In this document: positions 1 through 64,000 of the stretch, piece by piece
Position numbering within the stretch: position 1 is the first letter of the stretch
How the letters are laid out: each line of letters begins with the position of its first letter
Assembly: GCA_038065355.1 (NCBI GenBank)
Contig: JBBTRC010000010.1
Span: 157,844 to 221,843, forward strand
Source: Patescibacteria group bacterium
GTDB lineage: Bacteria; Patescibacteriota; Minisyncoccia; Phycocordibacterales; UBA918
Reading direction: 5' to 3'
DNA length: 64,000 nt
Program-made: the position numbers and the translations under genes
Notes under the pieces: model-generated
The model's input: the letters and a program-made list of their open reading frames with translations, nothing else
What the model was told of the DNA's origin: nothing
Database searches by the model: none

Positions 1-40
1 TCACCGCGCCACAGTGACAGCTTCCTTTGTGTGTTTTCAT
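1..40 (-). CDS. partial CDS (N-terminus only; gene continues beyond the window start): GFA/CENP-V-like Zn-binding family protein
   Basis: The reverse complement of 1-40 reads MKTHKGSCHCGAV. This matches the conserved GSCHCGAVRF N-terminal motif of the glutathione-dependent formaldehyde-activating enzyme family. Confidence 0.35.
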   Translation of the reverse strand, partial: MKTHKGSCHCGAV

Positions 41-137
41 ATCGCGTAGTATAGCAAATGTAATTGACAGAGGGCGACTAGAAAAGTCGCGGAAGCGCCG
101 TATACTTATGAGCATTACATAGATTAATCAACACATC

Positions 138-200
138 ATGGCCAAAGGACACGATCGTAAAAAGGAAGTGAAGAAGCCGAAGAAAGATAAGAAGAAGTAA
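138..200 (+). CDS. micro-ORF encoding a 20 aa lysine-rich peptide, MAKGHDRKKEVKKPKKDKKK
   Basis: ATG at 138 and TAA at 198-200, immediately followed by a strong hairpin terminator. It is below the length cutoff of the ORF track. Confidence 0.25.
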   Translation: MAKGHDRKKEVKKPKKDKKK

Positions 201-206
201 AGAAAA

Positions 207-241
207 AAGCCGCCGGTGCCTTTGGCACCGGCGGCTTTTTT
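207..241. terminator. bidirectional rho-independent terminator
   Basis: aaaaaagccgccggtgcc ttt ggcaccggcggcttttttc: a 12 bp GC-rich stem flanked by an A-run and a T-run. It serves the micro-ORF on + and the minus-strand gene ending at 242. Confidence 0.8.
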
Positions 242-2323
242 CTAAGCCTCAGCTCGCCACTTCTTCAAAGCTTTTGAGAAAAAGAGCGAAACGACAAATA
301 TGACAACCGAGAGCGCTAAGAATTTCGGATCAAAGGCATCGAAAGAGAGACCCATCGTACGAAGTTCTTCAAGGTCAACCGCCGCGCCAAGCGCGACAAA
401 GGTAGTGAGTCCGGGCATGATGCCTATCAAGGTGGCCAAGAAATACTCGCGCCACTTGGCGCCGACAACTCCCGACCCATAATTAGTAAGATCAAACGGC
501 ACGTAGAAGAGGCGCATCAAAAGTACCGCCTCAAAGGAATTGTTGCGAAGCTTCTCCACCCAGTTGCCGATGATAGTGTCTTCGAGCCGGAGACCTTTGC
601 CGAAGAAACGACCAATCGAGTAGGCAAAGTTGGCCGAGGCGTTCTCGCCGATAATAGTGAACAGTATGCCCCACCAGAATCCAAACAAAGCCCCAGACAG
701 CGCGGTGAGAAGTGTGGCGGGGAAAAGAATTAAGGGGCGAACAGCATAGAGCACCATGTAAGTGATCGGGCCCCACACGGTACTGGTGAAGAAGTCGAGC
801 AGGCTAAGGAGCACATCGGCGTACGAGAGGTGATTGCTGATGCGATACTGCTGAAAGCCAAAAATGAGCGAGAGCCAGAACAGGCCGGCGATCAGTTTGG
901 GAGCATTACGCCGGAAGACGCCGCCGATGTCCTTTTTGAGATCGCCAAACTGTCTGGCCACAAACTGATCGCCGGCCTTCTTCACGATGAGAGAGTAGGT
1001 CGGATAGGCGTAAATCAAGCCCTGCAAACTCCAGAGCGATATTTTTTGATCAATCGCCAGCGTGAATATTGTGATGAGCTCGCCAGCGGCCGGGCCGATG
1101 AGGTGAGCGCCGAGCACGGTACCGCTCAAGCGACGGGCGATGACGACGAGGAGACCGTCGGTCGCTTCGTCAGTCTTGGCTCGATCATTTTGTGTGAACG
1201 GCACTTCTACCCGCATCAGCTGATCCTCGGTGTACTTTTTGCGTGCTTCGTCCCATGACATACCGACTTGAGCTACTTCAGGGAGCGTGTAGGTGACTTT
1301 TGGTACGGCCTTTTGTCTGTTCACCCGGAGGAGTCCTTTGCTCACCACATGAGCGACGACCTGCCGCGCGGTGTCGTCGGCGGTGTGGGTAAACTTCAGT
1401 CTTTGCGCTACATCACCAAGCGCGTACACCTGTTTGTTTGAGGTGCGGTACTGGCTGTCGACCAAGACAGCGTTCGCGTCGTGCTTGATGCCGGCCTTCT
1501 CAAGCCCGGGCGGAATATTGGGCACGCGACCGATGGCGATAAGCACCTTATCGAATGAAACACGTTTCTCGCCGACTATGTCCGTTCCATTTTTTATATC
1601 AAACACGGCCTCTTTTCCCTCGATGCGATTGATAAAGGCATTTAGTTCAATATGTACACCTAGTTTTTCAAAGGCACTTCGGAGTACCGGGCGAATCGCC
1701 ACGTCTTCCAGTCTTCCGAATTCGGTGTCAATCGCGGTGATGGTGACGTGGCTTCCGAGCATGGCAAAGGCTTGGCCCATTTCGAGACCAATCGGGCCGG
1801 CACCAATGATGAGGAGTTTCTCCGGCGCTTCGGAGAGGGTAAAAATGTTTTGATTAGTGAGTATGTCAGCCTGGTCGAGTCCAGGAATAGACATGAGGCG
1901 GGGAGAAGAGCCAGTCGCGATGACGGCGTGGGTGTAGCGGTATTCTAGGCCACCGACCGTAAGGGAACACTTGGAATGAAATACTGCTTCGCCCATGACC
2001 ACGTCAATGCCAATTTTTTGAAAAGTTTCCGGTGTTTCTTCCGCCAGTATGTGGTTGACGATGTCGCGGACGTAGGTGAACGCGCGAGCGCGGAAGGCCT
2101 CGCCTTCCACGCTCTTCCCAGCCACCTGTGTCGCTCGATAATACTCCTTGGCGTGATGCAAAAGCGCCTTACTAGGTACACAGCCGGAGTTGGTGCACTC
2201 GCCACCCATGTGCTCTCGCTCCACCAACAACACTTTCTTTCCCACTCGACTGAAGCCGACCGCCGCCGTGAGACCACCCGAACCGGCGCCGATGACGACC
2301 ACGTCGTATTGTTTTGTTTCCAT
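242..2323 (-). CDS. fusion protein: N-terminal class-I FAD/NAD(P) pyridine nucleotide-disulfide oxidoreductase fused to a C-terminal DedA/TVP38 membrane domain
   Basis: 693 aa ORF. The N-terminus has the GxGxxG motif VVVIGAGSGG and the redox-active CTNSGC (CxxxxC) site. The C-terminal ~200 aa are multi-TM with DedA-like motifs (FGFWWG, RFFGKG, RLFYVPFDLTNYGSG). The usual C-terminal HPTxxE catalytic motif is replaced by YPTYSL. Confidence 0.75.
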   Translation of the reverse strand: METKQYDVVVIGAGSGGLTAAVGFSRVGKKVLLVEREHMGGECTNSGCVPSKALLHHAKEYYRATQVAGKSVEGEAFRARAFTYVRDIVNHILAEETPETFQKIGIDVVMGEAVFHSKCSLTVGGLEYRYTHAVIATGSSPRLMSIPGLDQADILTNQNIFTLSEAPEKLLIIGAGPIGLEMGQAFAMLGSHVTITAIDTEFGRLEDVAIRPVLRSAFEKLGVHIELNAFINRIEGKEAVFDIKNGTDIVGEKRVSFDKVLIAIGRVPNIPPGLEKAGIKHDANAVLVDSQYRTSNKQVYALGDVAQRLKFTHTADDTARQVVAHVVSKGLLRVNRQKAVPKVTYTLPEVAQVGMSWDEARKKYTEDQLMRVEVPFTQNDRAKTDEATDGLLVVIARRLSGTVLGAHLIGPAAGELITIFTLAIDQKISLWSLQGLIYAYPTYSLIVKKAGDQFVARQFGDLKKDIGGVFRRNAPKLIAGLFWLSLIFGFQQYRISNHLSYADVLLSLLDFFTSTVWGPITYMVLYAVRPLILFPATLLTALSGALFGFWWGILFTIIGENASANFAYSIGRFFGKGLRLEDTIIGNWVEKLRNNSFEAVLLMRLFYVPFDLTNYGSGVVGAKWREYFLATLIGIMPGLTTFVALGAAVDLEELRTMGLSFDAFDPKFLALSVVIFVVSLFFSKALKKWRAEA

Positions 2324-2442
2324 AACGTAATTATACGGTGCCGCTTGGTAATTGTTTCATCACAAAAAGAAAACCCGTTCATTCCGGAATGAACGGGTTT
2401 TCTTTTTGTCATAAAAGTTTGGGGTGAGCGTATAATTACGTT
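2324..2442. promoter_or_regulatory. divergent promoter region with dyad architecture
   Basis: A 14 nt inverted repeat (aacgtaattatacg at 2327-2340 and cgtataattacgtt at 2425-2438) abuts both divergent start codons and places a TATAAT 8 nt from each ATG. A central GC hairpin, aaaacccgttcattccggaatgaacgggtttt, lies at 2369-2405. Confidence 0.55.
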
Positions 2443-3768
2443 ATGAGCATACACAATATTTTAGAGGAGCTACGACAAAAGTACTCCCACCAACCCACTT
2501 TTATACAAACTGCCACTGAGATTTTAGAAAGTATTGCACCGTATTTAGAGTCGCTCCCTGCGACTGAAGCCGACTACCGACTGGTGCGCCGGATGCTCAT
2601 TCCCGAACGAATTATTACCTTCCGAGTGGACTGGTTGAATGACCAAGGAGTGCTAGAGACCAACACCGGCTATCGCATCCAATACAACTCCGTCCTTGGG
2701 CCATACAAGGGTGGCTTGCGGTTTGATCCGTCAGTCACCGAAGACGTGCTCAAATTTTTGGGACTGGAGCAGATTTTCAAGAATGCCTTGACTGGCCTCC
2801 CGCTCGGTGGCGGTAAAGGCGGTAGTGATTTTAATCCGAAGGGCAAGAGTGACAACGAGATCCGCAGTTTTGCGCGGGCATTTATGATTGAACTCCATCG
2901 TCATATTGGCTTAGACCTCGATGTGCCGGCTGGCGACATTGGCGTCGGTGGTCGTGAGATCGGCTATCTGTTTGGCATGTACAAACAATTAGCACGAGGA
3001 AACGCCGGCGCACTGACCGGCAAGGACCCACTCATCGGCGGCTCACTTGGCCGTACCGAAGCGACCGGATATGGCATTGTGTATTTTGCTGAAGCGGTGG
3101 CAAAAGAGCACGCACTTGCGCTCTCTGGTATGAAGGTGGTGGTATCTGGCTCGGGCAATGTAGCAGAATTTACCGCCCGCAAGCTCATAGAGAAGGGCGC
3201 TGTTGTCCTCACACTCTCCGACCGTGGCGGCTATCTCTTCAAAGAGACCGGCTTCACCCCGGCTGACATCGACACGCTGGCACGTGAAAAGGATGCTGGA
3301 AAAGCACTCAAAGATATTGCCACTCCCGGCGCCACCTACCACGACGGTACGCCTTGGCAACACGTCGCGGCGGATGCATATTTCCCCTGTGCGACACAAA
3401 ATGAAGTGAGCAAAGCGGACGTCGAGGTGATGGTCAAATCGGCCAAGCTCATTGTCGAAGGCGCCAACATGCCACTCACGCTTGAGGCGCTCGCGCTCGT
3501 GCGTAAGGCAGGCATTCCGCTGGCGCCGAGCAAGGCGGCCAATGCTGGCGGGGTAAGTGTGTCTGGCCTTGAGATGGTGCAGAACGCGGAGCACCTGTCG
3601 TGGACATACGAGCAGGTGGACACTGAGCTACAAAAAATCATGCAACACATTCATTCGCTCTGTGTTGAGAACGGCCGAGCCGCCGACGGACACGTTGACT
3701 ACGTAAACGGCGCCAACATCGCTGGTTTCAAGCGCGTCTTTGAAGGTATGAAAAAATTGGGGTGGTAA
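2443..3768 (+). CDS. gdhA: NADP-specific glutamate dehydrogenase
   Basis: 441 aa with the Glu/Leu/Phe/Val dehydrogenase signature GGGKGGSDFNPKGKSDNE and typical GDH N- and C-domains. Confidence 0.9.
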   Translation: MSIHNILEELRQKYSHQPTFIQTATEILESIAPYLESLPATEADYRLVRRMLIPERIITFRVDWLNDQGVLETNTGYRIQYNSVLGPYKGGLRFDPSVTEDVLKFLGLEQIFKNALTGLPLGGGKGGSDFNPKGKSDNEIRSFARAFMIELHRHIGLDLDVPAGDIGVGGREIGYLFGMYKQLARGNAGALTGKDPLIGGSLGRTEATGYGIVYFAEAVAKEHALALSGMKVVVSGSGNVAEFTARKLIEKGAVVLTLSDRGGYLFKETGFTPADIDTLAREKDAGKALKDIATPGATYHDGTPWQHVAADAYFPCATQNEVSKADVEVMVKSAKLIVEGANMPLTLEALALVRKAGIPLAPSKAANAGGVSVSGLEMVQNAEHLSWTYEQVDTELQKIMQHIHSLCVENGRAADGHVDYVNGANIAGFKRVFEGMKKLGW

Positions 3769-3788
3769 AAAGGTAAAACTTGGACAGG

Positions 3789-3827
3789 AAAAAGACGGCC
3801 CCAGAGCGGACCGTCTTTTGTTTTTGC
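3789..3827. terminator. terminator between convergent gdhA and the minus-strand gene
   Basis: aaaagacggcc...ggaccgtcttttgtttttg: a stem followed by a T-run. Confidence 0.55.
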
Positions 3828-3856
3828 ACTGATGCTAGTCGGTGCGAGTGACCTCA

Positions 3857-4288
3857 TTAATCTTTTGAGTGATTCGGGTCGGCGAGGAGTCGTAACCCTC
3901 GAATTTTTTGTGCGGTCGATTCGGTGAATCCAGTGAGAAATTGGTCGAATGAGATCGATTCGTATCTCCCGTCACATTCTTTGAACCTCGGATCATTCTT
4001 CAGGTTGAAGGAGTTCCAGACGTACCAGCCGTCGGCGCACTGTCGAACGAGTCGGCCGTATACTTCCCCATCTTCGTCAGGTTTGGCGATTTGGAAATAG
4101 AAGTGATCACCCTCCCCGTCGAATCCCACGACCTGCAACTGCATTTGCCTGTATTGGGTGAGACTGTCTTCAAAGCAAACTTTAGCCCATGTTCGATTCG
4201 GCTTACTGGCGCAATCGATACCATTGGCGAATGCCGACGGTGCCATCAGCATGAAGAACACAACAAAGACTACAAAGATCTTTTTCAT
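3857..4288 (-). CDS. hypothetical small secreted protein (signal peptide, 4 Cys)
   Basis: 143 aa with the N-terminal signal sequence MKKIFVVFVVFFMLMAPSAFA. No recognisable domain. Confidence 0.6.
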   Translation of the reverse strand: MKKIFVVFVVFFMLMAPSAFANGIDCASKPNRTWAKVCFEDSLTQYRQMQLQVVGFDGEGDHFYFQIAKPDEDGEVYGRLVRQCADGWYVWNSFNLKNDPRFKECDGRYESISFDQFLTGFTESTAQKIRGLRLLADPNHSKD

Positions 4289-4407
4289 GAGATTTCTTCC
4301 TCATAAAGAGGCGGAATTGCCTCGAGAACTAAAGGGGATAGTAACATTAAATTATATTAAAGTCAATATTTTGCAGAGAGTGTCACCAGGCGAGGCTACA
4401 CCTTTGT

Positions 4408-4441
4408 GCCGCCAGAAACGCTTTGCGTTTCTGGCGGCTTT
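4408..4441. promoter_or_regulatory. perfect 14 bp hairpin in the divergent region upstream of fusA
   Basis: gccgccagaaacgc tttg gcgtttctggcggc followed by ttt. Confidence 0.5.
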
Positions 4442-4512
4442 GACGTATAGTAGCGGCGTTAATCCTCTCGGGAGGTTTATTTTTTAGTTTAGTTAACTTT
4501 TTATTATTTGTT

Positions 4513-6684
4513 ATGGCACGAGCATTTCCACTAGAACGACTCCGCAATTTCGGTATTGTCGCGCATGTTGACGCGGGCAAGACTACCACGTCTGAACGCG
4601 TGCTTTTCTACACCGGCGTGAGTCACAAAATCGGCGAAGTGCACGACGGCGCCACCGTGACCGACTGGATGGAGCAGGAACGCGAACGCGGCATCACCAT
4701 CACTGCCGCTGCCATTTCTTGTAACTGGTCAAAGACTAACGTGGCTGACCGAAAAGATACCTCGCAGATGTACTCTTTCAACATCATCGACACGCCCGGC
4801 CACATCGACTTTACCGCCGAAGTGAAGCGCTCAATGCGCGTCTTAGACGGCGCGGTGGTCGTATTTGACTCGGTCGCCGGCGTCGAACCGCAGTCGGAAA
4901 CCAACTGGGGTTATGCCGACGAAGCCGGTGTCCCGAGAATTTGCTTCATCAACAAAATGGATCGCATGGGCGCCGATTTTGAAAAATCGTACAAAAGCAT
5001 CCTTAACCGTCTTTCCAAGAAAGCGGTGCGCCTCCAGATCCCGTGGGGAAGTGAAGGCAACTTTAAAGGTGTCGTCGACCTCATGAAAATGAAAGCCTAC
5101 ACTTTTACCGGTGAGATGGGTATGACGGTCGTTGAACAGGAGATTCCAGCCGAACTTCTTGACGAGGCAAAGAAATATCGCGCCGAACTAGTCGAACGCG
5201 TGGTTGAACACGATGACGCACTCATGGAACGCTTTTTGGCTGGTGAAGAGCCAACTGTCGAAGAGCTCATGATGACGCTCCGCAAAGCAGTGATTGCCAA
5301 CCAAATTTTTCCCGTCCTCACTGGTTCGGCGCTCAAGAATGTCGGCGTACAGCTCGTGCTCGACGCAGTGGTTGATTACCTTCCCGCGCCAACCGACCTG
5401 CTACCGGTCAAAGGCATCAATCCTAAGGACGACTCGGAAGTCGAACGGAAGCCAGCTGACAGCGAACCCTTTGCGGCGCTCGCCTTCAAGCTCCAGACCG
5501 ACCCCTTCGTCGGCCAACTGACCTTCTTCCGTGTGTATTCTGGCACGGTGAAATCCGGAAGCTACATCTACAACTCTACTAATGGTGAGAAAGAGCGCCT
5601 CGGCCGCATCGTCCGCCTCATGGCTGACAAGCGAACCGAAATCGAAGAAGTGTTCGCGGGCGAAATCGCCGCCGGCGTCGGACTGAAAGACGTGAAAACC
5701 TCACACACCCTCTGTGATGAAGCCAAGCCGATTATTTTGGAACAGATCACCTTCCCGGAACCAGTTGTCGCGATGCGGGTTGAACCAAAGACAAAAAATG
5801 ACCAAGAAAAGATGGGTACCGCGCTCAAGAAACTGGCAGACGAAGATCCAACTTTCAAAGTTTCAACCGACGACGAGACCATGGAAACGATTATTGCTGG
5901 TATGGGCGAACTCCACCTTGAAATTCTTATCGACCGCATGAAGCGGGAGTTTGGTGTCGAAGCCAACGTCGGCGCGCCACAAGTGGCCTATCGCGAAACT
6001 ATCCAACGCGAAGCTGAAGCCGAATACAAATACATCAAACAGTCAGGCGGCCGCGGTCAGTATGGTCACGTGAAGATCAAGATCCGCCCGATGCAGCCGC
6101 TCGGTGAAGACGAAACAGTGAAGAAGAACGTCACTCGTGAAGACCACTTTGAATTCATCAACAACATCAAGGGTGGCGCGATTCCTGGTGAGTACATCCC
6201 AGCGGTTATGAAGGGCGCCAAAGAGGCGATGGGACGCGGATTTGTGGCGGGCTACAAGATGGAAGACATTTCGGTCGAACTCTTTGATGGTAGTTACCAC
6301 GATGTCGACTCGTCTGAAATCGCCTTTAAGCTGGCCTCTATTCACGCCTTTAAGGCGGCGGCGGCCAAAGCCGGCGCGGTCTTGCTCGAACCAATCATGA
6401 AGATTGAAGTGCGCACTCCGGAAGAGTTCATGGGTGACATCAACGGCAATATCTCCAGCAAGCGCGGCCACGTCGAGGGTATGGACGATATCGGCGACAA
6501 GAAGGTGATTACCGCCAAGGTGCCATTGTCGGAAATGTTTGGCTACACTAATACGCTCCGCTCGATGACGCAGGGTCGCGCGTCGATGATGATGGAATTC
6601 CACCACTACGATGTGGTACCAAATAACGTCGCAACAGAAATCAAGAAAGCCCGCGGAGTGAAAGATGTGGAAGAAGAAGCGTAA
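4513..6684 (+). CDS. fusA: translation elongation factor G
   Basis: 723 aa with the [10 protein letters not shown]1 motif, DTPGHIDF, and full EF-G domain order. It has a ~10 aa insertion before the DTPGH motif. Confidence 0.95.
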
Positions 6685-6718
6685 GCTTCGCCCCACCTTG
6701 CAAGACTTTACCTTTTCT

Positions 6719-6757
6719 GAAAAAGCGGGGCGGCCCAAAGGGCCGCCCCGCTTTGCT
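6719..6757 (+). terminator. rho-independent terminator after fusA
   Basis: aaaagcggggcggccc aaa gggccgccccgctttg. Confidence 0.8.
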
Positions 6758-6796
6758 ATAATAAAAAGTATTATATAGTCTATTTAAACAAAAACC

Positions 6797-7669
6797 ATGG
6801 AAGGTGCACCAAAAAATAATAACGAAAGGAAAACTGGCAGATGGAAGAACATGCTGGGTGCAGCTATGGCACTTGGCTCGGCTTCTGCTATGTCGCCCGA
6901 AGCGGAGGCACAACAACCTCCACATTCTTACGAGGAGACTGTAGAGAACAAACAAGAAGTTATTGAACAGAGCCGTTCTCAGGCGATTACAGATTTAAAA
7001 GATATTGCTATGAGTACTGCGTGGCGAACCGAAGATGGTGAAGACAAAAACCAGATTGCAGCAGCCGCAGAACATGATGTAAAATACATTCTCAAAGCGT
7101 ATGTAGCCACTTTTGATACAGAGCGACCGCAGACTTACGATGAAGGTCGTCTAGACAGGACCATTCCGTCGCAGGCAGCACACGAAGCGGCTTTGATCGA
7201 ATTTAGTAATTTATTTGAAGCCGATCCAGACCTTCAAAATAGTCCACATGCTCTGCTGTTTAAGACTATGTTAGAAAACGTGGTTGCACACGGCATAAAC
7301 CCATCGAACCAAAAACTTGAATCCAAGTGGCAAAGACGAGATCGAATAATCGGAGAAGCAATAGAAGAAGCCGACAAACTCTTGGAAGAATCCGATAAAT
7401 CTATTGTAAAAATCCAAGAAAAACGGGAGGAATTAGACAAAGAGTATGAAGAGTTACAGGCCAAGTTCGAAGATCTGCGCCGGCGTGGAATCTTGAAGAA
7501 TCCAGAAGATAGGGTGTCACCTGAAGAAGCGCGTGACGAACGAATACAGTTTCTTAAAGACAAACGAGACAAGGCAGATGGGGGAGGGGGTGATTTGTCC
7601 AAGCAGGAATATCGCGAACTCAATCGTCTTATGGAAGAGCGACGTAATGAGAGAAAGGGTATAAAGTAA
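6797..7669 (+). CDS. hypothetical charged coiled-coil protein inserted between fusA and tuf
   Basis: 290 aa, K/E/R/D-rich with heptad-like segments (EEADKLLEESDKSIVKIQEKREELDKEYEELQAKFEDLRRRG). An Ala-rich signal-like N-terminus (AAMALGSASAMS) is possible. Confidence 0.6.
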   Translation: MEGAPKNNNERKTGRWKNMLGAAMALGSASAMSPEAEAQQPPHSYEETVENKQEVIEQSRSQAITDLKDIAMSTAWRTEDGEDKNQIAAAAEHDVKYILKAYVATFDTERPQTYDEGRLDRTIPSQAAHEAALIEFSNLFEADPDLQNSPHALLFKTMLENVVAHGINPSNQKLESKWQRRDRIIGEAIEEADKLLEESDKSIVKIQEKREELDKEYEELQAKFEDLRRRGILKNPEDRVSPEEARDERIQFLKDKRDKADGGGGDLSKQEYRELNRLMEERRNERKGIK

Positions 7670-7935
7670 AACAAGGCTGATTGTGGGGAAGTTGGTAGCG
7701 GGGGGTGGGGGCGGGCCGCTTTTGTGGCTCAACATATTGCAAAAAAGAACAACTCTGGTACCATAGCGCCACCGCCACAGGTGTTCTGTGCGTGGAGCGT
7801 AATATTAGTGCTCTTTCACACGTTTGAGTGTTCAAACACTGCGCGATGTTCTCGCGCCGCACTGTTTGCACACTCGCCACTGCTTTTAGCAATTGTGTGC
7901 GGTTTATTACTTCAATACTAATTTAAGTATTTAAC

Positions 7936-9129
7936 ATGGCAGAAACATTTGATCGTTCAAAGCCGCACATCAACGTCGGTACCATTGGTCACGTCGACCA
8001 TGGTAAGACGACCTTGACCGCCGCTATTCTCTCCACTTTGAATTCTCGAAGTGGTGAAGGTTATAAAGCAAACGTAAAAGGCGTTGATGATATCGACAAG
8101 GCGCCAGAAGAAAAGGCCCGCGGTATCACTATTTCGCTCTCTCACTCGGAATACGAAACTCCGAAGCGTCACTACGCGCACATTGATGCGCCTGGTCACG
8201 CTGACTACATTAAAAACATGATCACTGGAGCCGCCCAGATGGACGGCGCGGTGCTGGTCGTTGCGGCCACCGATGGTGCGATGCCGCAAACTCGTGAGCA
8301 CGTGCTCCTGGCCAAGCAGGTGGGTGTGCCAAAGATCATTGTCTTCCTCAACAAAGTTGACATGGTGGACGATGAAGAAATGCTCATGCTGGTTGAAGAA
8401 GAGCTTCGAGAGCTTCTCACCAAAAATGGCTATGACGGCGCCAACGCACCAATCATCAAAGGGTCTGGTCTCAAGGCGCTTGAAGGTGATGCAAAATACC
8501 AAGAAAAAGTCGTCGAACTCGTCACCGCTATGGATGACTATTTCCCAACACCAGTCCGCGAGCTCGATAAACCATTCTTGATGCCGGTTGAAGACATCTT
8601 CTCAATTGAAGGTCGCGGCACCGTCGTGACTGGCCGTGTTGAACGCGGAAAGGTGAAGGTGGGTGAAGAAGTAGAAATTGTTGGTATCAAACCAACCGCC
8701 CTCACTACCGTCACCGGTGTTGAAATGTTCAATAAACAGCTCGACCAAGCGCAAGCAGGCGACAACGCCGGTATCTTGCTACGCGGTACTAAGAAAGAAG
8801 ATATTCACCGCGGTCAGGTATTGGCGGCCAAGGGCTCAGTGACCCCGCACACCGAATTTGAAGCGGAAGTCTACGTGCTTTCCAAGGACGAAGGCGGTCG
8901 TCACACCCCATTCTTCTCTGGGTACAAGCCACAATTTTACGTTCGCACTACCGACGTGACCGGCGATGTAAGCCTGGCTGAAGGCACCGAAATGGTTATG
9001 CCGGGCGATACCGCCACCTTCAAAGTGAAGCTTGTGGCTCCAGTAGCACTTGAAGCCCAGCAAAACTTCGCCATCCGTGAGGGAGGTAAGACCGTTGGCG
9101 CTGGCGTGGTCACCAAGATTATCGCGTAA
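7936..9129 (+). CDS. tuf: translation elongation factor Tu
   Basis: 397 aa with [22 protein letters not shown] and NKVD motifs. Confidence 0.97.
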
Positions 9130-9156
9130 GCGCCTCTGTACTAGGGCATTATCTGT

Positions 9157-9495
9157 ATGGCAACACACACCGCAAAAACCACTGGTGAAATTAACAAGCT
9201 ACGTATTCGTGTGCGCGCGTACGAGAATAAAATTCTCGACGCCAGCACGAAGCAAATTATTGACACCGCCTTGCGTTTTGACGCTAAGGTAGTTGGACCG
9301 ATTCCTCTTCCCACGGAAATCAAAAAATACACCGTCAATCGTTCGACGTTCGTGCACAAGGACGCGCGAGAACAATTTGAGATGCGAACTCACAAGCGAG
9401 TCATCGACATCTTAAATCCGAGTCCGAAAGTAGTCGAAGCCCTCACGAACCTCTCACTTCCGTCGGGAGTTAACATTGACGTGAAAATGATGTGA
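9157..9495 (+). CDS. rpsJ: 30S ribosomal protein S10
   Basis: 112 aa with S10 family conservation (IRVRAYENKILD...PLPTEIKKYTVNRS). Confidence 0.93.
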   Translation: MATHTAKTTGEINKLRIRVRAYENKILDASTKQIIDTALRFDAKVVGPIPLPTEIKKYTVNRSTFVHKDAREQFEMRTHKRVIDILNPSPKVVEALTNLSLPSGVNIDVKMM

Positions 9496-9536
9496 AGTGA
9501 GCAAACGAGCGCAAGCGACTATTGCGAACTTCCTCA

Positions 9537-9572
9537 GAAAATTGTTCACTCCTAGAACAATTTTTTGAGCAG
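9537..9572 (+). terminator. terminator after rpsJ
   Basis: aaaattgttc actccta gaacaattttttg: a 10 bp stem followed by a U-run. Confidence 0.6.
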
Positions 9573-9616
9573 AACCATTGCAGTCCAGGCTGTTGTTTAT
9601 CATTCCTAGGTTTGTT

Positions 9617-9657
9617 GCCAACACAAAAGCCGCGCCCCTTTGGGGCGCGGCTTTTCG
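9617..9657 (+). terminator. second terminator-like hairpin in the rpsJ-rplC gap
   Basis: aaaagccgcgcccc ttt ggggcgcggcttttcg: a perfect 14 bp stem. Confidence 0.65.
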
Positions 9658-9716
9658 TTATCCCCACAGACGCCTTGTTTTTCAGAAACTATGCCCCGAT
9701 AATACAGGGACAACAG

Positions 9717-9752
9717 GAGGCGACCCTAAAAGGGTCGCCCCTTTCTGTTGTA
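9717..9752 (+). terminator. third terminator-like hairpin
   Basis: ggcgaccct aaa agggtcgcc followed by cctttctgttg. Confidence 0.55.
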
Positions 9753-9835
9753 TTCCTGTAGTTATAGTTGGAAACATAAGCACAGGAGTGACGCGAGAAT
9801 AGTTCTTTTAGTTCTTTTTTAACAAAAAATATCTA

Positions 9836-9967
9836 TGGATAAACTTCCACCAGATAGTTTGACGTTTATGGGCGAAGACAGTTGGATGGTGCAATGTTTA
9901 AGTCTAGCGACCGTTGGTATGCTGGCCTACTTACAGATTGCACCCGCCGTAAGTCAAGTTCTATAAA
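9836..9967 (+). CDS. candidate small ORF, 43 aa, MDKLPPDSLTFMGEDSWMVQCLSLATVGMLAYLQIAPAVSQVL
   Basis: ATG to TAA with a terminator hairpin (aaagccgagc tcc gctcggcttttgtgttg, 9988-10022) 20 nt downstream. The C-terminus is hydrophobic. There is no SD, but this genome rarely uses SD. Confidence 0.25.
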
Positions 9968-10115
9968 ATTATGTAAACGTACAAACACCCCCAAAGCCGA
10001 GCTCCGCTCGGCTTTTGTGTTGTCTTGCTAATTTTTAATAAATCCGTATACTACCGGGAGCTTTTAAAGACCTATGTACCGAGGCGTTTTTAACGCTAGG
10101 GACCAATGGGCACAA

Positions 10116-10170
10116 ATCGCGCGGTTTTGGCGGCGAGCTTGTGCTCGCGCCAAAACCGCGCGATTTGTTG
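10116..10170 (+). promoter_or_regulatory. very stable ~25 bp hairpin 45 nt upstream of rplC; candidate attenuator or leader structure
   Basis: caaatcgcgcggttttggcggcgagc ttgt gctcgcgccaaaaccgcgcgatttg has one bulge and is followed by ttgttgt. Confidence 0.5.
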
Positions 10171-10211
10171 TAAGGGTCAAAAAGCCACATTTTATTATTT
10201 AATCCACACAC

Positions 10212-10838
10212 ATGAAGTTTATTGTCGGAACCAAAACTGGCATGACCCAAGTGTTCGACGAAGCCGGCACCTGTCGCGCGGCGACGGTGCTCAAAGTTGA
10301 TCCGGCCGTTGTCTCACAGGTGAAAACTCCAGAAAAAGACGGCTATACGGCTATCTTGCTGGCTTCTGGCACGCAGAAGGAACATCGCCTGAAAAAGGCT
10401 CAGAAAGGCCAGTTTGGCAGTGCGGCGATCGCTCGCGAATTTCGTCCGGACAGCGGGCAAGAAGCAGTGGTGGCAAATCTTGCGAAAGGCACAGCAGTGG
10501 ACGTGTCAGCCTTCACTCCAGGCGACACCATCACCGTGTCGGCCGTTTCCAAAGGAAAAGGTTTTCAAGGAGTGGTGAAACGTCACGGCTTTGAGGGCGG
10601 ACGCCGTAGCCACGGTCAGAAACACTCTGAACGCGAAGCCGGATCTATCGGCGGCGGCGGCCGGGCCGGCGGCCGTGTCGCAAAAAATATGCGCATGGCT
10701 GGCCGCATGGGTGGCGATACTATTACTGTCAAAAATCTCACGGTCCTCCAGGTCAATAAAGACGAAAACGTCCTTATAGTGTCAGGCGCCATCCCCGGTC
10801 GAAAAGGAACATTAGTCGAGGTCTACAGCGCGAAGTAA
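10212..10838 (+). CDS. rplC: 50S ribosomal protein L3
   Basis: 208 aa with L3 family motifs (KTGMTQVFDE...SKGKGFQGVVKRHGF). Confidence 0.95.
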   Translation: MKFIVGTKTGMTQVFDEAGTCRAATVLKVDPAVVSQVKTPEKDGYTAILLASGTQKEHRLKKAQKGQFGSAAIAREFRPDSGQEAVVANLAKGTAVDVSAFTPGDTITVSAVSKGKGFQGVVKRHGFEGGRRSHGQKHSEREAGSIGGGGRAGGRVAKNMRMAGRMGGDTITVKNLTVLQVNKDENVLIVSGAIPGRKGTLVEVYSAK

Positions 10839-10848
10839 CCACACTCAT

Positions 10849-11529
10849 ATGAATGCAAAAGTATATTCCCAAGAAGGAAAAGAAGCGGGGAGCGTGACGC
10901 TTCCTGAGACGGTCTTCGGTGTAGCCTGGAACGCAGATCTCATCCACGACGTAGTCATTGGCATGCAAAGAAACGCGCGCGCCAACACCGCCCACACGAA
11001 GTTTCGTGGCGAAGTACGGGGCGGCGGCAAGAAGCCGTGGCGACAAAAGGGCACCGGCCGAGCCAGACATGGTTCAACTCGTTCGCCTATCTGGGCGGGC
11101 GGCGGTGTGGCCCACGGGCCGCGCACCGAACGCGACTACAGCGTAAAGATCAACAAGAAGGTGAAAGCGAAAGCCCTCGCAACGGTCTTGTCTAAGAAAT
11201 TTGCTGATCAAGAAGTGGTGTTCGTTGAGTCGCTGAAACTCAGCGCGCCCAAAACCAAGGACGCGAAAGCAGTCGTGATCGCCATCGCGAAGGGTGCTAG
11301 TCAGGACGCGCTCGCAACGAAACGCAAGAATTCAGCAGTCATTGTGCTTAGCGGTCGAGACAGTGCGACCGAAAAAAGCTTCCGTAACTTCGGCAACATC
11401 GAAGTGATGCAAGCCAAGGATATCAACCCGGTTGATCTCCTCACTTATAAGTATGTGGTAGTGGCCGATCCGAAAGCGTCAATTGAAATCTTCGAGAAAC
11501 GCGTCGGCACACCAGTTAAGTCAAAGTAA
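10849..11529 (+). CDS. rplD: 50S ribosomal protein L4
   Basis: 226 aa with KPWRQKGTGRARHGS... typical of L4. Confidence 0.95.
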   Translation: MNAKVYSQEGKEAGSVTLPETVFGVAWNADLIHDVVIGMQRNARANTAHTKFRGEVRGGGKKPWRQKGTGRARHGSTRSPIWAGGGVAHGPRTERDYSVKINKKVKAKALATVLSKKFADQEVVFVESLKLSAPKTKDAKAVVIAIAKGASQDALATKRKNSAVIVLSGRDSATEKSFRNFGNIEVMQAKDINPVDLLTYKYVVVADPKASIEIFEKRVGTPVKSK

Positions 11530-11530
11530 T

Positions 11531-11902
11531 ATGGCTCTTTTTGGAAAAAAGAAAGAAACCAAAGCAGCGCCTGTCGTGGCCAAGAAGGGAACGAACGCAC
11601 CACGCGTGCTCCCGACCGTCCGCGATCTTGACTCCGTCATCGTTCACCCGCGTATCACTGAAAAGGCGGTCGCGCAAAGTGAGCAAAACGTGTACACCTT
11701 TGTGGTTCGCAAGGATGCGACAAAAGGTGTCGTGGCTGACGCAGTCAAAGCGCTCTACAACGTGACGCCGATGAAGGTCAACATCGTGAATAAACGACCG
11801 ACACATCGCCTCAAAGGCTCTACCAATCGTTTTGTGAAAGAGGCTGGTATGAAAAAGGCGTACGTGTATCTTAAAAAAGGTGACACCATTAACCTCGTCT
11901 AG
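11531..11902 (+). CDS. rplW: 50S ribosomal protein L23
   Basis: L23-like sequence (VIVHPRITEKA...YTFVV). The start is taken as the ATG at 11531 (MALFGKKK), 1 nt after the rplD stop. The ORF-track start at 11483 would overlap rplD. Confidence 0.85.
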   Translation: MALFGKKKETKAAPVVAKKGTNAPRVLPTVRDLDSVIVHPRITEKAVAQSEQNVYTFVVRKDATKGVVADAVKALYNVTPMKVNIVNKRPTHRLKGSTNRFVKEAGMKKAYVYLKKGDTINLV

Positions 11903-11908
11903 CATATT

Positions 11909-12769
11909 ATGAAATTTTATCGACCAACCTCTGCTGGACGTCGTGATAGTTCAGTCATTGAGTACAAGAAAAAGCTGACGACTACCCAAAGTCAGCCGCA
12001 TAAATCACTCACCAAGGGCAAACGCAGTACCGGCGGTCGCAACAGCCAAGGTCGTACGACCAACTTCTACCGCGGCGCTGGCAACAAGCGTACTTACCGA
12101 GAGATTGATTTTCGTTACAACAAAAAAGATGTACCGGCGAGAGTCGAATCAATCGAGTACGATCCAAACCGTTCCGGCTTTATTGCACTCGTCTGCTATG
12201 CAGACGGTGAACGCCGCTACATTCTCGCGCCGCAACAGCTTGAGAAGGGTACCGAGATTATCGTCTCAGAGACCGCCAAACCTACCGTGGGCAATCGTTT
12301 GCCGCTTCATGCCATTCCAGTCGGTATGTTTGTCTACAACGTAGAGATCAAACCCGGCGCTGGCGCCAAGCTCGCTCGTTCGGCTGGCAACTACGTGGAA
12401 GTAGTGGCTCAAGATGAGAACTACACCACGCTCAAAATGCCATCGACCGAAATCCGCAAGGTAATAAAAACAGCCTGGGCTTCGATTGGTTCTGTTTCAA
12501 ACGAAGAAAATCGTTTGGTGGCAATCGGCAAGGCCGGACGTGCTCGCCACATGGGACTTCGTCCGAAGACTCGTGGTACAGCGCGGAACGCAGTCGACCA
12601 CCCGCACGGAGGTGGTGAAGGCCGTAGTCCTCGCGGTCACCGCCGCAGTCGTACGATGCAAGGTCGTCCGACCGGTAAAGGTCAAAAGACCCGATCACCA
12701 AAGAAATATTCCAATCCCTTCATTGTCGAACGCCGCAAGCCCGGCCGTCTGATGGGCGGATCGCGGTAA
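11909..12769 (+). CDS. rplB: 50S ribosomal protein L2
   Basis: 286 aa with the conserved L2 core and HPHGGGEG motif. Confidence 0.96.
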   Translation: MKFYRPTSAGRRDSSVIEYKKKLTTTQSQPHKSLTKGKRSTGGRNSQGRTTNFYRGAGNKRTYREIDFRYNKKDVPARVESIEYDPNRSGFIALVCYADGERRYILAPQQLEKGTEIIVSETAKPTVGNRLPLHAIPVGMFVYNVEIKPGAGAKLARSAGNYVEVVAQDENYTTLKMPSTEIRKVIKTAWASIGSVSNEENRLVAIGKAGRARHMGLRPKTRGTARNAVDHPHGGGEGRSPRGHRRSRTMQGRPTGKGQKTRSPKKYSNPFIVERRKPGRLMGGSR

Positions 12770-12773
12770 CACA

Positions 12774-12803
12774 AAAACACCCCCTTGCGGGGTGTTTTTG
12801 TGT
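12774..12803 (+). terminator. terminator after rplB
   Basis: aaaacacccc cttgc ggggtgtttttgtg. Confidence 0.75.
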
Positions 12804-12899
12804 GAGCACCTGACTTTCGTCAGGTGTGTACCGCGATCCGAGCCGGAGCGTTGTGAAGTGCGCAATTCCTAGCGCACAAAACAGCGGGAGAGGTTGCGA

Positions 12900-12943
12900 A
12901 CACAGCCAAAATCACGTACTTTCGTGCGTGATTTTGGCTGTGT
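12900..12943 (+). promoter_or_regulatory. 17 bp perfect hairpin upstream of the acidic protein gene
   Basis: acacagccaaaatcacg tactttcgtg cgtgattttggctgtgt. Confidence 0.5.
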
Positions 12944-12980
12944 TACACTACCTATATATCAGCATGTAATCGTTATCATC

Positions 12981-14168
12981 ATGAGTACTATTCGCTTCCA
13001 CGTCTATCTAATCACCTTTAGTTTTTTCACATTTGGTTTTTTCTTTGTTCCGACTTTTTCATTTGCGGCCAATGAATGCTCGTTCACCCGCCAGCTGGAA
13101 GTCGGTATTGACGGAGAGGACGTGCGCTGTCTTCAACGTTACCTAAATGCGACTGGGTTTGTCATCGCGGATAGCGGTCCCGGTTCGCCCAGCAACGAAA
13201 CCTCACTCTTCCGTGACAAGACTAAAGAGGCGGTGATTCGTTGGCAAATAGCCAAAAAAATAACTCCAGCGAGCGGTATCTTTGGACAAAAATCCCAAGC
13301 CGCCTATCTGATCGACCAAGTGGCCCTCTTGCGGCCGCCAGTCACCACTACTCCGGTTGTGGTGCAGGCACCGTCGCCAACTCCGCAGGTGGCCGGTATT
13401 TCAACTTCCCAGCCTTCAAAACTGCAGGCAGAATTGGAACAAGCCATCCTTGATGCGATAGACATATTTGAGGACGCCGAAAACGAGATAGAAGACGCGC
13501 GAGACGAAGGGAGGAGCACTGATGGATTCGAAGATGATCTCAACGATGCGCGCGACGAACTCTTTGCCGCCATCCGATCGTACTTTGACGAAGACTGGGA
13601 GGACGGGCTCGGCCAAGCGGATGACGCCTTTGACGCCGCCGAAGATGCCTTTTCCGATGCGGGTGGAGAAACGGAAGAAGACGACGCTGAAGAGCTTCTT
13701 GATGAGGTGAATGACGCACTCAAGGATGCCGAGGAAGAGATAGAGGACGCGAAAGATGATGATAAAGATACCGACGACGCTGAAGACTACCTCGACGACG
13801 CCGAAAACACCCTGAATGATGCAGAAGACGCCTTTGACGATGAAGACTACGACGAAGCGATTGATCTCGCAGAAGAAGCGGAAGACTTAATCGACGACGC
13901 GCTTGATGCAATTGGTGATAGTGACGACGAATCCGATGCGGAGGATGCGCTCGATGATGCGCAAAATGCGTACGACGACGCCAAGGATGAGATTGAAGAG
14001 GCGGAAGATGATGGCGACGACGTCGAGGACGCACTTGACCTCTTAGACGAAGCGAAAGACCTACTTGACGACGCGGAAGACGCCTTTGACGATGAAGACT
14101 ACGACGAAGTGCTTGATCTGGTCGAGGAAGCGGAAGACCTCATCGACGAAGCGCTCGACGAGATTTAG
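12981..14168 (+). CDS. secreted hyper-acidic repeat protein with an N-terminal peptidoglycan-binding (PG_binding_1-like) domain
   Basis: The start is taken at the internal Met (MSTIRFHVYLITFSFFTFGFFFVPTFSFA signal), because the upstream part of the ORF overlaps the hairpin. Residues ~35-110 (GEDVRCLQRYL...GIFGQKSQAAYL) resemble the PG-binding repeat. The C-terminal ~250 aa are roughly 60% D/E, with two ~84 aa tandem repeats (DAEDAFDDEDYDE[AV][IL]DL[AV]EEAEDLID[DE]ALD) also visible as ~100 bp DNA direct repeats at ~13820-13920 and ~14070-14165. Confidence 0.65.
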   Translation: MSTIRFHVYLITFSFFTFGFFFVPTFSFAANECSFTRQLEVGIDGEDVRCLQRYLNATGFVIADSGPGSPSNETSLFRDKTKEAVIRWQIAKKITPASGIFGQKSQAAYLIDQVALLRPPVTTTPVVVQAPSPTPQVAGISTSQPSKLQAELEQAILDAIDIFEDAENEIEDARDEGRSTDGFEDDLNDARDELFAAIRSYFDEDWEDGLGQADDAFDAAEDAFSDAGGETEEDDAEELLDEVNDALKDAEEEIEDAKDDDKDTDDAEDYLDDAENTLNDAEDAFDDEDYDEAIDLAEEAEDLIDDALDAIGDSDDESDAEDALDDAQNAYDDAKDEIEEAEDDGDDVEDALDLLDEAKDLLDDAEDAFDDEDYDEVLDLVEEAEDLIDEALDEI

Positions 14169-14175
14169 GAAATAA

Positions 14176-14212
14176 AAAAGCGGCGCGGCCTAGAGGCCGC
14201 GCCGCTTTTTGC
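14176..14212. terminator. bidirectional terminator
   Basis: aaaaagcggcgcggcc taga ggccgcgccgctttttgcg. Confidence 0.8.
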
Positions 14213-14240
14213 GTTGTATAAATTCGATACGCCTATTTTC

Positions 14241-14555
14241 TCACACTCCTGGCTTTCGCTCACGCTCCTTAAATACCCAGTCACGAAGTTGCTTGCTGGC
14301 TTTGAGCGCGGCAAAAACAGTGCGGGGATTGCTGTTTGTGTGTACGGCTACTCTCTGACTACTCTGGCCGCTCACTAGTAGCTCAAAGCCAGCTTTCGTA
14401 TGCACTGCCGTCACAAATCTTGTCCCGCTACCAGTGCGGTTTGGCCGGATTTCGCCCGGCGCGATCATTTTGATACCTGGAATTTTCTTAAGTTCTGCGA
14501 CCACAATAGCGGCTGTTTCTGTGAGAGAAGAATGTTCGCGACCGCGGGGCTTTGC
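14241..14555 (-). CDS. hypothetical small protein (~104 aa)
   Basis: Minus-strand ORF MAKPRGREHSS...; no family recognised. It sits between the acidic protein and the pentapeptide-repeat gene. Confidence 0.4.
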   Translation of the reverse strand, partial: AKPRGREHSSLTETAAIVVAELKKIPGIKMIAPGEIRPNRTGSGTRFVTAVHTKAGFELLVSGQSSQRVAVHTNSNPRTVFAALKASKQLRDWVFKERERKPGV

Positions 14556-14582
14556 CATATTTGAGAGCATAGCACAAAAGAA

Positions 14583-14612
14583 AGGCCGGACGCGCGTTGC
14601 GCGTCCGGCCTG
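14583..14612 (-). terminator. terminator after the pentapeptide-repeat gene
   Basis: ggccggacgcgc gttg cgcgtccggcc (11 bp stem) followed on the minus strand by tttcttttg. Confidence 0.7.
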
Positions 14613-14622
14613 GGACTAAAGA

Positions 14623-15198
14623 TCACGTCTGCATGCCCGGTCCAAGCGGACTCGATTTGTCGATCATAGCTTGGACATCTTCACGCGAAAGACCGAGCAT
14701 TCTTCTGGCTGTCGAAGTTGAGACGAAAATACCATTCTTGTGAAGCAGAAGTTGCTGAGCCAGAACTGGGTCAGAAGTAGTGACACTATTTCTGAACCAG
14801 GCGTAAACAAAAATCCATGACGCATTACCCATTACGTCACACAAATCCACGTGTCCTTTAAAGAGGGTACTTTCAAAGTCAGCAACCCCTCTGAAGGTAA
14901 CTTCGACGAAGGTCACTAGACCGGAGAATTCCGTGTTATGGAATGAGGCGTCACTTTTAAAAACAGCACCATCGAAGTGGGTAAATTCGTGGAATTGACT
15001 GCAAATAAAATTGGCACTCTTTTCAAAAATGGCTTCTCTAAAGGAGATATCTTCTGAAAATTCGTGATTGGTTACTCTAATGTCAGTGGTAAAGATAACC
15101 TTATTGAAGTTAGTTCGACCTTGCTTGAGTGCGAGAAAAAACTCCTCCTCAGTCATCTTTTCACACACAAGAGCTTCACCGCTCTCTTCGGTACCCAT
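14623..15198 (-). CDS. pentapeptide-repeat protein
   Basis: 191 aa. The central region is made of consecutive A(D/N/S)(L/F)xx pentapeptides (ANFICSQFHEFTHFDGAVFKSDASFHNTEFSGLVTFVEVTFRGVADFESTLFKGHVDL). Confidence 0.75.
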   Translation of the reverse strand: MGTEESGEALVCEKMTEEEFFLALKQGRTNFNKVIFTTDIRVTNHEFSEDISFREAIFEKSANFICSQFHEFTHFDGAVFKSDASFHNTEFSGLVTFVEVTFRGVADFESTLFKGHVDLCDVMGNASWIFVYAWFRNSVTTSDPVLAQQLLLHKNGIFVSTSTARRMLGLSREDVQAMIDKSSPLGPGMQT

Positions 15199-15262
15199 GT
15201 GGTTATTCCTTTCAAGGTACGGAGTTTAACTGCAACAATACAATCACTTTCTAGGATTTTGT

Positions 15263-15293
15263 CAAGCGGGCGGCACCCATTTTTTGGGTGCCG
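15263..15293. promoter_or_regulatory. perfect 11 bp hairpin in the intergenic region
   Basis: gggcggcaccc atttttt gggtgccgccc. Confidence 0.4.
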
Positions 15294-15477
15294 CCCACCT
15301 TCCAAATAGTTGACTTTATTTGCCATTTTAGGTACTCTTTCCCCGTTCCAACCTTTGTCGCACGTTGTTCACCAGCTCGTCTCGTGAACGACAAAATCAA
15401 CAAAATAATGGAATGGGAGTCCCTCTTAAGGCCGGCCGTTACCTGTCTTTACCAGGGATTCCCACTCGACCGCCACT

Positions 15478-15516
15478 GAAGCGGTAATTTTTGGTTTTTA
15501 CCAAAAATTACCGCTA
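15478..15516. promoter_or_regulatory. perfect 15 bp AT-rich hairpin upstream of rpsS
   Basis: gcggtaatttttggt tttt accaaaaattaccgc. Confidence 0.45.
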
Positions 15517-15663
15517 TACGCGGTATTACCAACTAAATGAAAAGGGTAGTGCTGAGTGAAATTCGCGAAGCTTAGGAATTTTTCGAGGGAGACGTAGTCC
15601 TTCTACGATGACCGAGAAAAATTCCGTAGCGACAAAGAATTTCGCCAGCAGTACCATTTGAAT

Positions 15664-15990
15664 ATGTCACGATCACTCTATAAAGGACCCTACGTAGACG
15701 AGAAACTTCTCAAAAAAATCGCCGGAAAAAAACCCGGAGAGGGTGGCGTCGTCAAGACCTGGTCGCGCCGCTCGGTCATTTCACCAGAAATGGTCGGCTT
15801 CACCTTCGGCGTGCACAATGGCAAGAGCCATGTTGACGTGCTCGTTGCCGAAGAAATGGTCGGCCACAAGTTTGGTGAATTTTCACCAACCAAGAAATTC
15901 CATCGCCACGGAGGTAAGATGCAAAAAGAACTTGAAGTGAAGAAGAAGGAAGCTGAAATTGCCGCCGCGAAAGCTGCGAAGGCTGTGTAA
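15664..15990 (+). CDS. rpsS: 30S ribosomal protein S19
   Basis: [12 protein letters not shown]...[26 protein letters not shown]: the S19 signature, followed by a C-terminal K/A-rich tail. The ATG at 15658 is an alternative start. Confidence 0.93.
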
Positions 15991-15999
15991 TGTCCCCGT

Positions 16000-16323
16000 A
16001 TGAAAGCAATTCTAAAAAATTATCGCCAATCACCACGCAAAGTCCGTTTGCTGGCTGACGTGGTGCGCGGCAAGAAAGTCTCTGACGCACTCTCGACTTT
16101 GCAATTTATCGATAAACGCGCCTCCGGACCGTTTGCCAAACTCATTCAATCAGCCGTTGCGAATGCCAAAGGGCAAGGCAAAGATGTAGAAAAACTCTTC
16201 ATCAAGCACGTGGCCGTCAATAAGGGCGATGTCATGAAGCGCTCTATGCCTCGCGCCCGCGGTTCTGCCTCACGTATTAACAAGCGTAACAGCCATATCT
16301 TAGTTGAGCTTGGCGAGAAATAA
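16000..16323 (+). CDS. rplV: 50S ribosomal protein L22
   Basis: 107 aa L22 family. Confidence 0.92.
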   Translation: MKAILKNYRQSPRKVRLLADVVRGKKVSDALSTLQFIDKRASGPFAKLIQSAVANAKGQGKDVEKLFIKHVAVNKGDVMKRSMPRARGSASRINKRNSHILVELGEK

Positions 16324-16325
16324 TT

Positions 16326-17090
16326 ATGACACACGTAGCACATCCATATGTCCAACGTATCGGCGTCAACCGCGACTGGAAAAGCCGCTGGATTACGACC
16401 GATCCCAAAAAATTCCGTGAGTACCTGCGCGTCGATGCCGCCATTCGCAAATTCCTCAAAACTCGCCTCAAAGGCATGTCTGTTGACGCGATTGAAATCG
16501 AGCGCAGCCAAAAAGATATCCGCATCATTATCAAAACCTCACGCCCCGGTCTTATCATCGGTCGGAGCGGTGAAGGTATCACCAACCTCAAGAAGGAGAT
16601 GAGTCTCTTCCTCCGCAAACAAAAAATGAGCGGCAAGCCTGAAGTCAAGCTTGATATTGAGGAGATTCGTTCGCCAGAATCAAGCGCCCGGATCGTCGGC
16701 CAGATGGTCGCCGAAGGTCTTGAGAAGCGTCTCACCTTCCGCCGCGTCATGAAGCAGACAGTCGAAAAGGTCATGGCCAACCGCGACGTGCAAGGTGTCC
16801 GCATCATCATGGCTGGCCGTCTTGGCGGCGCTGATATGGCTCGCACTGAAGAGCTGAAGAAAGGGCGTATTCCACTCCAGACCCTGCGCGCTGACATCGA
16901 CTTTGCGCGTGTGGAAGCCAACCTGCCGTACGGTGTGATTGGTATTAAGGTATGGATCTACCGCGGCGAAGTCTTTACCGACCGCAAAGCCGGCCAGCAA
17001 GAACAAGCACCGCGTTCCACTCGCGCTCCTCGACAAGAGCAAACGCCGCACACTGCTCGTGCTCCTCGAACTCCAAAGACCACTAAATAA
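16326..17090 (+). CDS. rpsC: 30S ribosomal protein S3
   Basis: 254 aa with S3 KH and C-terminal domains, plus a ~45 aa Q/A/P/R-rich C-terminal extension. Confidence 0.95.
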   Translation: MTHVAHPYVQRIGVNRDWKSRWITTDPKKFREYLRVDAAIRKFLKTRLKGMSVDAIEIERSQKDIRIIIKTSRPGLIIGRSGEGITNLKKEMSLFLRKQKMSGKPEVKLDIEEIRSPESSARIVGQMVAEGLEKRLTFRRVMKQTVEKVMANRDVQGVRIIMAGRLGGADMARTEELKKGRIPLQTLRADIDFARVEANLPYGVIGIKVWIYRGEVFTDRKAGQQEQAPRSTRAPRQEQTPHTARAPRTPKTTK

Positions 17091-17096
17091 TCGCGT

Positions 17097-17531
17097 ATGT
17101 TATTTCCAAAAAAAGTAAAACACCGAAAGTGGCAAACCAATCGCATTAGCGAAGAGCGCCGCAATCGTCCAGATACGCGGGGTATTACCGTGTCCTACGG
17201 CGAGTACGGCCTTAAGGCCACCTCAGCCTCACGGGTGAAATCAAACCAAATCGAAGCCGCTCGCCGCGTCATCTCCCGCACGCTCGGAAAGACGGGCAAG
17301 GTGTGGATTCGCATTTTCCCCGATCGACCGATCACTAAGAAAGCCGCTGAGTTACCGATGGGGAAGGGCAAGGGCGATCCTGACCACTTCGTCTTTGAGG
17401 TACGTCCGGGCCGGATTCTCTTTGAGATCGACGGCGTTCCCGAAGATATCGCTCGCGAAGCGTTTCGTAAGGCCACCGCCAAATTACCAGTAAAAGGAAA
17501 GTTCGTGCGTCGTGAAGACACACGAGTGTAA
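17097..17531 (+). CDS. rplP: 50S ribosomal protein L16
   Basis: 144 aa L16 family (KHRKWQ...PMGKGKG). Confidence 0.95.
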   Translation: MLFPKKVKHRKWQTNRISEERRNRPDTRGITVSYGEYGLKATSASRVKSNQIEAARRVISRTLGKTGKVWIRIFPDRPITKKAAELPMGKGKGDPDHFVFEVRPGRILFEIDGVPEDIAREAFRKATAKLPVKGKFVRREDTRV

Positions 17532-17541
17532 TCGTTTCTCT

Positions 17542-17742
17542 ATGACAAATATGCAAGACATTCGCAAAAAGTCTGATAAAGAGCTCGCCGAAATGGTGAG
17601 TGAAGCGCGCAAAGACGTGCGGCAAGAACGATTTAAAGATCGTTTCAGTCGCAAGGCCGGCGCTATCCGTCAGGCCAAGCAAACGATTGCTCGTGTGCTC
17701 GGTGAATTATCAGCTCGCCGTCATAATCCTGATACCAAATAG
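17542..17742 (+). CDS. rpmC: 50S ribosomal protein L29
   Basis: The start is taken as the ATG at 17542 (MTNMQDIRKKSDKELAEM), after the rplP stop. L29 family. Confidence 0.85.
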   Translation: MTNMQDIRKKSDKELAEMVSEARKDVRQERFKDRFSRKAGAIRQAKQTIARVLGELSARRHNPDTK

Positions 17743-17745
17743 CGT

Positions 17746-17997
17746 ATGAGTACCGAATATACAAGCAACGGTCGCGTGTTCCGCGGAAAGGTGATTGCCT
17801 CAAAAATGAAAGATACAATCACGGTAGCGGTCGAGCGATATGTCAAACACCCAAAATACAAGAAGTTCCTTCGCCGCACGAAGAAGTATCTCGTGCATGA
17901 CGTGGGAAATACTGCCCAAATCGGTGATGTGGTCGACATCAAAGAAACCCGCCCGATTTCAAAGCGCAAGAGCTTTATGCTCCTAACTAGCAAGTAG
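17746..17997 (+). CDS. rpsQ: 30S ribosomal protein S17
   Basis: 83 aa S17 family. Confidence 0.93.
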   Translation: MSTEYTSNGRVFRGKVIASKMKDTITVAVERYVKHPKYKKFLRRTKKYLVHDVGNTAQIGDVVDIKETRPISKRKSFMLLTSK

Positions 17998-17998
17998 T

Positions 17999-18370
17999 AT
18001 GATTCAACCTCAATCAATCGTAAAAATCACCGACAACTCAGGCGGCAAGATCGGCCGCGTGTTTAAGGTGCTCGGCGGTTCAAAAAAGCGCTACGCTGAA
18101 CTCGGCGAAATGGTCGTGCTATCTATCCAGACAGCCGAGCCACGCAAATTAGTCAAGAAAAAGGACGTGGTATACGGTGTGGTCGTGCGACAACGCAAGG
18201 CGTTTCGCCGCGCCGACGGTTCCTACATTCGTTTTGACGATAATGCAGTGGTGTTGGTCGACAAGGAAAAGAAAGAACCAAAAGCCAACCGCGTGTTTGG
18301 TCCGGTGCCACGCGAACTCTCTGATGCAGGGTACCAGAAGATAGTTTCCCTCGCGCCAGAGATAGTCTAG
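17999..18370 (+). CDS. rplN: 50S ribosomal protein L14
   Basis: 123 aa L14 family (MIQPQSIVKITDNSGGK). Confidence 0.96.
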   Translation: MIQPQSIVKITDNSGGKIGRVFKVLGGSKKRYAELGEMVVLSIQTAEPRKLVKKKDVVYGVVVRQRKAFRRADGSYIRFDDNAVVLVDKEKKEPKANRVFGPVPRELSDAGYQKIVSLAPEIV

Positions 18371-18396
18371 CGTGGCATTGTAACTACAAAATTCCT

Positions 18397-18708
18397 ATGA
18401 AAATCAGAAAAGGAGACACCGTCAAGGTAACGACGGGCAAAGACAAAGGCAAGACCGGCACCGTGCTGACAGTTTTTCCCCAGCACAACCAAGTGCTCAT
18501 CGAAGGCGTCAACGTGGTCAAACGACACCAGAAGAACACCCGCGCCCGCTCGCAAGGACAAATCATTGAGAAGAGCATGCCGATAGATGCATCCAACGTG
18601 TCGCTCATCGAAGGTGATGTCACCGTACGCGCTTCCTACATCTTCGAAGGGGAAGGTGAGAAGCGCAAGAAGGTCCGCATTTCAAAAGTAAGCGGTAAGA
18701 AAATTTAA
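18397..18708 (+). CDS. rplX: 50S ribosomal protein L24
   Basis: 103 aa L24 KOW domain (MKIRKGDTVKV). Confidence 0.93.
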   Translation: MKIRKGDTVKVTTGKDKGKTGTVLTVFPQHNQVLIEGVNVVKRHQKNTRARSQGQIIEKSMPIDASNVSLIEGDVTVRASYIFEGEGEKRKKVRISKVSGKKI

Positions 18709-18724
18709 TCGTTAGATAAAGAGT

Positions 18725-19264
18725 ATGGAAACAGTACAGACTCGCATGCAAAAAGCATTTGACGCACTCAAAGGCACTTTTGCGTATACAAACGTCAACC
18801 AAGTACCAAAGGTTGAGAAAATAATCGTATCGGTCGGCGTTGGCCGCGTCGAAGACAAAGCCAAGTTGGCACTGATCCAAGATCGTCTAGCGCGCATCAC
18901 CGGCCAAAAGCCGGCACCGCGTCCAGCCAAGCAATCAATTGCTTCGTTCAAGCTTCGTCAAGGCGACATCGTGGGCTACCAGGTGACCCTCCGCGGCGCT
19001 CGTATGCAGCATTTCTTGGATAAGCTCATTCACCTCGCCTTGCCGCAAACTCGCGACTTCCGCGGGCTCAAACTTTCGTCAATCGACGAGATGGGCAATT
19101 ACACCATGGGCATCAAGGAACATACCATTTTCCCAGAAACGGCTGACGAAGAAATTAAAGACGTGTTTGGCATGTCGATCACTATCGTGACGACCGCCAA
19201 AAACAAGACTGAATCAGAAGCCATTCTCCGCCACATTGGCTTGCCGCTACAAAAAGCTGAATAG
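18725..19264 (+). CDS. rplE: 50S ribosomal protein L5
   Basis: 179 aa L5 family. Confidence 0.95.
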   Translation: METVQTRMQKAFDALKGTFAYTNVNQVPKVEKIIVSVGVGRVEDKAKLALIQDRLARITGQKPAPRPAKQSIASFKLRQGDIVGYQVTLRGARMQHFLDKLIHLALPQTRDFRGLKLSSIDEMGNYTMGIKEHTIFPETADEEIKDVFGMSITIVTTAKNKTESEAILRHIGLPLQKAE

Positions 19265-19546
19265 CTTTTTAGAAAGCACACTGTTGTGCTTTCGGGTAGA
19301 GGCAAGAGGCGGAGTCATGTTTTTTGCTCATTTCCATAGAGCAAAAAACAGACGAGCTCGGGTGAGAAAGTGTTGGATACTTTCGCAAGACCTTTTGAGA
19401 TATTTTGAAGAATGAAAAATACCCAAAAGGTATACCGCTTCTGTAAGAAGGAAGTTCTTAATGAGCGTAGCGAATTTAGAAACTTGACCCTGCCGCTGCA
19501 GAAACCAACTGAATAGTTGGTTCTCAGACTTCAGAACAAAAGTCAC

Positions 19547-19581
19547 CACAAAACCAGCGACATGTGTCGCTGGTTTTGTGT
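19547..19581. terminator. 16 bp perfect hairpin (one of several) in the rplE-downstream gap
   Basis: cacaaaaccagcgaca tg tgtcgctggttttgtg. Further hairpins lie at 19270-19300 and 19318-19352. This region separates the converging + ribosomal unit and the - block. Confidence 0.6.
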
Positions 19582-19637
19582 AAAAGAAAACGCGCGCAGC
19601 TGTGGCTACGCGCGAGATATCATAAACTCAAATGGTG

Positions 19638-20366
19638 TTAGAACTTGAGCTTCTCTAGGTCTTGGAGCAGGTTTTCGAAACTGACGACGACCGGCTGTCC
19701 AAGTGCATAGGCAATGAACTTTTGGTCAACGCCGAGTGCTTCGACTTCTGGACAGCCAGCCAACCTTCCGGCTAAAGCGGGAGGTTTGTCGCTTCCCGGG
19801 TCGGTATACCAGCTAATTAACTGCTTGTCCGCCTCCCGGCCAATTTGTCGGTGAAACACCAGCAAATTGTTCGTCACAGCTGTACGTTCGTCTGGTTCGA
19901 GTACTGAGCCGGCTCGACCAATAAGAAACAACCCTAAGTACTGTCGGCGCAGGTGGTCTTCGATAGTGCGTCCGTCAAATACTTTTTCGCCGAGGATTCG
20001 CACTCCTTCGGAGTCAGCAGTTTCTCGCAAGACGTTGTTTAAGTAGTCATCAAGATTAAAAACATTCGCTACCGTTTTCTGTGCTTGAGACGGCAGCGTC
20101 GCATAGGCCGCTTTAATTTCTTTGATCAACTTAATCAGGTTTGGCAAGTCGACAAATTCACCATGCGCTAATTTCCAGGCGGCGACTGTAAAACTGTTTT
20201 CTGAAAACCCGAATCGATCTTGCAGATGTTTAAGGTCAGTGCCGAGTTCAGTAAGTGTTTTCTTGAGATCAAGCTTATTCTTCATAAGACGCTCGACCAT
20301 AGACTGTAACGCTAAAGCGCCAACAAACATTGCACCGGCCCGTAACAGAGGATAGATCGCGATCAT
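19638..20366 (-). CDS. hypothetical protein with an N-terminal hydrophobic segment (last gene of the minus-strand block)
   Basis: 242 aa; no family recognised. Confidence 0.55.
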   Translation of the reverse strand: MIAIYPLLRAGAMFVGALALQSMVERLMKNKLDLKKTLTELGTDLKHLQDRFGFSENSFTVAAWKLAHGEFVDLPNLIKLIKEIKAAYATLPSQAQKTVANVFNLDDYLNNVLRETADSEGVRILGEKVFDGRTIEDHLRRQYLGLFLIGRAGSVLEPDERTAVTNNLLVFHRQIGREADKQLISWYTDPGSDKPPALAGRLAGCPEVEALGVDQKFIAYALGQPVVVSFENLLQDLEKLKF

Positions 20367-20502
20367 GCACGCTCCTTTGTAAAGATCACTTCCGTACCAG
20401 TAAACAAGTTTTTAGAATAAAAGCAAGTTTTGCACAATATAGAAAAACGGCTCGCCTGGTAGGCGAGCCGTGAGTTAAGAACAAAGTTGTTAAAACGAAA
20501 TA

Positions 20503-22158
20503 TCATTCCCAGGTGTTACCCAGTCTTGACTGTAGCTCAGTCGGCCAGGCTTTTGATTGCAAGGGATCTACCCAGACAACCACTCCAGTACGAGCGTCGG
20601 TGATAGCAATTTCTGGTGTAGCGCCAGTGATAAATTCCATCGCCCCGACCTCTGACTCGGTCTGTTTGACGGCTACGACGGTTGTCATCCAGAAAAGTCG
20701 CTCCGTCACTTCACCCTTTCGATTCGAAAATTTACGAATGAAGGGACGGTGTTCGACTGGTCGGAAGCGAGTCCAGTCGTAATTTTTCTTCGACTCTTCT
20801 ACTTTTGGTCCGACTGTACTTACGCCAATTAACTTCGTGCCCCGAGTCGAATGTTGGTATTGGTATATCAGCCTCGAACCGTCAGCCGGAATGAATAAAC
20901 TGGTCGCGAGACCTTGTTTCTCCGGATCAAATGGTTCAAGCGCAAAGTAAGCATAGAGAGCCCCTATTTTTTCACCAGGCATTTTGAAGTGCAAAGTGAA
21001 TGGTTGAGGGTTGACGTCGTCAGGCAAATTAGGAATGCGCACATCTCCACTATGCACGCCAGGGAGTGGTCCAGTGAAGCCTTCTTGGAAGCGAAAGCTT
21101 TCCGCAACGAAACGGGTTACCTGTGGTGCGACCAGATTTTGGCCGCGCAGAAAGGTGTGTTTCGAAACGTTGCGGGGAGAGACGTATTCCCCACACCCAA
21201 TTAATGGACGCAACAGTTCTGTCCAGTGGGGCCGCTTACCTTCTTGACGCACAATTTGGACACCACCAAACTCCGGTCGAGGAAAAAATAAACCGCTCCA
21301 TTTAATGAGTGAGACGACCTGTATCCATTCGCCGGTGTCATCCTGCATGTACAGAATGTTGCTGGGCTCATGGTTTAAAAATCGCCAAGGGCCAAACGAA
21401 CGCAGAGTGCACGAGTGAAGATTGTTGGAGAACAACATCTCTTCGCCAGTGCGAAACCGCACTCGGATTGGATTAGTTCGTGAGAAGTCAGGAGACGGCG
21501 ATGTAGCCGGTATACTCATGATTTCTCCGACGGATCCAGTCATACGGCCAACGAACCGTGCCGGCTGTACCGCTATTGTCCAGACGTCTCCGTGTTTGGT
21601 ATGTACCAAGTCAGGAACCGTCGGTCGTAATTGACTTTCGTCCATTCGTTCACGAATGAGTGAGTGTACGGCGTTAAGTGGCAGTACTCGCTCGTTCGCA
21701 GTTGTTGGAAGTAATCGCAGATCAACAATCTCAAGTGTTTGATACTGTTGAAAAGATGCAATGTACCGGTTGACTGGCTCTAGTCTTGCTAGTGCCACCG
21801 AAGTCAAAAGCAGACAAACGAATGTGGCAGTACCACGAACACGAATTGTCTGTTTCCGGGTCGTAAACCAAGTGATGCCGGTCAGCACCATCACGGTTAG
21901 GATGGCGCCGAAATAAATCCGAACGCCATGGATGAATGGTTGATATGCCCATCGTATATGCAGCAAGACAAGCGGCACTACGATGAGCATAGTCTTCGTC
22001 AGCCGTGGATGCTTCTTGAAAACCGATTTAATACTTACCAGTGTGTGGTGAATGAACCATCCCACCGGCGAGCGTTCCTTGCTTGCCTTTTTGGCGACAA
22101 CAGGAGCAATCGGTTTTTCAGTTTTACTCATGTCGATTTCCTCCAGTAAATCGCTCAA
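20503..22158 (-). CDS. hypothetical membrane protein: 3 N-terminal TM helices plus a ~400 aa extracytoplasmic domain
   Basis: 551 aa. It overlaps the upstream gene by 35 nt, indicating translational coupling. Confidence 0.6.
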   Translation of the reverse strand: MSDLLEEIDMSKTEKPIAPVVAKKASKERSPVGWFIHHTLVSIKSVFKKHPRLTKTMLIVVPLVLLHIRWAYQPFIHGVRIYFGAILTVMVLTGITWFTTRKQTIRVRGTATFVCLLLTSVALARLEPVNRYIASFQQYQTLEIVDLRLLPTTANERVLPLNAVHSLIRERMDESQLRPTVPDLVHTKHGDVWTIAVQPARFVGRMTGSVGEIMSIPATSPSPDFSRTNPIRVRFRTGEEMLFSNNLHSCTLRSFGPWRFLNHEPSNILYMQDDTGEWIQVVSLIKWSGLFFPRPEFGGVQIVRQEGKRPHWTELLRPLIGCGEYVSPRNVSKHTFLRGQNLVAPQVTRFVAESFRFQEGFTGPLPGVHSGDVRIPNLPDDVNPQPFTLHFKMPGEKIGALYAYFALEPFDPEKQGLATSLFIPADGSRLIYQYQHSTRGTKLIGVSTVGPKVEESKKNYDWTRFRPVEHRPFIRKFSNRKGEVTERLFWMTTVVAVKQTESEVGAMEFITGATPEIAITDARTGVVVWVDPLQSKAWPTELQSRLGNTWE

Positions 22159-22813
22159 GCACTGCTCGAGGATCTTTTTGCGGCTGTTCTGGTGCTGACT
22201 CCTCCGAAGTCGCCGACGGAGTAAGTGTCTCTAGCGGCTTGTTGACGACAGGTTCAGGGGGTGAGCTGGTAAGCGCTTCGCGAGCGTCACGCAACTTTTC
22301 CCCAACGGCGTCACCGATTTTTTCCGTAACGTCTTTGGCGACGGCACCGGCCGCATTAGCAGCTCCTCTCGCAACTTGACCAGCCATTTCGCCAGCTAGC
22401 TGCTTGAGGGTAATTTCCTTACTCTCGACTTTGTCGAGTCGAGTCGCAACCTTGTCGAGAAGGAAGTCACCGAGACGGATAAATGGCGTGACTAGATAGA
22501 ATCCAGCGACCATAAAACCCGCTTCAAGTGCCCACATGATTATCTCGACAGTGAAATCAACTTCTTCTGCCCGCCAAACTACGTACGCGCTCTGAACAAA
22601 CGAGATAATCGACGCAAACCATAGCTTGCGTCGAGCTGGTTGTCCCACAATAAAACCTCGTCGATCACTTAGTGGTAACGGGTCTTTGTGAGTCATTCGA
22701 TGCAGCCAGCGACGCGTAGGGACGCCAAATTTGGTGTCCGCCATTGCCCAAATAATTCCTAACAAAAGGAACATAATGAGCAAGCCAAGGGCCTTTGAGA
22801 AACTTATCTCCAT
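22124..22813 (-). CDS. hypothetical membrane protein: 3 TM helices plus a C-terminal amphipathic Ala/Gly/Lys-rich region
   Basis: 229 aa. It starts 3 nt after the upstream gene's stop. Confidence 0.6.
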   Translation of the reverse strand: MEISFSKALGLLIMFLLLGIIWAMADTKFGVPTRRWLHRMTHKDPLPLSDRRGFIVGQPARRKLWFASIISFVQSAYVVWRAEEVDFTVEIIMWALEAGFMVAGFYLVTPFIRLGDFLLDKVATRLDKVESKEITLKQLAGEMAGQVARGAANAAGAVAKDVTEKIGDAVGEKLRDAREALTSSPPEPVVNKPLETLTPSATSEESAPEQPQKDPRAVLERFTGGNRHE

Positions 22814-22815
22814 GT

Positions 22816-24084
22816 TTACTTCCTTTCGGTGTAGGTTTTATCTGAGTTGTAACCGACGATTTGCTTACGAGCGACTGCTCGCATTGGCTTACTCCAGGTT
22901 TGGTAGCGGTCAAGAAAAAGATTCTTATCAACCGCGTAGAGACGCATGACGTCAACTGGCCACGCTTGCACGTGACAAATTAATCGCCACACTAAGTTTT
23001 CTTCATGTCGGGTAGAAGTGTTCACTGGATGTAGCAAGCATGCTTGCACTTCCGATGAAACTGTCGGCAAAACTTGATCTTCGGTAATCTTGACAGCAAA
23101 TTCTTCGAGTTCAGCGTACACGTCCACGAATGGATGTTTACACCGACTCAAAGCACCTTTAGCATGTCCGTCGGTCATTGTGTCGACCGGTATTTCAGGG
23201 TCGACCGTTGACAAGATGAAGAGACCAAGTGTGGCTAGACGTTCTTGCAGAACGTGCGGGTGTGTTTGGTACCAACGCACGTCAATGTCGGCGACACCGC
23301 TTTCACGAATACGTGACACAACGTTTGGGTCGCGCACATGTGTTGTATAGGGTACCAATTCTGCACCGGCCTTATCTACCAACTTTTCGTTTTCAACAAC
23401 GATGAGTGCCCGCTGTCGTTGGTGCCTAAAGACGTAAACCCCTCCGAGCGCGGCGGTATAGAAGTCGTCGAACTCAGAAAATGTAAAGTCGTCGATCACC
23501 AGCTGGCGATCGTATAATTTTCCATTTTCGTTGAGGTCTTTTATTATCTTTTTTCGTAGTCCCGTGTCCATCCAAGCGTCTGTATCTTCACGCATGAATT
23601 CACCGACGAGTTGCTTTTGTTGAATTGCTTTATCAGCTAGTGTTCCAGCATGCGACACTATCTTAATAGTCCGAAGACTTTCGACGTGTGTCAGTTTCCG
23701 ATACCACGTGACACGTTGATCAATTTCAAGTGCAATGCCGGTTTCTGCTGTCAGGTTGGCAATTGCTTCCCGATTTTTCTCAAAGTATCGCTGCATCATC
23801 AATCGATCAAACGAGTGGGCCGGCATGTAAATTGGCTGGTTCTCTTGGTTGATAGTGACGATTATTCCGCGCGGATTTGCTAAACCGTGCGAAAGATAAT
23901 AGCGATTTTGAAACTCATCGGCAATTTCCGGCGACCAACCAATCCCATCGATGTGGAAATGGTCGAGCGTTGTCGGTGTTAAACCGAGCTGTTCCATGCA
24001 TACACGATATCGTTTGATTGTTTCTGGTCGGTCGATGAGAATGAGTCCACCGCCAACCAGCGCCGTTCTTGTAAGCTCCCTCAT
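22816..24084 (-). CDS. hypothetical soluble protein, 422 aa
   Basis: No recognisable motif. It is tightly linked to the downstream membrane-protein genes. Confidence 0.6.
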   Translation of the reverse strand: MRELTRTALVGGGLILIDRPETIKRYRVCMEQLGLTPTTLDHFHIDGIGWSPEIADEFQNRYYLSHGLANPRGIIVTINQENQPIYMPAHSFDRLMMQRYFEKNREAIANLTAETGIALEIDQRVTWYRKLTHVESLRTIKIVSHAGTLADKAIQQKQLVGEFMREDTDAWMDTGLRKKIIKDLNENGKLYDRQLVIDDFTFSEFDDFYTAALGGVYVFRHQRQRALIVVENEKLVDKAGAELVPYTTHVRDPNVVSRIRESGVADIDVRWYQTHPHVLQERLATLGLFILSTVDPEIPVDTMTDGHAKGALSRCKHPFVDVYAELEEFAVKITEDQVLPTVSSEVQACLLHPVNTSTRHEENLVWRLICHVQAWPVDVMRLYAVDKNLFLDRYQTWSKPMRAVARKQIVGYNSDKTYTERK

Positions 24085-24152
24085 TGTTCATCTCCGAGTT
24101 AAGGGGTTGTGGGTGGTAAGTCGGGTGGCCATTAGCCACCCGACTCAGATTT

Positions 24153-26108
24153 TCAGAGCTCAGTCTTTTCTTGCTTCAGTTCCGTATGCGCTTTTAACTG
24201 CACACGAATTCTTTTTTTCTCCGCCTCGACCTCTCGCCGAAACTGCTTTTCAGCAATGGTGGCAAAAGCGTCAAGGTAACGAGACGTCTCTTGCACCCAG
24301 ACGTCCTGCATCTTGAGGGTGCCCATGTTCTGGTGCATAAGGTCTTTAAGCATCGCACGTTTTTGCTCGTAGTCACGGCGGAAAAACACTTCTGGCTTTT
24401 CCATCCATTCGTCAGGCGGATCGAAATCCACCATTCGGGCTGACACAGCTGATTGAATGTTGCGAACTTCTCGGGACGAGAAGCCGTCAAATTCTTTCTG
24501 TACCGATGCCGCCAATACCGCGAAAAACTTAAACTCAGTCACGGCATGCTGTTTCAGAACTCGGTCAAAAATATCTCGCATTGTCGAATGCTTGGGAGCA
24601 TCGTAATGTTCGAGACTTTGTGACAGACTGACCAGCTCAGCTTGCAGCGACATGTATTCGTAGTCTGTTGGATCAGTCATGTTGGCAGTAAATTCTGGCA
24701 CAGCGTCCCGAAAATGCTTCCACCACAAGCGATCTTGGTCGAGGAAGTCTTCCCAGCGCCGCGCTCCGTTAATGGGAAAGCGAGCTTGGTGCCTTGAAAG
24801 TACGGCTGGATCAATCTGTTCCGGTAAGTTGGTGAAGGTCTCAATGACTGATGACCCCCGCTGTATATACACCGCACCAGCCCCTTCGGTGCCGGTTAAG
24901 AACTGGCTGATGACTTCACGAACGCCGGCCGATACCCCCTGCTGCATAGTTCGGTCTTGGAGTACTTGCTCGGCATCGTCAATCGCACCATACACGATCC
25001 GTTTTGGATCATTGAATTTTCTGAACCAGGCGTGCATCCGTTCGGCTGATCCACCTTGGTAGGTCGAGATGACCGTACCGCCAAGCGGATGATAGTCAAA
25101 AGGTATGCCAATCATGGTACAGATGTCATGGAACAAGGTAGCGGTCGCCGCAATTTGCAACGACTTACCAGTTCCGGGCACGCCGTGGCCGAGACGAACG
25201 TTTTGAAACGACCCAGTTAGTTCACGGAACGGATTCCGCTGCATAATCGGATCGTAACAACACACTCGAAACACCATCCGACGGGCTTCGTGTTTCGCTT
25301 CGCGGTTTCCGACGATGGTGTCGAATGAAGTGCGAGTAAACTCCACCTTCGCGCTTTCGTCCCGCGTTTCCGCGGTGAAGCCGTGAATAGTGAACTCACT
25401 GCCTTCTAGTTGGTATGAACGCTCGGTAAACGGTTCCGCAAACATGATCGTGCTCTGCACGCTCTTGATGTCTTCGAGAACTTTCTCAAAGTACACCCGC
25501 GTGAGTTTCACAAATGCTTCCGGAGTTTTTTCCGTTAATCGTTCGAGTGATTCAACGTAAAAGTAGATAAGCGAGCGGAGTGAACCAGCTCGGTTACTGT
25601 AGTCCAAACGAGGCATATCGAAATCAGGTACCGACACGCTGTTAACGGCGTCGGTGTGATACGTCGATAGTTCCCATAGGATGTAGTATGCTGCCACAAA
25701 ACGAGTGACATGCGCCATCGTCTGGTTTTTCTTGTAGAATTCTACGCGCTCAGCTTCGCTGCTGAACCCGCCACTTCTTGTCTGTTGATTGTTTAAGATC
25801 TCGAGACCGGAAGCGTTTTTGTAGAGTTCCGCGATGTGAGTCCCAAGTTCAACACCCTGCTTCACGATGTGGAGCGTGTGATTGACCTTGTCCGCTAGCA
25901 ATTTGGACTCAATCGGCCCGAATGTTCGGGCAACATCGAGTGCCTTTTTGGTAGCAGTAATGTCTCTGGTACTGCCGGCCGCGTAACCGCGGTCGGCAGT
26001 ACGATGCTGCACCACTTGATCAACATTTTCAAGTAGATCAAGGGCGGTGCGTCCGTATCGCTGCAGGTCACTACGGGTGACCTGCAGCGGCGCTTCGTTA
26101 GATTGCAT
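24153..26108 (-). CDS. AAA+ ATPase (classical AAA clade) with a ~300 aa N-terminal domain of unknown function
   Basis: Walker A GVPGTGKS, Walker-B-like IVYGAIDDAEQ, and a second region of homology (TNLPEQIDPAVLSRHQARF) that aligns to the FtsH/Vps4-type SRH. The start is taken as the ATG at 26108 (MQSNEAPLQ), which is preceded by GGAGGT and lies 5 nt after the upstream stop. The longer ORF-track start would overlap the upstream gene by 173 nt. Confidence 0.7.
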   Translation of the reverse strand: MQSNEAPLQVTRSDLQRYGRTALDLLENVDQVVQHRTADRGYAAGSTRDITATKKALDVARTFGPIESKLLADKVNHTLHIVKQGVELGTHIAELYKNASGLEILNNQQTRSGGFSSEAERVEFYKKNQTMAHVTRFVAAYYILWELSTYHTDAVNSVSVPDFDMPRLDYSNRAGSLRSLIYFYVESLERLTEKTPEAFVKLTRVYFEKVLEDIKSVQSTIMFAEPFTERSYQLEGSEFTIHGFTAETRDESAKVEFTRTSFDTIVGNREAKHEARRMVFRVCCYDPIMQRNPFRELTGSFQNVRLGHGVPGTGKSLQIAATATLFHDICTMIGIPFDYHPLGGTVISTYQGGSAERMHAWFRKFNDPKRIVYGAIDDAEQVLQDRTMQQGVSAGVREVISQFLTGTEGAGAVYIQRGSSVIETFTNLPEQIDPAVLSRHQARFPINGARRWEDFLDQDRLWWKHFRDAVPEFTANMTDPTDYEYMSLQAELVSLSQSLEHYDAPKHSTMRDIFDRVLKQHAVTEFKFFAVLAASVQKEFDGFSSREVRNIQSAVSARMVDFDPPDEWMEKPEVFFRRDYEQKRAMLKDLMHQNMGTLKMQDVWVQETSRYLDAFATIAEKQFRREVEAEKKRIRVQLKAHTELKQEKTEL

Positions 26109-27243
26109 TAACGTAACCTCCGTTGGTATAAGTGATCTTGCGATCAGGGGTTGAAAGAAGTGCTTGAACGCGTTCTCCTTTTTCAGAGTGAGCAATTTGT
26201 GCCAATCGATGAGGCAGTAGCATAAAGCCTTGGCTGTATGTTGCTCCTCGCTCGATGGCGCGCTCGTCATTGCTGGTAAGGTCGAAGAGCTCGTATCGTT
26301 GTTTTTTTCCTAGTAAGGGTATGCCTGGCCCCACGGTTTTTTTTGACTGAACTTCGTCAAAGGAAAACCGCAACACCACATCCCCATCTTCAGCGAGTTC
26401 GGAGAAGAAAAAGTTAGCCGCCAACTCTTCTGGAGTAGGTGACTCATTTAGTCGAATGAGACGCTTCGTGAACAAACGATCGAGCATAATCTTCGTTAAC
26501 CGTTTGGGGTGAATGTAGGGAAGCGACCGATCGATGTCGTGCGCCACCAGGCTCACCGAAGGTGTGCGATGGCCGACCCGACGTATCACTTGCAATAAAG
26601 CGGCGAACGCCGGGCCTTTTTCATGCATTGGGTCAATTGCCTCGTGTACATCTTGAGTAAACTCAAGGATGTACACTGCCGGGCAATGGTCGTTTGATGA
26701 GTAACACGACCACCAGAACGTATACCTGCGTTCGTGGTGTTTCTTATCGCGTGGTGCGACGTCGTGATGACGAAGCTCACCGTTCACGACTGGTAGAGTC
26801 ATGTAACGTTGATCCAAAAGATCAAGATAGCGTCGCTCGCCAATTCGCCACAGTAAATCGGAGTCGTCGCCGCCCGTTTTAAGCGCTTGGTCCAGCCAAA
26901 CTTGCTTGTGAATTCGCGAATCTACCAACTGACGTTGGTGTTCATCGCGACTGATTAGATCGATCATTGTTCCTTCAATCTCTGAATGGTTGGGAAATCC
27001 ATTTAACCCAATACTGAGTGCTTCACCGGTAAGTGAGGCGTGGGTAAACGCATACTTCAGGTGCAACGCTGCGCCCGTGTAGGCTAGTCGCGCTGCGGTG
27101 TTCTTAAGAGCATTTTCTATCATCGTTCGCTCCGGATGACCGGGGATCAAGAGATCCGCCAGCTTCGGAAGAAGCGTTGAAATTGTCGAAAATGTCTTAA
27201 AGTACTCGTTGTACGTCGATCCAGTGTCGGATACATCTGACAT
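26098..27243 (-). CDS. hypothetical protein, 381 aa
   Basis: No recognisable domain. It is immediately upstream of, and probably coupled to, the AAA+ gene. Confidence 0.55.
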   Translation of the reverse strand: MSDVSDTGSTYNEYFKTFSTISTLLPKLADLLIPGHPERTMIENALKNTAARLAYTGAALHLKYAFTHASLTGEALSIGLNGFPNHSEIEGTMIDLISRDEHQRQLVDSRIHKQVWLDQALKTGGDDSDLLWRIGERRYLDLLDQRYMTLPVVNGELRHHDVAPRDKKHHERRYTFWWSCYSSNDHCPAVYILEFTQDVHEAIDPMHEKGPAFAALLQVIRRVGHRTPSVSLVAHDIDRSLPYIHPKRLTKIMLDRLFTKRLIRLNESPTPEELAANFFFSELAEDGDVVLRFSFDEVQSKKTVGPGIPLLGKKQRYELFDLTSNDERAIERGATYSQGFMLLPHRLAQIAHSEKGERVQALLSTPDRKITYTNGGYVNAI

Positions 27244-27261
27244 GGTCGATCTCCTTTCGAA

Positions 27262-27300
27262 GTTGTTGCAAGCTCAAAAATGGGGGTCATCGCAATGCAA
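27262..27300 (-). terminator. terminator after the coiled-coil gene (minus strand)
   Basis: The minus strand reads gggggtcat cgcaatgca atgacccccattttt. Confidence 0.65.
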
Positions 27301-27322
27301 TGACCCCCAGGGTGGCCTCGAA

Positions 27323-28693
27323 TTAGAGCGAAAACTCTTTGATCGAAGCCGATGAGCCAGAGCCGTCTGTTGGTGAGCCGCCGCTTTTTGCAAAAAAGCG
27401 ATCTCGCCAGTCTTTGATCATCTGCGCGTCTTCTTGTTCGATGTAGCGAAGTTCGCTGTCGAGCTTCAACGCGATCTCTCTTTGTGCGCGCATCACGGCC
27501 GGATGTTGTTTTCCGTACGTAATACGAGCTCGCTCAACGGCGTTATACACGTCGGCTGCTCCTCGGGCAGCATCGATGCTGTCCTGTCGAGACACTGAGT
27601 TAAGTTCGTTCTGTACGTTGAGGTCAGAAAGACCTTTAATCAGTTCGACACGAATGGCGGTGATTTCTCGGTTGAGTTTCGCCGCCGCTGTGCCGATACG
27701 CACCGACCGCTCATAGTTGCCGCGGAGGGTCGTGAGACCATCGCGCTGCATGATGAGCGTCTGCATTTTTTCTTCGAGCTCTTGGGCCTCACCCATCGCC
27801 GCGTCCATTTTGGCTTTGAGTTGACCCTTTTTCTCTCGAGCGTCGTCGATTTGCTGTTGGAGTTCAGTGTACGCCGGAGTATTCCGCTCGAGCGCACCCT
27901 CGTCCATCTGTGCTTGAAGGCGAGTAACTTGGGCTTCCTGCTTCTGGAAGTCGATTTGTGCCTGCGCGTGCTCGTCGACAGCCATCTTGTGACGCTTTGA
28001 AGTTGCAGCCAAGACGGTCTTTCGACGTTCGAGCGATTTGGTAGCCATTTCGACTCGTTCACGCAGAACAGTGTTTGCTCGTTCATGCATAGCTCGAATG
28101 GCAGTGCTCGACTCCTCCATGGTGGCGTTTTGCAGAATTTCGCGCTGCCGCCGATCGGCTTTCGCCGGAGCGTCTTTTATCGCTTGTTCTGCAGATGCCA
28201 GTTTATTTTTTGCCGCAGACAGAGCACCCGCCGCTTCGTCAACTGCACCCTTGCCCCACGCAAAGAAAAGGAAACGACCTTGCTTTGACTCGGCGACCTT
28301 AAGGTCGGCGGTGGCAGCGGTGACCGCAGTTTGGGCATTTTTGCCTTCCACGTCGGCGTCGTCAATTATCTTCCGTGCGTCAGGATGCATAGTTTCCAGG
28401 TTCGCAATATCCGATCCTTGCTGCTTTGCGAGCTCGTGTAGAGCAACGGCCAGGTCAGCCAGGTCTTTTGAATCCTGAATTTCGTCAGCCATGACTTCTT
28501 CGATGGTGCGACGAATGTCGCGAACAGGAATATCCTTGGCCGTGATCTTGCCGCTTTCTTCCAGGGCTCGATCAAGGCGCGTCTCAAGTTCGACGAAGGG
28601 GTCTTTAATGTTTAGGCGGTTTTCGGCCCGAGACAGGGCTTTTGAAGCCTCTTGTTCAAGGGTTTTACCGTCTAAAGAGAACTCTTCAGGCAT
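27323..28693 (-). CDS. long coiled-coil protein, 456 aa
   Basis: Extensive heptad-repeat character, Q/E/A/K/R-rich (QKQEAQVTRLQAQMDEG...KKGQLKAKMDAAMGEAQELEEKMQTL), with an AAGGA SD-like element 9 nt upstream. It is the first gene of the minus-strand block. Confidence 0.6.
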   Translation of the reverse strand: MPEEFSLDGKTLEQEASKALSRAENRLNIKDPFVELETRLDRALEESGKITAKDIPVRDIRRTIEEVMADEIQDSKDLADLAVALHELAKQQGSDIANLETMHPDARKIIDDADVEGKNAQTAVTAATADLKVAESKQGRFLFFAWGKGAVDEAAGALSAAKNKLASAEQAIKDAPAKADRRQREILQNATMEESSTAIRAMHERANTVLRERVEMATKSLERRKTVLAATSKRHKMAVDEHAQAQIDFQKQEAQVTRLQAQMDEGALERNTPAYTELQQQIDDAREKKGQLKAKMDAAMGEAQELEEKMQTLIMQRDGLTTLRGNYERSVRIGTAAAKLNREITAIRVELIKGLSDLNVQNELNSVSRQDSIDAARGAADVYNAVERARITYGKQHPAVMRAQREIALKLDSELRYIEQEDAQMIKDWRDRFFAKSGGSPTDGSGSSASIKEFSL

Positions 28694-29020
28694 GTCATTG
28701 TCCTTTCTCTAGGTTGATTGTTTTAGAATGATATTTCGTTGTCAACGAACAGCCGAAATACCTACTAAGATATGACGGTTCGCTACCCACATGTATATAC
28801 CATTTTTAGTGTATTGTCAAGTTTTTGTAGCCTTTGGTATAGCTATAGATTGCTATTTTTGGGCTTTCTGGTATTGTAGCGGGCACGACGAACTTGGAGA
28901 TTCTAACTAGAAAACCCAGTCGTTGAAGGCGAGTTTTGGCGGCAGCCAATACGAGCCGGATTTATAAGGAAACACGTCACCAATTCTAGGTGATACGGTT
29001 TCATCACCTAACCAACATAC

Positions 29021-29206
29021 GTGGCACGAAAATCATTGATTTTGCGTTCAGTGCGCAAACCAAAGTTTAAATCGCGTGTCGTCCGCCGTTGCAAGCTTTG
29101 CGCTCGCCGCCGCGGCTACATGCGTGACTTCGACATGTGCCGAATTTGCTTCCGCGAACTCGCACACGAAGGTCAGATACCAGGCGTAAAAAAATCATCA
29201 TGGTAG
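29021..29206 (+). CDS. rpsZ: 30S ribosomal protein S14 type Z (Zn-ribbon short form)
   Basis: 61 aa with a GTG start and the CxxC...CxxC motif ([40 protein letters not shown]). A hairpin (taggtgat acggtttc atcaccta) lies at 28987-29012 just upstream. Confidence 0.92.
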
Positions 29207-29595
29207 GAGATACAATTGGCGATTTTATTATTCGCCTTAAAAACGCAGGCATGGTCGGCAAGCAGTCGGTCAAAGTACCGTACTCAAAACTCCGCCACAG
29301 CATTGCCAACAAACTAGTTGAGGTCGGCTACCTCACCGCTGTTTCAGAACAAGGTAAAAAGCCACAAGAAAAGACCCTCGAAGTGACACTCCGCTTTGAG
29401 AACGGAACACACCGCATCAGCGGCGTGAAGCGTCTCTCCAAGCCAGGTCGACGTCTCTACACGAAGGTCGCTGATATTCATCAAGTTAAGTTTGGAAAGG
29501 GGCACATGTTCCTCTCAACGCCGGGAGGCATCCTCACCAATGAGGAGGCCAAGGCGAAGCAGATGGGCGGTGAGCAACTTTTCATTATCTGGTAA
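29200..29595 (+). CDS. rpsH: 30S ribosomal protein S8
   Basis: The start is taken at ATG 29200 ([16 protein letters not shown]), overlapping the rpsZ stop as ATGGTAG. S8 family. Confidence 0.92.
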
Positions 29596-29599
29596 ATGT

Positions 29600-30130
29600 A
29601 TGAGTCGACTAGGAAAACAACCCGTAGCAATCCCGAGTGGCGTCACTGTCACAATGGACAATGGCGTGCTGACGGTCAAAGGTGCGAAGGCGACCCTCAC
29701 GCGCCCGATTAAAAAAGATATTACCATCACCGTAGAAAACGATGCGGTTACGCTCGTGCCAGGCAACACAGAAGCCGCCAAGGCGCTTTTCGGCACGTAC
29801 GCCGCTCACTTGCGCAACATGATTGAAGGTGTCACTAAAGGTTTTACAAGGATTTTGGAATTAGAGGGAGTTGGCTATCGCGCTGAAGTCAGGGGCAAAG
29901 ATTTAGTCTTGAGCGTCGGCTTCTCTCACCCAGTGCCGATGCCCATTCCCGAAGGAGTCACAGTCACAGTGGAAAAAAACACCGTCACTCTTTCTGGTGC
30001 CGACCTGGAAGTGGTGGCGCAATACGCGGCCAACGTTCGCAAGGTAAAGAAACCTGAACCATACAAAGGCAAGGGCATTCGCTACCAAGGCGAGTACATT
30101 ATTCGCAAGCAAGGTAAGAAAGCTGTCTAG
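29600..30130 (+). CDS. rplF: 50S ribosomal protein L6
   Basis: The start is taken at ATG 29600 ([12 protein letters not shown]). L6 family. Confidence 0.93.
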
Positions 30131-30141
30131 GCTATCGTCAT

Positions 30142-30492
30142 ATGGAAAAATCACAATACAAAACCCATAAGCGAGCCGTCCGCCACAAGCGTTTGCGCGC
30201 CAAGGTAGTCGGAACGGCGGCCCGGCCTCGCCTCGCCGTGTTCAAAAGCAATCAGTATGTCTACGTACAGCTGATTGACGACGAAGCGCAAAAGACGATT
30301 GCGGCCGCCGATTCGCGCGCCGAGAAAAGTGGCACGCCACTTGAAAAGGCAAAGGCGGTCGGCGGAGCGATTGCAAAAAAGGCGCACACCGCCAAGATTA
30401 CCGAAGTGGTGTTTGACCGCGGCGGATTTCGTTACCAAGGCATTGTCGCGGCGCTTGCCGATGCGGCTCGCGAAGGAGGCTTGAAGTTCTAA
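30142..30492 (+). CDS. rplR: 50S ribosomal protein L18
   Basis: 116 aa L18 family. Confidence 0.92.
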
Positions 30493-30596
30493 GTGAGCGC
30501 CAGTACTTTTTAAAGTGTGAACTTTAAAAATACTGTCGCGCGAACTTAATTCGAGAAATTTGTCCGGGGGACAAGTTTCTTGAACGAAGTGACCCG

Positions 30597-30637
30597 TAGG
30601 TTCGGAAAAATATTCTGGGAGAATATTTTTCCGAACT
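30597..30637 (+). promoter_or_regulatory. 17 bp perfect hairpin in the 180 nt rplR-rpsE gap
   Basis: gttcggaaaaatattct ggg agaatatttttccgaac. A second imperfect hairpin lies at 30503-30536. Confidence 0.5.
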
Positions 30638-30670
30638 CGCTGAATAATTACAAAAATTAAAACACTTAAC

Positions 30671-31291
30671 ATGAGTGAACAAAAACAGCCGGAAGCTACA
30701 ACTGACACCAAGTCAGAACCGGTAGTGCCAGAGATGGAAACTACCACCGATGCACCAGCTGGTGAGGAAAAGCGGGAACACAAAGGTCATCGCCGCGGAG
30801 GCGCAGATCGTCGTGGTGCTCGCCGACCTCGTCGTGGTGCTCGTCCAGAGAGAGTTCGTCCAGAATTTGACCAAAAAATTATCAGCATCCGCCGCGTAAC
30901 GCGTGTGATGGCTGGTGGTCGCCGCTTCAACTTTTCAGTCGCTATGGTCATCGGTGACCGCCGCGGCAAAGTGGGTGTTGGTATTGGCAAAGCGGGCGAT
31001 ACGCAATTGGCAATCGAAAAAGCCATTCGTGACGCCAAAAAGCACATGATAGTTGTTCCTATGAACGCTGAAGGAAGTCTTCCGCACGACGTCCATACCA
31101 AGTACGCGGCGAGCGAAGTCATGATTATGCCTGCCGCCGGTCGTGGATTGGTAGCCGGATCTTCAGTTCGTACCGTCCTTGAAATGGCTGGCGTGAAAGA
31201 CGTGACCGCCAAGATTTTTTCTCGCAGTAAAAACAAACTTAACAACGCCCGCGCCGCCGTCGAAGCGCTCAAGCAACTTAAAAAAGCCTAG
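30671..31291 (+). CDS. rpsE: 30S ribosomal protein S5 with a ~55 aa N-terminal extension
   Basis: 206 aa. The S5 dsRBD and C-domain are conserved after an acidic-then-basic N-terminal tail. Confidence 0.93.
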   Translation: MSEQKQPEATTDTKSEPVVPEMETTTDAPAGEEKREHKGHRRGGADRRGARRPRRGARPERVRPEFDQKIISIRRVTRVMAGGRRFNFSVAMVIGDRRGKVGVGIGKAGDTQLAIEKAIRDAKKHMIVVPMNAEGSLPHDVHTKYAASEVMIMPAAGRGLVAGSSVRTVLEMAGVKDVTAKIFSRSKNKLNNARAAVEALKQLKKA

Positions 31292-31294
31292 CCT

Positions 31295-31744
31295 ATGCAA
31301 CTCCATGAACTAAAAGGTAATTCCGCTCACAAGGTCGCCAAGCGCATTGGCCGCGGCGGCAAACGCGGCAAGACCTCCGGCCGAGGTGGCAAAGGACAAA
31401 CTGCCCGCGCCGGCAACAGCACTCGCCCAGAAATGCGCGAGCTCATAAAAAAGTTGCCCAAGCTCCGCGGACATGGCGTCAACCGAGCAATTGCAGTAAA
31501 TGCCGAACGCGTGCGACCGGTCGTAGTCAACGTAGCGGCGCTTGAGACGGCCTTCAAGGCTGGCGACATCGTCTCTCCGAAGACTCTCGTCGTAGCAGGT
31601 GTCATTTCGACGGTGCGCAAACAAGCCCCGCTGGTAAAGATTTTGGGGACTGGCGAACTTTCAAAGAAACTATCTGTTGAAGGGTGCCAGGTGTCAGCGG
31701 CGGCCAAAGAAAAAATCGCCAAGGCTGGCGGAAGTGTCAAATAA
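31295..31744 (+). CDS. rplO: 50S ribosomal protein L15
   Basis: 149 aa L15. It begins 4 nt after rpsE, with no L30 gene between them. Confidence 0.93.
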   Translation: MQLHELKGNSAHKVAKRIGRGGKRGKTSGRGGKGQTARAGNSTRPEMRELIKKLPKLRGHGVNRAIAVNAERVRPVVVNVAALETAFKAGDIVSPKTLVVAGVISTVRKQAPLVKILGTGELSKKLSVEGCQVSAAAKEKIAKAGGSVK

Positions 31745-31761
31745 GCGCTAGCATTACGCAT

Positions 31762-33033
31762 ATGCAGACATTTTTCCAGAAGCTAAAAATCATTGCCACC
31801 GAACCAACTATTCGTAAGCGATTACTGTTCGTACTCGGCGCACTTATCGTTTTCCGTGTGTTGGCCGCCGTGCCAATTCCGGGCGTTGACCAGACCGTGC
31901 TCGATCAATTCTTCACCAATAACCAATTCCTCGGCCTCTTGAACATTTTCTCGGGTGGCGGTCTCGCCAACCTTTCAATCGTGATGCTCGGTGTTGGTCC
32001 GTTTATTACGGCATCCATCATCATGCAGCTCTTGACGGTGATGTCGCCGGCGCTCAAAAGCATGTACACCGAAGAAGGCGAAGCTGGGCGAGCAAAATTT
32101 ACCCAGTGGAGTCGTATGCTCACCCTGCCTCTCTCTATCCTTCAAGGCTTCGGCTTCCTTACCCTGCTCCAGAGTCAAGGCGTCATCACTCACCTGACGG
32201 TGTTTGATTTTGCCCTCAACGTGGTTTTGATTGTGGGTGGCTCGATGCTCCTCATGTGGATCGGCGAACTCGTCACTGAATACGGAATTGGAAACGGAGT
32301 GTCGATTATTATCTTCGCCGGTATCGTCGCGAGCTTGCCGGCCACTATGAGCCAACTGCTCTTTTCCTACGACCCTTCTCAGTTGCCGCTCTTTCTCGGG
32401 TTTGCACTGGTGGCGCTCGCGATTGTGTACGCGGTAGTCATTATGACCGAAGCCGAACGGCCGGTGCCGATTACTTACGCTAAGCAGAGCCGCGGTGGTC
32501 ATACCTACGGAGGCAGTTCATCGTACTTGCCGCTTCGTCTCAACCAAGCCGGCGTGATCCCCATCATTTTTGCCCTCTCGATCATTCTGTTCCCACAGAT
32601 GGTGCTGAACATTCTTTCGGCCTTTAGCTTGCCGTGGGTGGCGGGTGCAAATGAGGTGGTGACGCAATTTCTAAATAACCAAACCGCCTACGGCATCGTG
32701 TATTTCGTGTTTGTGTTTCTCTTCACCTTCTTCTATACTGCGGTGACGTTTGACCCAGATGCGATATCAAAGAACTTACAGCGAAATGGCGCCTTCATTC
32801 CGGGCATTCGTCCCGGCGGACACACTGCCGAGTATCTCGGCAACCTCGTCACCAAGCTCACTTTGGCCGGCGCGCTCTTCCTGGGGCTGATTGCGGTGGC
32901 GCCGGTTGTGATGCAAATCCTCACCGGTGTCACAGCGCTCGCCATCGGCGGAACGGCGGTACTCATTGTGGTGTCGGTCGTGCTCGATTTGATCCGCCGC
33001 CTTGATGCACAAATTTCGCTTCGCGAATACTAA
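31762..33033 (+). CDS. secY: preprotein translocase subunit SecY
   Basis: The start is taken at ATG 31762 (MQTFFQKLKIIATEP). 10 TM, SecY family. Confidence 0.93.
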   Translation: MQTFFQKLKIIATEPTIRKRLLFVLGALIVFRVLAAVPIPGVDQTVLDQFFTNNQFLGLLNIFSGGGLANLSIVMLGVGPFITASIIMQLLTVMSPALKSMYTEEGEAGRAKFTQWSRMLTLPLSILQGFGFLTLLQSQGVITHLTVFDFALNVVLIVGGSMLLMWIGELVTEYGIGNGVSIIIFAGIVASLPATMSQLLFSYDPSQLPLFLGFALVALAIVYAVVIMTEAERPVPITYAKQSRGGHTYGGSSSYLPLRLNQAGVIPIIFALSIILFPQMVLNILSAFSLPWVAGANEVVTQFLNNQTAYGIVYFVFVFLFTFFYTAVTFDPDAISKNLQRNGAFIPGIRPGGHTAEYLGNLVTKLTLAGALFLGLIAVAPVVMQILTGVTALAIGGTAVLIVVSVVLDLIRRLDAQISLREY

Positions 33034-33062
33034 AACGCTTCTATATACTTCGGCAATTATGT

Positions 33063-33098
33063 ACAAAAAACCAACCCCAGAGGTTGGTTTTTTGTATG
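33063..33098. terminator. bidirectional terminator after secY
   Basis: aaaaaaccaacc ccagag ggttggttttttg. Confidence 0.8.
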
Positions 33099-33111
33099 CG
33101 CGTGTTAAAGA

Positions 33112-33837
33112 TTAAATACGTAGGGGATTGAAGTCTGTACCAATATCATAAGTGTCGATCCCTTCTCTTTCTTTGACAGCTTTTATAACTTTTCTTGTCA
33201 CTGGCAAAGCGGCAACTTCCCACAAAGTACAGAAAGTTACTGTAGAGACAATGAGCGGTACAAGTTCCGAAGGAGCAAACCAACCAGCAAAGTAGAAAGC
33301 GGTAAAGAAAGCGATAGTGTTGTCAACAAGTTGCCCAAACAATGTCGACACAACTAAACGTACATTCAAAAGTTTTTCTTTCGTTATTAGTTTCATTTTT
33401 GCCACAATATACGAGTTTGTCAGTTCACCACAGAAAAAAGCGACAATAAAACCAATCGCTACAATCGGTGACGCTCTAAAAATGGCGTTATATGCATCAT
33501 TCATTTCGAACGATGGATTAGGTACGATGCTGTATAGAAACGCTAAGCTAGACGCCAAAAACATACACGCAAACCCTGTCCAGACGATTTTTCTTGTCAC
33601 TCGATAACCATAGACTTCAGTAAAAATGTCGGCAAAAATATAGACAAATGGATAGGCAATCGCTCCCACTGAAAATACCCAGGTTCCAATATAAAATGTT
33701 TTAAGAGATGTAAACACTCCAACAATCAGTACTGTTACCCAAAGCATGGCAAATACGAGCAAGTACTTATGAGGAAGCACCGCCGTTTCTGCCGGATTCG
33801 TGATTAAGTTGTTTTTCATACGCGACGATACTAGCAA
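33112..33837 (-). CDS. queuosine-precursor (VUT/YhhQ, DUF165) family transporter
   Basis: 241 aa polytopic protein with YhhQ-like motifs (AYPFVYIFADIFTEVYGY). AT-rich relative to the flanks. The start is possibly the internal Met at 33819. Confidence 0.65.
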   Translation of the reverse strand: MLVSSRMKNNLITNPAETAVLPHKYLLVFAMLWVTVLIVGVFTSLKTFYIGTWVFSVGAIAYPFVYIFADIFTEVYGYRVTRKIVWTGFACMFLASSLAFLYSIVPNPSFEMNDAYNAIFRASPIVAIGFIVAFFCGELTNSYIVAKMKLITKEKLLNVRLVVSTLFGQLVDNTIAFFTAFYFAGWFAPSELVPLIVSTVTFCTLWEVAALPVTRKVIKAVKEREGIDTYDIGTDFNPLRI

Positions 33838-33902
33838 AAACTACTTGACCAAATCCAAGAAAGTAGTACATTTAAGTTAATTTTAAACTTAAAGTTTAAA
33901 AT

Positions 33903-34709
33903 ATGTCTAAACGAAATGTAGAGAATACGATAATACAACTCCTTGGCAACGGGAGTTTAGAAAAACAAATATTAATTGACCGGGTTGTTAAACAGTCTCA
34001 CGTGACCATTCAGGCTGTGTATAAAAACCTGCGCAAACTTACGGTGAGGGACAGTATTACAATCCATAAAAAGTCAGTTAGTCTCACGTTGTTACACATT
34101 GAAAGAGAATTACAGTATTGGGAAACTGTCTCAGGGGTCTATCACACACGGCCGCTTGCGAGCCACTTTCTCGGCTTGCGTGAAGGCGATTCACTTAGTT
34201 TACGATTTAAAAATCTGAACGAACTTGATACGTATTGGGTACATGCTTTTTTACTCTTAGAAAGACAGCTACCTAAAAACTTTCCTACGTACTCTGTCAT
34301 TCCCCACGACTGGTTCTACTATGGTCGTCGGGAGACTGATGTTTTTTGGACACAAAAACAAAAACGTAAACAACGACTCATAGTGACCCATCCTGACAAA
34401 ATTGACATGTTGGCGCTTCGCGAACGAAGGAAACAAGGTTATGAAATGACACCCAGTGTAAATCCTCTCCACCAGGAGGAGCACGAGTATTTCACAGTCG
34501 TTAGCGACTGGGTATTTAAGGTGACTATTGATAAAAAGTTACATGCAGATTTACTACGAATAACACAACAAGCACGGGCACTCGAAAATATTGATCAAGT
34601 TTCTTTACAAAAATTACTTTCCAAGCGTGGTCAAAACACCATGAAGATATACAAGAGTAAAAAACGTGCTGATGTAATAATTAAAAAAGTGCAGAAGTAC
34701 TTTGAATAG
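33903..34709 (+). CDS. hypothetical protein with a probable N-terminal winged-HTH
   Basis: 268 aa from an AT-rich region (~38% GC); no family recognised. Confidence 0.5.
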   Translation: MSKRNVENTIIQLLGNGSLEKQILIDRVVKQSHVTIQAVYKNLRKLTVRDSITIHKKSVSLTLLHIERELQYWETVSGVYHTRPLASHFLGLREGDSLSLRFKNLNELDTYWVHAFLLLERQLPKNFPTYSVIPHDWFYYGRRETDVFWTQKQKRKQRLIVTHPDKIDMLALRERRKQGYEMTPSVNPLHQEEHEYFTVVSDWVFKVTIDKKLHADLLRITQQARALENIDQVSLQKLLSKRGQNTMKIYKSKKRADVIIKKVQKYFE

Positions 34710-34729
34710 GCTATACCGCTCACCTTTGG

Positions 34730-35362
34730 TTAGTACTGATTCTTGAATGAGTACCCCATCGGGACGGCGCTGTGTCGTTGTTGCCACACATCAAGCTCAA
34801 GCCATTCTTTGTAGTTATCAAATACTGTAATGGCGACTGTTTGCGGGTCGTGCCGCGAGGTGTCGATGATGAGGTCAAAATGCTCGGTGTTGAACGGGTC
34901 GACGCCATAGACAGATTTGAAACGATTGCGCTCGGTATTCATGCGGTCCCGTACTTCGATGGCGACGGCGTCGAGGGAGTTGTTTTTTGATTCAGTGGCA
35001 CCGCGACTTTTGTTGTGTATAAGGTCTTTAAAGACGCGCGCGGTCGCGATCTCGAGGTCGAGATCGAGGTACACTTTGAACGATTCAGGTATCCAATAAA
35101 AACCCAGTCGAGAGTCAATCACAATATCCTTGTGGTCTCGAAGGGTGCGCAGTTCTTCATCCACTTTGTCATCGAGGTTGTGATCGAGAGCGGCAAGCCG
35201 GTTGTACTCTTCAAGTGTCATATGCTTTTTGGCCAGCACGTGCCTGACCACGTCGCCGGACGAGTGCCTTGTGTAGCCGAGGAGTTCGGCGACTCGATCG
35301 GCGGTCGAGGATTTGCCACTGCCGGGTTTGCCGGAGACGGTAATAATGTGCTTGCGTTTCAT
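34730..35362 (-). CDS. P-loop nucleoside monophosphate kinase, cytidylate-kinase-like family
   Basis: The start is taken at MKRKHIITVSGKPGSGKSST (Walker A). The ORF-track start is extended upstream. Confidence 0.6.
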   Translation of the reverse strand: MKRKHIITVSGKPGSGKSSTADRVAELLGYTRHSSGDVVRHVLAKKHMTLEEYNRLAALDHNLDDKVDEELRTLRDHKDIVIDSRLGFYWIPESFKVYLDLDLEIATARVFKDLIHNKSRGATESKNNSLDAVAIEVRDRMNTERNRFKSVYGVDPFNTEHFDLIIDTSRHDPQTVAITVFDNYKEWLELDVWQQRHSAVPMGYSFKNQY

Positions 35363-35422
35363 GTATGCCAAGAATACCACACCGTTGCATAAGCTTAAAA
35401 AAGCTGTTACCCTCCTTGTACT

Positions 35423-35992
35423 ATGCGTCCGACGACTCCGTTTCAAAGCATCGTTTTGATGGGTAAAATTGCATCTGGGAAAGGTACCCAGGCCCATTTC
35501 ATTGCGGACGAATTCCCGGGCACCATTTACTCAAACGGTAACAAAATGCGCTCCATCGCGAAAGAAGAAACGGTTTTTGGAAAGAAAATGAAAGCAGTCT
35601 ACGAGGAAGGTTTTCTGATGCCCGAATGGGTCGCTTCTTATTGGATGACACACGCCCTGGTTTCCGAGCACGCCGAGGAACTCATTGTTTTTGAGGGCGT
35701 CGCCAGGAAACCCAATGAAGCCGAACTTTTTCACGAAATCCACGAGTGGATTGATCGTAAGTACGTCGTCTTCAATCTGGCCATTTCGGACGATGAAGTC
35801 AGGCGGCGGAGCGCCCTGCGCGCTCGCGACGTGGCCGATACCGCATCAGTGGAAAAACGTTTGGAGGAATATCACACATACACCGCCAAGTCGATCGAAT
35901 TTTTCCGTACCAAAGGAACACTGATTGAGCTCGACGGCACCAACTCACAAAGAGAAGTGAAACAGCAAATTTTTAACTACCTTATTTTGTAA
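35423..35992 (+). CDS. divergent adenylate-kinase-family paralog (short, no LID Zn site)
   Basis: P-loop MGKIASGKGTQA. It lacks the canonical DGFPRT motif (it has FEGVARK instead). Confidence 0.6.
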   Translation: MRPTTPFQSIVLMGKIASGKGTQAHFIADEFPGTIYSNGNKMRSIAKEETVFGKKMKAVYEEGFLMPEWVASYWMTHALVSEHAEELIVFEGVARKPNEAELFHEIHEWIDRKYVVFNLAISDDEVRRRSALRARDVADTASVEKRLEEYHTYTAKSIEFFRTKGTLIELDGTNSQREVKQQIFNYLIL

Positions 35993-35995
35993 CCC

Positions 35996-36598
35996 ATGAA
36001 TCCACTCACCGTCATCTTTATCGGCCCGCAGGGAAGCGGCAAAGGCACGCAGATTGAGCGTTTGAAAAACGTGCTTGAGCATGTCGACGGTCGCCGGCGA
36101 GTGGTTGATATCCAGACCGGTCGCCGCTTCCGTGCGCTCGCGGCCAAACAAGAGACCTTTGCCGAAGATAAAATTGCCGCGACGCTCGACGCGGGTACGC
36201 TCCAGCCAGATTTTCTATCGGCGGTGTTGTGGGGCCAGGCGATGGTTGATCAGCTCGACGCCAAGAGCCACCTCTTGATCGACGGCTTCCCTCGCACTAT
36301 GGCACAGGTGCCAGATTTGGAAGACGCGCTTCACTTTTTTGAGCGAACCACACTCGACGTCATCAACTTAGTGACACCGGAAGCAATCGTGCGGACACGC
36401 ATGCAAAATAGGGCCCGCGCCGACGATACTCCAGAGTCAATCGAGGAACGGCTCCGATGGTATCGAGAAGACACCTTGCCTGTCGTTGCCTTTTACAAAA
36501 ACCGACCACAGACTGTCGTGCATGACATAGACGGCACCGCCTCGATTGACGAGGTGCACGCCAGCGTTCTGAACGCGTTAAAACTTACCTCGCTATGA
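35996..36598 (+). CDS. adk: adenylate kinase (short form)
   Basis: GPQGSGKGTQ and LIDGFPRT motifs. Confidence 0.9.
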   Translation: MNPLTVIFIGPQGSGKGTQIERLKNVLEHVDGRRRVVDIQTGRRFRALAAKQETFAEDKIAATLDAGTLQPDFLSAVLWGQAMVDQLDAKSHLLIDGFPRTMAQVPDLEDALHFFERTTLDVINLVTPEAIVRTRMQNRARADDTPESIEERLRWYREDTLPVVAFYKNRPQTVVHDIDGTASIDEVHASVLNALKLTSL

Positions 36599-37368
36599 TT
36601 ACCAAAAAATCACCAGAAGAGATCGCGCTCTTAAAAGAAGGTGGAGCGATTTTGGGAAAGATGCTCCGCGAGCTTGGACAGGCGGCCACTGCCGGTACGA
36701 CAACGCTTGATCTCGATGACTTGGCGATGACGCTCGTCGAGAAATATAACGTTGAACCGGTCTTGCTTGGCTATCATCCAGGCTTCGCGCCGCGCCCGTA
36801 TCCGGCCGCTGTCTGTATTTCGGTAAATGAATGCGTTCAGCATGGCGTCCCCAGCGACACGGTAGTACTTAAAAACGGCGACGTGGTGAATATCGACATG
36901 TCGATAGGGCACAAAGGTTTTATTGTTGACAGCGGTATCACAGTCGGAGTGGGAGAAATTTCGCCGGAAGCCCGCAAGCTCCTCGCGGTCACCGAAGAAG
37001 CCTTGGCACATGGAATCAAAGCGGCCAAGCCCGGCAATCACATCGGTGATATTGGTCATGCCGTACAGACGTTTGTTGAGTCACGCGGTTTTTCGGTGGT
37101 GGAGGTGCTCTGCGGTCACGGCGTGGGTTACAAGGTGCATGAGGAGCCGACCATTCCGAACTTTGGCAAACCCGGTACCGGGCCAAAAATAGAAGTCGGC
37201 CACGTCTACGCCATCGAACCGATTGTAAATATGGGGAAGCCCGATGTGTACTTTGATGATGATGGCGACGGCTACAGTGTCTACACCAAAGACGGCTCGT
37301 GGAGCGCCCACTTCGAGCACACGGTCGCGATTACCGAAAATGGGCCACTCATTCTCACGAAAGCCTAG
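36595..37368 (+). CDS. map: methionine aminopeptidase type I
   Basis: 257 aa with pita-bread fold motifs and metal ligands conserved. Confidence 0.93.
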   Translation: MITKKSPEEIALLKEGGAILGKMLRELGQAATAGTTTLDLDDLAMTLVEKYNVEPVLLGYHPGFAPRPYPAAVCISVNECVQHGVPSDTVVLKNGDVVNIDMSIGHKGFIVDSGITVGVGEISPEARKLLAVTEEALAHGIKAAKPGNHIGDIGHAVQTFVESRGFSVVEVLCGHGVGYKVHEEPTIPNFGKPGTGPKIEVGHVYAIEPIVNMGKPDVYFDDDGDGYSVYTKDGSWSAHFEHTVAITENGPLILTKA

Positions 37369-37422
37369 TTGTATATGCAACGAGAAATCGTTATACTGCG
37401 GCATAATTTTTAACTAATTTGT

Positions 37423-38028
37423 ATGGGGAAACAACCACACCAAGAGCGTTCGCTTGTACTGTTAAAACCTGACACGGTGCAGCGTTCTTTGGTGGGCGAG
37501 GTAATCAAGCGCTTTGAACAAACCGGCCTCAAGATCAGCGCCATGAAAATGACGGTAGCGACCGAAGCGCAACTCTTGGTGCACTACAACAAAAGTGACG
37601 AGTGGTATGAGCGGAAAGGCAAGGGGATTGTCGAGGAGCGGAAAGCGCAAGGTAAGCCTATTACCAAAGAACCAATCGAGTACGGAAAGGATATCATCCG
37701 CACCATCGTGCACTATATGACGGCCGCACCGGTGGTCGCTCTCATTCTAGAGGGTAATAAAGCCGTTAGTGTTGTCACCAAAATTGTCGGTACCACCGAG
37801 CCGTCTACCTCCGACGTCGGGACGATTCGCGGTGACTACACGGTGGATTCCTACGCACATGCCACCTACGAAAACCGAGCCGTGCGTAACTTGGTACATC
37901 AGTCTGAATCACCAGAGGAAGCTGAACGAGAGATCGCTATTTGGTTTACTGAAAATGAGATTATGTCGTACGCGACGGCGCAGGAGCGCATTATGTACGA
38001 CGTGAATTTCGACGGCACGGCCGAATAG
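37423..38028 (+). CDS. ndk: nucleoside diphosphate kinase with a ~50 aa insertion
   Basis: LKPDTVQRSLVGEVIKRFE, TIRGDY and NLVHQSES motifs. The insert (HYNKSDEWYERKGKG...) lies after the first third of the protein. Confidence 0.8.
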   Translation: MGKQPHQERSLVLLKPDTVQRSLVGEVIKRFEQTGLKISAMKMTVATEAQLLVHYNKSDEWYERKGKGIVEERKAQGKPITKEPIEYGKDIIRTIVHYMTAAPVVALILEGNKAVSVVTKIVGTTEPSTSDVGTIRGDYTVDSYAHATYENRAVRNLVHQSESPEEAEREIAIWFTENEIMSYATAQERIMYDVNFDGTAE

Positions 38029-38063
38029 TTCAAAATTGTGCCACTAACTTTGTCGCACTACTT

Positions 38064-38099
38064 TAAAACGGCGGGCCCTTCGGGCCCGCCGTTTTTTTA
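38064..38099 (+). terminator. strong terminator after ndk
   Basis: aaaacggcgggccc ttc gggcccgccgttttttt. Confidence 0.85.
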
Positions 38100-38330
38100 C
38101 ACTTTAAACTCCAGACCTCACCCACCTCACCAGCGTGCGCTCCGGGGCGCTAGCCCGAGTCTTACCCGCCGCCAAGGTGAGTGTTGCAAAGATCATGATA
38201 CATTACGAGGTGGAGTCGTGCCGGCGGGTTCGCGTTCGCTGTGTCGGAGACGAAAATCTAGGACTCTTAGGACTCCAGTCCCTGGAAACTTAGTTCTTGG
38301 CCCTGTGTGTAAACACGGGGCCATCTTTTT
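38100..38330 (+). ncRNA. candidate structured ncRNA (unclassified), terminated by a GNRA-loop hairpin plus a U-run
   Basis: GC-rich region with nested complementary segments (cctcacc/ggtgagtg; cccgccg/cggcggg), a 9 nt direct repeat (taggactct, taggactcc) and a terminal hairpin ggccctgtgt gtaa acacggggcc followed by atcttttt. The overlapping 113 aa ORF has no coding features. Confidence 0.3.
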
Positions 38331-38352
38331 GATATGTTACAATAATTCATGG

Positions 38353-38530
38353 AACCGCATCCCGTATATTCCCGAATAAAAGAGCATGGGAGTTCGAACT
38401 CGCAGGAAGCTATGAGGCTCCGAAAGGTGCTTCAGAAACGACTTGGATAGAACACCCACCTGGCTTTCGTCAGGGATATGCGCTTTGCGGTTCCGCTCAA
38501 AAACACCTCTCTCGAGGTGTTTTTTAATAA
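38353..38530 (+). ncRNA. second candidate structured RNA: ~135 nt element closed by a long-range 9-13 bp helix, followed by a terminator
   Basis: ggaaccgcatccc (38353-38365) pairs with gggat-atgcg...tgcggttcc (38466-38487). It contains an internal GNRA hairpin (gaggctcc gaaa ggtgcttc) and ends with the terminator aaaaacacctctc tcg agaggtgtttttt (38499-38528). Confidence 0.3.
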
Positions 38531-38555
38531 TGTCTGCGTGCTAGTATAGCTAGAC

Positions 38556-38927
38556 ATGCTCCAGCCGATCGTACTCGTTTTTCTCTTCTTCGGTGTCATT
38601 TTTGCCGCTACGCATACGCTGGCGGTCGATGCGTCTTTGTATTGGTACTACCCGTGGTTTGATGTGGTCATGCATACGTGGGGCGGCGTTATGGTTGCGC
38701 TTGGAGTGCTCGCACTCAAGACTTTGAAACCTTTTCGGGACATCCCTGCTTTTTGGTTTTTTATCACCGCCCTCGCTCTCGCCATCGTGAGCTGGGAAAT
38801 TTTTGAATGGTATGCTGGTTTGTATGATCCGGAGACGCACGTGCGCGATACGATAGAAGATGTGGCTCTCGGCACGTTCGGCGGGCTTGTCACCTTTTAT
38901 CTACTTACGCACAAGAAAAATCGATAA
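38556..38927 (+). CDS. small hypothetical membrane protein (3-4 TM)
   Basis: 123 aa hydrophobic ORF. Confidence 0.5.
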   Translation: MLQPIVLVFLFFGVIFAATHTLAVDASLYWYYPWFDVVMHTWGGVMVALGVLALKTLKPFRDIPAFWFFITALALAIVSWEIFEWYAGLYDPETHVRDTIEDVALGTFGGLVTFYLLTHKKNR

Positions 38928-38930
38928 TCT

Positions 38931-40295
38931 ATGGCAACCTTAGGTTTTTACGGAGGAGTTGGTTCGGTCACGGGGGCGAATTTCATGCTTGATACTGGAA
39001 AGCTAGCTCTCCTGGTTGACTGCGGACTTGAACAGGGAAATGACTTTGCTGGCAACAGCAACGCAAAGGCGTTTGTGTATGATCCGGCGGCGGTTGACGT
39101 ACTTCTAGTGACGCACGCCCACGCTGACCATATCGGCCGGATTCCCAAGCTCGTCCGCGACGGCTTTAAGGGAGTAATTTACTCAACCCCGCCAACCAAA
39201 GAACTCTGCCGTATCATGTTTGACGACGCGCTCCACATCATGGAGTACGAGGCCAAGCGTGATAAGCGTGAGCCGCTCTTTGGCGCCGCTGATATCGACC
39301 GTGCACTCTCGCTCTGGCAAACCAAGCCGTACCGAGAGCCTTTTAGTGTCGGCGATGGCATCACGGCCGAACTGTACAACGCCGGACACATTCTTGGTTC
39401 AGCCTTTTTCGAACTAACGCGCGGAGACAAAAAAATCGTCTTTACCGGCGACATCGGCAACACCCCACAGCCGCTTCTTTCGCCGCCCGATATTCCAAAA
39501 GAGTATGACTATCTCTTGATGGAAAGTGTCTACGGTGACCGCGTACACGAGGAAGTCGATGAACGAACGGCGCTTCTTCAGCACCACATTGAAGACGCGA
39601 TTGCGAAGCAGGGAACTCTCATTATTCCAGCCTTTTCACTGGAGCGTACGCAAGGCATGTTGTTTGAAATTAACAATCTCGTTGAGTCCGGCGCCATTCC
39701 GCCGATTAAAACGTATCTCGACTCTCCGCTCGCGATTCGCGTGACTGACGTCTACCGACATTCGCTCTCGTATTTGAAAACCGAAGTGCAGGAGCAGATC
39801 AACGCCGGCGATGATATTTTCTCGTTTGAGGGCCTCTCTTTTACCGAAACGGTCAAAGAATCAAATCAGATTGCTCGCTTCGGCGGCCCGAAAATAATCA
39901 TCGCCGGCTCGGGCATGAGTCACGGCGGGCGGATTCGCGAGCACGAAAAACAATTTCTCGACGACCCGCGCACCACCGTGCTTCTGGTCGGCTACCAAGC
40001 AGTCGGTGGTGTCGGCCGATTGCTCCAAGACGGAGCCAAGCAGGTATGGATTGATGGAGTGAGCGTGCGTGTCAAAGCCAAAATCGCGATGATCAGAGGC
40101 TATTCAGGCCACGCCGACCGCAACCAGCTCATCGACTTTGTGTATGCCGGCACCGAAAAGAAAAAGCCGAAACAGGTGTTTGTGACCATGGGCGAAGAGC
40201 GCTCCTCACTTTTCCTCACCCAACGCCTACGTGACTATCTGGGTGTGAACGCCATCGCTCCCGAAGCCAATGCTGAAATTGAGATCGATTTTTAA
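38931..40295 (+). CDS. MBL-fold metallo-hydrolase of the beta-CASP (RNA-metabolising) type
   Basis: 454 aa with the HxHxDH motif (THAHADHIG), downstream Asp/His motifs and a C-terminal RNA-specificity-like domain. Confidence 0.75.
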   Translation: MATLGFYGGVGSVTGANFMLDTGKLALLVDCGLEQGNDFAGNSNAKAFVYDPAAVDVLLVTHAHADHIGRIPKLVRDGFKGVIYSTPPTKELCRIMFDDALHIMEYEAKRDKREPLFGAADIDRALSLWQTKPYREPFSVGDGITAELYNAGHILGSAFFELTRGDKKIVFTGDIGNTPQPLLSPPDIPKEYDYLLMESVYGDRVHEEVDERTALLQHHIEDAIAKQGTLIIPAFSLERTQGMLFEINNLVESGAIPPIKTYLDSPLAIRVTDVYRHSLSYLKTEVQEQINAGDDIFSFEGLSFTETVKESNQIARFGGPKIIIAGSGMSHGGRIREHEKQFLDDPRTTVLLVGYQAVGGVGRLLQDGAKQVWIDGVSVRVKAKIAMIRGYSGHADRNQLIDFVYAGTEKKKPKQVFVTMGEERSSLFLTQRLRDYLGVNAIAPEANAEIEIDF

Positions 40296-40296
40296 C

Positions 40297-40968
40297 ATGG
40301 AAAAAGAGCAACAAATACGAAGTGGAATCGTTTGGGTTGTTTCTGGACTACTTACAGTTTCGTATGGCGGTATCGGTCTGCTCGGCTACCAACTTCCAGG
40401 CGTCGAACAGTTGGTGAAGCTGTTGTCACAGGTTGAGGGTTGGCAGATTTATTTGGCAGCCTCGATTTCGATATTCATTGAAGGTTTGTATTTTCTAAGT
40501 AGTCTATTTCCGGGTACCACCATTATTATGTTGTTGGCTATTTTCTCTCAGACATTCAGCTGGATTTCTTTTGCTCTGACTATCGTTTTTATTTTTATTG
40601 GATGGTGTGCCGCAAGTTTTGCCAACGTATGGTTCGCAAAATTTTATGGAGTAAAAGTGCTGAAAAACAAATCATCCAAAGTGGATGTGAGCAACAATAT
40701 TTTGATATCATGGTTTCCAGTTTTTCGAGCGACACAAGAAGTAGCCGAGATTGTTGCCGGCCGCGGTGTTCTCGAAGTTTTGCATTCAACATTTATCATA
40801 AAATTCTGGGCTAGTGTCGGAGCAACAGTCTATCTAGTCTGGTTCATTTTACTCTTTGACATTCCCCAGATGAATAACGAGGAAGGTTTCATATCCCTTT
40901 TATTCTTTGGCATTGTTTCTATCGGTGTTGGGTGCTTTGAAATTTATAAAGCAAAAAAATTGCCGTGA
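40297..40968 (+). CDS. hypothetical membrane protein (~6 TM)
   Basis: The start is taken at ATG 40297, 2 nt after the upstream stop. Confidence 0.5.
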   Translation: MEKEQQIRSGIVWVVSGLLTVSYGGIGLLGYQLPGVEQLVKLLSQVEGWQIYLAASISIFIEGLYFLSSLFPGTTIIMLLAIFSQTFSWISFALTIVFIFIGWCAASFANVWFAKFYGVKVLKNKSSKVDVSNNILISWFPVFRATQEVAEIVAGRGVLEVLHSTFIIKFWASVGATVYLVWFILLFDIPQMNNEEGFISLLFFGIVSIGVGCFEIYKAKKLP

Positions 40969-40995
40969 GCTTTAGCTCACGGCAATTTTTCGCGT
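40958..40995. terminator. bidirectional terminator between convergent genes
   Basis: aaaaaaattgccgtgagc ttta gctcacggcaatttttcgc. Confidence 0.8.
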
Positions 40996-41000
40996 GAAGT

Positions 41001-41348
41001 TTATTTTGCTATTTCAGCCACTACCCGATTGAAGGCTTCCGGCTTTTCTACGGCGAGAATCGCCAGTACCTTGCGGTCGAGGGTAATACCCTTATCCTTG
41101 AGCATTTTGATGAAGCGGCTGTACTTGACGCCATGAGGAGTGAGTGCCGCGTTGATGCGCACTGTCCACAAACGGCGGAAATCGCCCTTTTTATTCTTGC
41201 GGTGATCAAACGCATGCGACTGCGCATGATAGATAGCGTCGCGAGCCGCGCGCTTCTTTTTTGAGCGCTGGATGCGGTATCCCTTTACTTCGTCGAGGAT
41301 ATTGCGTCGGCGTTTTTGGGCCATCAGGCCTCCTTTTACACGTGCCAT
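41001..41348 (-). CDS. rplT: 50S ribosomal protein L20
   Basis: 115 aa L20 family (MARVKGG...). Confidence 0.95.
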   Translation of the reverse strand: MARVKGGLMAQKRRRNILDEVKGYRIQRSKKKRAARDAIYHAQSHAFDHRKNKKGDFRRLWTVRINAALTPHGVKYSRFIKMLKDKGITLDRKVLAILAVEKPEAFNRVVAEIAK

Positions 41349-41510
41349 ATGTATTGAGTAATTATTGGTGAGTTCGGTTTTGTAAGTTGATTAGGTTTCA
41401 AAATTTGCTGTAGCTACAGGGCGCGTGAGGAAATATTCATGAGGTGTACTTGGCGTACAGTGAATGAATATTTCCGAAACGCAACGACGTAGATGCAGCA
41501 ATTTTAAAAT

Positions 41511-41702
41511 CTAAGCGCCGGTGCCAGGCAAAAAACGACGAGTGATCCGCTTGCTCATGGTAAGAGACTGCGCGCGCTTGCGGCGAAGTCGTTGCCGGCC
41601 GGTCTGACGAGCGTTAAAGTGGTTTTGTCCTTGGCGACGCGCGACAAGCTTGCCGTTTTTGGTCACTTTAATGCGCTTGGTGAATGATTTGTTTGTTTTC
41701 AT
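41511..41702 (-). CDS. rpmI: 50S ribosomal protein L35
   Basis: The start is taken at MKTNKSFTKRIKVTKNGKLVARR. L35 family. Confidence 0.85.
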   Translation of the reverse strand: MKTNKSFTKRIKVTKNGKLVARRQGQNHFNARQTGRQRLRRKRAQSLTMSKRITRRFLPGTGA

Positions 41703-41800
41703 AGTAAAAATGGGATGATCGGGCATTGCCAAGAGAAGCGGCAAAGTGGCAAGAATATACCGTATTTATGGTTTTTTATCAAGTTTTAAGCTCTTGGCCT

Positions 41801-42472
41801 CTACACCATGCCGGCGTCGAGGAGCTCATCGAGAGACTTCTTTTTTGATTTCTGTTCTGAGGGTACGGACGGCTTGTCTGTCGATTTTTCTGGCGTTTCG
41901 GCGGCTACTTTTTGCTTTTGTGGTTTACTGCCAGCTACTCGTTCAAGCGTAGTGCTAAAGCCTTTTGGACTCTTTTTTACCGGATCAGCCACTTTATATT
42001 CGGTTGGAATGATCTTTAGAAAACGGTCTAAGCGCTCTTTAAGAAATCCTTCCTCCATGTATTTATAGCGACCCCAGAGGAAGAGATCAATCTTGACGCG
42101 GTGGCCTTCTTCGAGCCACTCGGCGATTCGCTTGGCCTTGAGCAGTTGGTCGTGCTCGCCGGTGCCGATTTTTACCTGCACGCTTTTGGTTTCGGTGACG
42201 TGCGATTTAGCTTTCACTTCACGTGCTTTTCGGCCAGTCTCGTACCGATATTTGCCGTAGTCCATGATCTTGGCGACGGGTGGGGTGGCAGTCGGAGAAA
42301 TTTCTATCAGGTCAAGTTTAAATTCCTCGGCCTTTTTGAGCGCCTCTGCCAGTTTGAGCGTACCAAGGTTGTCGCCATGAGGGCCGATGACACGGAGTTC
42401 TGGTGCTTTGATAGCATGGTTAATTTTTGTTCGTGTGTCTTTCCCCCCGCTCGCCCGATATGGTGTTCGCAA
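41801..42472 (-). CDS. infC: translation initiation factor IF-3 with a C-terminal Lys-rich extension
   Basis: IF3 N- and C-domains (LDLIEISPTATPPVAKIMDYGKYRYE). A ~50 aa K/P/S-rich tail follows. Confidence 0.9.
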   Translation of the reverse strand: MRTPYRASGGKDTRTKINHAIKAPELRVIGPHGDNLGTLKLAEALKKAEEFKLDLIEISPTATPPVAKIMDYGKYRYETGRKAREVKAKSHVTETKSVQVKIGTGEHDQLLKAKRIAEWLEEGHRVKIDLFLWGRYKYMEEGFLKERLDRFLKIIPTEYKVADPVKKSPKGFSTTLERVAGSKPQKQKVAAETPEKSTDKPSVPSEQKSKKKSLDELLDAGMV

Positions 42473-42565
42473 ATTTGTGTGGCTTATGATGTAAGGCAGG
42501 ACAGCCCGTGTATGCTGTCGTGTTGACCAAAATGTACCACACCGCCGTTGGTTTGCAAGAGATTT

Positions 42566-43576
42566 CTAACCTTGTGCGGGCGTGACAGCCTTTCGCTCGC
42601 GTAAGGAAGAACGGTAGGCGAGGCCAACAAAGACGAGGCCGACGAGACCAGTGATGATTTCCGGCACATGGACAACGAGGCTCGCGAGCATGGCGGCCGC
42701 CAGCCCAAAAATAGCCCAGTGCGCGCCGTGCTCGAGGTAGACGAGTTCGGTGAGCGTTTTTGCCCGCACAAAGTAGAGCGTGAGTGCCCGCACAAAGTAG
42801 GCGCCAATGCCGAGTCCCACCACTATGATGAGGAGGTTGTTGGTGAGCGCGAATGCACCAACGACGCCGTCGAGCGAGAAGGCCGAGTCGAGAATGTTCA
42901 GGTACACAAAGAGCGCGAGGCCGGCACCAGCAATGTCTTTTGATTCAATTGAAAGCGAGCCAGCAACTCCTTCCATAATGATGAAGAGTACGAGGCCGAT
43001 GATACCAGCGATGATCACCCCCACCTGATCGTAGTTGGTAAAAAAGGAGAGTGTCGCGAGCAATATAAGTGCGAGCGCGATTTCGACCGCTTCAAACCGT
43101 CCCCATTTCACGAGGTGGCGTTCAATAGCGGCGATCCAATGTCGCTCTTTAGCTTTATTAAAAAAGTACTTGAGTGCGACCATGAACAAGAAAATTCCGC
43201 CGAAAGCGGCAATCGATCCCTGCACCCCTTCAAGAAGACGACCGTACTCAGCGGCGTCGGTGAAGGCGAGAAGAGTCACCTGCCACGGCGACTTAAAAAC
43301 AGCCACGCTCACTATAAGAATCGGCAAGATGAAGCGCGTCCCAAAGACCGCAATCGCGATACCCCAGGTAAGAAAACGACGTTGCCAGCGCTCGCTCATG
43401 CGTTCGAGCACTTTCGCGTTGACAACGGCGTTGTCGAAGGAGAGAGTCACCTCCAACACCGACAAAATAATGACGAGAAAGAAGGCTTGAATACCGACGT
43501 AGTACCACACCACCGCACAGGCAATGAACGACAGCACAACCGGCCAAATAAAAAATGAATAGACGCTATTTTTCAT
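42566..43576 (-). CDS. TerC/DUF475-family integral membrane protein
   Basis: 336 aa multi-TM protein with the LSFDNAVVNA motif. Confidence 0.65.
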   Translation of the reverse strand: MKNSVYSFFIWPVVLSFIACAVVWYYVGIQAFFLVIILSVLEVTLSFDNAVVNAKVLERMSERWQRRFLTWGIAIAVFGTRFILPILIVSVAVFKSPWQVTLLAFTDAAEYGRLLEGVQGSIAAFGGIFLFMVALKYFFNKAKERHWIAAIERHLVKWGRFEAVEIALALILLATLSFFTNYDQVGVIIAGIIGLVLFIIMEGVAGSLSIESKDIAGAGLALFVYLNILDSAFSLDGVVGAFALTNNLLIIVVGLGIGAYFVRALTLYFVRAKTLTELVYLEHGAHWAIFGLAAAMLASLVVHVPEIITGLVGLVFVGLAYRSSLRERKAVTPAQG

Positions 43577-43648
43577 GAGTGGATTGATCCAAGAAGCCGA
43601 AGCTTATACCTATGTCAACATTCTAGCAAATGGTACAATCAAAACCAC

Positions 43649-44230
43649 ATGAGTGACGAGACATCAGTAGCAAAAAAGCCAAAACGAGCACCTCGTCGGC
43701 CGTCGGCAACGCGTGTCCGCAAAATAACTGCCGAGCAACCGGCGGTGCGCGAGTCTGAAGTGGAAACTTTGCCAAGAGAGAGTGGGCGGAAAGCGCCGAC
43801 ACCGATGGCGCGCGAGCGTGCGAGCTCGCGTCGACAACGCAATCATATTGTGGTGGCGATAATCGTCTTCCTCCTCGGTGTCGGCGCTTCAGCTGCTGTC
43901 GGCGTGACCGACGAGGGCCGCATTGACGTGATAAAAGCGATCGAAGAACGCAATGAGCGCATTCGCGCCAACACGCCAGATGCGCGTGACTCAGGCACCC
44001 CGACGGACATTGTCGTGCCGGTGCAAAACACCAACCGCGGTCCGGCTCTGGTGCCGCTACCTGACGAACAGTTACCACTAAGAGAGACGAACAGCTCTTC
44101 AACCGCGAGCAGTACCACCAGAACAGACGAAGTAGCCTCAAGCACCGAAGCGACAACCACCACTTCAACAGACGTCGAACCAGTCTTTGTCACTGATCCA
44201 TTTGAACCGGTCGTTGAACCTACGAATTAG
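43649..44230 (+). CDS. hypothetical single-pass membrane protein with a basic N-terminus and an S/T-rich C-terminus
   Basis: 193 aa. Its 3' end overlaps the convergent SET gene by 4 nt. Confidence 0.5.
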   Translation: MSDETSVAKKPKRAPRRPSATRVRKITAEQPAVRESEVETLPRESGRKAPTPMARERASSRRQRNHIVVAIIVFLLGVGASAAVGVTDEGRIDVIKAIEERNERIRANTPDARDSGTPTDIVVPVQNTNRGPALVPLPDEQLPLRETNSSSTASSTTRTDEVASSTEATTTTSTDVEPVFVTDPFEPVVEPTN

Positions 44231-44637
44231 TTTTTGGATGCTTGTGTCCGCGCCGGAATTTTACAATTTTCACAACGGCAGCCAAGCGGATAAATATATT
44301 CTTTGCAGTAGGTGGTGCCGTAATCGTAGGTCAGTTCCTCGCCGGGCAGAATTTTCTTTTTGGCGTAAATAAAAACTCGTCGCGCCCGCTCGTCAACTTC
44401 AGGGTAGCAGTTCGGTGTACAGCTGTGGTTGATGTAGCGCGCGAGGTTCTTTCTGTCCTTGCCGTCGATGGTCCACCTGGTATTGATTTCAAATAAATAT
44501 TTACCGCCACGCCGATTGGCTTCGTCTTCAGAAATACGTTCTCCGATGTATTCTGCCACCAGTTCTCCTCGTTTAAATACATCATTGGCAAAAAGACCAA
44601 GACCGGCTCGACTTTTTTTAACTCGTACGCGTGACAT
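44227..44637 (-). CDS. bacterial SET-domain protein (putative protein-lysine methyltransferase)
   Basis: 136 aa with GLGLFA...YIGE, NHSCTPNC and ELTYDYG motifs, plus a Cys-rich post-SET segment (CRCENCK). Confidence 0.8.
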   Translation of the reverse strand: MSRVRVKKSRAGLGLFANDVFKRGELVAEYIGERISEDEANRRGGKYLFEINTRWTIDGKDRKNLARYINHSCTPNCYPEVDERARRVFIYAKKKILPGEELTYDYGTTYCKEYIYPLGCRCENCKIPARTQASKN

Positions 44638-44715
44638 GCCGGAGAGTATAACAGACTCGTCTCTTTACACAGAGTTTTTATAACAAGTGCCTAAAAACTT
44701 GTTAGAATACTTACA

Positions 44716-47070
44716 ATGAGCCATGTTCTTGAGAAGTTCCTTCGGGCTACCAACTATCTCTCAGCTGCACAAATTTATCTGCAGGATAATTTTTTGTTGC
44801 AGGAACCTCTTCGAACCGAACACATTAAGCCAAGACTTCTCGGTCACTGGGGCACCTGTCCGGGCATCAATTTCACTTACGCCCACCTCAATCGCGCCAT
44901 CATTGCGCATGACCTCGAGATGCTGTTTGTGCTCGGGCCCGGTCACGGCTTTCCGGCTGTGCAAGCCAACTTATTCTTAGAAGGAACTCTCTCGAAATAC
45001 GTCCCCAAAGTGCCACACACGACCGAAGGTATCGCCTACCTGACCAAACAGTTTAGTTGGCCATACGGTTTCCCGAGCCACAGCAACCCGGAAGCGCCAG
45101 GGGTGATTCTTGAAGGTGGCGAGCTTGGCTACGCACTTTCTACCGCCTACGGCGCCGCCCTCGACAACCCCAACCTCATCGTCGCGTGTCTTATTGGCGA
45201 CGGAGAAGCCGAAACTGGCCCAACAGCCGCCGCCTGGCATTTAAACAAACTTCTTGATCCTAGTCAGAACGGTGCGGTCTTGCCGATACTGCATCTTAAT
45301 GGCTACAAAATTTCCGGCCCGACTGTTTTTGGCCGCATGAACGACGACGAGCTCACCGCTCTTTTTTATGGCTACGGGTACGAACCGCACATTGTGGACG
45401 CCTACACTGAAGAAGATGTGCATGGTCGGATGATGGCGGTCTTAGACGCGGCGGTCGAGGCTATCCGCTTTACACAACACTGCACCCGCGAGGGCACCCT
45501 CCACGAAACACCCCGCTGGCCGATGATTATTTTGCGCACGCCGAAAGGTTGGCATAGCATCGACTACATTGGTGAGAAAAAAATCGAAGACAATCACTAC
45601 GCCCACCAGGTAATTGCTGACAATGCGAAGCATGACGAAGGCGAGCGCGCGCAACTCGAAGCCTGGCTTCGATCATACAAATTTGAAGAACTCTTTGACG
45701 GTGAAAAATTTGACGCTGACATTCAGTCACTGATACCGCGAGAGGGACATAAAATGGGTGATAGCCGTCACGCGTTTGGCGGTGATCCTGTCTACCACCC
45801 GCTCACGCTTCCGCCACTTGAAAATTATTGTAGTACCAGTACGTGCGACCTTACCGATGCTATTTGCGGCACCGAGAGCGGCATGGAGAAAATCGGCGCG
45901 TACTTGCGGGACACCATGAGGGCGAATGAAGCACACCGCAACCTCCGCCTCATGTCACCTGACGAAACGTACTCCAACAAGTTGCAGGCAGTCTTTGAAC
46001 ACACCAAACGCGCGTTCGTCTGGCCGCACAAACCTTGGGATAAAGATTTGGCTTGGGATGGTCGAGTGCTGGAAATACTATCTGAACACAGTCTCCAAGG
46101 TCTCTTGCAAGGCTATGTGCTGACCGGCCGACACGGCGTATTTGTGTCGTACGAAGCCTTTATACAAATTGTAGCCAGCATGACCGATCAGTACGCCAAA
46201 TTTTTGAAAATTGCCCGCGATGTAAAGTGGCGCGGCACCATCGCCTCGCTCAACTACATCCTCACCTCAACTGGTTGGCGTCAGGAACACAACGGTTTTT
46301 CACATCAAAATCCCGGTTTTATCGACGGCATTTTGCAGCGGCAGGGCTGCTTCACCAACGTGTATTTTCCGGCTGATGCCAACACCGCGCTGGTGGCCTT
46401 CAAACGCATGCTGTTATCCACCAAAGAAATCAATGTCATGGTCGCTGAGAAGCGAGCGTTGCCGGTCTGGCGCACTCTCGCTGAAGCGCGAAAGGACGTC
46501 GAGGACGGCGTGTCAATTTGGGAGTTTGCCAGCGACGAGGATCCCCAAGTGGTATTTGCGGCGGCGGGCGACTATCCGACACAGGAAGCGCTGGCCGCTA
46601 TCAGTCTGGTGCGCAAGTATGCACCGGCTATTCGTCTCCGCTTCGTAAATATCACCTCGCTCTCAGCACTCGGTATCGGACACTCTTCGTGTCGGGTACT
46701 TCGACATGATTTTGTGTACTACTTCACCGAGAAACAACCGGTTATTATAAATTTCCACGGCTACCCACAGACCATCAAGCAGGTTCTTTTTGATTACGCC
46801 GAAGATGCCCGTCGCTTTTCCATTCATGGATATGAGGAAGCCGGCTCCACTACCACACCTTTTGACATGATGGTGCGCAACCGTGTCGATCGCTTCCACC
46901 TGGCGATGGAGGCGTTCACGCGCGCGGCGGAACACGGAGTTATTAAAATGGAGTTGGCCAAAAAATTAGTCGCCGATTTTGAAGCACAGCTGGAAGTGTA
47001 CAAAGCGTACGTCATGGAGCATGGCGATGATCCAAAAGAAATAACCAACTGGATATGGGAACCACGCTAG
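44716..47070 (+). CDS. xfp: xylulose-5-phosphate/fructose-6-phosphate phosphoketolase
   Basis: 784 aa with the phosphoketolase N-terminal signature and TPP-binding region. TAGAAT lies 7 nt upstream of the ATG. Confidence 0.93.
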   Translation: MSHVLEKFLRATNYLSAAQIYLQDNFLLQEPLRTEHIKPRLLGHWGTCPGINFTYAHLNRAIIAHDLEMLFVLGPGHGFPAVQANLFLEGTLSKYVPKVPHTTEGIAYLTKQFSWPYGFPSHSNPEAPGVILEGGELGYALSTAYGAALDNPNLIVACLIGDGEAETGPTAAAWHLNKLLDPSQNGAVLPILHLNGYKISGPTVFGRMNDDELTALFYGYGYEPHIVDAYTEEDVHGRMMAVLDAAVEAIRFTQHCTREGTLHETPRWPMIILRTPKGWHSIDYIGEKKIEDNHYAHQVIADNAKHDEGERAQLEAWLRSYKFEELFDGEKFDADIQSLIPREGHKMGDSRHAFGGDPVYHPLTLPPLENYCSTSTCDLTDAICGTESGMEKIGAYLRDTMRANEAHRNLRLMSPDETYSNKLQAVFEHTKRAFVWPHKPWDKDLAWDGRVLEILSEHSLQGLLQGYVLTGRHGVFVSYEAFIQIVASMTDQYAKFLKIARDVKWRGTIASLNYILTSTGWRQEHNGFSHQNPGFIDGILQRQGCFTNVYFPADANTALVAFKRMLLSTKEINVMVAEKRALPVWRTLAEARKDVEDGVSIWEFASDEDPQVVFAAAGDYPTQEALAAISLVRKYAPAIRLRFVNITSLSALGIGHSSCRVLRHDFVYYFTEKQPVIINFHGYPQTIKQVLFDYAEDARRFSIHGYEEAGSTTTPFDMMVRNRVDRFHLAMEAFTRAAEHGVIKMELAKKLVADFEAQLEVYKAYVMEHGDDPKEITNWIWEPR

Positions 47071-48233
47071 TCATTAATCCAGGCAGTTCGTCGCGCAAGT
47101 ACGCGCTTTTTCACGACCGTAAATCGGTGGTAGAACTCCGCTACGAAGCGACCAACATCGGCTTTGAAATGTGCGCCAGCGGCACGAACAGCCAGCAGGT
47201 TTGCTCAGCTATCAGCCGAGAAGATTTTGCGTCAGCCTTTGATCGAGTGGCCGCAGAAGTAAAAAACTACCTGCAAAAAGACCGACGCCAGCTCGACACC
47301 GTCTGTATTCGTATCGTCGCACCAGGTACGGCCTTTCAAAAACACCAGCGTATCGACGACGCGTACCTCACTGCCTTGCGGCAGAGAGAGTCGGCCGCGC
47401 CGCTCCATATCCCGACCATTCTGCTCGAAATCCAGCGCATCAGAAAACATTTTCCGACCGTCAAAATGGTAGCCGCTTCTGATAGTGCGTTTCACGCCAC
47501 CTTGCCAGAAGTGGCGCGCAATTTCAGTATTGATCGTTCCGATGCTGAAATATTTGATATCTATCGTTTTGGATTTCATGGATTGTCAGTCTCCTCCATC
47601 GTGCGTCGCGTACATGCGACGACCGGCGCCAACCCCGAACGCCTCATCGTCTGCCACATCGGCAACGGAGCCAGTGTCACCGCGGTCAAGGACGGCAAAA
47701 GCGTCGACACCACCATGGGCTTTTCACCAGCGAGCGGTCTGCCGATGGGGAGCCGAGCCGGCGACCTTGACCCTGAGGGGTTGCTCGAACTCATGCGTCT
47801 TAAGAATTTAAAAACCGCTGAAACTGAAGTGTACCTAAATACGCGCGGCGGACTCCAAGGACTGTCTGGCGATTCAGATATCAGACAATTGCTTGACCGG
47901 CGCACGAAAGGAGACGCCGTCGCGACGGGTGCGCTGGATCACTTTGCGTACCACGTACAAAAGGCCATCGCCTCGTTCACGGTGGCGCTCGGCGGACTCG
48001 ACATGGTGGTGTTGACTGGTACGGCCGCCGTTCGGAGTTCGGAGCTCCGCGCACTTCTTTTGGGGAAACTCGCACACCTTGGCATTGTGATTGACGAGGA
48101 TAAAAATCACGCCTTGGTAGGACAGGATGGAACGTGCAGCGTGCACAAATCCTCCGTGAAAGTGGTGGTGATGCGAACCGATGAAATGGGTGAAATGGCG
48201 GCCATCGTCGACTGCCTTAATCTCTCCAGCTAG
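47055..48233 (+). CDS. ackA: acetate kinase
   Basis: 392 aa (LVINPGSSSRKYALF...). It overlaps the xfp stop by 16 nt. Confidence 0.9.
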   Translation: MGTTLVINPGSSSRKYALFHDRKSVVELRYEATNIGFEMCASGTNSQQVCSAISREDFASAFDRVAAEVKNYLQKDRRQLDTVCIRIVAPGTAFQKHQRIDDAYLTALRQRESAAPLHIPTILLEIQRIRKHFPTVKMVAASDSAFHATLPEVARNFSIDRSDAEIFDIYRFGFHGLSVSSIVRRVHATTGANPERLIVCHIGNGASVTAVKDGKSVDTTMGFSPASGLPMGSRAGDLDPEGLLELMRLKNLKTAETEVYLNTRGGLQGLSGDSDIRQLLDRRTKGDAVATGALDHFAYHVQKAIASFTVALGGLDMVVLTGTAAVRSSELRALLLGKLAHLGIVIDEDKNHALVGQDGTCSVHKSSVKVVVMRTDEMGEMAAIVDCLNLSS

Positions 48234-48241
48234 GTATCAGT

Positions 48242-49561
48242 ATGAAAAAACGCCCGAGAACACCGTCGAACTACGTGCCGCTTGTGCTGTCTGTGTTGGC
48301 GTTCACGTTGGTGCTCGCCGCACTCATTGCCGTCTTGATAGTAGTTGATAAGGAAACGGTCAATTTTGAATTATTTTTCCTCACTTTCGCTGGCGTTGCG
48401 AGCCTTCTTTTGGCGCGCATTGTGTACGACAAAACGTCGTTTCGTGATCGGGCAGCACGATTGGAGAAAGAAGAGGAGACCAAGGATACGTCAACCACAA
48501 AAAATATGTACACCGAGCTGTATCTCAACAGCCCAGTGCCGTATCTTATTATCGATCGGGACGGCTCGGTAGAATCAAGCAACGTCGCGGCTTTGCGGCT
48601 TTTTGGACTCACCCAAGAGAGCATCAAAGGAATTAATATTTTTACCAAACTGAGGAGCGGCGAGCCAAATCATTTGGATTTGGTGATTGAAAAGTTCCGC
48701 AGTGGCATTTCGACCAGTGACGAAATGGTCACGGTCAAACGGCCCGACAAAGCCGAGGCCTCCGCACTTTTGTCCCTCTACCGTATCGCGACTCTGCCAG
48801 TACAGCACCTCGGATTTCTTACGCTGGTTGACATCACGAAGCAAAAACAAGCCGAAGATGCGAAATCTCAGTTTGTGTCACTGGCTTCGCACCAACTCCG
48901 AACGCCAATCGCGGGCATGAAGTGGAGCGCGGAACTTCTTGAGATGGACACCTCCGCCACCCTCTCAACGACACAGCAAAAATATCTTGACCGCCTGCTC
49001 ATAAGCATTCAGCGCATGGCTGTGTTGGTCGACGACTTCTTGCGCGTGTCTCGCTTTGAACTCGGTAACTTCACACCTGAATACGCCAACGTCTCCCTGC
49101 TTCAATTACTGAAGGACACTATGGCTGAAGTAGCGCCGCGAGTAGCGCAAAAAAGAATCATTGTAAAAACTTTTTTTGATACAGATATTGACGACATCGT
49201 GACCGACCAAAACTTACTGCGCATGATTGTGTCCAATCTCTACACCAACGCCGTGAAGTACACCCGTGAGCGAGGAAGTATCCATGTCGGGTATGGACGA
49301 AAGGACGGTGACCTCATTATTTCAATCGCTGACAACGGCATGGGCATTCCAGTTGCAGATCAGGATAGGGTATTCAGTAAACTCTATCGAGCGTCGAATG
49401 CCGTCAGGGACGTACCGGATGGTACCGGACTCGGCCTCTACATTGTCAAACAAGCAGTTAAGGTGCTCGATGGCAACGTGACGTTTTCAAGCGTGGAAGG
49501 CGTCGGCACGACGTTTGAAGTGGTCCTGCCGTACGGAGTTGCACAAAAAAACAAATCCTAG
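48242..49561 (+). CDS. sensor histidine kinase (TM, PAS-like, HisKA, HATPase_c)
   Basis: 439 aa with the H-box SLASHQLRTPIAG, and N and G boxes in the C-terminus. Confidence 0.85.
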   Translation: MKKRPRTPSNYVPLVLSVLAFTLVLAALIAVLIVVDKETVNFELFFLTFAGVASLLLARIVYDKTSFRDRAARLEKEEETKDTSTTKNMYTELYLNSPVPYLIIDRDGSVESSNVAALRLFGLTQESIKGINIFTKLRSGEPNHLDLVIEKFRSGISTSDEMVTVKRPDKAEASALLSLYRIATLPVQHLGFLTLVDITKQKQAEDAKSQFVSLASHQLRTPIAGMKWSAELLEMDTSATLSTTQQKYLDRLLISIQRMAVLVDDFLRVSRFELGNFTPEYANVSLLQLLKDTMAEVAPRVAQKRIIVKTFFDTDIDDIVTDQNLLRMIVSNLYTNAVKYTRERGSIHVGYGRKDGDLIISIADNGMGIPVADQDRVFSKLYRASNAVRDVPDGTGLGLYIVKQAVKVLDGNVTFSSVEGVGTTFEVVLPYGVAQKNKS

Positions 49562-49929
49562 CTCGCGAGTTTTTTATTTATATACTCGGCCAGTTTCTTG
49601 ATGCTCCAGTTTGGCTTGAACAGCACGTCCTCCGGCGGCAGACTCACATTTTTTGAAATGTTCTCGATCGATTCAGAAGCGGTCAAAATGACGATGTGCG
49701 CTGTTTTGCCCCAGCTATCCCGACGAATTTGACGAAATACCTCGTACCCGTCGATATCCGGTAGTCGGATGTCGAGCAGAATCAAATCCGGGTGCGTTTT
49801 CAGCGCCTGCTTCACTCCCTCACGTCCGTTTGGTGCGATGATCGGCGTGTGGCCGTTCATCGCGAGCATGTCTTCGAGTGAGGCAGACAGTTCCGGCGAG
49901 TCTTCAATGACCATCACCACATGTTTCTT
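49558..49929 (-). CDS. single-domain response regulator (receiver only)
   Basis: The start is taken at MKKHVVMVIEDSP. CheY-like, with the phospho-acceptor Asp in LILLDIRLPD. Its end overlaps the convergent HK gene by 4 nt. Confidence 0.8.
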   Translation of the reverse strand, partial: KKHVVMVIEDSPELSASLEDMLAMNGHTPIIAPNGREGVKQALKTHPDLILLDIRLPDIDGYEVFRQIRRDSWGKTAHIVILTASESIENISKNVSLPPEDVLFKPNWSIKKLAEYINKKLAS

Positions 49930-50072
49930 CATATATTTGTATGATAACGCACGACGACTCAAATTTCGAGTCGTCAAGGTGCAAAGTGAAAAATATGCAA
50001 TAAGGGGATGCGCGTCATAAAGTTGGTCGGAATGGCATGTAAGAGTTTCAAGCAGTTCCCGTCTATACCCGT

Positions 50073-50690
50073 ATGAGTAACACGAAGCGTGTTTTGTTGA
50101 TACTCACAGTCATCGCGGTGGCTGTGGGTACCTTTTTAATTATCAGATCGTGGTTCTTTAGTCAGTCCAAAGTGGTTGGAGTAACGGAATCCATTTCACA
50201 CCCGGAACTCTATCTTTCCTTCACCTATCCAAGCGGAGAAGAAGCCTACAGTCTCATTGAACGACCAGGCACTTCCGAATCGCTCACGCATGCCTTCATC
50301 ATTATGAAAACCGATGAGTACATAGCACTACAAGCAAACCAAAACGAAGGAGATGCTCCGCCGGCGATCAGTATTTTTGTTTTTCCTGAAGCTGAACCAG
50401 AAGACGTCCCAAGCACCACCGAGCGGGCCGGGCGCATTACTCGTCTCCAAAATTGGGCCACTGACAACAAAAACCTTACCTCAATTCACCTTGCCAAAAA
50501 TACTCCAGAGGTGGTCGAGCTCGATGGCGTCAAAAGTCTCTACTACCAAGCCGACGGTAACTTTGCGCAAGAGGTCTACCTGGTAAGCTACCACAACAAC
50601 ATCTACATGTTTGTCGGACAGTCACAAAAACCAACCGACCAAATTACCACTGTCTTTAAAGACCTCATCGCTTCAGTCTCGTTTGACTAG
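50073..50690 (+). CDS. hypothetical membrane-anchored/secreted protein
   Basis: 205 aa with an N-terminal TM anchor. Confidence 0.5.
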   Translation: MSNTKRVLLILTVIAVAVGTFLIIRSWFFSQSKVVGVTESISHPELYLSFTYPSGEEAYSLIERPGTSESLTHAFIIMKTDEYIALQANQNEGDAPPAISIFVFPEAEPEDVPSTTERAGRITRLQNWATDNKNLTSIHLAKNTPEVVELDGVKSLYYQADGNFAQEVYLVSYHNNIYMFVGQSQKPTDQITTVFKDLIASVSFD

Positions 50691-50809
50691 TGCTTGAGAA
50701 ACCTGCACTCGGCACGGCTTTCACCCGGCGCGGCTTTGTGCACACAGATCACTACGCTTACGAGCCAAACATGACATCATTATGGGTATAGTCAGTAACC
50801 ACAAGAGTC

Positions 50810-52528
50810 ATGTCATTCATATTGATTGTCGTTCTGTTCATCTATGCTGCCAGTCTTGGTGGTCGGATCAGCAAACTTGAGAAACTGCTTGAAAAAAATC
50901 CGAACCAATCTCCCGCCACTTCATCCGTAGCGTCCATGTCTATTTCCGAGCAAGTCTCAGCTACTGTGCCAACCATGCCTGACTCACCGTCAGCCGCAAA
51001 AGAAGATAAGCTGTGGAAATTCATCAGCGAGGATTTTTTAGTAAAGTTGGGAGCACTCTTGCTCGTACTAGCCTTTGGCTGGGTTGTGAGCTACGCTTTC
51101 GCGCACAACTGGATAGGGCCGGTCGGTCGTATCGTGCTCGGAATTGCGGCTGGTATGGCAACGATGACCTTTGCCACAGTGTGGCTTCGCACACATTTTC
51201 ACCAGGGAGGAATCTTCATGGTACTGGGACTCTCTATTTTTAACCTTACGCTGTTTGCGGCGCGGTTTTTATATGGATTTCTGTCTCCAGAAATTGCATT
51301 AGGGCTTATGTATCTTGCAGCTGTCTACGTTACCTTGCTAGCGGTATTTTATCGTAGTCAGCGTCTCGTGCTAGCGAGCTTGTTTTTTGCCGGTGTCGCA
51401 CCCCTTTTGACAGCTGGTGAGCCGGACTTCTTGGGACTCTTTTCGTACCTGATCGTACTAGTTTTGAGCTTCTTGTGGGTCGTATACGTGCGGGGGTGGC
51501 ACGCTATTGCCTTTGCGTCGCTAGTGGTTGTGGCTCTCTATAGCGTGCCCTACGTGCTTGCTCCAGCAAGTCTACCAAGCCCGTTTACAGGTTTACTTTT
51601 TGCTTTTCTCTTCACTGCGATTTTTACGCTCTTTAACAGCGTCAGTATTTTGCGTGCTCAATCACAGGTTCTCTATGAACACATCGTCACTGGCTTGAGT
51701 GCAGCTATGTTTGTGCTCTTATGGATTCTCCAAGTTGCGGCAACAAACCACCAAGTAGCTTATTTAGTTATTTGGTCCATCTTCTTCTTTGCCTTAGCGT
51801 TTGTATTTTTGTTTGTATTCAAGCATCGAAGCGCTTTCTATCTTCAAAGTGGTGTTGCAATCATTTTGCTGTTTGCGGCAACCGCCCTCAAATTAGATGG
51901 TCCAGTGCTCACCCTTGCCTATACAGTTGAGACCGGCATTCTCGTGCTCTTCTCGTATGCGCTCTTGCGCGATGTGGTAGTGACACGAAGGTTAAGTTGG
52001 TTATTTATTGGTCCAGTGCTCCTCTCGTTTGAAAGTATCGTATCAGCAGCGTGGCAGGACGGTTTTTTGCACGAAGACTTCTTTATTTTACTCGTTCTTA
52101 CTGTCACCCTGGGTGGAGTCGGCTTACTATTTAGACAATTACACCAAGCAACACCCGACAACAAACTTTCGGAAACCATAAAAACAATTCTATACACTGC
52201 CGGTACATATGCCCTTATGCTTCTATGGCTAACGCTCCATGCTGCGCTTGCTTCGGAAGATACTGCGACAACAATTGCGCTCATCATCTACACGATTTGT
52301 GGACTCGCCGCCTATATACATGGTCGCACCAATCACATCAAGCACTTTGAGTACGCAGGAATACTATTACTTACACTCGTCGTTGGGCGACTACTCATTA
52401 TCGACATCTGGAAAATGGAGCTCTTTGAACGCATCGTTACATTCTTCTTGATCGGAGCGTTGCTTATAAGTACGGCATTTTACGGTCGCACGCGTCAGTT
52501 ACTCGACGCTCAAAAGCCATCAGTATAA
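50810..52528 (+). CDS. large polytopic membrane protein (>=12 TM), possibly DUF2339-like
   Basis: 572 aa with a short N-terminal coiled segment, then hydrophobic throughout. Confidence 0.5.
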   Translation: MSFILIVVLFIYAASLGGRISKLEKLLEKNPNQSPATSSVASMSISEQVSATVPTMPDSPSAAKEDKLWKFISEDFLVKLGALLLVLAFGWVVSYAFAHNWIGPVGRIVLGIAAGMATMTFATVWLRTHFHQGGIFMVLGLSIFNLTLFAARFLYGFLSPEIALGLMYLAAVYVTLLAVFYRSQRLVLASLFFAGVAPLLTAGEPDFLGLFSYLIVLVLSFLWVVYVRGWHAIAFASLVVVALYSVPYVLAPASLPSPFTGLLFAFLFTAIFTLFNSVSILRAQSQVLYEHIVTGLSAAMFVLLWILQVAATNHQVAYLVIWSIFFFALAFVFLFVFKHRSAFYLQSGVAIILLFAATALKLDGPVLTLAYTVETGILVLFSYALLRDVVVTRRLSWLFIGPVLLSFESIVSAAWQDGFLHEDFFILLVLTVTLGGVGLLFRQLHQATPDNKLSETIKTILYTAGTYALMLLWLTLHAALASEDTATTIALIIYTICGLAAYIHGRTNHIKHFEYAGILLLTLVVGRLLIIDIWKMELFERIVTFFLIGALLISTAFYGRTRQLLDAQKPSV

Positions 52529-53980
52529 GTCTGTTCGTGTAATAAAAAGCGGCTCTGCACGCGCGGCTGTTTCGAGGCAGGTGGTTTTAAAATCCTGTGC
52601 CAGTGTTTCGCACATAGCGACGGTGTCGGTGTACGAGCCGATCTGGTTGAGGTACATGCCGACAGCACCATTTTGGCAGGACACGCTGTCTTGACGAAGA
52701 TTTTGTGAGCTACAGAGCGCAAATACCAACGCGGGTGTATGCATATTGCGTTTCATTGTTTCGGAACCAATGCCAGAGAGACAGCTTGATTTAAATTTTC
52801 CCGCCTGGCTACACAAAGAAAACATGTCCCCAAAAGACACTTTCGCGGTTTGCGAAAGGTAGGTCGGTACATAGGTGTAACACTCACCTTGTGCGATAGA
52901 ACGCGAGTTGCATACCGAAAACGGATTGTCTGGATCAACCGCTCCTTTTTCATTGGCTAAAATTTCCTGGTTGAACACTTCCATGTAGGCACCATTCTGG
53001 CAACTTTCCGCGCCGCTACCGACAAACCCCTCGGCGCAAAGAGCGAGGGAGGCGTCAAGGTTGCCGCCAGTAAAATACATGAAGCCGTGACCGACCCCGT
53101 GGTGGCACTGCCACAAGTCAAACAATCGACTGCCAAGCGATGCGTACGCGCGACACTCGGCCGCCAAGTCTTTTAATGGTTCATCTCCGGACGCGAAGTG
53201 GCTTTCAAAAAGTCCGTGAATGTAGCCCGAGTTGCAAAAGTCGCTTTGAAACGCAATCGCGTCGCCAAAACTGCCATATTTTGCATATGCCGCCTTACCA
53301 ATGTCGTGCAGAATGTCGTGACATAGCGCCGCCACTTGGTCGGCTGTGTCTGATTCTGCGCGTAGTGTTTCTATGGCCACTCGAGGGTTGGACTCTTGCA
53401 CCAGCGAGACATACTTATCACGAAGCTTTTCGTACGCGTCGGTCGCAACGCTACCAGTAAGCAGGTCATTTCCGCTTTCTTCGTTTTTTGCGAACCAGTC
53501 ACTAAGCGTGTCGACTGCTTTTCGCCACCAACTTTGCAGAGAATGAAAGATGTTAGCACTCGATTTTTCTTCACCACTCACGGTCACTGTGCCGACAAAC
53601 TGCGGCCAAAAGTGATCGTGAAAAGGGAACACCCCGTTTTTTGTAAACGTAAAAGACCAAGTCGAGCCGGGCGTGATACCGTCGCACGCGTCAAAAGTGG
53701 GAGCATGGTCAGAATCGCAATGTTCCTCAAGGCCGGTGCCGTCGTAGAGAGTGTGGCTGGGGTGATGGTCAGTGGCTGGCCAGAATTCACTTTTCCCGAC
53801 GTTTTCAAATTGCACGGTGGTGCCGGGCGGAACGGTTATCTCACTTTGACGATACCCAGATTCGTCAATATGGATAATAATCGTCGATGAGTTCGTACTC
53901 TCATGGGCGAGGGCGAGATTGGTCACCGACAGGCCGACTAGCAAAAGGAGAAACGTAGTGAAGTTGGCCATGGTCGTCAC
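52520..53980 (-). CDS. secreted Cys-rich protein with an N-terminal cupredoxin-like beta-sandwich
   Basis: 486 aa with a signal peptide, a His/Cys cluster (WPATDHHPSH...HCDSDH) and many paired Cys downstream. Confidence 0.45.
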   Translation of the reverse strand: MTTMANFTTFLLLLVGLSVTNLALAHESTNSSTIIIHIDESGYRQSEITVPPGTTVQFENVGKSEFWPATDHHPSHTLYDGTGLEEHCDSDHAPTFDACDGITPGSTWSFTFTKNGVFPFHDHFWPQFVGTVTVSGEEKSSANIFHSLQSWWRKAVDTLSDWFAKNEESGNDLLTGSVATDAYEKLRDKYVSLVQESNPRVAIETLRAESDTADQVAALCHDILHDIGKAAYAKYGSFGDAIAFQSDFCNSGYIHGLFESHFASGDEPLKDLAAECRAYASLGSRLFDLWQCHHGVGHGFMYFTGGNLDASLALCAEGFVGSGAESCQNGAYMEVFNQEILANEKGAVDPDNPFSVCNSRSIAQGECYTYVPTYLSQTAKVSFGDMFSLCSQAGKFKSSCLSGIGSETMKRNMHTPALVFALCSSQNLRQDSVSCQNGAVGMYLNQIGSYTDTVAMCETLAQDFKTTCLETAARAEPLFITRTDLY

Positions 53981-54038
53981 TATTGTACCAAAACATCTTT
54001 CATTGTTGTCTCATCAGAAAAGAGTATGATAAGACTGT

Positions 54039-54491
54039 ATGTGGCCAAAGAAGGACAAGCCAAAAATCCTCATCGTTGAAGACAACGAAAGTAACCATCC
54101 GCTCTTTAGAGAATCCTTCGAGCAGGCTGGTTTTGACGTCATCATTTCGCAAAATGCCGACGGAGAATTTGCCGAAGACGTAGCCGCGCTCAAGCCCGAC
54201 ATTATTTCGATGGACATCATGATTGGAAAATTAGGTGTTGCCATACAACGGGATGGTCTACAGACCATTCAGCTATTGAAAAGTCGCAAAGAGACAAAAC
54301 ACATTCCGATTATCGTGATGAGCAGTTTGTATGAAGAAGGGAAGGTGCGGCAGGCGAAGGCACTCGGTGCCGCCGACTTTGTCAATCTACAAGGACACGC
54401 GATTACCAGAGTACCCGACATATTCAAAAAGTACTTAACACATCCCGACCAGTACCACCCCACCCATCCGATTTTTAGGGAAATGAAATAA
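54039..54491 (+). CDS. single-domain response regulator (receiver only)
   Basis: CheY-like (ILIVEDNESN...IISMDIMIG). TATGAT lies 8 nt upstream of the ATG. Confidence 0.75.
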   Translation: MWPKKDKPKILIVEDNESNHPLFRESFEQAGFDVIISQNADGEFAEDVAALKPDIISMDIMIGKLGVAIQRDGLQTIQLLKSRKETKHIPIIVMSSLYEEGKVRQAKALGAADFVNLQGHAITRVPDIFKKYLTHPDQYHPTHPIFREMK

Positions 54492-54730
54492 AAACGAACA
54501 CCCTATCATGTTTGGTATTGGGGGAATTTCTCTTGTTCGCTCACTCCTTTGATTTACTTCATGTTTCTCTCACGAATGAGGGTTATATTGGAGATGGGTC
54601 TTTGGCAAGGTCGTCGTATTCAGTCGTGCCGTCGAATCGGTTTCGATGGCTGCTGTACAGTTATACCACTCGACATTTACCACTGCGTTGCAATAATTAG
54701 ATAGAACTTATACGTTAATGCAAAAGCATT

Positions 54731-55168
54731 ATGAAATTGTTTTATTTTTCACCGGCGTACGAAAACTGGGCGCCAACTGTCGTGCGCATATTTTTTGGAT
54801 TCCTCTTTTTGATGAGTGCGTACTATAAAATTCCCGGCACCGCGACTTTTTCGGCGCAAGTCGAAATGTCTGGCGCTGTTGGCATCCCGCTCCCATTCAT
54901 TGCAGTCATTCTTGCCTTCATTCTTGAAATAGTAGCCGGCGTTGCCCTTATTATTGGCTGGCACACTCGCACAGCGGCCATCGTGCTCGCCGCCTTTGTG
55001 GTCCTTATTATCCTTTTCTTCTACCGAGACTGGACCGATCAGGCAAATTTCGCATCTTTCATGAGCGGCCTCGCTGAAGCGGCCGGACTTATCTACATTT
55101 CAGTCTATGGAGCGCAACACGCCGCTGTCGCCAAAGACCAACCCCCGCACCACTTGCAGCGGGTTTAG
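54731..55168 (+). CDS. DoxX-family membrane protein
   Basis: 145 aa with 4 TM and a DoxX-like N-terminus (RIFFGFLFLMSAYYKI). Confidence 0.65.
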   Translation: MKLFYFSPAYENWAPTVVRIFFGFLFLMSAYYKIPGTATFSAQVEMSGAVGIPLPFIAVILAFILEIVAGVALIIGWHTRTAAIVLAAFVVLIILFFYRDWTDQANFASFMSGLAEAAGLIYISVYGAQHAAVAKDQPPHHLQRV

Positions 55169-55192
55169 CTCTTGCCCCCACCCGCCCCATAC

Positions 55193-55217
55193 AAAAACTC
55201 CCGCAAGGGAGTTTTTT
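55193..55217. terminator. bidirectional terminator at the left boundary of the AT-rich island
   Basis: aaaaactcccgc aa gggagttttttg. Confidence 0.7.
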
Positions 55218-55268
55218 GTGTGTCGAGATTTTAGCTCGAAGTTAAAATTCACCTGATCAATATCTAAT

Positions 55269-56351
55269 TTAGTGCAGAATCGTCAAAAGCGGATCAAAAC
55301 GGAATAGTTTGTTTCTGCTCCTGTTTCCAATTTCGAATACATAACCTTTTTTTTCCAGGCTTCGAATCAGGTTTGTTGCGGTTAGGTAGCTCGCACATTT
55401 CGTGTGTTCCTGGACCATTTTGATAGTGAAGATGGGAGAGATGAATAGCATATCAATGAACGGAATAATATAGGGTGACTTTACACCATTGTAGGCTCGC
55501 CGAATGTCGTAGTATAGCTCGTAAATAGCTTCGATAATTTTTTGAGTCTCGTTAAGTTGCCCAGATACAGATTGTAGAAAGAATTTAAGCCACTCCTCAA
55601 TGTCGTTTCCTTCGTCGATCGCATGTAACTTATCAATGTACTCATCTCGATGGTCCTCAAAGTATCCACTTAAATAAAGTATAGGAGAAGACAGGCGTTG
55701 TTGTTTGTGTAACACGAGAGGAATAAGCAGTCGACCTATACGACCGTTACCATCGTCAAAGGGGTGTACAGCCTCAAACTGGTAATGAGTTATACCCGCT
55801 TTGAGGAGGGCGTTTTCTTTCCCGTTATTTATGTAATCGAAAAGATTATTTATCAAACCGCGCACGTGTATGGGTTCAGGTGGGATGTAAATCGCTTTTT
55901 CAATAGAGTCTCCAGCTCTTTCTGCAATCCATACTTGCCCCTCCCTAAATTTACCCAAGAGTCCTTTATGACGTACATCCTCAAGCAGAACGCTGTGTAG
56001 GCTCTCTATTAGGTGACTAGTAACATCTCTACTTTTTCCAATTTCTCTCATCGCGAGACTCATGGCACGACGATAATTCACTACCTCACGAATGTCCGCG
56101 TGCTTAGTTTGTTCACCAGCGTCAAACATGAAAACATCTGCAACGTCACTTTGTGTGCCTTCAATCTTTGAACTCATGACAGCTTCTTTTGCTGTAAGGG
56201 GAGATATCAAAAGGTCCGGATTCTGTAACTTCTTCTGAGATCCCTCAAGCAGTCCAAGAGCGTACTCAGCAGTTGAAAGTTCGTTAGCAAACTTGTTGTA
56301 GTCAAGAGTAAGACCTTCGGTGTCAAGAGGCTTTATTTGGGCCGGTTTTTT
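55269..56351 (-). CDS. Fic/DOC-family protein (AMPylation-type)
   Basis: Fic motif HPFDDGNGRIGR. The start is taken at MKKPAQIKPL. AT-rich. Confidence 0.85.
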   Translation of the reverse strand, partial: KKPAQIKPLDTEGLTLDYNKFANELSTAEYALGLLEGSQKKLQNPDLLISPLTAKEAVMSSKIEGTQSDVADVFMFDAGEQTKHADIREVVNYRRAMSLAMREIGKSRDVTSHLIESLHSVLLEDVRHKGLLGKFREGQVWIAERAGDSIEKAIYIPPEPIHVRGLINNLFDYINNGKENALLKAGITHYQFEAVHPFDDGNGRIGRLLIPLVLHKQQRLSSPILYLSGYFEDHRDEYIDKLHAIDEGNDIEEWLKFFLQSVSGQLNETQKIIEAIYELYYDIRRAYNGVKSPYIIPFIDMLFISPIFTIKMVQEHTKCASYLTATNLIRSLEKKGYVFEIGNRSRNKLFRFDPLLTILH

Positions 56352-56437
56352 CATAAGAATAAGTGTATTCCTTGTATATAAGAATGTCAAGTTTCTTATA
56401 TACAACTCAGTTTTAGTTATAACAGCTTATAGGTGAG

Positions 56438-56896
56438 CTAAAGCGTCTTCCATCCTAGCTCATATTTTCCCGCAGGGTTCATTTCTAATTCATCAAATAA
56501 GTAAAATTTCTGGACAACTATTTTGTACCAACGATGGCCGTCTTCCTCTGACTGTTCTTCCAGAATTGAAGCATCACTATTAAATCTTTGATTGTAAGTT
56601 TGAAACGCTACTTGATCTTTTGTCACGTTATGTAACATTTCAATTAAGCCTTCAAAATAGACGCCCCGTACTGATTCGTCTTTCTTGTGTTGTCTGACTA
56701 TATTTCCCGCAATTTGGTTGTTTTGGCTTACTTCAACACTGTGACGGCGATTGGGTCGTGACACAAAGTAGAAGTTTAATTCGTCATCGTAAGAATAGTG
56801 AACTTCCGAAATCCAGGGTTTATTTTCATGGGATGTCGCAATAGACATGTGAACTATGTCTTCTAAATAGTTACGAATTATTGCCTCAACTTTCAT
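56438..56896 (-). CDS. pyridoxamine-5'-phosphate-oxidase-like FMN-binding split-barrel protein
   Basis: 152 aa, weak family resemblance (MSIATSHENKPWISEVHYSYDD). Confidence 0.45.
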   Translation of the reverse strand: MKVEAIIRNYLEDIVHMSIATSHENKPWISEVHYSYDDELNFYFVSRPNRRHSVEVSQNNQIAGNIVRQHKKDESVRGVYFEGLIEMLHNVTKDQVAFQTYNQRFNSDASILEEQSEEDGHRWYKIVVQKFYLFDELEMNPAGKYELGWKTL

Positions 56897-56991
56897 TGAT
56901 AGAGTATAGCAAAATAAAAGTCAGTTTCGAACATTCTTCAGGCTCTCAAAAATACGCAAAAGGAGCGTCGTAGAATAAAACTTGTTAGTAG

Positions 56992-57072
56992 GGAGCAGTT
57001 TTCTTCGAGTCAAAATCGATTTGATTCAAATTGAGCGCGCGTCATTTTTTGAAGCCTGTCGATTTGTAGTAG
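56992..57072 (+). repeat. intergenic ~80 bp repeat, copy A
   Basis: Matches the consensus GGAGCAGTTTTCT..AG..AAAA...TTTGATTGAAATGGA.......GAATTTTTTGAAG....GTGGATTTGTGGTAG shared with copies B-E. Confidence 0.85.
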
Positions 57073-57097
57073 TCGGAATAAGTTATAATTGTGTCTT

Positions 57098-57973
57098 ATG
57101 GAAATGTGGTTTTGGCTTGCTCTGGCTTCTGCAGTGACTGGAGGAATAGGAGCATTTACACATAAAGTTGCAGCTGTTTGGAATGTAGATATTACTGTTC
57201 TAAATACCTACTCTTCTGTTATATCAGCCACTATTCTTTTTTGTTGCACTTGGTATTTCGCGGGATTCGATTCGTTTTGGACTCTCTCGACAGTTATCGC
57301 ATTTGTCGGTGCCACAACCTACCTATTTACTCTTATATTAAAGGTTGAGTCACTTCGAGAGATAGACTCGGCTATTTTTTTTCCATTGTATAAAGTGTCG
57401 GGTCCACTATTTGCGATTATTCTGGGAATTATCTTCTTTTCAGAATCCTTTTCTCGCACCGAATGGCTAGGACTTACCTTTAGTTTACTGGTTCCGTTGT
57501 TGTTGATTACCAGATCTGAAAACACACGTCAGAAAAATCTGTACCGGGGTATCTATATACTACTGGTCGCTTCGGTTGTTGGTTCAATTTCCATTGCCTT
57601 GTTTAAATATGGGACCGATATTACTCAGAATGTCTGGCTCTATCTCCTAGTAAGTGATTTATTCTTAGCCTTTTCATCCGTCCTTGTTTTGCTCAGAAAA
57701 TATAAGTCGGGCACGGTTTTGCATATGAAATCTGAAACGACACCTCGGTCATTAAAACTAGTCGGTGTGATGGGGCTGGCTCAGGCGAGTGGCGCAGCGA
57801 CAATAATTTTTGCTTTTTCAGTTGGTGGAACACTGGGGATTGTGTACACCATCAATTCGCTTTACATCCTTATTCCGATTGTCCTCTCAATCATTTTTTA
57901 CAACGAACATTGGAACCTAAGAAAAGCTGTAGCTATACTACTTTCGGTTATGGCATTAGCGTTGCTACAGTAA
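57098..57973 (+). CDS. DMT/EamA-like 10-TM transporter
   Basis: The start is taken at ATG 57098 (MEMWFWLALAS), 8 nt after a TATAAT. The ORF track uses the upstream TTG. Confidence 0.55.
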   Translation: MEMWFWLALASAVTGGIGAFTHKVAAVWNVDITVLNTYSSVISATILFCCTWYFAGFDSFWTLSTVIAFVGATTYLFTLILKVESLREIDSAIFFPLYKVSGPLFAIILGIIFFSESFSRTEWLGLTFSLLVPLLLITRSENTRQKNLYRGIYILLVASVVGSISIALFKYGTDITQNVWLYLLVSDLFLAFSSVLVLLRKYKSGTVLHMKSETTPRSLKLVGVMGLAQASGAATIIFAFSVGGTLGIVYTINSLYILIPIVLSIIFYNEHWNLRKAVAILLSVMALALLQ

Positions 57974-57984
57974 TTTTGCTCCGT

Positions 57985-58064
57985 GGAGCAGTTTTCTTCA
58001 AGTAAAAATTTCTTTAATTGAAATGGAATGTCCGAATTTTTTGAAAATTGCTGACTTGTAGTAA
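57985..58064 (+). repeat. intergenic ~80 bp repeat, copy B
   Basis: Same family and same orientation as copy A. Confidence 0.85.
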
Positions 58065-58127
58065 GTCTATCTTTTAACAAAGTTCATTTTGATGCCAAGC
58101 TTATTTCATTGGTGTATGATTGAAATA

Positions 58128-59273
58128 ATGAAAAACAAAATATTTATTGGTGGGGCACTGAGTGTCATGGTTATTGTCGCATTTGTTTTAGTTTCCAAAT
58201 CAAATCCTCATAGTGCAGGGTCACCTATCACCTACACGGAAGATGGCGACATCAGCGTGGTATCGAGCGACGGTCAAGCTACGCTCATTTTGCCACCAAC
58301 AGCGCTGCCAGAAGGAGTGCAACCAACAGATCTCGCGATCATACCTGTGAGTGCTAGTGAAGTATTTGGAACCGACGGCGATGCAGCCGAAGGCCTTGCC
58401 TACAAGCTGCTGCCCGATGGAGCAACGTTCAGCGAGCCGGTGGTGGTGAGCATCACGAGCGGTATCACTGGCGACGTGTTGCCGACGGTGTTGCACACGA
58501 GCGGCGAGTCGGTATCGTTCCTTACCCCGCAACTTGTGATCATTGATCCTGCCCAAAACACCCAAACGCTCGCGTTCGAGGTGTCGCACTTCAGCAAGGT
58601 CGGCGTAGACGCTAACCGCGGCCTCTTCCACTACCGTTTTACCGGCGGAGGGAGTGCTAAGGTAGGTGAAACTCTCCCGTACAAGATTGAGGTGTGGCCG
58701 GATTCCTACAACCACTTCTACGACACCAAAGGTGGTTACAAATGGACCAGAGACACCTACTCAGGAGAGGGGTTTTACTACCGCTTCGCTCCTGGCGGCT
58801 GGTACGATATCAAAGATTGGAGCTTGAACGATTGGCGCGGCATCCTCACGCCTCAAAAGGTAGATGTTACAGGCCGCCGGAATCTTAAGGAGAACGACGT
58901 CTATACGTACGAGATGACCTTAACCTGCGCTGCGCCGGGTACTACCAACCCAGTCACCTCGAACATTGGCGTGGCGTACCGCTCCGCTCGAAGTAGCTCA
59001 GGTAGGGATTGGGAGTACCAGACCGACTGGACGTATCTATTCGTGTACCCATCTGACTTCACCTGTACCAGCGAGGGTGATGAACTGCCAGTCATCGAGT
59101 ACCTGAGCGGGGCCGAGTCCGCCTCGACTCGAAGCATGATTGGCTTGACGAAATACGGTGACGTCACACTGCCAAACTGGCGGTTCTTTGAAGATGGGTA
59201 CGAAGATACTGGGGAGGGAATGACCGTGATTGATCCACCGCCGCTGATCATAAACACGCCGACTGTGCGCTAA
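58128..59273 (+). CDS. hypothetical secreted or membrane-anchored protein
   Basis: The start is taken at MKNKIFIGGALSVMVIVAFVLV. A ~380 aa domain with no family recognised. Confidence 0.5.
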   Translation: MKNKIFIGGALSVMVIVAFVLVSKSNPHSAGSPITYTEDGDISVVSSDGQATLILPPTALPEGVQPTDLAIIPVSASEVFGTDGDAAEGLAYKLLPDGATFSEPVVVSITSGITGDVLPTVLHTSGESVSFLTPQLVIIDPAQNTQTLAFEVSHFSKVGVDANRGLFHYRFTGGGSAKVGETLPYKIEVWPDSYNHFYDTKGGYKWTRDTYSGEGFYYRFAPGGWYDIKDWSLNDWRGILTPQKVDVTGRRNLKENDVYTYEMTLTCAAPGTTNPVTSNIGVAYRSARSSSGRDWEYQTDWTYLFVYPSDFTCTSEGDELPVIEYLSGAESASTRSMIGLTKYGDVTLPNWRFFEDGYEDTGEGMTVIDPPPLIINTPTVR

Positions 59274-59344
59274 GGTCGCGCCGGCGGCTCGTCGTCAGGA
59301 ACAAAAATCGCTCACGCAGTGAGCGAGGCGATTTTTGTACTCGT

Positions 59345-59424
59345 GGAGCAGTTTACTAGCGACAAAAACTAATTTGGTTGAAATGGAATACCAAAATTTC
59401 TTGAAGCTGATGAATCGGTAGTGG
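59345..59424 (+). repeat. intergenic ~80 bp repeat, copy C
   Basis: Same family and same orientation as copy A. Confidence 0.85.
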
Positions 59425-59466
59425 TGGGTGCTTTACACAAGTATATACTTTGTATATACTATACGC

Positions 59467-59706
59467 ATGAAAACTAAAATTCAAAAGTGGGGCAATAGTC
59501 TTGGGGTGAGACTGCCAAAAAGTATTGCTGAGCAGAAGTCTTTGAAAGCAGGCTTGGGTGTGTCAGTAGTACTTAGAAATAATCAAATTGTGATTGAGCC
59601 AGCAGAGGAAGAATTGTCACTTAACTCGCTCTTGTCTGCGGTTACGGCAGATAATATTCACAAAGAGACAGAGTGGTCAGACGCACGCGGAAACGAGGTA
59701 TGGTAA
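59467..59706 (+). CDS. mazE: MazE/AbrB-SpoVT-family antitoxin
   Basis: MKTKIQKWGNSLGVRLPK swapped-hairpin motif. Confidence 0.8.
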   Translation: MKTKIQKWGNSLGVRLPKSIAEQKSLKAGLGVSVVLRNNQIVIEPAEEELSLNSLLSAVTADNIHKETEWSDARGNEVW

Positions 59707-60044
59707 AAAAATCCTATATCCCAGACAGAGGTGATTTGGTCTGGGTCGATCTTAATCCTACCAAAGGTAGAGAACAAGCAAAGGTGCGACCTGCAATGGT
59801 GATATCTCCTAAAACCTACAATCAAAAAACTGGCCTAGCCATTATGTGTCCAATAACCTCTGTGTCTAAAAGATACCCTTTTGAGGTTATGGTAAATGAC
59901 AAGAAGGTCTCTGGTGTTGTTTTGTCTGATCACGTCCGGTCTCTTGACTGGAAAGCGCGAAACGTAAAATATATCACTAAGGCGAAAGTCGGTATTGTTG
60001 TTGAAGTTCAAACAAAACTCGGACTGCTCATTTGCAATAAATAA
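59700..60044 (+). CDS. mazF: MazF/PemK-family toxin endoribonuclease
   Basis: MVKKSYIPDRGDLVWVDLNPTKGREQ...RPAMVISP. The start overlaps the mazE stop as ATGGTAA. Confidence 0.85.
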   Translation: MVKKSYIPDRGDLVWVDLNPTKGREQAKVRPAMVISPKTYNQKTGLAIMCPITSVSKRYPFEVMVNDKKVSGVVLSDHVRSLDWKARNVKYITKAKVGIVVEVQTKLGLLICNK

Positions 60045-60099
60045 AGAAGTTCACTCGAGGGAATGGACTCTCATGTTGTTCTATATTCTTCTACATTAT

Positions 60100-60177
60100 G
60101 GAGCAGTTTTCTCTGAGCTGAAACCAGTTTGATTGAAGTAGAGTGCACGAATTTTTTAAAGTAGTGGATTTGTGGTG
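60100..60177 (+). repeat. intergenic ~80 bp repeat, copy D
   Basis: Same family and same orientation as copy A. Confidence 0.85.
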
Positions 60178-60238
60178 AAAAGAAAACACCCCGCCGCCAA
60201 TATCGGAAGCGGGATGCTTCAGTGGCGTGGGGTGGTGA

Positions 60239-60808
60239 CTACTGTCGTGCTTTCGTTAGAGCGGCGCTGACAACTTCAGGCATCGTCTCATAGAACGTGA
60301 AAGGCTCCTTGGAGGCGGCACTGAACTCAAAGAGAATCACATCAAGTCCGTGGAATGCTCTGTCTCCACCCACCACCACTCTGGTCTGTGTCATCTCGGT
60401 GTAAGCAGTGAACTTTCCGATCTCACGTCGCGTATCCATGGCGTAAGGTTCTGGTCCAGGATGAGGACTCTGTTCACTTTCGGGTCCGAGCCAAAAAATC
60501 ACACAGCCCGGCGTGTCGCGTTCGCGGCCGGCCTGATGCAGGTAATGACGCTCCCATTCCAGCTGCCGATTGTCGGCTTTCGAGAAAGGCTGATAAAAGT
60601 GACGCGCCAGCCTGTGGCTGTCGGTCCACCGAGACGGGCAGGTGATTAGAGCCTTCGGCTCTTGGTCGATGATTGTCTCGGCCATGCTTGCCTGCCAGTC
60701 ACCACCACCTCTAATTGGTCCCGCCAGAAACAGGAGTGGTGAACTGTGTGTCGGTGTCAACTGAACGATTTTCTTCGGTACGTAGATGGTCACGGAGTCT
60801 CCTCTCAA
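60239..60808 (-). CDS. nucleoside 2-deoxyribosyltransferase-like Rossmann protein
   Basis: 189 aa with an LFLAGPIRGGGDWQ N-terminal motif; weak. Confidence 0.4.
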   Translation of the reverse strand: MRGDSVTIYVPKKIVQLTPTHSSPLLFLAGPIRGGGDWQASMAETIIDQEPKALITCPSRWTDSHRLARHFYQPFSKADNRQLEWERHYLHQAGRERDTPGCVIFWLGPESEQSPHPGPEPYAMDTRREIGKFTAYTEMTQTRVVVGGDRAFHGLDVILFEFSAASKEPFTFYETMPEVVSAALTKARQ

Positions 60809-60898
60809 AGTTGAAGAACGAATTTACAAAACAATACAATAGAAGTATTGTTTTGTAAATAGAGGTTTTAACATCTCGCCTTCGTTTCAGAAACACGC

Positions 60899-60931
60899 AA
60901 AACGAGCCTTATATGATAAGGCTCGTTTTGC
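60899..60931. terminator. bidirectional terminator
   Basis: aaaacgagcctta tatga taaggctcgttttg. Confidence 0.7.
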
Positions 60932-60945
60932 TTCAGTTTTTGGTC

Positions 60946-61024
60946 GATCAGTTTGATCCAGGTAAAAACCTCTTTGATTGAAATGGAGGCTGTGAATTTT
61001 TTGAAGATCGTGGATTTGTGGTAG
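60946..61024 (+). repeat. intergenic ~80 bp repeat, copy E (5' end more diverged)
   Basis: Same family and same orientation. It ends exactly at the ASCH stop codon. Confidence 0.8.
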
Positions 61025-61354
61025 TTATCCTCGAGTGAAGTCGAACTGGATTATTTTCAATTCAGTGTCGGGGCTAACTCTGTCACCATAATACTGTTTA
61101 TATATGATATACATCTCCTCGTCAGAACTGAATCGTTCATGACCTTCCCAGTCACTGTCATCAAGTGTACCGAGAGTTTTTGTATACAAAGTAATGACTT
61201 TTGCAGTACCAAACTGTTCTAGAGTCTCTTTGTTAAGGAAGACAAGTTCGTCTCCCGTCTGTAAGTCTTTGTCATCAAATAGTCGCCAAGTCGATGTCTT
61301 CGTACCTTCAAGTATTTGTGTACATAGTTCAGGAGCGAATTTTAATGTTTTCAT
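61025..61354 (-). CDS. ASCH-domain protein
   Basis: The start is taken at MKTLKFAPELCTQILEGTKTSTWR, an ASCH N-terminal signature. Confidence 0.7.
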   Translation of the reverse strand: MKTLKFAPELCTQILEGTKTSTWRLFDDKDLQTGDELVFLNKETLEQFGTAKVITLYTKTLGTLDDSDWEGHERFSSDEEMYIIYKQYYGDRVSPDTELKIIQFDFTRG

Positions 61355-61434
61355 GTGTCTGAGTATACCAAAAACATAAAAGCTTACCCTCACGAGTAAA
61401 CTTTCATGTTGTTCCATAGACTTCTATCTTTATG

Positions 61435-61827
61435 TGGAGATGGCGGGAATTGAACCCGCGTCCGAGTCAGGGTGCGATTATGAGTCTACAGTGCGTAGTT
61501 GATCCTTTAGTTTAAAGGTGGTGGCTAGAGGAAAAACAAAACACCACTACCTCGAGTTGTTACAAGCTCGGAAAACCTACGACAACGGCAGAGGTTTCCA
61601 CAGTCTCATGGCTATTCTACGAGACACACCGTACGAGACCCTTGGTGTGTTCGCATCGCTCCGGCGGCGTAAAATTTACGCGAATGCGGGAGCGAATCCA
61701 AACGCGCGAGCGTAAGGACTTGGTACTGCTTTGTTTGCAGATACAGGTGGAACCTTTTAACGAATTGGTTGCCATTTTCGACACTGCACACAACCGACAC
61801 GACTAACCGTCGATGCCTAGCATCCCC
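61435..61827 (-). ncRNA. ssrA: tmRNA (transfer-messenger RNA)
   Basis: The minus strand begins with the 5' end GGGGAUGCUAGGCAUCGACGG (conserved UCGACGG). The 3' tRNA-like end is GGACGCGGGUUCAAUUCCCGCCAUCUCCA: a T-arm GCGGG/UUCAAUU/CCCGC and an acceptor 3' strand CAUCUCC pairing with the 5' GGGGAUG, including G3:U70. CCA is not encoded. The internal reading frame GCA AAC AAA ... GCG UAA gives the tag ANKAVPSPYARAFGFAPAFA. Confidence 0.85.
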
Positions 61828-61921
61828 CGCAATTTTTTGAAAGGCTTTTCAAAAAATTGCGGGGAAGTTCGTGTGATTTGTAAAAGAGCAAGAGCGGTAA
61901 GGTGCACGAAGTGAGTGCACC

Positions 61922-62146
61922 TTACCGATTCTTGAAAGGATCAAAAGTATCTACTGCCCGAATGAGTTCCGGCCGGCCGTTTTTGTACATGAACACGCGC
62001 CGTTTCGACGCGGCCGGAGAAACATTCACCGGGCCAGTGCTTTCAAACGGAAATGTCGGCACGGGCAGGGACGAAAACCTCTTCTTGTTGTCCTCGTCGC
62101 AGCCCGGGCAGTGACAAAATTCGTCGCACTCACCGTACTCAGCCAT
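61922..62146 (-). CDS. small Cys-rich (Zn-ribbon-like) protein between ssrA and smpB
   Basis: The start is taken at MAEYGECDEFCHCPGCDED (C-x3-C-x-C-x2-C), ~74 aa. Confidence 0.4.
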   Translation of the reverse strand: MAEYGECDEFCHCPGCDEDNKKRFSSLPVPTFPFESTGPVNVSPAASKRRVFMYKNGRPELIRAVDTFDPFKNR

Positions 62147-62198
62147 ACGTACCTCTCTGCTACTCCACACTATATAACAACTTCAACCTCGTGTAAAG

Positions 62199-62651
62199 TT
62201 ACGCGGAATCAGATTTCAATAGTCTATTGGTGTCACGCTGGCTATCTCGTTTCTTAATGGTCTCTCGTTTATCGTATTTTTTCTTGCCTCGCACAAGCGC
62301 AATTTCAAGCTTAAGGGTGCGCTTGTCGGCATAGAGTTTCAGTGGAATGACGGTGAGGCCGGCCGTTTCCGTTTCTCGCTCGAGCTGTGTGATCTCTTTT
62401 TGGTTCAAAAGGAGTTTGCGCGGCCGCTCCGGATCGTAGCCTTTCTCCGTGTTGCCGGCTTGGTAGGGAGCAATGTGCATATTTGCCACAAATGCTTCTT
62501 TTCCGCGTACTATCACGTAGGCACCCTCTAGTCGCGCTTTGCCGGCACGGACGGCCTTTACTTCAAAGCCGCGCAACACCAAACCCGCCTCGATGGTATC
62601 GATGATGTCGTAGTCAAAATGGGCTTTACGGTGGGTGCTGTATGTCGGCAT
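62199..62651 (-). CDS. smpB: SsrA-binding protein
   Basis: 150 aa SmpB family (FDYDIIDTIEAGLVLRGFEVKA) with a C-terminal basic tail. Confidence 0.93.
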   Translation of the reverse strand: MPTYSTHRKAHFDYDIIDTIEAGLVLRGFEVKAVRAGKARLEGAYVIVRGKEAFVANMHIAPYQAGNTEKGYDPERPRKLLLNQKEITQLERETETAGLTVIPLKLYADKRTLKLEIALVRGKKKYDKRETIKKRDSQRDTNRLLKSDSA

Positions 62652-62716
62652 AACGATACAAAGTACTATAGCAAATTACTCGCCAAATCAAGCTATTTCT
62701 GTATAATGCCCTCTGT

Positions 62717-64000
62717 ATGGATACATTAAAAGAGACTGAAAATAAGGAAGAAAAAACCACCGTCCCGCCGCCAGAAACGCCTGAACCGGAGCCTCACAAA
62801 CCAACACCAAACCCTGATTCAAAAAGGAAAACCAACAATTCTGTGAAGTTGCCCCGCGGCCTAAAGGACATGCGCAAAAAAGTGCCGAAGGTTCCGCTCG
62901 GTCCCGGCAATTTTTGGAACAACATGCTGTCGACGGTTTTGCTTCTCATTTTTATCACAGCTGTTTTTTCCTACCTCACTGATTCCAACGTAAAACCTGA
63001 AGAACTCACCATTACCGACGTTGTCGGTCAGGTAAAAGCCGGCGAGATTGAATCGATCATCGTTCGCGGGGCGGTGCTTGAGATCAGTTATAAAGATACC
63101 ACCCGCACTTCTGGCGAAGCCAAACGCGAAGTCGATGCATCGGTGACCGAATCGCTCACCAATCTTGGGGTGACTCCGGAAGAATTGGCGGGAGTCAAAA
63201 TATCAGTTGAACAGGAGACTGGCTTCTTCTACTGGTTTGCCCAGTTTGCGCCGTTTCTGTTTCCGCTTGTGTTCCTCGGCGTGATTATTTGGTTCTTCAC
63301 ACGCTCTGTGAAGGGAGCGGGTATGCAGGCACTCAACTTTGGTTCTTCAAAGGCGCGCATGATCGACCCGAATGACACGAATCAGAAAGTGACTTTCAAG
63401 GACGTGGCCGGCGCTAAGGAAGCCAAGCAAGAACTCGAAGAGATTGTGGACTTCCTCAAGAATCCAAAAAAATTCCTTGATATTGGCGCTGAAATTCCAA
63501 AAGGCGTCATGATGATGGGTGCGCCCGGTACCGGCAAGACCTTGCTCGCTCGGGCAGTCGCGGGCGAGGCCGGTGTACCATTTTTCTCAATTTCCGGCTC
63601 TGAATTCGTCGAGATGTTTGTGGGCGTCGGTGCCTCGCGGGTACGAGATTTATTTTCAATGGCCAAGAAAGCGGCACCGTCTATTATCTTTGTTGACGAA
63701 ATAGACGCTGTCGGACGGGTGCGTGGCACTGGCGTTGGCGGCGGCAACGACGAACGAGAACAAACGCTCAACCAGATCCTCGTTGAGATGGACGGCTTTG
63801 AGCCAAATGCGAAGGTGATCGTGATGGCGGCCACCAACCGCCCCGACGTGCTTGACCCGGCGCTCTTGCGTCCTGGGCGCTTCGACCGTCGTGTGACGAT
63901 TGACTTGCCTGACCGGAAAGATCGAGAAGAAATCCTTAAGGTGCACGCCCGCAAGAAGCCACTCCAAGAAGACGTCAGTTTTGATATTGTGGCCCAGCGC
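62717..64000 (+). CDS. ftsH: ATP-dependent zinc metalloprotease FtsH (5' partial; continues past the window end)
   Basis: The ORF is open from ATG 62717 to the window end. It has an N-terminal TM and periplasmic region, then the AAA module ([55 protein letters not shown]). It is absent from the ORF track because no stop lies in the window. TATAAT lies 9 nt upstream of the ATG. Confidence 0.92.

Follow-up and report, generated by a model that had tools for sequence, protein, structure and literature searches.

In the stretch of DNA analysed here, 64,000 nucleotides of a Patescibacteria genome (hereafter the window), the core promoters of about half of the transcription units appear to abut the start codons, which would give rise to leaderless or nearly leaderless mRNAs; we put the probability of this reading at roughly 0.78. 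A sigma-70-type RNA polymerase would recognise a -10 hexamer of the form TANNNT situated 6-9 bp upstream of the ATG, often with an extended TGn element and only a weak -35 element, and transcripts would begin with the A of the ATG or with a leader of 1-4 nt. The ribosome would then start on the 5'-terminal AUG without Shine-Dalgarno (SD) pairing, the SD-less downstream cistrons would most likely be served by termination-reinitiation, and the other first genes (tuf, rplC, rpsE, fusA and others) would be translated from AU-rich, G-poor, SD-less leaders. In this scheme we infer where transcription starts and how the ribosome is recruited. A preliminary description of this DNA had proposed pervasive leaderless mRNAs, with nearly coincident starts of transcription and translation in many genes. 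The sequence tests presented below favour both proposals in a narrower form: the layout extends to about half of the transcription units, not to all of them, and hexamers at gaps of 8-11 nt imply leaders of 1-4 nt in place of strict leaderlessness.

The phylogenetic origin of the window can be gauged from two of its proteins. EF-G (4513-6684) has an identical counterpart on CAYHNJ010000004.1 (GCA_964357995.1) and in assemblies from Hainich groundwater (H41), and its nearest relatives in the species-level genome collection are metagenome-assembled genomes (MAGs) labelled Kaiserbacteria, Paceibacterota, Nomurabacteria or 'Patescibacteria group'. As the relatives of the phosphoketolase give the same picture, we assign the window to the Parcubacteria/Paceibacteria of the candidate phyla radiation (CPR); judged by these similarities, its source is a Kaiserbacteria-like Parcubacteria/Paceibacteria (CPR/Patescibacteria) groundwater MAG. 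The GC content of the window is ~50%. The sole match found with Rfam at the gathering threshold and with ARAGORN is a tmRNA (61432-61827, minus strand); at an E-value threshold Rfam gives additional matches that are weak and below the gathering threshold, several of them over terminator-like hairpins.

The evidence consists of direct observations on the position and enrichment of the hexamers, on promoter-like features, conservation and the absence of SD sequences, and on the compactness of divergent regions. The 119-bp spacer at 2324-2442 separates a gene for a FAD-oxidoreductase/DedA-VTT fusion protein (242-2323, minus strand) from gdhA (2443-3768), and has a -10 hexamer in front of each gene:

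2330-2335, minus strand: -10 hexamer TATAAT, 6 nt 5' of ATG 2323 of the FAD-oxidoreductase/DedA-VTT fusion gene; the relatives L084 and L085 likewise have TATAAT at 6 nt
2431-2436, plus strand: -10 hexamer TATAAT, 6 nt 5' of the gdhA ATG 2443; L084 and L085 have TAGAAT at 6 nt and another discriminator
2321-2445, no strand: mirror-symmetric divergent promoter region found by repeat search

Counting the gap as the nucleotides between the end of the hexamer and the ATG, both hexamers lie 6 nt from their start codons, which corrects the 8 nt (gdhA) and 7 nt (oxidoreductase) given for them earlier. The sequence cgTATAATtacgttATG is identical at both genes, and the outer 17-nt arms of the mirror-symmetric region (2321-2337 and 2429-2445) include both start codons and both -10 boxes. 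Full-length profile alignments, in which first residue is matched to first residue, place the N-termini of both proteins at these ATGs. The spacer palindrome also has inner arms of 31 nt (2355-2385 and 2386-2416), and the fold energy of the 2321-2445 region is -51.5 kcal/mol (z = -8.3). As a candidate dispersed repeat the central palindrome was ruled out, being present in a single copy in the window. The divergent gene pair is kept in two metagenomic relatives with gdhA protein identities of 75-78% (L084 and L085), where the -10 boxes again lie exactly 6 nt before both ATGs, and the discriminator and the remaining spacer sequence differ. In more distant relatives (L087-L092) a -10-like box is found ~20-26 nt upstream of gdhA.

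All nine hexamers quoted in the preliminary description are present in the sequence, each a TANNNT close to an ATG, and the remaining seven gaps agree with our measurements: 7 nt at xfp, 8 at the 54039 gene, 8 at EamA, 7 at the 58128 gene, 6 at mazE, 9 at ftsH and 5 at fusA. The same layout occurs in at least 12 further genes of the window, namely cmk 35362(-), adk 35423, 33819(-), 33903, 38556, 43649, the SET-domain gene 44637(-), the response regulator 49932(-), Fic 56354(-), the YhbP-like gene 56896(-), smpB 62651(-) and rpsS 15664. The sites outside the gdhA spacer include the following:

33828-33833, minus strand: -10 TAGTAT preceded by TGc, 8 nt 5' of ATG 33819 (queuosine precursor transporter)
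33890-33895, plus strand: -10-like TAAAGT, a weak hexamer, 7 nt 5' of ATG 33903 (268-aa protein)
35371-35376, minus strand: -10 TATTCT preceded by TGg, 8 nt 5' of the cmk ATG 35362; the profile start is an internal ATG and not the 5'-most one
38542-38547, plus strand: -10 TAGTAT preceded by TGc, 8 nt 5' of ATG 38556
43631-43639, plus strand: extended -10 TGgTACAAT, 9 nt 5' of ATG 43649 (193-aa protein); kept at 8-11 nt in L111-L115
44645-44650, minus strand: -10 TATACT preceded by TGt, 7 nt 5' of ATG 44637 of the SET-domain gene; invariant in L111-L115
44700-44708, plus strand: extended -10 TGtTAGAAT, 7 nt 5' of the xfp ATG 44716; in five relatives TGnTAGAAT is found unchanged at 6-8 nt
49941-49946, minus strand: -10 TATCAT, 8 nt 5' of the response-regulator ATG 49932; profile-supported start; predicted promoter TCGAAA-17-TATCAT
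53982-53987, minus strand: -10 TACAAT preceded by TGg, 10 nt 5' of ATG 53971; the public gene call has the same start
54025-54030, plus strand: -10 TATGAT, 8 nt 5' of the response-regulator ATG 54039
56362-56367, minus strand: -10 TACACT with TTGACA 17 nt before it, 7 nt 5' of the Fic ATG 56354; start set by profile and public call
56903-56908, minus strand: extended -10 TGcTATACT, 6 nt 5' of the YhbP-like ATG 56896
57084-57089, plus strand: -10 TATAAT, 8 nt 5' of the EamA ATG 57098
58115-58120, plus strand: -10 TATGAT, 7 nt 5' of ATG 58128 (secreted protein)
59455-59460, plus strand: -10 TATACT with TTTACA 17 nt before it, 6 nt 5' of the mazE ATG 59467
62660-62670, minus strand: smpB promoter, either TACTTT at 8 nt or, with a leader of 6-7 nt, TGcTATAGT at 13 nt, ATG 62651
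62702-62707, plus strand: -10 TATAAT, 9 nt 5' of the ftsH ATG 62717

Some of the hexamers counted among the cases are weak (TACCCT, TACCAT, TACTTT and TAAAGT). The start of the 58128 gene is less certain than the others, given that the public call uses an ATG within the hexamer, 12 nt further upstream. The gaps at two sites imply short leaders, predicted to be ~2-3 nt for the 43649 gene and ~3-4 nt for the 53971 gene.

The preliminary description had named as a check a genome-wide search for the motif at a fixed distance from starts. A search of this kind was run on the window, where the motif proved enriched above shuffled controls, and on related loci. With crude gene calls that begin at the 5'-most start codon the profile is noisy and shows a period-3 pattern (gaps 0, 3, 6 and 9) before internal genes, caused by in-frame TAA and TAG stops; these calls were therefore replaced by a test independent of gene calls and by curated starts. 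In the first, we recorded for each TANNNT on both strands the distance to a downstream ATG that is the start of an ORF with 100 codons or more. The counts at gaps of 6, 7 and 8 nt are 9, 10 and 11, against ~4 at each of the other positions (Poisson p = 1.4e-5), a stricter TATAAT-like motif yields 3, 4, 4 and 2 at gaps 6-9 against 0.6, and seven control hexamers of the same composition give a flat profile. The curated starts derive from profile alignments and agree with independent public gene calls. With these starts, a few of which (e.g. 58128) were picked partly because of the hexamer, TANNNT occurs at 5-9 nt in 21 of 42 first-in-operon genes, compared with 6.7 +/- 2.3 (maximum 15) in 5000 shuffles of the upstream regions and with 3-10 in other 5-nt windows of the same regions.

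The control genomes behave accordingly. No peak is seen in the syntenic region of E. coli K-12, where fusA, tuf and the same set of ribosomal protein operons are found, and the motif precedes 2 of its 65 genes. The MP1 plasmid of Deinococcus radiodurans, a positive control taken from a lineage in which leaderless transcripts are known to abound, displays a peak at gaps 6-7 that is small owing to its few genes. A peak at gaps 6-8 is also present in 1.36 Mb of related loci (fusA neighbourhoods of 80 CPR species), where the strict motif at gaps 6/7/8 gives counts of 15/3/0 against a background of 1.3 and of 12/14/8 against 1.9; this peak is strongest in the closest groups and weakens with phylogenetic distance. 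That the pattern is a chance or ORF-boundary artefact, produced by AT-rich intergenic DNA or by in-frame stops near the first ATG, might be suggested by the period-3 pattern of the crude starts and by the high TANNNT background of AT-rich relatives. Such an explanation is extremely improbable, because it is rejected by the gene-call-independent test, the matched hexamers, the shuffles and the E. coli and internal-gene controls, and because exact hexamers are conserved across species, as would not be expected of chance matches.

Beyond their position, the hexamers show features of promoters. A TGn precedes 30% of those at 6-8 nt, against 5.8% of all TANNNT in the window (five-fold, p = 2.6e-5), and the corresponding figures in the relatives are 19% and 6% (p = 7e-8 and 7e-20). 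Matches to the -35 element are weakly enriched near the hexamers; a weak -35 is usual in extended -10 promoters. A consensus promoter scanner applied to the 49-64 kb region reported 24 -35/-10 sites, six of which end 6-9 nt before curated starts (those of Fic, with 10 of 12 matches, mazE, ftsH, the YhbP-like gene, the 58128 gene and the response regulator 49932), where a rough estimate of the chance expectation is <0.1. In cmk 35362, the response regulator 49932 and Fic 56354 the start supported by homology is an internal ATG with a -10 box 7-8 nt upstream. As these three starts were set by homology, they provide support that is independent of any choice of start based on the motif.

The distribution of the motif among genes bears on whether it acts in transcription or in translation. 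Bacteroidota initiate translation independently of SD sequences in an A-rich, G-poor context, and the hexamers might by analogy be a translational, non-SD or 'Kozak-like' signal on leadered mRNAs. Consistent with such a role, the lineage initiates independently of SD, all its genes share an A-rich, G-poor stretch at -13 to -1 with a pyrimidine at -1, and some SD-less genes, among them tuf and rplC, are leadered. However, a translational signal should also precede internal genes, whereas the motif is found in 17 of 23 divergently transcribed genes as opposed to 4 of 27 operon-internal ones (Fisher p = 3.6e-5), and the enrichment of TGn and the presence of -35 partners are features of promoters. 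Furthermore, the start codons of six divergent pairs are separated by 60-83 bp, which leaves just enough space for two back-to-back core promoters and none for 5' UTRs, and is too small for two promoters with two leaders. Chiefly because the motif is distributed so unequally among first and internal genes and because TGn is enriched, we regard a translational motif as improbable and take the hexamers to be most likely promoter elements.

Comparison across species points in the same direction. The divergent SET|xfp pair is kept in five relatives of xfp (L111-L115; 76-86% protein identity) from genomes labelled Kaiserbacteria, Nomurabacteria and Pacebacteria, with a spacer of 68-79 bp as annotated. 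The alignment of this region contains just two invariant blocks, the sequence between them having diverged: AGTATA, the complement of TATACT, located 7 nt from the SET start, and TGnTAGAAT, located 6-8 nt before a conserved xfp ATGAG. This block indicates that the annotated xfp start of L114 is probably three codons too long. The gene for the 193-aa protein, which is the next one upstream, has TG(G/C)TACAAT at 8-11 nt in 6 of 6 genomes. In the five relatives, TGnTAGAAT is retained at xfp, TATACT at the SET-domain gene and TGGTACAAT at the gene for the 193-aa protein.

Absence of SD sequences is a general property of the window. Defining an SD core as GGAG, GAGG or AGGA in the interval -20 to -3, such a core precedes 8 of 68 genes, compared with 47 of the 65 genes in the corresponding part of E. 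coli, which bears out the earlier statement that the genes lack SD sequences. The ribosomal protein genes had been cited in the same vein, and indeed none of the 21 in the window has a core; this is no argument for leaderless transcription, since these genes are operon-internal or leadered and SD sequences are missing lineage-wide. The lineage-wide absence emerges from 80 CPR loci, in which the starts of ribosomal protein, EF-Tu, EF-G and SecY genes were anchored by tblastn (n=428): SD cores were found at 1/110, 1/76, 1/69 and 14/173 of them (17/428 in all), so that the absence extends beyond the window. The start codon is ATG in 67 of the 68 genes of the window, including all candidate leaderless genes, and position -1 is occupied by a pyrimidine in 62 of these 68 genes and by G in none. 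Internal genes begin a median of ~4 nt after the preceding stop codon or overlap it, a short distance that fits termination-reinitiation; their context combines ATG (98%) with depletion of G at -13 to -1, A near 50% at -11 to -5, and T at -1 in 65%. Five of the eight SD-like motifs of the window lie, at canonical spacing, in a minus-strand island (19.6-28.7 kb); this island had no match in PADLOC, and a Pfam search of it recovered DUF6638 and an AAA domain, nothing else.

On the side of the ribosome, Tsurumaki et al. 2022 (PMC9297842; RNA 28:1041) reported that in about half of Parcubacteria no anti-SD can be detected, and suggested that SD helices do not form there. A search for the conserved 3' region of 16S rRNA revealed no 16S gene in the window or in any of the fetched relative loci, and no rRNA lies in a further 8.6 kb of the contig, outside the window. 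The window likewise does not include rplA or its surroundings. A more general proposition, which we hold tentatively and at slightly less than even odds, is that much of the CPR, and at least the sampled Paceibacteria/Parcubacteria, may initiate without any SD pairing, using leaderless or nearly leaderless first genes behind extended -10 promoters next to the AUG, reinitiation at downstream cistrons, and A-rich, G-poor leaders with U at -1 and almost exclusively AUG starts.

Not all first genes conform to the leaderless layout, a proximal -10 being missing in about half of them. The tuf, rplC, rpsE, rplT and rpsN genes have long upstream regions with AU-rich, SD-less sequence before the ATG, implying that leadered, SD-independent initiation must exist as well; no known leader or riboswitch that would account for the long spacers of the ribosomal protein cluster was found with Rfam. 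Elsewhere the -10 box lies at 10-17 nt (the 53971 gene, smpB and the 50810 gene), with implied leaders of 3-11 nt, and the range 13-33 nt is represented by smpB, the 50810 gene and the 6797 gene. The fusA gene provides the clearest departure:

4446-4512, plus strand: fusA 5' region with TATAGT (4446-4451), a GC hairpin (4464-4475) and T-run, an AU-rich stretch and TATTAT (4502-4507)

The proximal TATTAT is located 5 nt before ATG 4513, as had been noted, and the leaderless reading that had been attached to it is doubtful, since TATAGT is a better -10 and is followed by the GC hairpin and T-run (together 4464-4486). In the related loci L008-L019 the order -10, small GC hairpin, U-run, 15-27 AU-rich nucleotides and ATG is kept, and a conserved -10 at 5-9 nt before fusA was not found in these loci. 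RNAalifold on the fusA upstream regions returned no consensus because they align poorly, and the hairpin was consequently judged by eye. Given the upstream TATAGT, the recurring order around the hairpin and the lack of conservation of the proximal -10, fusA probably has a structured leader and not a leaderless promoter.

The arrangement at fusA, with its upstream TATAGT and hairpin leader, would also be expected if the hexamers in general were genuine but minor or internal promoters, the main transcription starts lying upstream or the true ATG downstream, so that ordinary 5' UTRs result. The more distant -10 boxes of smpB and of the 50810 and 6797 genes, as well as those of gdhA in L087-L092, agree with this, and leadered isoforms arising from upstream promoters are possible. 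Against a downstream start, the proteins begin, according to profile alignments, at the ATG that follows the hexamer, and the xfp homologues have the same protein length. Against upstream starts, the compact divergent regions have no space for further promoters and the proximal hexamers alone are conserved in them, making dominant upstream promoters unlikely in these pairs. Taken together, minor promoters are an unlikely general explanation, if a slightly less improbable one than a translational motif, and we favour core promoters that would abut the start codons.

The pattern can be set against the classes of gene start defined with GeneMarkS-2 (PMC6028130). Group C of that scheme, found mainly in Actinobacteria and Deinococcus-Thermus, has a Pribnow box 6-8 nt before the starts of first genes, which is missing before internal genes, and 25-50% of operons are affected (PMC6028130). 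The window resembles the members of this group (Mycobacterium tuberculosis, Streptomyces, Corynebacterium and Deinococcus deserti) in that TANNNT peaks at 6-8 nt and occurs at 5-9 nt in ~50% of first genes; the localisation of the -10, its lower frequency in internal genes and AUG as the first codon are likewise found here, all as judged from the DNA sequence. It differs in that the remaining genes of group C use SD sites, whereas SD sequences are essentially missing here from all genes, and in that nearly all code-11 genomes of group C are GC-rich (PMC6028130, MetaGeneMark-2 preprint), whereas the present one has ~50% GC and belongs to the CPR. With group B (Bacteroidota) it shares the near absence of SD sequences even at ribosomal protein genes, the preference for ATG and the A-rich, G-poor context. 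However, group B is defined by one non-SD motif at first and internal genes alike and by leadered mRNAs (PMC6028130), while here TANNNT is specific to first genes, and internal genes share just the diffuse A-rich, G-poor context with T at -1. The archaeal group D (Haloferax, Sulfolobus) is comparable in having many operons without a 5' UTR and internal genes that are served otherwise, but its promoter box lies ~26 nt upstream (PMC6028130), unlike the bacterial -10 with TGn at 6-9 nt seen here. By its sequence features, the lineage is thus one that combines group C promoters with SD independence like that of group B.

Start sites of TM7x were reportedly inferred from RNA-seq in one published study. 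Full-text searches for leaderless transcription in CPR, Patescibacteria, Parcubacteria or Saccharibacteria found no report, and the nearest work is that on the anti-SD by Tsurumaki et al. 2022 (PMC9297842). The anti-SD- and uL1-less subgroup of Parcubacteria that they described lies in the same taxonomic neighbourhood as the source of the window, and the absence of SD sequences is the counterpart of its anti-SD loss on the side of the mRNA; their study covered rRNA and ribosomal proteins, and not promoters or mRNA 5' ends. Leaderless expression is known from Actinobacteria, Deinococcus and archaea, and the present observations would extend a known principle to a new lineage.

Several consequences would follow if this reading is correct. 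Gene callers that weigh SD sequences would misplace start codons in the CPR. A complete Nomurabacteria genome contains one start that has probably been misplaced, and the start given to the 58128 gene in the public call may be another such case. Promoters would become readable from gene starts, offering a way to study regulation in organisms that are not amenable to culture, and SD-free designs would be needed both to express CPR genes in other hosts and to express foreign genes in the few CPR strains that have been cultured. The reported loss of the anti-SD in Parcubacteria would gain a functional explanation on the side of the mRNA. The CPR account for much of bacterial diversity, have hardly been brought into culture and possess unusually reduced ribosomes. 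If initiation without SD pairing were to hold across them, it would represent a distinct bacterial regime of translation initiation and the counterpart of their anti-SD loss and reduced ribosomes.

The 119-bp spacer between gdhA and the divergently transcribed oxidoreductase-DedA gene contains the following element at the centre of its promoter region:

2355-2416 (core 2363-2408): perfect palindrome, consisting of an A-run, a 17-bp stem and a T-run

Together with 17-nt outer arms the palindrome renders the whole spacer nearly mirror-symmetric, with a fold energy of -51.5 kcal/mol (z = -8.3). It resembles a bidirectional terminator. As it occurs in a single copy in the window and is missing from the orthologous spacers of two metagenomic gdhA relatives that retain the divergent pair (L084 and L085), it looks like an insertion, for which an operator, an insulator or a relic are candidate roles.

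A second element lies upstream of fusA:

4446-4512: -10-like box, followed by a small GC hairpin plus U-run and then by 15–27 AU-rich nucleotides

An equivalent element is found about 80 nt upstream of fusA in loci L008-L019 from related CPR genomes, and in L008 and L039 it stands immediately 3' of the rpsG stop codon. The hairpin stem varies among the relatives (e.g. CGCC/GGCG versus GCGC/GCGC). RNAalifold recovered no consensus structure from the fusA upstream regions, the alignment of which was poor. This element may be a conserved attenuator or an intercistronic terminator.

The S10-type ribosomal protein cluster is broken up in the window. Between rpsJ and rplC there is a 716-nt stretch (9496-10211) that lacks a convincing ORF and matches nothing in Rfam, and rplB and rpsS are separated (12770-15663) by three unrelated genes, which encode a peptidoglycan-binding/DUF4398 protein, a 109-aa protein and a pentapeptide-repeat protein. 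Two further features belong to this region:

19638-28693, minus strand: island of about 9 kb with seven genes
29023-29205: rpsN (S14), short Zn-ribbon type, with a GTG start

The island interrupts the ribosomal protein genes between rplE (end 19264) and rpsN/rpsH (from about 29023), and encodes a DUF6638 protein, an AAA ATPase and five proteins that match no family; PADLOC returned no match for it. Its codon-usage scores are below those of its neighbours, and it holds, at canonical spacing, five of the eight SD-like motifs in the window. The island may have been horizontally acquired. The short rpsN gene was missed by ORF-length filters; it overlaps the rpsH start with its stop codon (ATGGTAG), and on its 5' side lies a non-coding region of 329 nt with promoter-like sites.

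Further along, the window encodes a nuclease:

38931-40295: beta-CASP/metallo-beta-lactamase ribonuclease

Its best NCBIfam matches are the "type VII CRISPR-associated Cas14" model, with a score of 387 bits that is far under the cut-off of 800 bits, and archaeal aCPSF1. It is probably no CRISPR protein but a housekeeping enzyme of the RNase J/CPSF type.

Two individual start codons deserve correction or comment. The public start of the phosphoketolase gene xfp in L114 (1501-1512; CP060228.1, a complete Nomurabacteria genome) falls within the conserved TGcTAGAAT box. Judging by an alignment with five orthologues, translation truly starts three codons further downstream, at an ATG, which makes this an example of an annotation pipeline misplacing a start. 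The other case is:

41801-42472, minus strand: infC (IF-3)

Here TTG is the sole canonical start codon in frame and the family profile aligns only from residue 13 onwards, such that the real start may be an unusual codon further in. An unusual infC start codon is known in other bacteria.

Across all window gene starts and 163 anchored ribosomal protein starts in the related loci L004-L060, ATG accounts for 98–99% of start codons. Position -1 is occupied by T or C in 62 of the 68 window genes and by G in none, and by T in 65% of the relatives' ribosomal protein genes. G is under-represented between -13 and -1, and A approaches 50% at -11 to -5. This unusual start-codon context may be a Kozak-like one serving SD-less initiation.

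Follow-up and report, generated by a model that had tools for sequence, protein, structure and literature searches.

The locus raises two linked questions: why a gene for a highly acidic, putatively secreted protein lies between the ribosomal protein genes rplB and rpsS in an ultra-small groundwater member of the Patescibacteria, and what such a protein may do at the cell surface. We analysed a window of 64,000 nucleotides, in which the gene runs from an ATG at 12981 to a stop codon at 14166-14168 with no break between them in the ORF list. The following features were assigned to it.

12981..14168, plus strand: coding sequence of a predicted acidic peptidoglycan-binding protein, an uninterrupted ORF of 395 aa
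12981..13067, plus strand: predicted Sec/SPI-type signal peptide, aa 1-29 (rule-based), with predicted cleavage between SFA and AN
13071..13331, plus strand: PG_binding_1-type domain, aa 31-117, with invariant Cys33 and Cys50 (Pfam, AF2 and Foldseek)
13332..13418, plus strand: Pro/Thr/Val-rich flexible linker, aa 118-146 (low pLDDT)
13419..13670, plus strand: repeat 1, aa 147-230, 36.5% D+E, net charge -26, predicted helices 147-175, 181-202 and 206-226
13671..13922, plus strand: repeat 2, aa 231-314, 52.4% D+E, net charge -41, predicted helices 232-259, 265-286 and 290-309
13923..14165, plus strand: repeat 3, aa 315-395, 54.3% D+E, net charge -42, predicted helices 316-343, 349-370 and 374-394, the best DUF4398 match

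The first-pass annotation had allowed that the acidic region could be a frame-shifted or low-complexity artefact. The GA-rich DNA does give long antisense ORFs (104-139 aa). However, the 250 codons of the acidic region contain no internal stop in the coding frame and 3-32 stops in each of the five others, and the third-position GC of the gene (0.54) resembles that of the ribosomal genes (0.53-0.59). Hundreds of full-length homologues share the frame and have conserved core positions, PG_binding_1 and DUF4398 both score above their Pfam thresholds, and the AF2 confidence is high. The artefact explanation is therefore already refuted, and the ORF is a genuine gene of a widespread family.

The protein has a size of ~40 kDa, and the mature form (~366 aa) has a net charge of about -107 and a calculated pI of at most 4.05. 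Among the 68 ORFs of the window, this one encodes the most acidic protein (30.7% D+E when taken from an upstream TTG start), set against medians for the window of 11.8% D+E and pI 8.8. These medians indicate that the acidity is specific to the gene and not genome-wide, and they rule out an acidic proteome of the 'salt-in' type.

The protein is probably exported. By rule-based criteria, its N-terminus combines a basic residue (R5), a hydrophobic stretch of 18-20 residues (8-26) and a small-x-small pattern at -3/-1, and AF2 places a helix at residues 3-21 within the predicted signal peptide. Across the family, a basic n-region is found in 111 of 115 homologues, a hydrophobic run of at least 12 residues in 109, and small-x-small near Cys1 in all 115, which bears out the signal peptide first proposed for this protein alone. 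No lipobox ([LVI][ASTVI][GAS]C) is present, as A-N-E precedes Cys33, and a lipobox-like sequence occurs in one of the 115 homologues; lipoprotein anchoring is thus ruled out. Sortase anchoring is ruled out as well by the absence of an LPxT[GA] motif from the acidic protein, whose C-terminus reads ...DLIDEALDEI. Since it has neither LPXTG motif nor lipobox, the peptidoglycan anchoring claimed earlier can only mean non-covalent binding.

That domain scores above the Pfam cut-off for PG_binding_1 (PF01471, 28.2 bits against 23, E 2.1e-6, aa 45-104), in agreement with the first reading of the sequence. The score is modest, and the family alignment has G-x-GSPG-x-ET where the canonical motif would be DG-x-FG; proteins retrieved by the family profile score 58-143 bits on PG_binding_1. 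AF2 predicts a compact three-helix fold (helices 46-57, 79-91 and 103-117, pLDDT 90-98). With Foldseek, this fold matched the peptidoglycan-binding domain of SltB2 (7qvd) with probability 0.96, at 30% identity and an rmsd of 2.4 A over 60 columns; weak profile matches in the PDB are 1lbu, 7rum, 4xxt and 5nm7. Peptidoglycan binding in vivo is accordingly a prediction from fold and profile. The three-helix N-terminal domain resembles the wall-binding modules of muralytic enzymes such as SltB2, the Streptomyces Zn D-Ala-D-Ala carboxypeptidase (1lbu) and phage endolysins, but here there is no catalytic domain and the cargo is a non-enzymatic polyanion; the two invariant cysteines and the G-x-GSPG-x-ET insertion also set it apart from usual PG_binding_1 domains. 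Judged by its sequence distribution, the anchor domain is modular and found on many other secreted multi-domain proteins, which lends indirect support to peptidoglycan binding: a GDSL hydrolase and giant surface proteins of the fn3/Big_13/FG-GAP and InlB-repeat types carry one to four copies of the same Cys-bearing domain. It is followed here by the linker, which is predicted to be disordered (pLDDT below 50 at 124-126 and 128-142) and varies in length and sequence across the family alignment.

The remainder of the protein (aa 146-395) is 47.6% Asp+Glu, less than the ~60% estimated at first, with a net charge of -109 and no His. The ~84-aa repeat unit of the first-pass annotation was correctly recognized, but there are three copies and not two. 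Repeats 2 and 3 share 62.5% identity (z 17 relative to composition shuffles), and repeat 1 is a diverged copy, 31-35% identical to the others (z 7-9 against shuffles). At the DNA level the direct repeat extends over 240 nt at 71% identity with a spacing of 252 nt (13674-13913 and 13926-14165), in place of the ~100 bp reported before. The DUF4398 profile (PF14346) matches two stretches with 41.9 bits against a cut-off of 27.9, the best at aa 330-389.

Modelled by AF2 with a 48-sequence alignment (mean pLDDT 89), the peptidoglycan-binding fold and the disordered linker are followed by three sets of three helices. The acidic part, with pLDDT mostly above 90, is thereby predicted to form folded three-helix bundles and not low-complexity disorder, and repeat 3 alone, modelled from its single sequence, reaches pLDDT 93 and pTM 0.81. 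The predicted architecture of the acidic region is three tandem DUF4398-type three-helix bundles. In the model, the bundle cores consist of Ala, Leu, Ile, Phe and Tyr, and the exposed positions are nearly all Asp or Glu. The pTM of the full model is 0.43, and the arrangement of the bundles relative to each other is therefore not fixed by it.

The DUF4398 protein PA2901 of Pseudomonas aeruginosa (4fm3) is the relative of known structure. The likeness lies in the Pfam score above cut-off and the predicted up-down-up three-helix bundle, and 4fm3 is among the Foldseek matches, though weakly (TM 0.47 on target, E 3). Here, in contrast, the unit occurs three times, contains ~50% Asp/Glu and follows a Sec signal peptide and a PG_binding_1 anchor in the same chain. 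DUF4398 proteins are typically lipoproteins of Proteobacteria that consist of this one domain, and their genes often adjoin OmpA-like genes. The literature searched on DUF4398 gave no function for the domain or for PA2901, and that searched on DUF4398 and on acidic or peptidoglycan-binding proteins of Patescibacteria contained nothing relevant, on the function of the family or otherwise. Foldseek searches of the PDB with the whole model and with repeat 3 gave no functional lead, since they returned only generic or designed helical bundles at E>0.01. The sequence profile likewise matched chiefly designed bundles in the PDB, and the matches from NCBIfam, PADLOC and PHROGs were all weak and attributable to the helices or the peptidoglycan-binding domain.

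The family is broad. At least 339 homologues were found at E<=1e-3, of which the best 120 all lie below 1e-58, have the PF01471+PF14346 architecture (PF01471 is in the precomputed annotation of nearly all) and carry net charges of -29 to -131. At E<=1e-30 there are 849 representative clusters (50% identity), and the gene is present in 211 species-representative genomes. Acidity, the Ala/hydrophobic core and a repeat number of 2-4 are common to the family in Paceibacteria, with the copy number varying within that range between species. D/E makes up at least 80% in 42 of the 249 alignment columns, and the core columns are conserved as Ala or hydrophobic with heptad spacing. Because the charge is kept family-wide, the D/E columns are conserved and the proteins of the window are basic (median pI 8.8), the alignment argues that the acidity is under selection and is not compositional drift. 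One relative has the anchor and DUF4398 module ahead of a GDSL hydrolase.

We then consider why the gene is found at this position. Its surroundings comprise the following.

11909..12769, plus strand: rplB (ribosomal protein L2), upstream flank (Pfam Ribosomal_L2_N/C)
12769..12803, no strand: intrinsic terminator hairpin after rplB, an inverted repeat with perfect 15-nt arms, an A-run before and a T-run after
14175..14210, no strand: bidirectional intrinsic terminator with perfect 17-nt arms (AAAAA...TTTTT), serving both the acidic gene and the DUF2103-like gene that converges on it
14241..14570, minus strand: DUF2103-like small basic protein, 105-109 aa (Pfam DUF2103, 23.6 bits against a cut-off of 22.4)
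14623..15198, minus strand: pentapeptide-repeat protein (Pfam Pentapeptide_3, 45.3 bits), with a terminator-like hairpin at 14583-14611
15415..15463, plus strand: conserved hairpin upstream of rpsS, whose stem covaries (blastn, 9-locus alignment)
15658..15990, plus strand: rpsS (ribosomal protein S19), downstream flank (ORF list, related loci)

The placement between rplB and rpsS and the bounding hairpins, including the one with 17-nt arms, are as first described. The hairpin after rplB can terminate in both directions, given its A-run before and T-run after, and its position is kept in 10 related loci with differing stem sequences. An insertion into the S10/spc operon had been proposed on this basis. 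A recent mobile insertion in this genome only would fit with the genome-specific cargo that the rplB-rpsS gap also carries: the pentapeptide gene has a tblastn match in none of the related loci, and relatives carry toxin-antitoxin, nuclease or GNAT genes in the gap. However, 11 related loci have the same rplB...rpsS context (34-47% protein identity; rplB 77-84% identical) and, in the protein tree, form one clade with the sequence of the window, so the arrangement is old and clade-wide. The DUF2103-like gene is always present in these loci and always on the minus strand, making it the second constant occupant of the gap; its product has 478 homologues, with 66-75% identity among the matches listed. 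An artefact or a recent insertion thus has next to no credibility as an account of the ORF, and the rplB-rpsS position is most likely an old, vertically inherited trait of one clade. In about 70 other species the acidic gene is found in unrelated contexts. The gene neighbourhoods contain no conserved functional partner, the best family outside the ribosomal clade reaching 13 of 85 loci.

The detached part of the operon has a conserved element of its own. The hairpin upstream of rpsS is present in all loci of the clade (blastn), has a nearly invariant loop of ~27-29 nt (consensus UUAAGGCCGGCCGUUACCUGUCUUUAC) and has no match in Rfam; it is a candidate leader or promoter element of the rpsS-rplV-rpsC... 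half-operon. Two further features lie between the rplB terminator and the acidic gene.

12804..12959, plus strand: conserved structured RNA-like element directly upstream of the acidic gene (MFE, covariance model)
12941..12949, plus strand: candidate promoter element of the acidic gene, an extended -10 sequence TGTTACACT (putative)

The RNA-like element comprises the hairpin hp2 (12807-12826), a helix P2 with a UUCCUA loop, a junction GGG(G)U and a long helix P3, which is the 21-nt-arm hairpin at 12899-12944; this hairpin is not a dispersed repeat in the window. The minimum free energy is -110 kcal/mol (z -10), and the covariance model scores 73.8 bits (E 2e-19). In the alignment, 92.4% of cells are paired (shuffles give 67.9%), and both sides have changed in 37 of the 40 pairs. 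The minus strand is disfavoured, as a G-U pair at the base of P3 is kept in 14 of 16 sequences. No Rfam 15 family reached the gathering threshold, and in the three copies searched nothing matched within the element at E<=10; sub-threshold matches are confined to the terminator hairpins and the opposite strand. At the Rfam level this rules out known ribozymes, riboswitches and leaders, and the sequence comparison identifies a covarying three-way-junction RNA that is absent from Rfam. In relatives, it trails rplB, rplE or tRNA genes and tends to be near the acidic gene. A simple 5' leader of that gene is not a general explanation, as several loci have a terminator and a convergent gene after the element, or have the element downstream of the acidic gene. 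A metagenome search with the pattern GGGGTCGCGA N35-60 GTGACG was too loose, as true copies made up 2 of the 120 returned stretches (L152 and L175).

Many relatives have -10-like hexamers, some of them TGn-extended, 6-57 nt upstream of the ATG, and a generic promoter scan of the window did not detect the TGTTACACT element. With terminators before and after the gene and these -10-like elements in relatives, the acidic gene is most likely its own transcription unit, which would be transcribed from its own promoter and end at the bidirectional terminator.

What, then, may the protein do? We tentatively favour, at somewhat less than an even chance, a wall polyanion that is bound non-covalently to peptidoglycan, fixes the charge of the wall and holds divalent cations. 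The ~40 kDa protein would be exported by the Sec pathway and retained on the peptidoglycan of a single-membrane Paceibacteria cell by its N-terminal PG_binding_1-type domain, and the flexible Pro/Thr linker would display the three DUF4398-type bundles, with about -110 net charge overall. The bundles would provide fixed negative charge, act as a non-specific reservoir of Mg2+, Ca2+ or other cations and set the surface charge; the binding of counter-ions is probably required for them to remain folded. We infer this cation binding, and the physiological role attached to it, from composition and predicted structure. The roles suggested in the first-pass annotation (cation chelation, surface charge and host contact) are compatible with the data. 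Against the polyanion reading, no specific metal site was found, and the relative with an anchor, DUF4398 and GDSL hydrolase fits a spacer role equally well.

In that relative the bundle is a linker, since the hydrolase follows the anchor and DUF4398. By extension, the protein might be a structural spacer or scaffold, a semi-rigid stalk of three bundles that sets the distance from peptidoglycan to an outer layer (S-layer, pili or host-cell surface) or bridges via Ca2+, with charge secondary (solubility, stiffness, repulsion). Wall-associated rods are built from tandem three-helix bundles, the repeat number of 2-4 between species is as expected for a ruler, and there are weak matches to Staphylococcus aureus EbhA (2dgj) and EzrA by Foldseek and to Ebh (6gv8, E 0.011) by sequence profile. 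However, the structural matches are not significant (E>1), and the likeness to Ebh/EbhA is limited to wall-associated tandem helical bundles: Ebh is a giant, membrane-anchored protein of ~1 MDa with FIVAR-GA type modules and is not hyper-acidic. Furthermore, no head domain is displayed, as the bundles end the protein throughout the family; a pTM of 0.43 does not support a fixed rod; and the ~50% D/E found in all of the 120 homologues listed is not needed for a pure spacer. We regard this role as rather unlikely.

The charge could also act on proteins and peptides. A wall-bound polyanion may serve as a decoy that sequesters cationic antimicrobial peptides, lysozyme-like basic hydrolases or polyamines, or may inhibit or position the cell's own peptidoglycan hydrolases. 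A very high density of negative charge directly on the substrate of muralytic enzymes is consistent with this, as is the sub-threshold likeness to helical inhibitor or adaptor folds (PMEI 22.7 bits, cut-off 29; HEPN 17.3, cut-off 22), although such scores are typical of any Ala/Asp/Glu-rich helix. The PADLOC (LmuB, Avs2) and PHROGs (tail protein, endolysin) matches are weak and read as driven by helices or the peptidoglycan-binding domain, and there is no conserved hydrolase or defence neighbour, the next-largest neighbour families being limited to 13 of 85 loci or fewer. A decoy or regulator is therefore an improbable reading.

The most conserved acidic stretch of the repeat is the turn between helices 2 and 3 (A-F-D-D-E-D-Y-D-E-A), and the source of the DNA is Hainich groundwater. 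The turn might be an EF-hand-like Ca2+ site of a specific calcium-binding protein, acting as a sensor or buffer or, in limestone groundwater, inhibiting carbonate encrustation; the relaxed motif D-x-D-x-D-x-x-[ILV]-D-x-x-E is matched by DEDYDEAIDLAE at aa 287 and by DEDYDEVLDLVE at aa 371, and nowhere else in the protein. However, PROSITE PS00018 is unmatched (manual comparison found the pattern failing at three positions, including Gly6), and in the AF2 model the loop has just 3 residues and the motif lies mostly within helix 3. The relaxed motif is lacking in 67 of the 120 homologues listed, and two matches were reached by 65 of 2000 shuffles. An EF-hand site is ruled out by the missing PS00018 match and by a relaxed motif that is not family-wide, and a dedicated calcium protein is very unlikely.

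For the wall polyanion, the closest functional analogues, not homologues, are the wall and lipoteichoic acids of Firmicutes, which are likewise polyanions in the peptidoglycan layer of a single-membrane cell. By this analogy, similar consequences may be expected here, namely cation binding, surface charge and control of wall enzymes. Here, in contrast, protein carboxylates take the place of a phosphodiester polymer, and the attachment would be non-covalent and not through MurNAc or lipid. Patescibacteria have been inferred to have one membrane and murein, and for one genus a rhamnose polysaccharide has been proposed 'instead of teichoic acids' (PMC11809585).

A further parallel is the Arp protein (TP0433) of Treponema pallidum, a secreted or membrane protein with Glu-rich tandem repeats and a peptidoglycan-binding SPOR domain. 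Its repeat number differs between strains, and the repeats are ~20 aa and probably disordered. Arp differs in that its peptidoglycan-binding domain is C-terminal and of another fold, and it has no known sequence relation to the acidic protein.

Protein and locus can be joined in one larger and quite doubtful proposal. In Paceibacteria, the place of teichoic-acid-type polymers would be taken by a protein polyanion that is encoded by a gene and bound to peptidoglycan, and its bundles would fold only when loaded with divalent cations, giving a cation-responsive wall component. The upstream three-way-junction RNA would be a new RNA class, enriched next to the acidic gene in unrelated contexts, functionally coupled to it (a cis-acting sensor or leader, or else a small RNA expressed together with it), and marking split points of the ribosomal super-operon.

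A large part of bacterial diversity belongs to the Patescibacteria, whose envelope is little known beyond one membrane and murein. If the wall polyanion reading is true, it would explain cation homeostasis and surface charge in organisms of minimal biosynthesis, and the protein would be an abundant surface marker for imaging or capturing uncultured Patescibacteria cells; the simple design of anchor, linker and charged array makes it easy to express and test. The locus has interest of its own: the rplB-rpsS junction of the S10 operon, among the most conserved bacterial gene orders, is stably split in a whole clade, with a conserved hairpin upstream of the detached half and an unclassified structured RNA at the break. 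It is thus useful material for the study of operon evolution and for the discovery of new RNAs in Patescibacteria.

The acidic protein encoded between rplB and rpsS is a phylum-specific union of two known domains with extreme charge, and the finding of the first-pass annotation is real, largely as described once its numbers are corrected. The source of the window is a Patescibacteria assembly from Hainich groundwater (well H41), and an identical protein is encoded on contig CAYHNJ010000004.1 of GCA_964357995.1 as well as on ENA contigs named 'Hain_H41'. The gene and its surroundings comprise the following features:

11909-12769: rplB, left neighbour of the acidic gene
12769-12803: hairpin directly after rplB
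12804-12959, plus strand: structured RNA, after rplB
12941-12949: candidate -10 element of the acidic gene, TGTTACACT
12981 (ATG) to 14166-14168 (stop), plus strand: acidic gene, ORF of 395 codons
14175-14210: hairpin with perfect 17-nt arms and flanking A and T runs, bidirectional terminator of two convergent genes
14241-14570, minus strand: DUF2103-like gene, in the rplB/rpsS gap
14623-15198, minus strand: pentapeptide-repeat protein gene, in the rplB/rpsS gap
15415-15463, plus strand: hairpin 5' of rpsS; its 10-bp stem covaries and its loop of ~27-29 nt hardly varies, consensus UUAAGGCCGGCCGUUACCUGUCUUUAC
15658-15990: rpsS, right-hand end of the gap
19293-19400, plus strand: second, variant copy of the structured RNA, after rplE, where it borders a ~9.9-kb minus-strand island on the left

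The acidic stretch is not a wrong-frame or low-complexity artefact: its frame has no stop over 250 codons, against 3-32 stops in the other frames, and third-position GC is 0.54, as in ribosomal genes. The terminators and 17 bp hairpin described earlier are both present (12769-12803 and 14175-14210), and from this arrangement the gene appears to be transcribed as its own unit, with a terminator on either side. No Shine-Dalgarno sequence is evident at the gene in the window. In relatives, -10-like hexamers lie 6-57 nt 5' of the ATG, some with an upstream TGn, and some so near the ATG that leaderless mRNAs are implied. TATACT or TATAAT hexamers begin just 6-14 nt before the ATG in L049, L064, L072, L082, L014, and L032, which suggests that the mRNAs of this gene may be leaderless in several Paceibacteria.

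The gene does lie between rplB and rpsS, and what had been taken as an insertion into the S10/spc operon is a long-standing split of the S10 operon that runs through a whole clade and is common to 11 related loci. Homologues 38-46% identical occupy the same gap in two Kaiserbacteria genomes and one 'Nomurabacteria' genome. This context is found in eight of 80 species-representative loci (L005, L006, L007, L033, L063, L067, L073, and L074), and the 11 loci are these eight plus L001, L002, and L004, the window being counted separately. A neighbour-joining tree built from 84 members of the family places all proteins with the rplB/rpsS context in a single clade, with one protein without it (L061) nested inside; the shared context and the single clade together argue that the position is clade-level and vertically inherited. 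The remaining ~70 loci have no conserved neighbour of the acidic gene in common. A minus-strand DUF2103-like gene lies inside the gap in every locus with this context. The smallest gap (L063) holds the acidic gene and the DUF2103-like gene and nothing else, and the largest, ~11-12 kb from rplB to rpsS, hold extra toxin-antitoxin pairs, GNAT, SNase, PIN/PhoH, and other genes; the junction has since acted as a cargo-accumulating place. The DUF2103-like protein of the window is small, basic, and free of Cys, although its family is named 'metal-binding', and its conservation far exceeds that of the acidic protein (478 homologues, 66-75% identity among the matches listed).

The hairpin upstream of rpsS is kept in all nine clade loci aligned and has no Rfam match; it could be the leader, or a regulatory site, of the detached rpsS-rplV-rpsC-rplP... 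half-operon. The S10 operon also contains a 716-nt non-coding gap from rpsJ to rplC (window 9496-10211). At the corresponding position, L006, L007, L063, and L005 are 68-80% identical to its last ~160 nt (especially 10040-10200), and L033 and L001 match over shorter lengths. This stretch contains an internal palindrome and may represent an rplC-operon leader. The covariance model of the structured RNA has a weak match within this gap (10080-10182, E 0.039). A second split of the ribosomal super-operon lies at 19264-29137, where seven minus-strand genes between rplE and rpsH form the ~9.9-kb island (DUF6638, an AAA ATPase, and five genes without a Pfam match); the relative L002 likewise breaks after rplE.

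The 210 nt from rplB to the ATG of the acidic gene fold with -110 kcal/mol (z -10 against shuffles). In an alignment of six clade loci, a conserved series of elements follows rplB. The terminator comes first, then a hairpin that stays paired although its stem sequence changes, and then the conserved single strand CGUAUCUUUUUCCGAGCC. Next are a second helix, whose loop is UUCCUA, the junction GGGGU, and a third, long helix with the conserved base GUCGCGAGUACUUA...UUAGUAACUCGUGAC; the whole is a three-way junction with strong covariation. RNAalifold finds compensatory changes in 24 of 40 pairs, and no family in Rfam 15 matches. A covariance model recovered 17 copies at E<0.01 in 1.49 Mb searched. 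The resulting alignment, which was fitted to the model and so favours pairing, has 92.4% of its cells paired; shuffles reach 67.9%, and slid partners 35-49%. Both sides have changed in 37 of 40 pairs, and the plus strand is indicated by a G-U pair that 14 of 16 sequences retain. An GAGCGAAGCGAA loop (GCGAAGC mini-hairpin) recurs in the copies, which are in tandem in L073, L074, L152, and L001. Further copies are:

L001 5686-5826; L002 1322-1462; L033 5904-6039
L073 2816-3100; L074 2714-2945; L032 86-213
L038 6371-6496; L060 9089-9208; L068 11932-12045; L077 9030-9148
Minus strand: L034 3525-3637; L084 2291-2403; L152 147-663; L175 3396-3533

Within the ribosomal clade the RNA comes after rplB or rplE; outside it, the RNA lies 32-78 nt 3' of a same-strand tRNA gene at seven different loci (Arg, Glu, Ser, Ser, Met, Gly, and Lys). 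Six of the eight non-clade genomes with a match have the RNA less than 1 kb from the acidic gene (10 kb searched on each side), and ~5 of ~20 tRNAs near an acidic gene carry it, compared with one of ~51 distal tRNAs. Two metagenome contigs have the RNA without the acidic gene. In the window, L032, and L001 the acidic gene comes directly after it, at 22 nt in the window and 57 nt in L032; at other loci a terminator and a convergent gene come next. In our reading, the RNA would be promoter-less and ride on highly expressed upstream genes. This unclassified RNA and the split-operon architecture raise the interest of the acidic-gene locus. In three genomes, ARAGORN also places tRNA-Ser genes whose anticodon, ACT, is unusual close to the acidic gene (L038 6232-6319, L010 11183-11272, and L037 6725-6812), each adjoining an ordinary tRNA-Ser(GCT); these may be miscalls or duplicated, diverged tRNAs. 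The tmRNA gene of the window (61432-61827, minus strand, Rfam 100 bits, tag peptide ANKAVPSPYARAFGFAPAFA) is ordinary.

The N-terminus of the acidic protein (MSTIRFHVYLITFSFFTFGFFFVPTFSFA/AN) has all three regions of a Sec signal peptide, in line with the earlier prediction from sequence features. Pfam supports the proposed PG_binding_1 domain (28.2 bits, cut-off 23) and adds DUF4398 (41.9 bits, cut-off 27.9). Asp and Glu make up 47.6% of residues 146-395 (29% D, 18% E, 16% A, and 10% L; net charge -109), lower than the ~60% first estimated. The repeat unit of 84 codons stands, and at the protein level there are three repeats, not two: R2 and R3 (aa 231-314 and 315-395) are 62.5% identical (z 17 against composition-preserving shuffles), and R1 (aa 147-230) is 35% identical to R2 (z 8.7) and 31% to R3 (z 7.3). 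The direct repeat in the DNA is likewise present, at 240 nt and 71% identity with 252-nt spacing rather than ~100 bp. Among the 68 ORFs of the window (median D+E 11.8%, median pI 8.8) the acidic ORF is the top outlier, and extreme acidity is a property of this gene alone. The second most acidic ORF (6797-7669, plus strand, 290 aa, 21% D+E, pI 5.1) lies between fusA (EF-G, 4513-6684) and tuf and has no Pfam match.

A search of 5.8 billion proteins gave 339 matches at E<=1e-3. The best 120 of these are all below 1e-58, with PF01471 annotated on nearly all and PF14346 also on most, and named matches are 'peptidoglycan-binding protein' of Kaiserbacteria, Nomurabacteria, Paceibacteria or Patescibacteria group. 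The family profile matches 849 clusters at E<=1e-30 among 1.84 billion cluster representatives, and 211 species-representative genomes encode a relative. Repeat copy number varies among relatives, as the first-pass annotation had proposed to check, from one to four by the repeat model (three in 88 and two in 28 of 120 homologues). All 120 are strongly anionic (net charge -29 to -131). Cys33, Cys50, and the PG-binding core (LQ..LN, G.G, E, T, A, WQ, G.F..S) are invariant in a 48-member alignment, as are Ala residues at seven-residue intervals in the repeats (A351, A358, and A365); of the columns in aa 147-395, 42 reach 80% or more D/E, 18 reach it for Ala, and 35 for hydrophobic residues. NCBIfam, PADLOC, and PHROGs searches added nothing on function, and we found no published study of any family member.

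In the AlphaFold2 prediction (48 input sequences, mean pLDDT 89), a signal-peptide helix is followed by a compact helical domain at 31-117 (pLDDT 90-98), a linker at 124-142 (pLDDT below 50), and three-helix bundles at 147-226, 232-309, and 316-394. The pTM of only 0.43 means that the model does not fix the placement of the bundles relative to one another; R3 modelled alone is a three-helix bundle (pLDDT 93, pTM 0.81). Foldseek against the PDB matches the N-terminal domain to the SltB2 PG-binding module (rmsd 2.4 A, probability 0.96) and the repeats solely to bundles of a generic or designed kind, among which PA2901/DUF4398, EbhA, and SmbP match weakly; a sequence profile search of the PDB agrees. 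We are highly confident in this architecture. The helix 2-3 turns, DEDYDEAIDLAE and DEDYDEVLDLVE, led us to consider an EF-hand-like site, which was rejected: PS00018 does not match, 67 of 120 homologues lack the motif, and the motif can arise by chance.

Among 115 homologues, 109 have a hydrophobic run of at least 12, all have small-x-small ahead of the first Cys, and only one has a lipobox. The acidic protein lacks an LPXTG motif, so its retention would be non-covalent, via the PG_binding_1 domain. In the family profile search, the Cys-bearing variant of this domain recurs in one to four copies on other exported proteins (P0243 and P0270, four tandem copies; P0340, a 3819-aa fn3/Big_13/FG-GAP protein; P0314, an InlB-repeat protein; P0247, a fusion with DUF4398 and a GDSL hydrolase; and P0303), which supports the view that the domain is a wall anchor and the acidic bundles are displayed cargo. 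The variant looks like a general wall-anchor module of the phylum.

With a net charge of -26 to -42 per 84 residues across the repeats, bundle folding is probably counter-ion dependent. Roles as a spacer or scaffold, and as a decoy or regulator, are live alternatives to the polyanion mechanism proposed below. The Patescibacteria envelope is inferred to consist of one membrane and murein, and a teichoic acid substitute has been suggested for one genus (PMC11809585). A wall anchor, a flexible tether, and folded bundles with an all-carboxylate surface would most simply make a wall-resident polyanion. We put this polyanion and cation-reservoir mechanism forward tentatively; it would provide fixed charge and low-affinity divalent-cation binding, the same role as that of teichoic acids in Firmicutes.

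Follow-up and report, generated by a model that had tools for sequence, protein, structure and literature searches.

The question raised by this locus is what work is done by an AAA ATPase that has a single ring and, in that ring, an aspartate where a catalytic glutamate is expected. Few molecular motors have been studied as thoroughly as the classical AAA proteins, and to our knowledge nearly all of the bacterial ones have a known job, either as FtsH or, in actinobacteria, as ARC/Mpa and Cpa. The protein considered here is encoded at positions 24153..26108 of the window (the whole 64,000-nucleotide stretch of DNA that was analysed), on the minus strand, as are all cassette features located below. 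It belongs to a separate deep branch of the AAA proteins and is unusual in the family-wide exchange of Asp for Glu in its only ring, in an N-domain without a solved relative and in its dedicated partner families. The main finding, which was overlooked in the original prediction for this region, is that the gene belongs to a conserved cassette of six genes, for which it supplies the motor; the order is g1-g2-AAA-DUF6638-g5-g6, and the products are four soluble and two membrane proteins. The hosts include Patescibacteria with minimal genomes at one end and cultured marine Flavobacteriaceae at the other, and distant versions occur in Vibrio and Sinorhizobium. Since cultured Flavobacteriaceae, Vibrio and Sinorhizobium are among the carriers, genetics is feasible. 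The function of the cassette, once worked out, would cover six protein families at once and would test whether a DD-type Walker B motif supports a working single-ring AAA motor.

The ATPase and Its Motifs

In its longest form, the open reading frame spans 24153..26270, and the start had been re-assigned in the original prediction to the ATG at 26108. A Shine-Dalgarno sequence, GGAGGT, can be read directly at 26116..26121 with a 7-nt spacer to this ATG (26108-26106), which overlaps the end of g2 (stop codon 26100-26098) by 11 nt, and overlaps of 11 or 8 nt between the ATPase start and the upstream stop are repeated at homologous loci. Translation from the ATG gives 651 amino acids identical to MEK7639313.1, a protein from a Patescibacteria MAG that is named "AAA family ATPase" at NCBI. 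Because this match is exact, and because the full-length homologs are 646-657 amino acids long with a coverage of ~100%, the re-assigned start is right.

Judged by its sequence, MEK7639313.1 is a genuine and very divergent single-ring AAA protein that branches deeply within the classical clade. PF00004 matches residues 308-444 (E=1.9e-8, 35.2 bits, with a gathering cutoff of 21.2 bits), which is the one AAA stretch recognised by Pfam, and hydropathy gives no transmembrane segment. The PDB matches to the family profile are all of the classical clade, namely Cdc48 (1e-7), Rpt4 (1.6e-6), VAT (7e-6), FtsH (7e-5, 2r62), Afg2, Vps4 (1.5e-4) and Pex6, with the top match (E=1e-7) spanning residues 310-438 only. 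An earlier assignment to an FtsH/Vps4/katanin type thus holds for the clade and for FtsH and Vps4, but no katanin chain is among the PDB profile matches at E<=0.001. From this homology the protein would be expected to form a hexamer and to act as an ATPase and an unfoldase.

The large (alpha/beta) subdomain, placed by the Pfam match and by alignments with Rpt4, Cdc48 and FtsH, covers residues 258-445 (24774..25337). Both the P-loop and the SRH motif that had been quoted for this protein are present in it. The Walker A motif GVPGTGKS (G309-S316; 25161..25184) conforms to GxxGxGK[ST] and is invariant or nearly so across the family, where G.PGTGK[ST] is kept in 203 of 206 sequences and three fail the pattern. 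Pore loop 1, STYQGGS (S348-S354; 25047..25067), is of an aromatic-Gln-Gly type and aligns with K-Y-I-G-E-S of Rpt4. When Y/F350-Q351-G352 is laid on the K-Y-I-G of Rpt4, the aromatic residue and the glycine are conserved, whereas the middle residue is an invariant glutamine in place of a hydrophobic one, and ST[FY]QGGS is found in 198 of 203 homologs. The SRH extends from T426 to F444 (TNLPEQIDPAVLSRHQARF; 24777..24833) and supplies the sensor-1 residue N427 and the arginines R439 and R443. T426-N427, R439 and R443 are invariant in an alignment of diverse homologs and fall on TNRPdxLDPALLR of Rpt4 and Cdc48, with the arginines spaced R-x3-R here rather than R-x2-R; the SRH pattern is present in 195 of 203 homologs. 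The helical lid runs from residue 446 to ~600 (24309..24773) and includes an insertion of ~50 amino acids. It contains GFSSREVRNIQ (24453-24485), with F543-S545-R546-R549-N550-I551 invariant among homologs, which we read as the probable equivalent of the GFSGADI lid motif of classical AAA proteins.

The most telling departure is in the Walker B motif, YGAIDDAE (Y373-E380; 24969..24992). The canonical hhhhDE with its catalytic glutamate is replaced by AIDDAE (A375-E380), exactly as the original prediction had it, and in HMM alignments I-D-D falls on the I-D-E of Rpt4 and Cdc48, which puts D378 at the position of the catalytic glutamate. A check of conservation across homologs had been proposed, and the DD proved to be family-wide: each of the 203 family sequences whose Walker A was found by motif search has it, D377, D378 and E380 are invariant among 21 diverse homologs, and the DD is kept even in the branch of Vibrio (TIDDIDQ) and Sinorhizobium (TIDDVDQ), at 27% identity. 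On the aligned residues, the DD is a variant of Walker B and not a loss, with the Mg-binding Asp377 and the acidic +3 residue retained, and it might mean very little hydrolysis.

The AAA module starts at about residue 258 (the FtsH alignment begins at 263), so the N-domain measures ~255 amino acids (residues 1-255; 25344..26108) and not the 300-330 first supposed, while the statement that it holds no recognisable domain stands (Pfam, Foldseek). The N-terminal region has no match in Pfam, NCBIfam, PHROG or PADLOC. An AlphaFold2 model built on an 89-sequence alignment (pLDDT 93.8, pTM 0.90) predicts a small three-stranded sheet and a bundle of long helices, for which Foldseek returned no structural neighbour in the PDB (best E=0.2, TM 0.18) or among viral models (best E=0.1, TM <0.2). 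As modelled, the N-domain is a fold without a known structural relative. It had been foreseen that the protein would be a routine Clp-like one if this domain resembled the N-domain of ClpA or ClpB and close homologs were annotated as chaperones. No Clp chain was matched in the Foldseek comparison, and with neither a structural neighbour nor a Pfam match the N-domain is not of the Clp type. Since the homologs are annotated throughout as "AAA family ATPase", "ATP-binding protein" or "hypothetical", and none is named a chaperone, that objection does not hold.

The Six-Gene Cassette

The cassette is flanked in this window by rplE and rpsN and runs on the strand opposite to theirs. Upstream of g1, a sigma-70-like promoter match, TTGACA-17-AACAAT (28717..28745), agrees with the consensus at 10 of 12 positions; it is a consensus match in a region where promoter-like sites are not above shuffle expectation. 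The first gene, g1 (AAB388_04100; 27323..28693), encodes a coiled-coil protein of 456 amino acids, and between it and g2 there is a terminator-like hairpin of 13 pairs with a T-run (27281..27309), a possible attenuator that would raise the expression of g1. The product of g2 (MEK7639314.1; 26098..27243) is a soluble protein of 381 amino acids with no known domain. The ATPase gene follows and is separated from the DUF6638 gene by a perfect 14-bp hairpin without a T-run (24117..24147; -29 kcal/mol, z=-4.96 by RNA fold). The DUF6638 protein, g4 (MEK7639312.1; 22816..24084), has 422 amino acids and matches PF20343 at E=1.9e-36. Of the two membrane proteins, g5 (22124..22813; 229 amino acids) is predicted from hydropathy to have ~3 transmembrane segments and a low-complexity cytoplasmic C-terminal tail, and g6 (AAB388_04075; 20503..22131; 542 amino acids) has three N-terminal transmembrane helices by hydropathy and a beta-rich domain of ~400 amino acids, predicted to be extracytoplasmic (AlphaFold2 pLDDT 93.2). 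The cassette is closed by an intrinsic-terminator-like hairpin of 11 pairs, eight of them G-C, followed by TTTTT (20447..20471).

Start and stop codons within the cassette overlap by 11, 8, 4 or 1 nt. Those of g2 and the DUF6638 gene overlap or abut the ATPase gene, which is consistent with translational coupling of the three. An Rfam search across 19200-29100 gave no regulatory RNA at E<=1.

Distribution and Modularity

The ATPase is present in at least 509 species (representatives), among them members of the Flavobacteriaceae, Patescibacteria, Opitutaceae and Bdellovibrionota, and more distant forms occur in Vibrio and Sinorhizobium. An identical six-gene order is found in Patescibacteria, Verrucomicrobiota and Bdellovibrionota. 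The distribution suggests that the cassette has spread horizontally across many bacterial phyla. A DD-type AAA protein of ~650 amino acids with ST[FY]QGGS, encoded beside a PF20343 gene and with a coiled-coil g1 ahead, was found at 84 genome loci and 80 metagenome loci, and the window locus shows each of these features: the DD motif, the pore loop, the PF20343 neighbour and g1 upstream.

Most of the 84 genome loci whose flanks are long enough contain all six genes. Counted gene by gene where the flank was sufficient, g1 lies upstream of the ATPase gene in 70/70, g2 is present in 67/70, the DUF6638 gene adjoins the ATPase gene in 65/67, and g5, whose family was recovered by iterated HMM search, and g6 are each present in 64/67. 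A reciprocal search of metagenomes anchored on DUF6638 placed the ATPase gene upstream in 50 of 54 loci, and the complete six-gene set was found in 29 of the 32 loci with long flanks.

The cassette is modular. In one variant (L015) it is reduced to g1-AAA-g5-g6, with g2 and the DUF6638 gene lost together. In Trueperaceae and Vibrio, g1-g2-AAA-g4 stands alone without a membrane gene, and in Sinorhizobium meliloti and a close patescibacterial relative a DUF2333 membrane protein takes the place of g5 and g6. The membrane module (g5 and g6) is thus interchangeable or absent, and because it is absent in some lineages the membrane linkage is not universal. The flanking genes vary by genome and gave no consistent functional hint among the loci examined.

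The Partner Families

Five dedicated partner families accompany the ATPase, four of which are absent from Pfam. The g1 protein, whose C-terminal region is conserved, has only weak matches of the coiled-coil type (SMC, keratin); Pfam gave no match, five divergent members included, and the PDB matches at E<=1 are limited to keratin, APC and a designed helical bundle. ESCRT-III, PspA, Vipp1 and TelA were considered as identities for g1 and rejected, as none is among these PDB matches, and hhalign against the genuine TelA of a neighbouring locus gave E=0.41. A g1 profile search of a large protein database yielded just three matches, owing to the low-complexity words of g1, and was uninformative. 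The S. meliloti counterparts match both g1 (hhalign E=6.6e-13) and g2 (E=3.3e-29). The tag SMc02733 may or may not be that of a cassette gene in S. meliloti, and no weight is placed on it. SMc02733 appears in the literature as an intragenic ChvI-bound fragment (PMC3687685).

The model of g6 has no convincing Foldseek neighbour in the PDB (best 5coz, E=2.4e-4, TM 0.14-0.20), and its sequences form a closed family of 312 representative clusters out of 1.84 billion. A relationship to DUF2333 was tried and rejected, since hhalign gave E=0.066 over 13 columns. The only informative fusion is one of g5 with g6 (P0340; hhalign E=2.8e-6), and ten unusually long g6 relatives carry no Pfam domain. No internal paralogy was seen when the cassette proteins and the N- and C-terminal regions of the ATPase were compared with one another, all pairwise hhalign probabilities being <=3.2%. 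In the literature, there was nothing on DUF6638, nothing relevant on DUF2333 and no description of the cassette; comparative-genomics papers on PSP and ESCRT cover other operons.

Proposed Mechanism and Alternatives

With confidence and doubt in about equal measure, we take the ATPase to be the motor, driven by ATP, of a self-contained bacterial remodelling machine that has spread horizontally and is usually linked to the membrane. By analogy with other classical AAA motors, the intact nucleotide site and arginine fingers, together with the aromatic pore loop, would most likely serve to grip and thread, or pull on, a partner polypeptide. The Asp fixed in the Walker B motif throughout the family points to hydrolysis that is slow or gated by a partner, and not to decay. 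The modelled N-domain is likely a docking platform and may be the substrate or adaptor module first proposed. The strongest candidate for a client or scaffold is g1, because it always accompanies the ATPase; the association is observed, and the role is presumed from it. The g2 and DUF6638 proteins are most likely cofactors or adaptors. The machine would usually be tied to the cytoplasmic membrane by g5 and g6 or by the DUF2333 protein, each with a large predicted external domain, and its logic may be like that of NSF/SNAP/SNARE or Vps4/ESCRT-III, where a motor remodels a coiled-coil assembly at a membrane. It probably has a role in envelope maintenance or stress. A bolder version, which we regard as rather unlikely, is a new cross-phylum machine for membrane remodelling or repair, in which the ATPase would disassemble or recycle a polymerising g1 on the inner side of the membrane, under the control of membrane proteins whose large extracellular domains would act as sensors.

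The same Asp could be taken to mean that the ring does little work of its own. An ATP-binding assembly scaffold or switch, which would bind ATP, hydrolyse it very slowly as NSF D2 does and organise the cassette proteins, would suit the family-wide exchange of the catalytic Glu for Asp, and NSF D2 has such an Asp in D604, where the D604Q substitution, called a D2 'hydrolysis' mutant, retains 42% of wild-type activity (PMC2120109). We find this unlikely, as purifying selection acts strongly on the SRH arginines, the Asn of sensor 1 and the aromatic pore loop, which are needed only for hydrolysis-coupled work, and as in a single-ring protein no other active ring could do that work. An energising ATPase of an export or surface-assembly pathway, one that feeds or extracts protein through g5 and g6 or the DUF2333 complex in the manner of Bcs1- or Msp1-type proteins, would make good use of two membrane proteins that can be fused, of the large and highly conserved predicted external domain of g6 and of the predicted cytoplasmic tail of g5, which the pore could engage. 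It is nonetheless an improbable reading: g5 and g6 together supply only ~6 transmembrane helices with no similarity to known channels, complete g1-g2-AAA-DUF6638 operons exist without a membrane gene, and no conserved cargo gene with a signal peptide belongs to the cassette.

A further proposal, to which we give an equally small chance, is an anti-phage or conflict system. On that view g6 would use its external domain as a detector of attack, to which the AAA motor would answer by starting or carrying out an abortive response. The patchy distribution over phyla, suggestive of horizontal transfer, the opposite-strand placement at rplE/rpsN, which looks like an insertion, and the exchangeable membrane module all fit. 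However, PADLOC v2 was negative for all six proteins, only g1 giving coiled-coil-type JetC matches (E>=0.017), PHROG gave a generic AAA match only, and phage genomes gave no match. IMG/VR yielded one generic AAA match, a weaker negative since the generic Walker A pattern had saturated part of that scan. On plasmids, matches were confined to non-mobilizable replicons, either chromids or chromosomes labelled wrongly; the cassette encodes no recognisable effector domain such as a nuclease or toxin; the neighbours at the loci examined are housekeeping genes and not defence islands; and the many Flavobacteriaceae genera with the cassette fit vertical inheritance there. A routine subunit of a Clp-, FtsH- or Cdc48-type chaperone or protease, finally, would account for the generic AAA similarity, and is very improbable indeed. 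The best PDB profile match is confined to a part of the AAA module and the CDC48 model scores far below its cutoff, the single AAA domain is joined to neither a transmembrane segment nor a peptidase domain, the N-domain is not of the Clp_N, MIT or double-psi-barrel kind, and a true FtsH is encoded elsewhere in the window. The remodelling motor remains the reading that we prefer.

Comparison with Known AAA Systems

The FtsH at 62717 was correctly described as bona fide (TIGR01241, E=7e-145). It shares the classical AAA clade with the present protein, which lacks the N-terminal transmembrane helices and M41 peptidase of FtsH and has DD and YQG where FtsH has the Walker B IIFVDEID and the pore loop MFVGVG. 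Features of the Clp/Hsp100 proteins are lacking, with no Clp_N or AAA_2 in Pfam and no Clp chain in the Foldseek matches of the N-domain or in the profile matches. Cdc48/p97/VAT and Rpt/PAN are the closest profile matches and have in common with it the Walker A context, the aromatic residue and glycine of pore loop 1, the T-N of sensor 1 and the SRH arginines. At the D-G-F/M inter-subunit signalling motif of Cdc48 and Rpt, an E-G-A element aligns, and the DD Walker B and the ~50-aa lid insertion set this protein apart from both. Cdc48 has two rings as opposed to one here, and the N-domains of Cdc48 and Rpt are a double-psi barrel or coiled-coil/OB, whereas this one is predicted to be mostly helical; neither the double-psi-barrel N-domain nor the tandem AAA domains of Cdc48/p97/NSF are present. 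The CDC48 model, the sole AAA model of NCBIfam to appear (no FtsH model did), scored 22.7 bits against a cutoff of 802.65. The partners differ as well, being four unannotated families and DUF6638.

The resemblance to NSF and to Vps4 is one of arrangement. Since g1 has no detectable relation to ESCRT-III, PspA, Vipp1 or TelA, the analogy is of architecture only. In the Vps4/CdvC-ESCRT-III and PspA/Vipp1 systems, as here, a single-ring classical AAA protein is combined with membrane proteins and with partners that are helical or coiled-coil, and the Vps4 core matches (E=1.5e-4), but its MIT domain is absent from this protein (Pfam, Foldseek). A survey of PSP and Vps4-like neighbourhoods describes operons other than this cassette (PMC11237479). 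In NSF, an AAA protein with adaptors acts on a coiled-coil client at a membrane, a likeness to the cassette that is again architectural only, and the SNAREs and SNAPs have no sequence relation to g1, g2 or DUF6638. NSF D2, which is mainly an oligomerisation domain, carries Asp at the Walker B catalytic position, as does this family. NSF consists of N, D1 and D2 domains and its DE-type D1 does the work, whereas here the DD ring is the sole ring. If the bolder membrane-remodelling reading is true, the cassette would be the functional counterpart in bacteria of Vps4/ESCRT-III or NSF/SNARE, made of wholly unrelated parts and driven through an Asp-type Walker B motif.

The AAA ATPase

The 651 aa protein encoded on the minus strand at 24153-26108 belongs to a new, deep AAA ATPase family of a well-known kind, with an unusual catalytic motif. 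The longest version of its open reading frame runs 24153..26270, with the first 54 codons overlapping the preceding gene (g2, stop at 26098), and the original prediction had re-assigned the start to the ATG at 26108. That choice is correct: a Shine-Dalgarno sequence (GGAGGT, 26121-26116, minus strand) precedes the ATG by a 7-nt spacer, the ATG overlaps the g2 stop by 11 nt, and in other phyla the AAA gene again overlaps its upstream neighbour by 11 or 8 nt. The product is identical to MEK7639313.1 ("MAG: AAA family ATPase [Patescibacteria group bacterium]"), and full-length homologs of 646-657 aa align over ~100% of the window protein.

PF00004 was the sole Pfam model above threshold (35.2 bits, residues 308-444), and the peptides originally quoted, Walker A GVPGTGKS (309-316), Walker B AIDDAE (375-380) and SRH TNLPEQIDPAVLSRHQARF (426-444), were all found. 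A PDB search with a profile built from 21 diverse homologs matched classical-clade chains only, all weakly and within residues 310-447 (Cdc48, E = 1e-7; Rpt4, 1.6e-6; VAT, 7e-6; FtsH, 7e-5; Vps4, 1.5e-4; also Afg2 and Pex6), which bears out the predicted clade. Across the family, Walker A G309 and P311-K315, Walker B D377, D378 and E380, and SRH T426, N427, R439 and R443 are invariant or nearly so, as are S348, Q351, G352 and S354 of a pore loop (ST[YF]QGGS) that aligned on K-Y-I-G-E-S of Rpt4, and T407-A410, an E-G-A element that falls on the inter-subunit signalling motif (D-G-F/M) in the alignment. An F543-S545-R546-R549-N550-I551 motif is also invariant; in our own reading of the conservation pattern it is the counterpart of the classical lid motif GFSGADI, and the lid would thus carry an insertion of ~50 residues. 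The protein has a single AAA domain, with no TM segment or peptidase domain. The bona fide FtsH reported at 62717 was confirmed (TIGR01241, E = 7e-145; RPGRFD present).

Since the PDB alignments set I-D-D-A-E on I-D-E-I-D, D378 replaces the catalytic glutamate; the Mg-binding Asp and an acidic residue at +3 are kept. The DD Walker B had been noted from the outset, and in a motif scan of 206 sequences it was present in all 203 with a matched Walker A, including Vibrio vulnificus (TIDDIDQ) and Sinorhizobium meliloti (TIDDVDQ), a proteobacterial branch that shares just 27% identity with the window protein. Such conservation makes the DD box an ancestral feature under selection rather than a site in decay. 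The D2 domain of NSF is mainly an oligomerisation domain. It provides the one precedent found here for Asp at this position, its "hydrolysis" residue being D604 (PMC2120109).

The AAA module begins at about residue 258, where T-S-F-D-T-I-V-G-N aligned with the usual entry v-t-F-d-d-V-a-G (the FtsH alignment starts at residue 263), so the N-domain is ~255 aa long. The ~300 aa first proposed, with 1-330 as the span to check, was too long; the absence of a recognisable domain held good, and the N-domain has no known fold. Its AlphaFold2 model (89-sequence alignment; pLDDT 93.8, pTM 0.90) has a small three-stranded sheet and short helices at 8-63, followed by long helices at 73-100, 102-112, 118-147, 173-189 and 196-216, and the domain is present end to end in the 27%-identical branch (tblastn coverage of residues 2-648). 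A reading of the protein as a routine chaperone was excluded.

The Six-Gene Cassette

The original prediction passed over the setting of the AAA gene, which takes third place among six successive minus-strand genes, flanked by g1 (27323-28693; coiled coil, 456 aa) and g2 (26098-27243; 381 aa) upstream and by g4 (22816-24084; DUF6638, PF20343, E = 1.9e-36), g5 (22124-22813; ~3 TM) and g6 (20503-22131; 3 TM and a large domain) downstream. On the same strand, a promoter-like site precedes g1 (28745-28717), and terminator-like hairpins lie immediately 3' of g1 (27309-27281) and after g6 (20471-20447). The AAA gene and DUF6638 are 68 nt apart, and this spacer holds a perfect 14-bp GC-rich hairpin (24117-24147; -29 kcal/mol, z = -4.96) without a T-run; the hairpin may be a processing/stability element or a translational-coupling barrier.

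The cassette splits the normally contiguous spc ribosomal-protein operon (window 18725-29206) between rplE (L5, 18725-19264) and rpsN (type Z S14, 29021-29206), lying on the opposite strand together with an orphan ORF (19638-20366, minus, 242 aa). Its GC of 0.47-0.52, against 0.49-0.53 in the flanks, gives no compositional sign of recent transfer, and close relatives carry it in other contexts. The orphan ORF, directly downstream of the cassette terminator, has an N-terminal hydrophobic segment. It matched no Pfam family, no homolog turned up among the 84 related loci, and two strong terminator hairpins lie 3' of it (19614-19591, 19580-19547). The ribosomal cluster is broken a second time, at 12894-15198, by ORFs of 424 aa (12894-14168, plus) and 191 aa (14623-15198, minus), neither with an NCBIfam match; on one side of them is rplB (L2, 11909-12769), on the other the genes that lead to rpsC (S3, 16326-17090).

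Distribution and Partner Proteins

Pelagicoccus (Verrucomicrobiota), a Patescibacteria MAG and a MAG from Bdellovibrionota all carry these six genes in identical order. When one genome per GTDB species was scanned, at least 509 species encoded the AAA ATPase; the best 80 are mostly Flavobacteriaceae, many cultured (Tenacibaculum, Polaribacter, Winogradskyella, Aequorivita nionensis, Ulvibacter), with Saccharibacteria, Lloydbacteria, Sungiibacteriota, Buchananbacteria, Trueperaceae, Opitutaceae, Desulfuromonadales, Chitinophagales and Gammaproteobacteria also represented. Iterated HMMs run on these loci, where the flank was sufficient, detected g1 in 70/70, g2 in 67/70, and DUF6638, g5 and g6 in 65, 64 and 64 of 67. 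Of 54 loci from a reciprocal metagenome search anchored on DUF6638, 50 have the AAA ATPase upstream, and the cassette is complete in 29 of the 32 with long flanks.

Many Flavobacteriaceae copies (L019-L084) have additional same-strand genes in the operon gaps: a NUDIX hydrolase (PF00293) in the AAA/DUF6638 gap in 27 loci, a 23S-rRNA-IVP/bAvd-like four-helix bundle (PF05635) in the g2/AAA gap in 10 and the g4/g5 gap in 4, and a GIY-YIG gene between g1 and g2 in 2. In other families the cassette is compact, and its stops and starts overlap. In L087 (128-3169, 13025-17953), a patescibacterial relative at 59% identity, dnaK-dnaJ lie upstream on the cassette strand, and TelA, DUF4178, DUF2617, an ORF of 543 aa and a DUF350 protein lie downstream; this single instance resembles PspA-associated envelope-stress clusters and hints at stress or envelope functions, but the neighbours are unrelated in other genomes.

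For g1, g2, g5 and g6 there was no Pfam match, window copies and divergent orthologs alike, nothing past coiled-coil noise in NCBIfam, PADLOC and PHROG, and no relative in a PDB sequence search. The confident g6 model (pLDDT 93.2) runs from an amphipathic helix through three hydrophobic helices to a ~400-aa beta-rich domain, which should, as modelled, face outward because the N-terminus and the TM2-TM3 loop are positively charged. Foldseek gave it marginal matches only, the best being the uncharacterised protein 5coz (E = 2.4e-4, TM 0.14-0.20), then weak propeller-like ones. The g6 family is closed: just 312 relatives emerged when 1.84 billion representatives were searched exhaustively by profile. 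A g6 homolog (P0123) that is 52% identical to the patescibacterial protein, and that NCBI and UniRef list as "Acinetobacter sp.", is probably from a mis-binned or contaminant contig and not a true Acinetobacter gene. The six cassette families show no paralogy, "DUF6638" is not mentioned in the literature searched, and so far as that literature and the databases searched show, the cassette is undescribed.

Modularity

Variant operons reveal how the cassette is built. A Lloydbacteria locus (L015) has g1-AAA-g5-g6 without g2 and g4; g1-g2-AAA-DUF6638 stands alone in Trueperaceae and related loci and on Vibrio megaplasmids; and in S. meliloti (hhalign: g4, 5.7e-41; g2, 3.3e-29; g1, 6.6e-13) this soluble module is followed by a DUF2333 membrane protein, as it is, after two small ORFs, in a 61%-identical patescibacterial relative. 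The DUF2333 proteins lie in place of g5/g6 at 14148-15371 in S. meliloti Ak57 (L086) and 7608-8912 in L088; hhalign rejected them as g6 relatives. Distant g6 relatives of ~820-835 aa (P0340, P0343, P0345) have N-terminal extensions of 240-295 aa, and P0340, whose extension corresponds to g5 in its conserved TM1/GF[IV] segment, is therefore a g5-g6 fusion (hhalign E = 2.8e-6). From these variants, g1 and the AAA ATPase are the invariant core, g2 and DUF6638 are gained or lost as a pair, and the membrane module is exchangeable. The Ak57 operon is interrupted, after the AAA gene and before DUF6638, by the insertion of an ISRm16 transposase and a gene with an endonuclease domain, and the record is labelled "plasmid pSymB", yet is 3.7 Mb with chromosomal genes.

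Possible Role of the Cassette

The AAA ATPase and its cassette are solid, widely conserved and experimentally tractable. The hydrolysis-coupling and pore elements of the classical-clade core are all under selection and the Asp at the catalytic position is invariant; the genomic association with g1 is obligate, start/stop overlap with g2 and DUF6638 is frequent, and association with membrane proteins predicted to have large external domains is frequent and replaceable.

The DD Walker B is what a near-inactive ATP-binding scaffold could possibly display, although the conserved arginine fingers and pore loop of a single-ring protein are hard to reconcile with one. A patchy distribution would also suit a defence system, a possibility for which PADLOC, PHROG, phage genomes and an IMG/VR scan partly saturated by the generic Walker A pattern gave no positive signal, and there is neither a recognisable effector nor a defence-island context. 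Export or extraction is possible too, but several lineages do without the membrane module.

Our working hypothesis for the biological role is a hexamer that would grip a partner polypeptide through its Y/F-Q-G loops, with the N-domain as a putative dock for g1 and/or the g2/DUF6638 pair. The complex would act at the cytoplasmic membrane, and DD may make hydrolysis slow or partner-gated. The hairpin after g1 might, rather speculatively, leave g1 in excess over the motor, as for a structural client. The logic is similar to that of NSF/SNAP/SNARE and Vps4/ESCRT-III, although no cassette component is homologous to the partners in either system.
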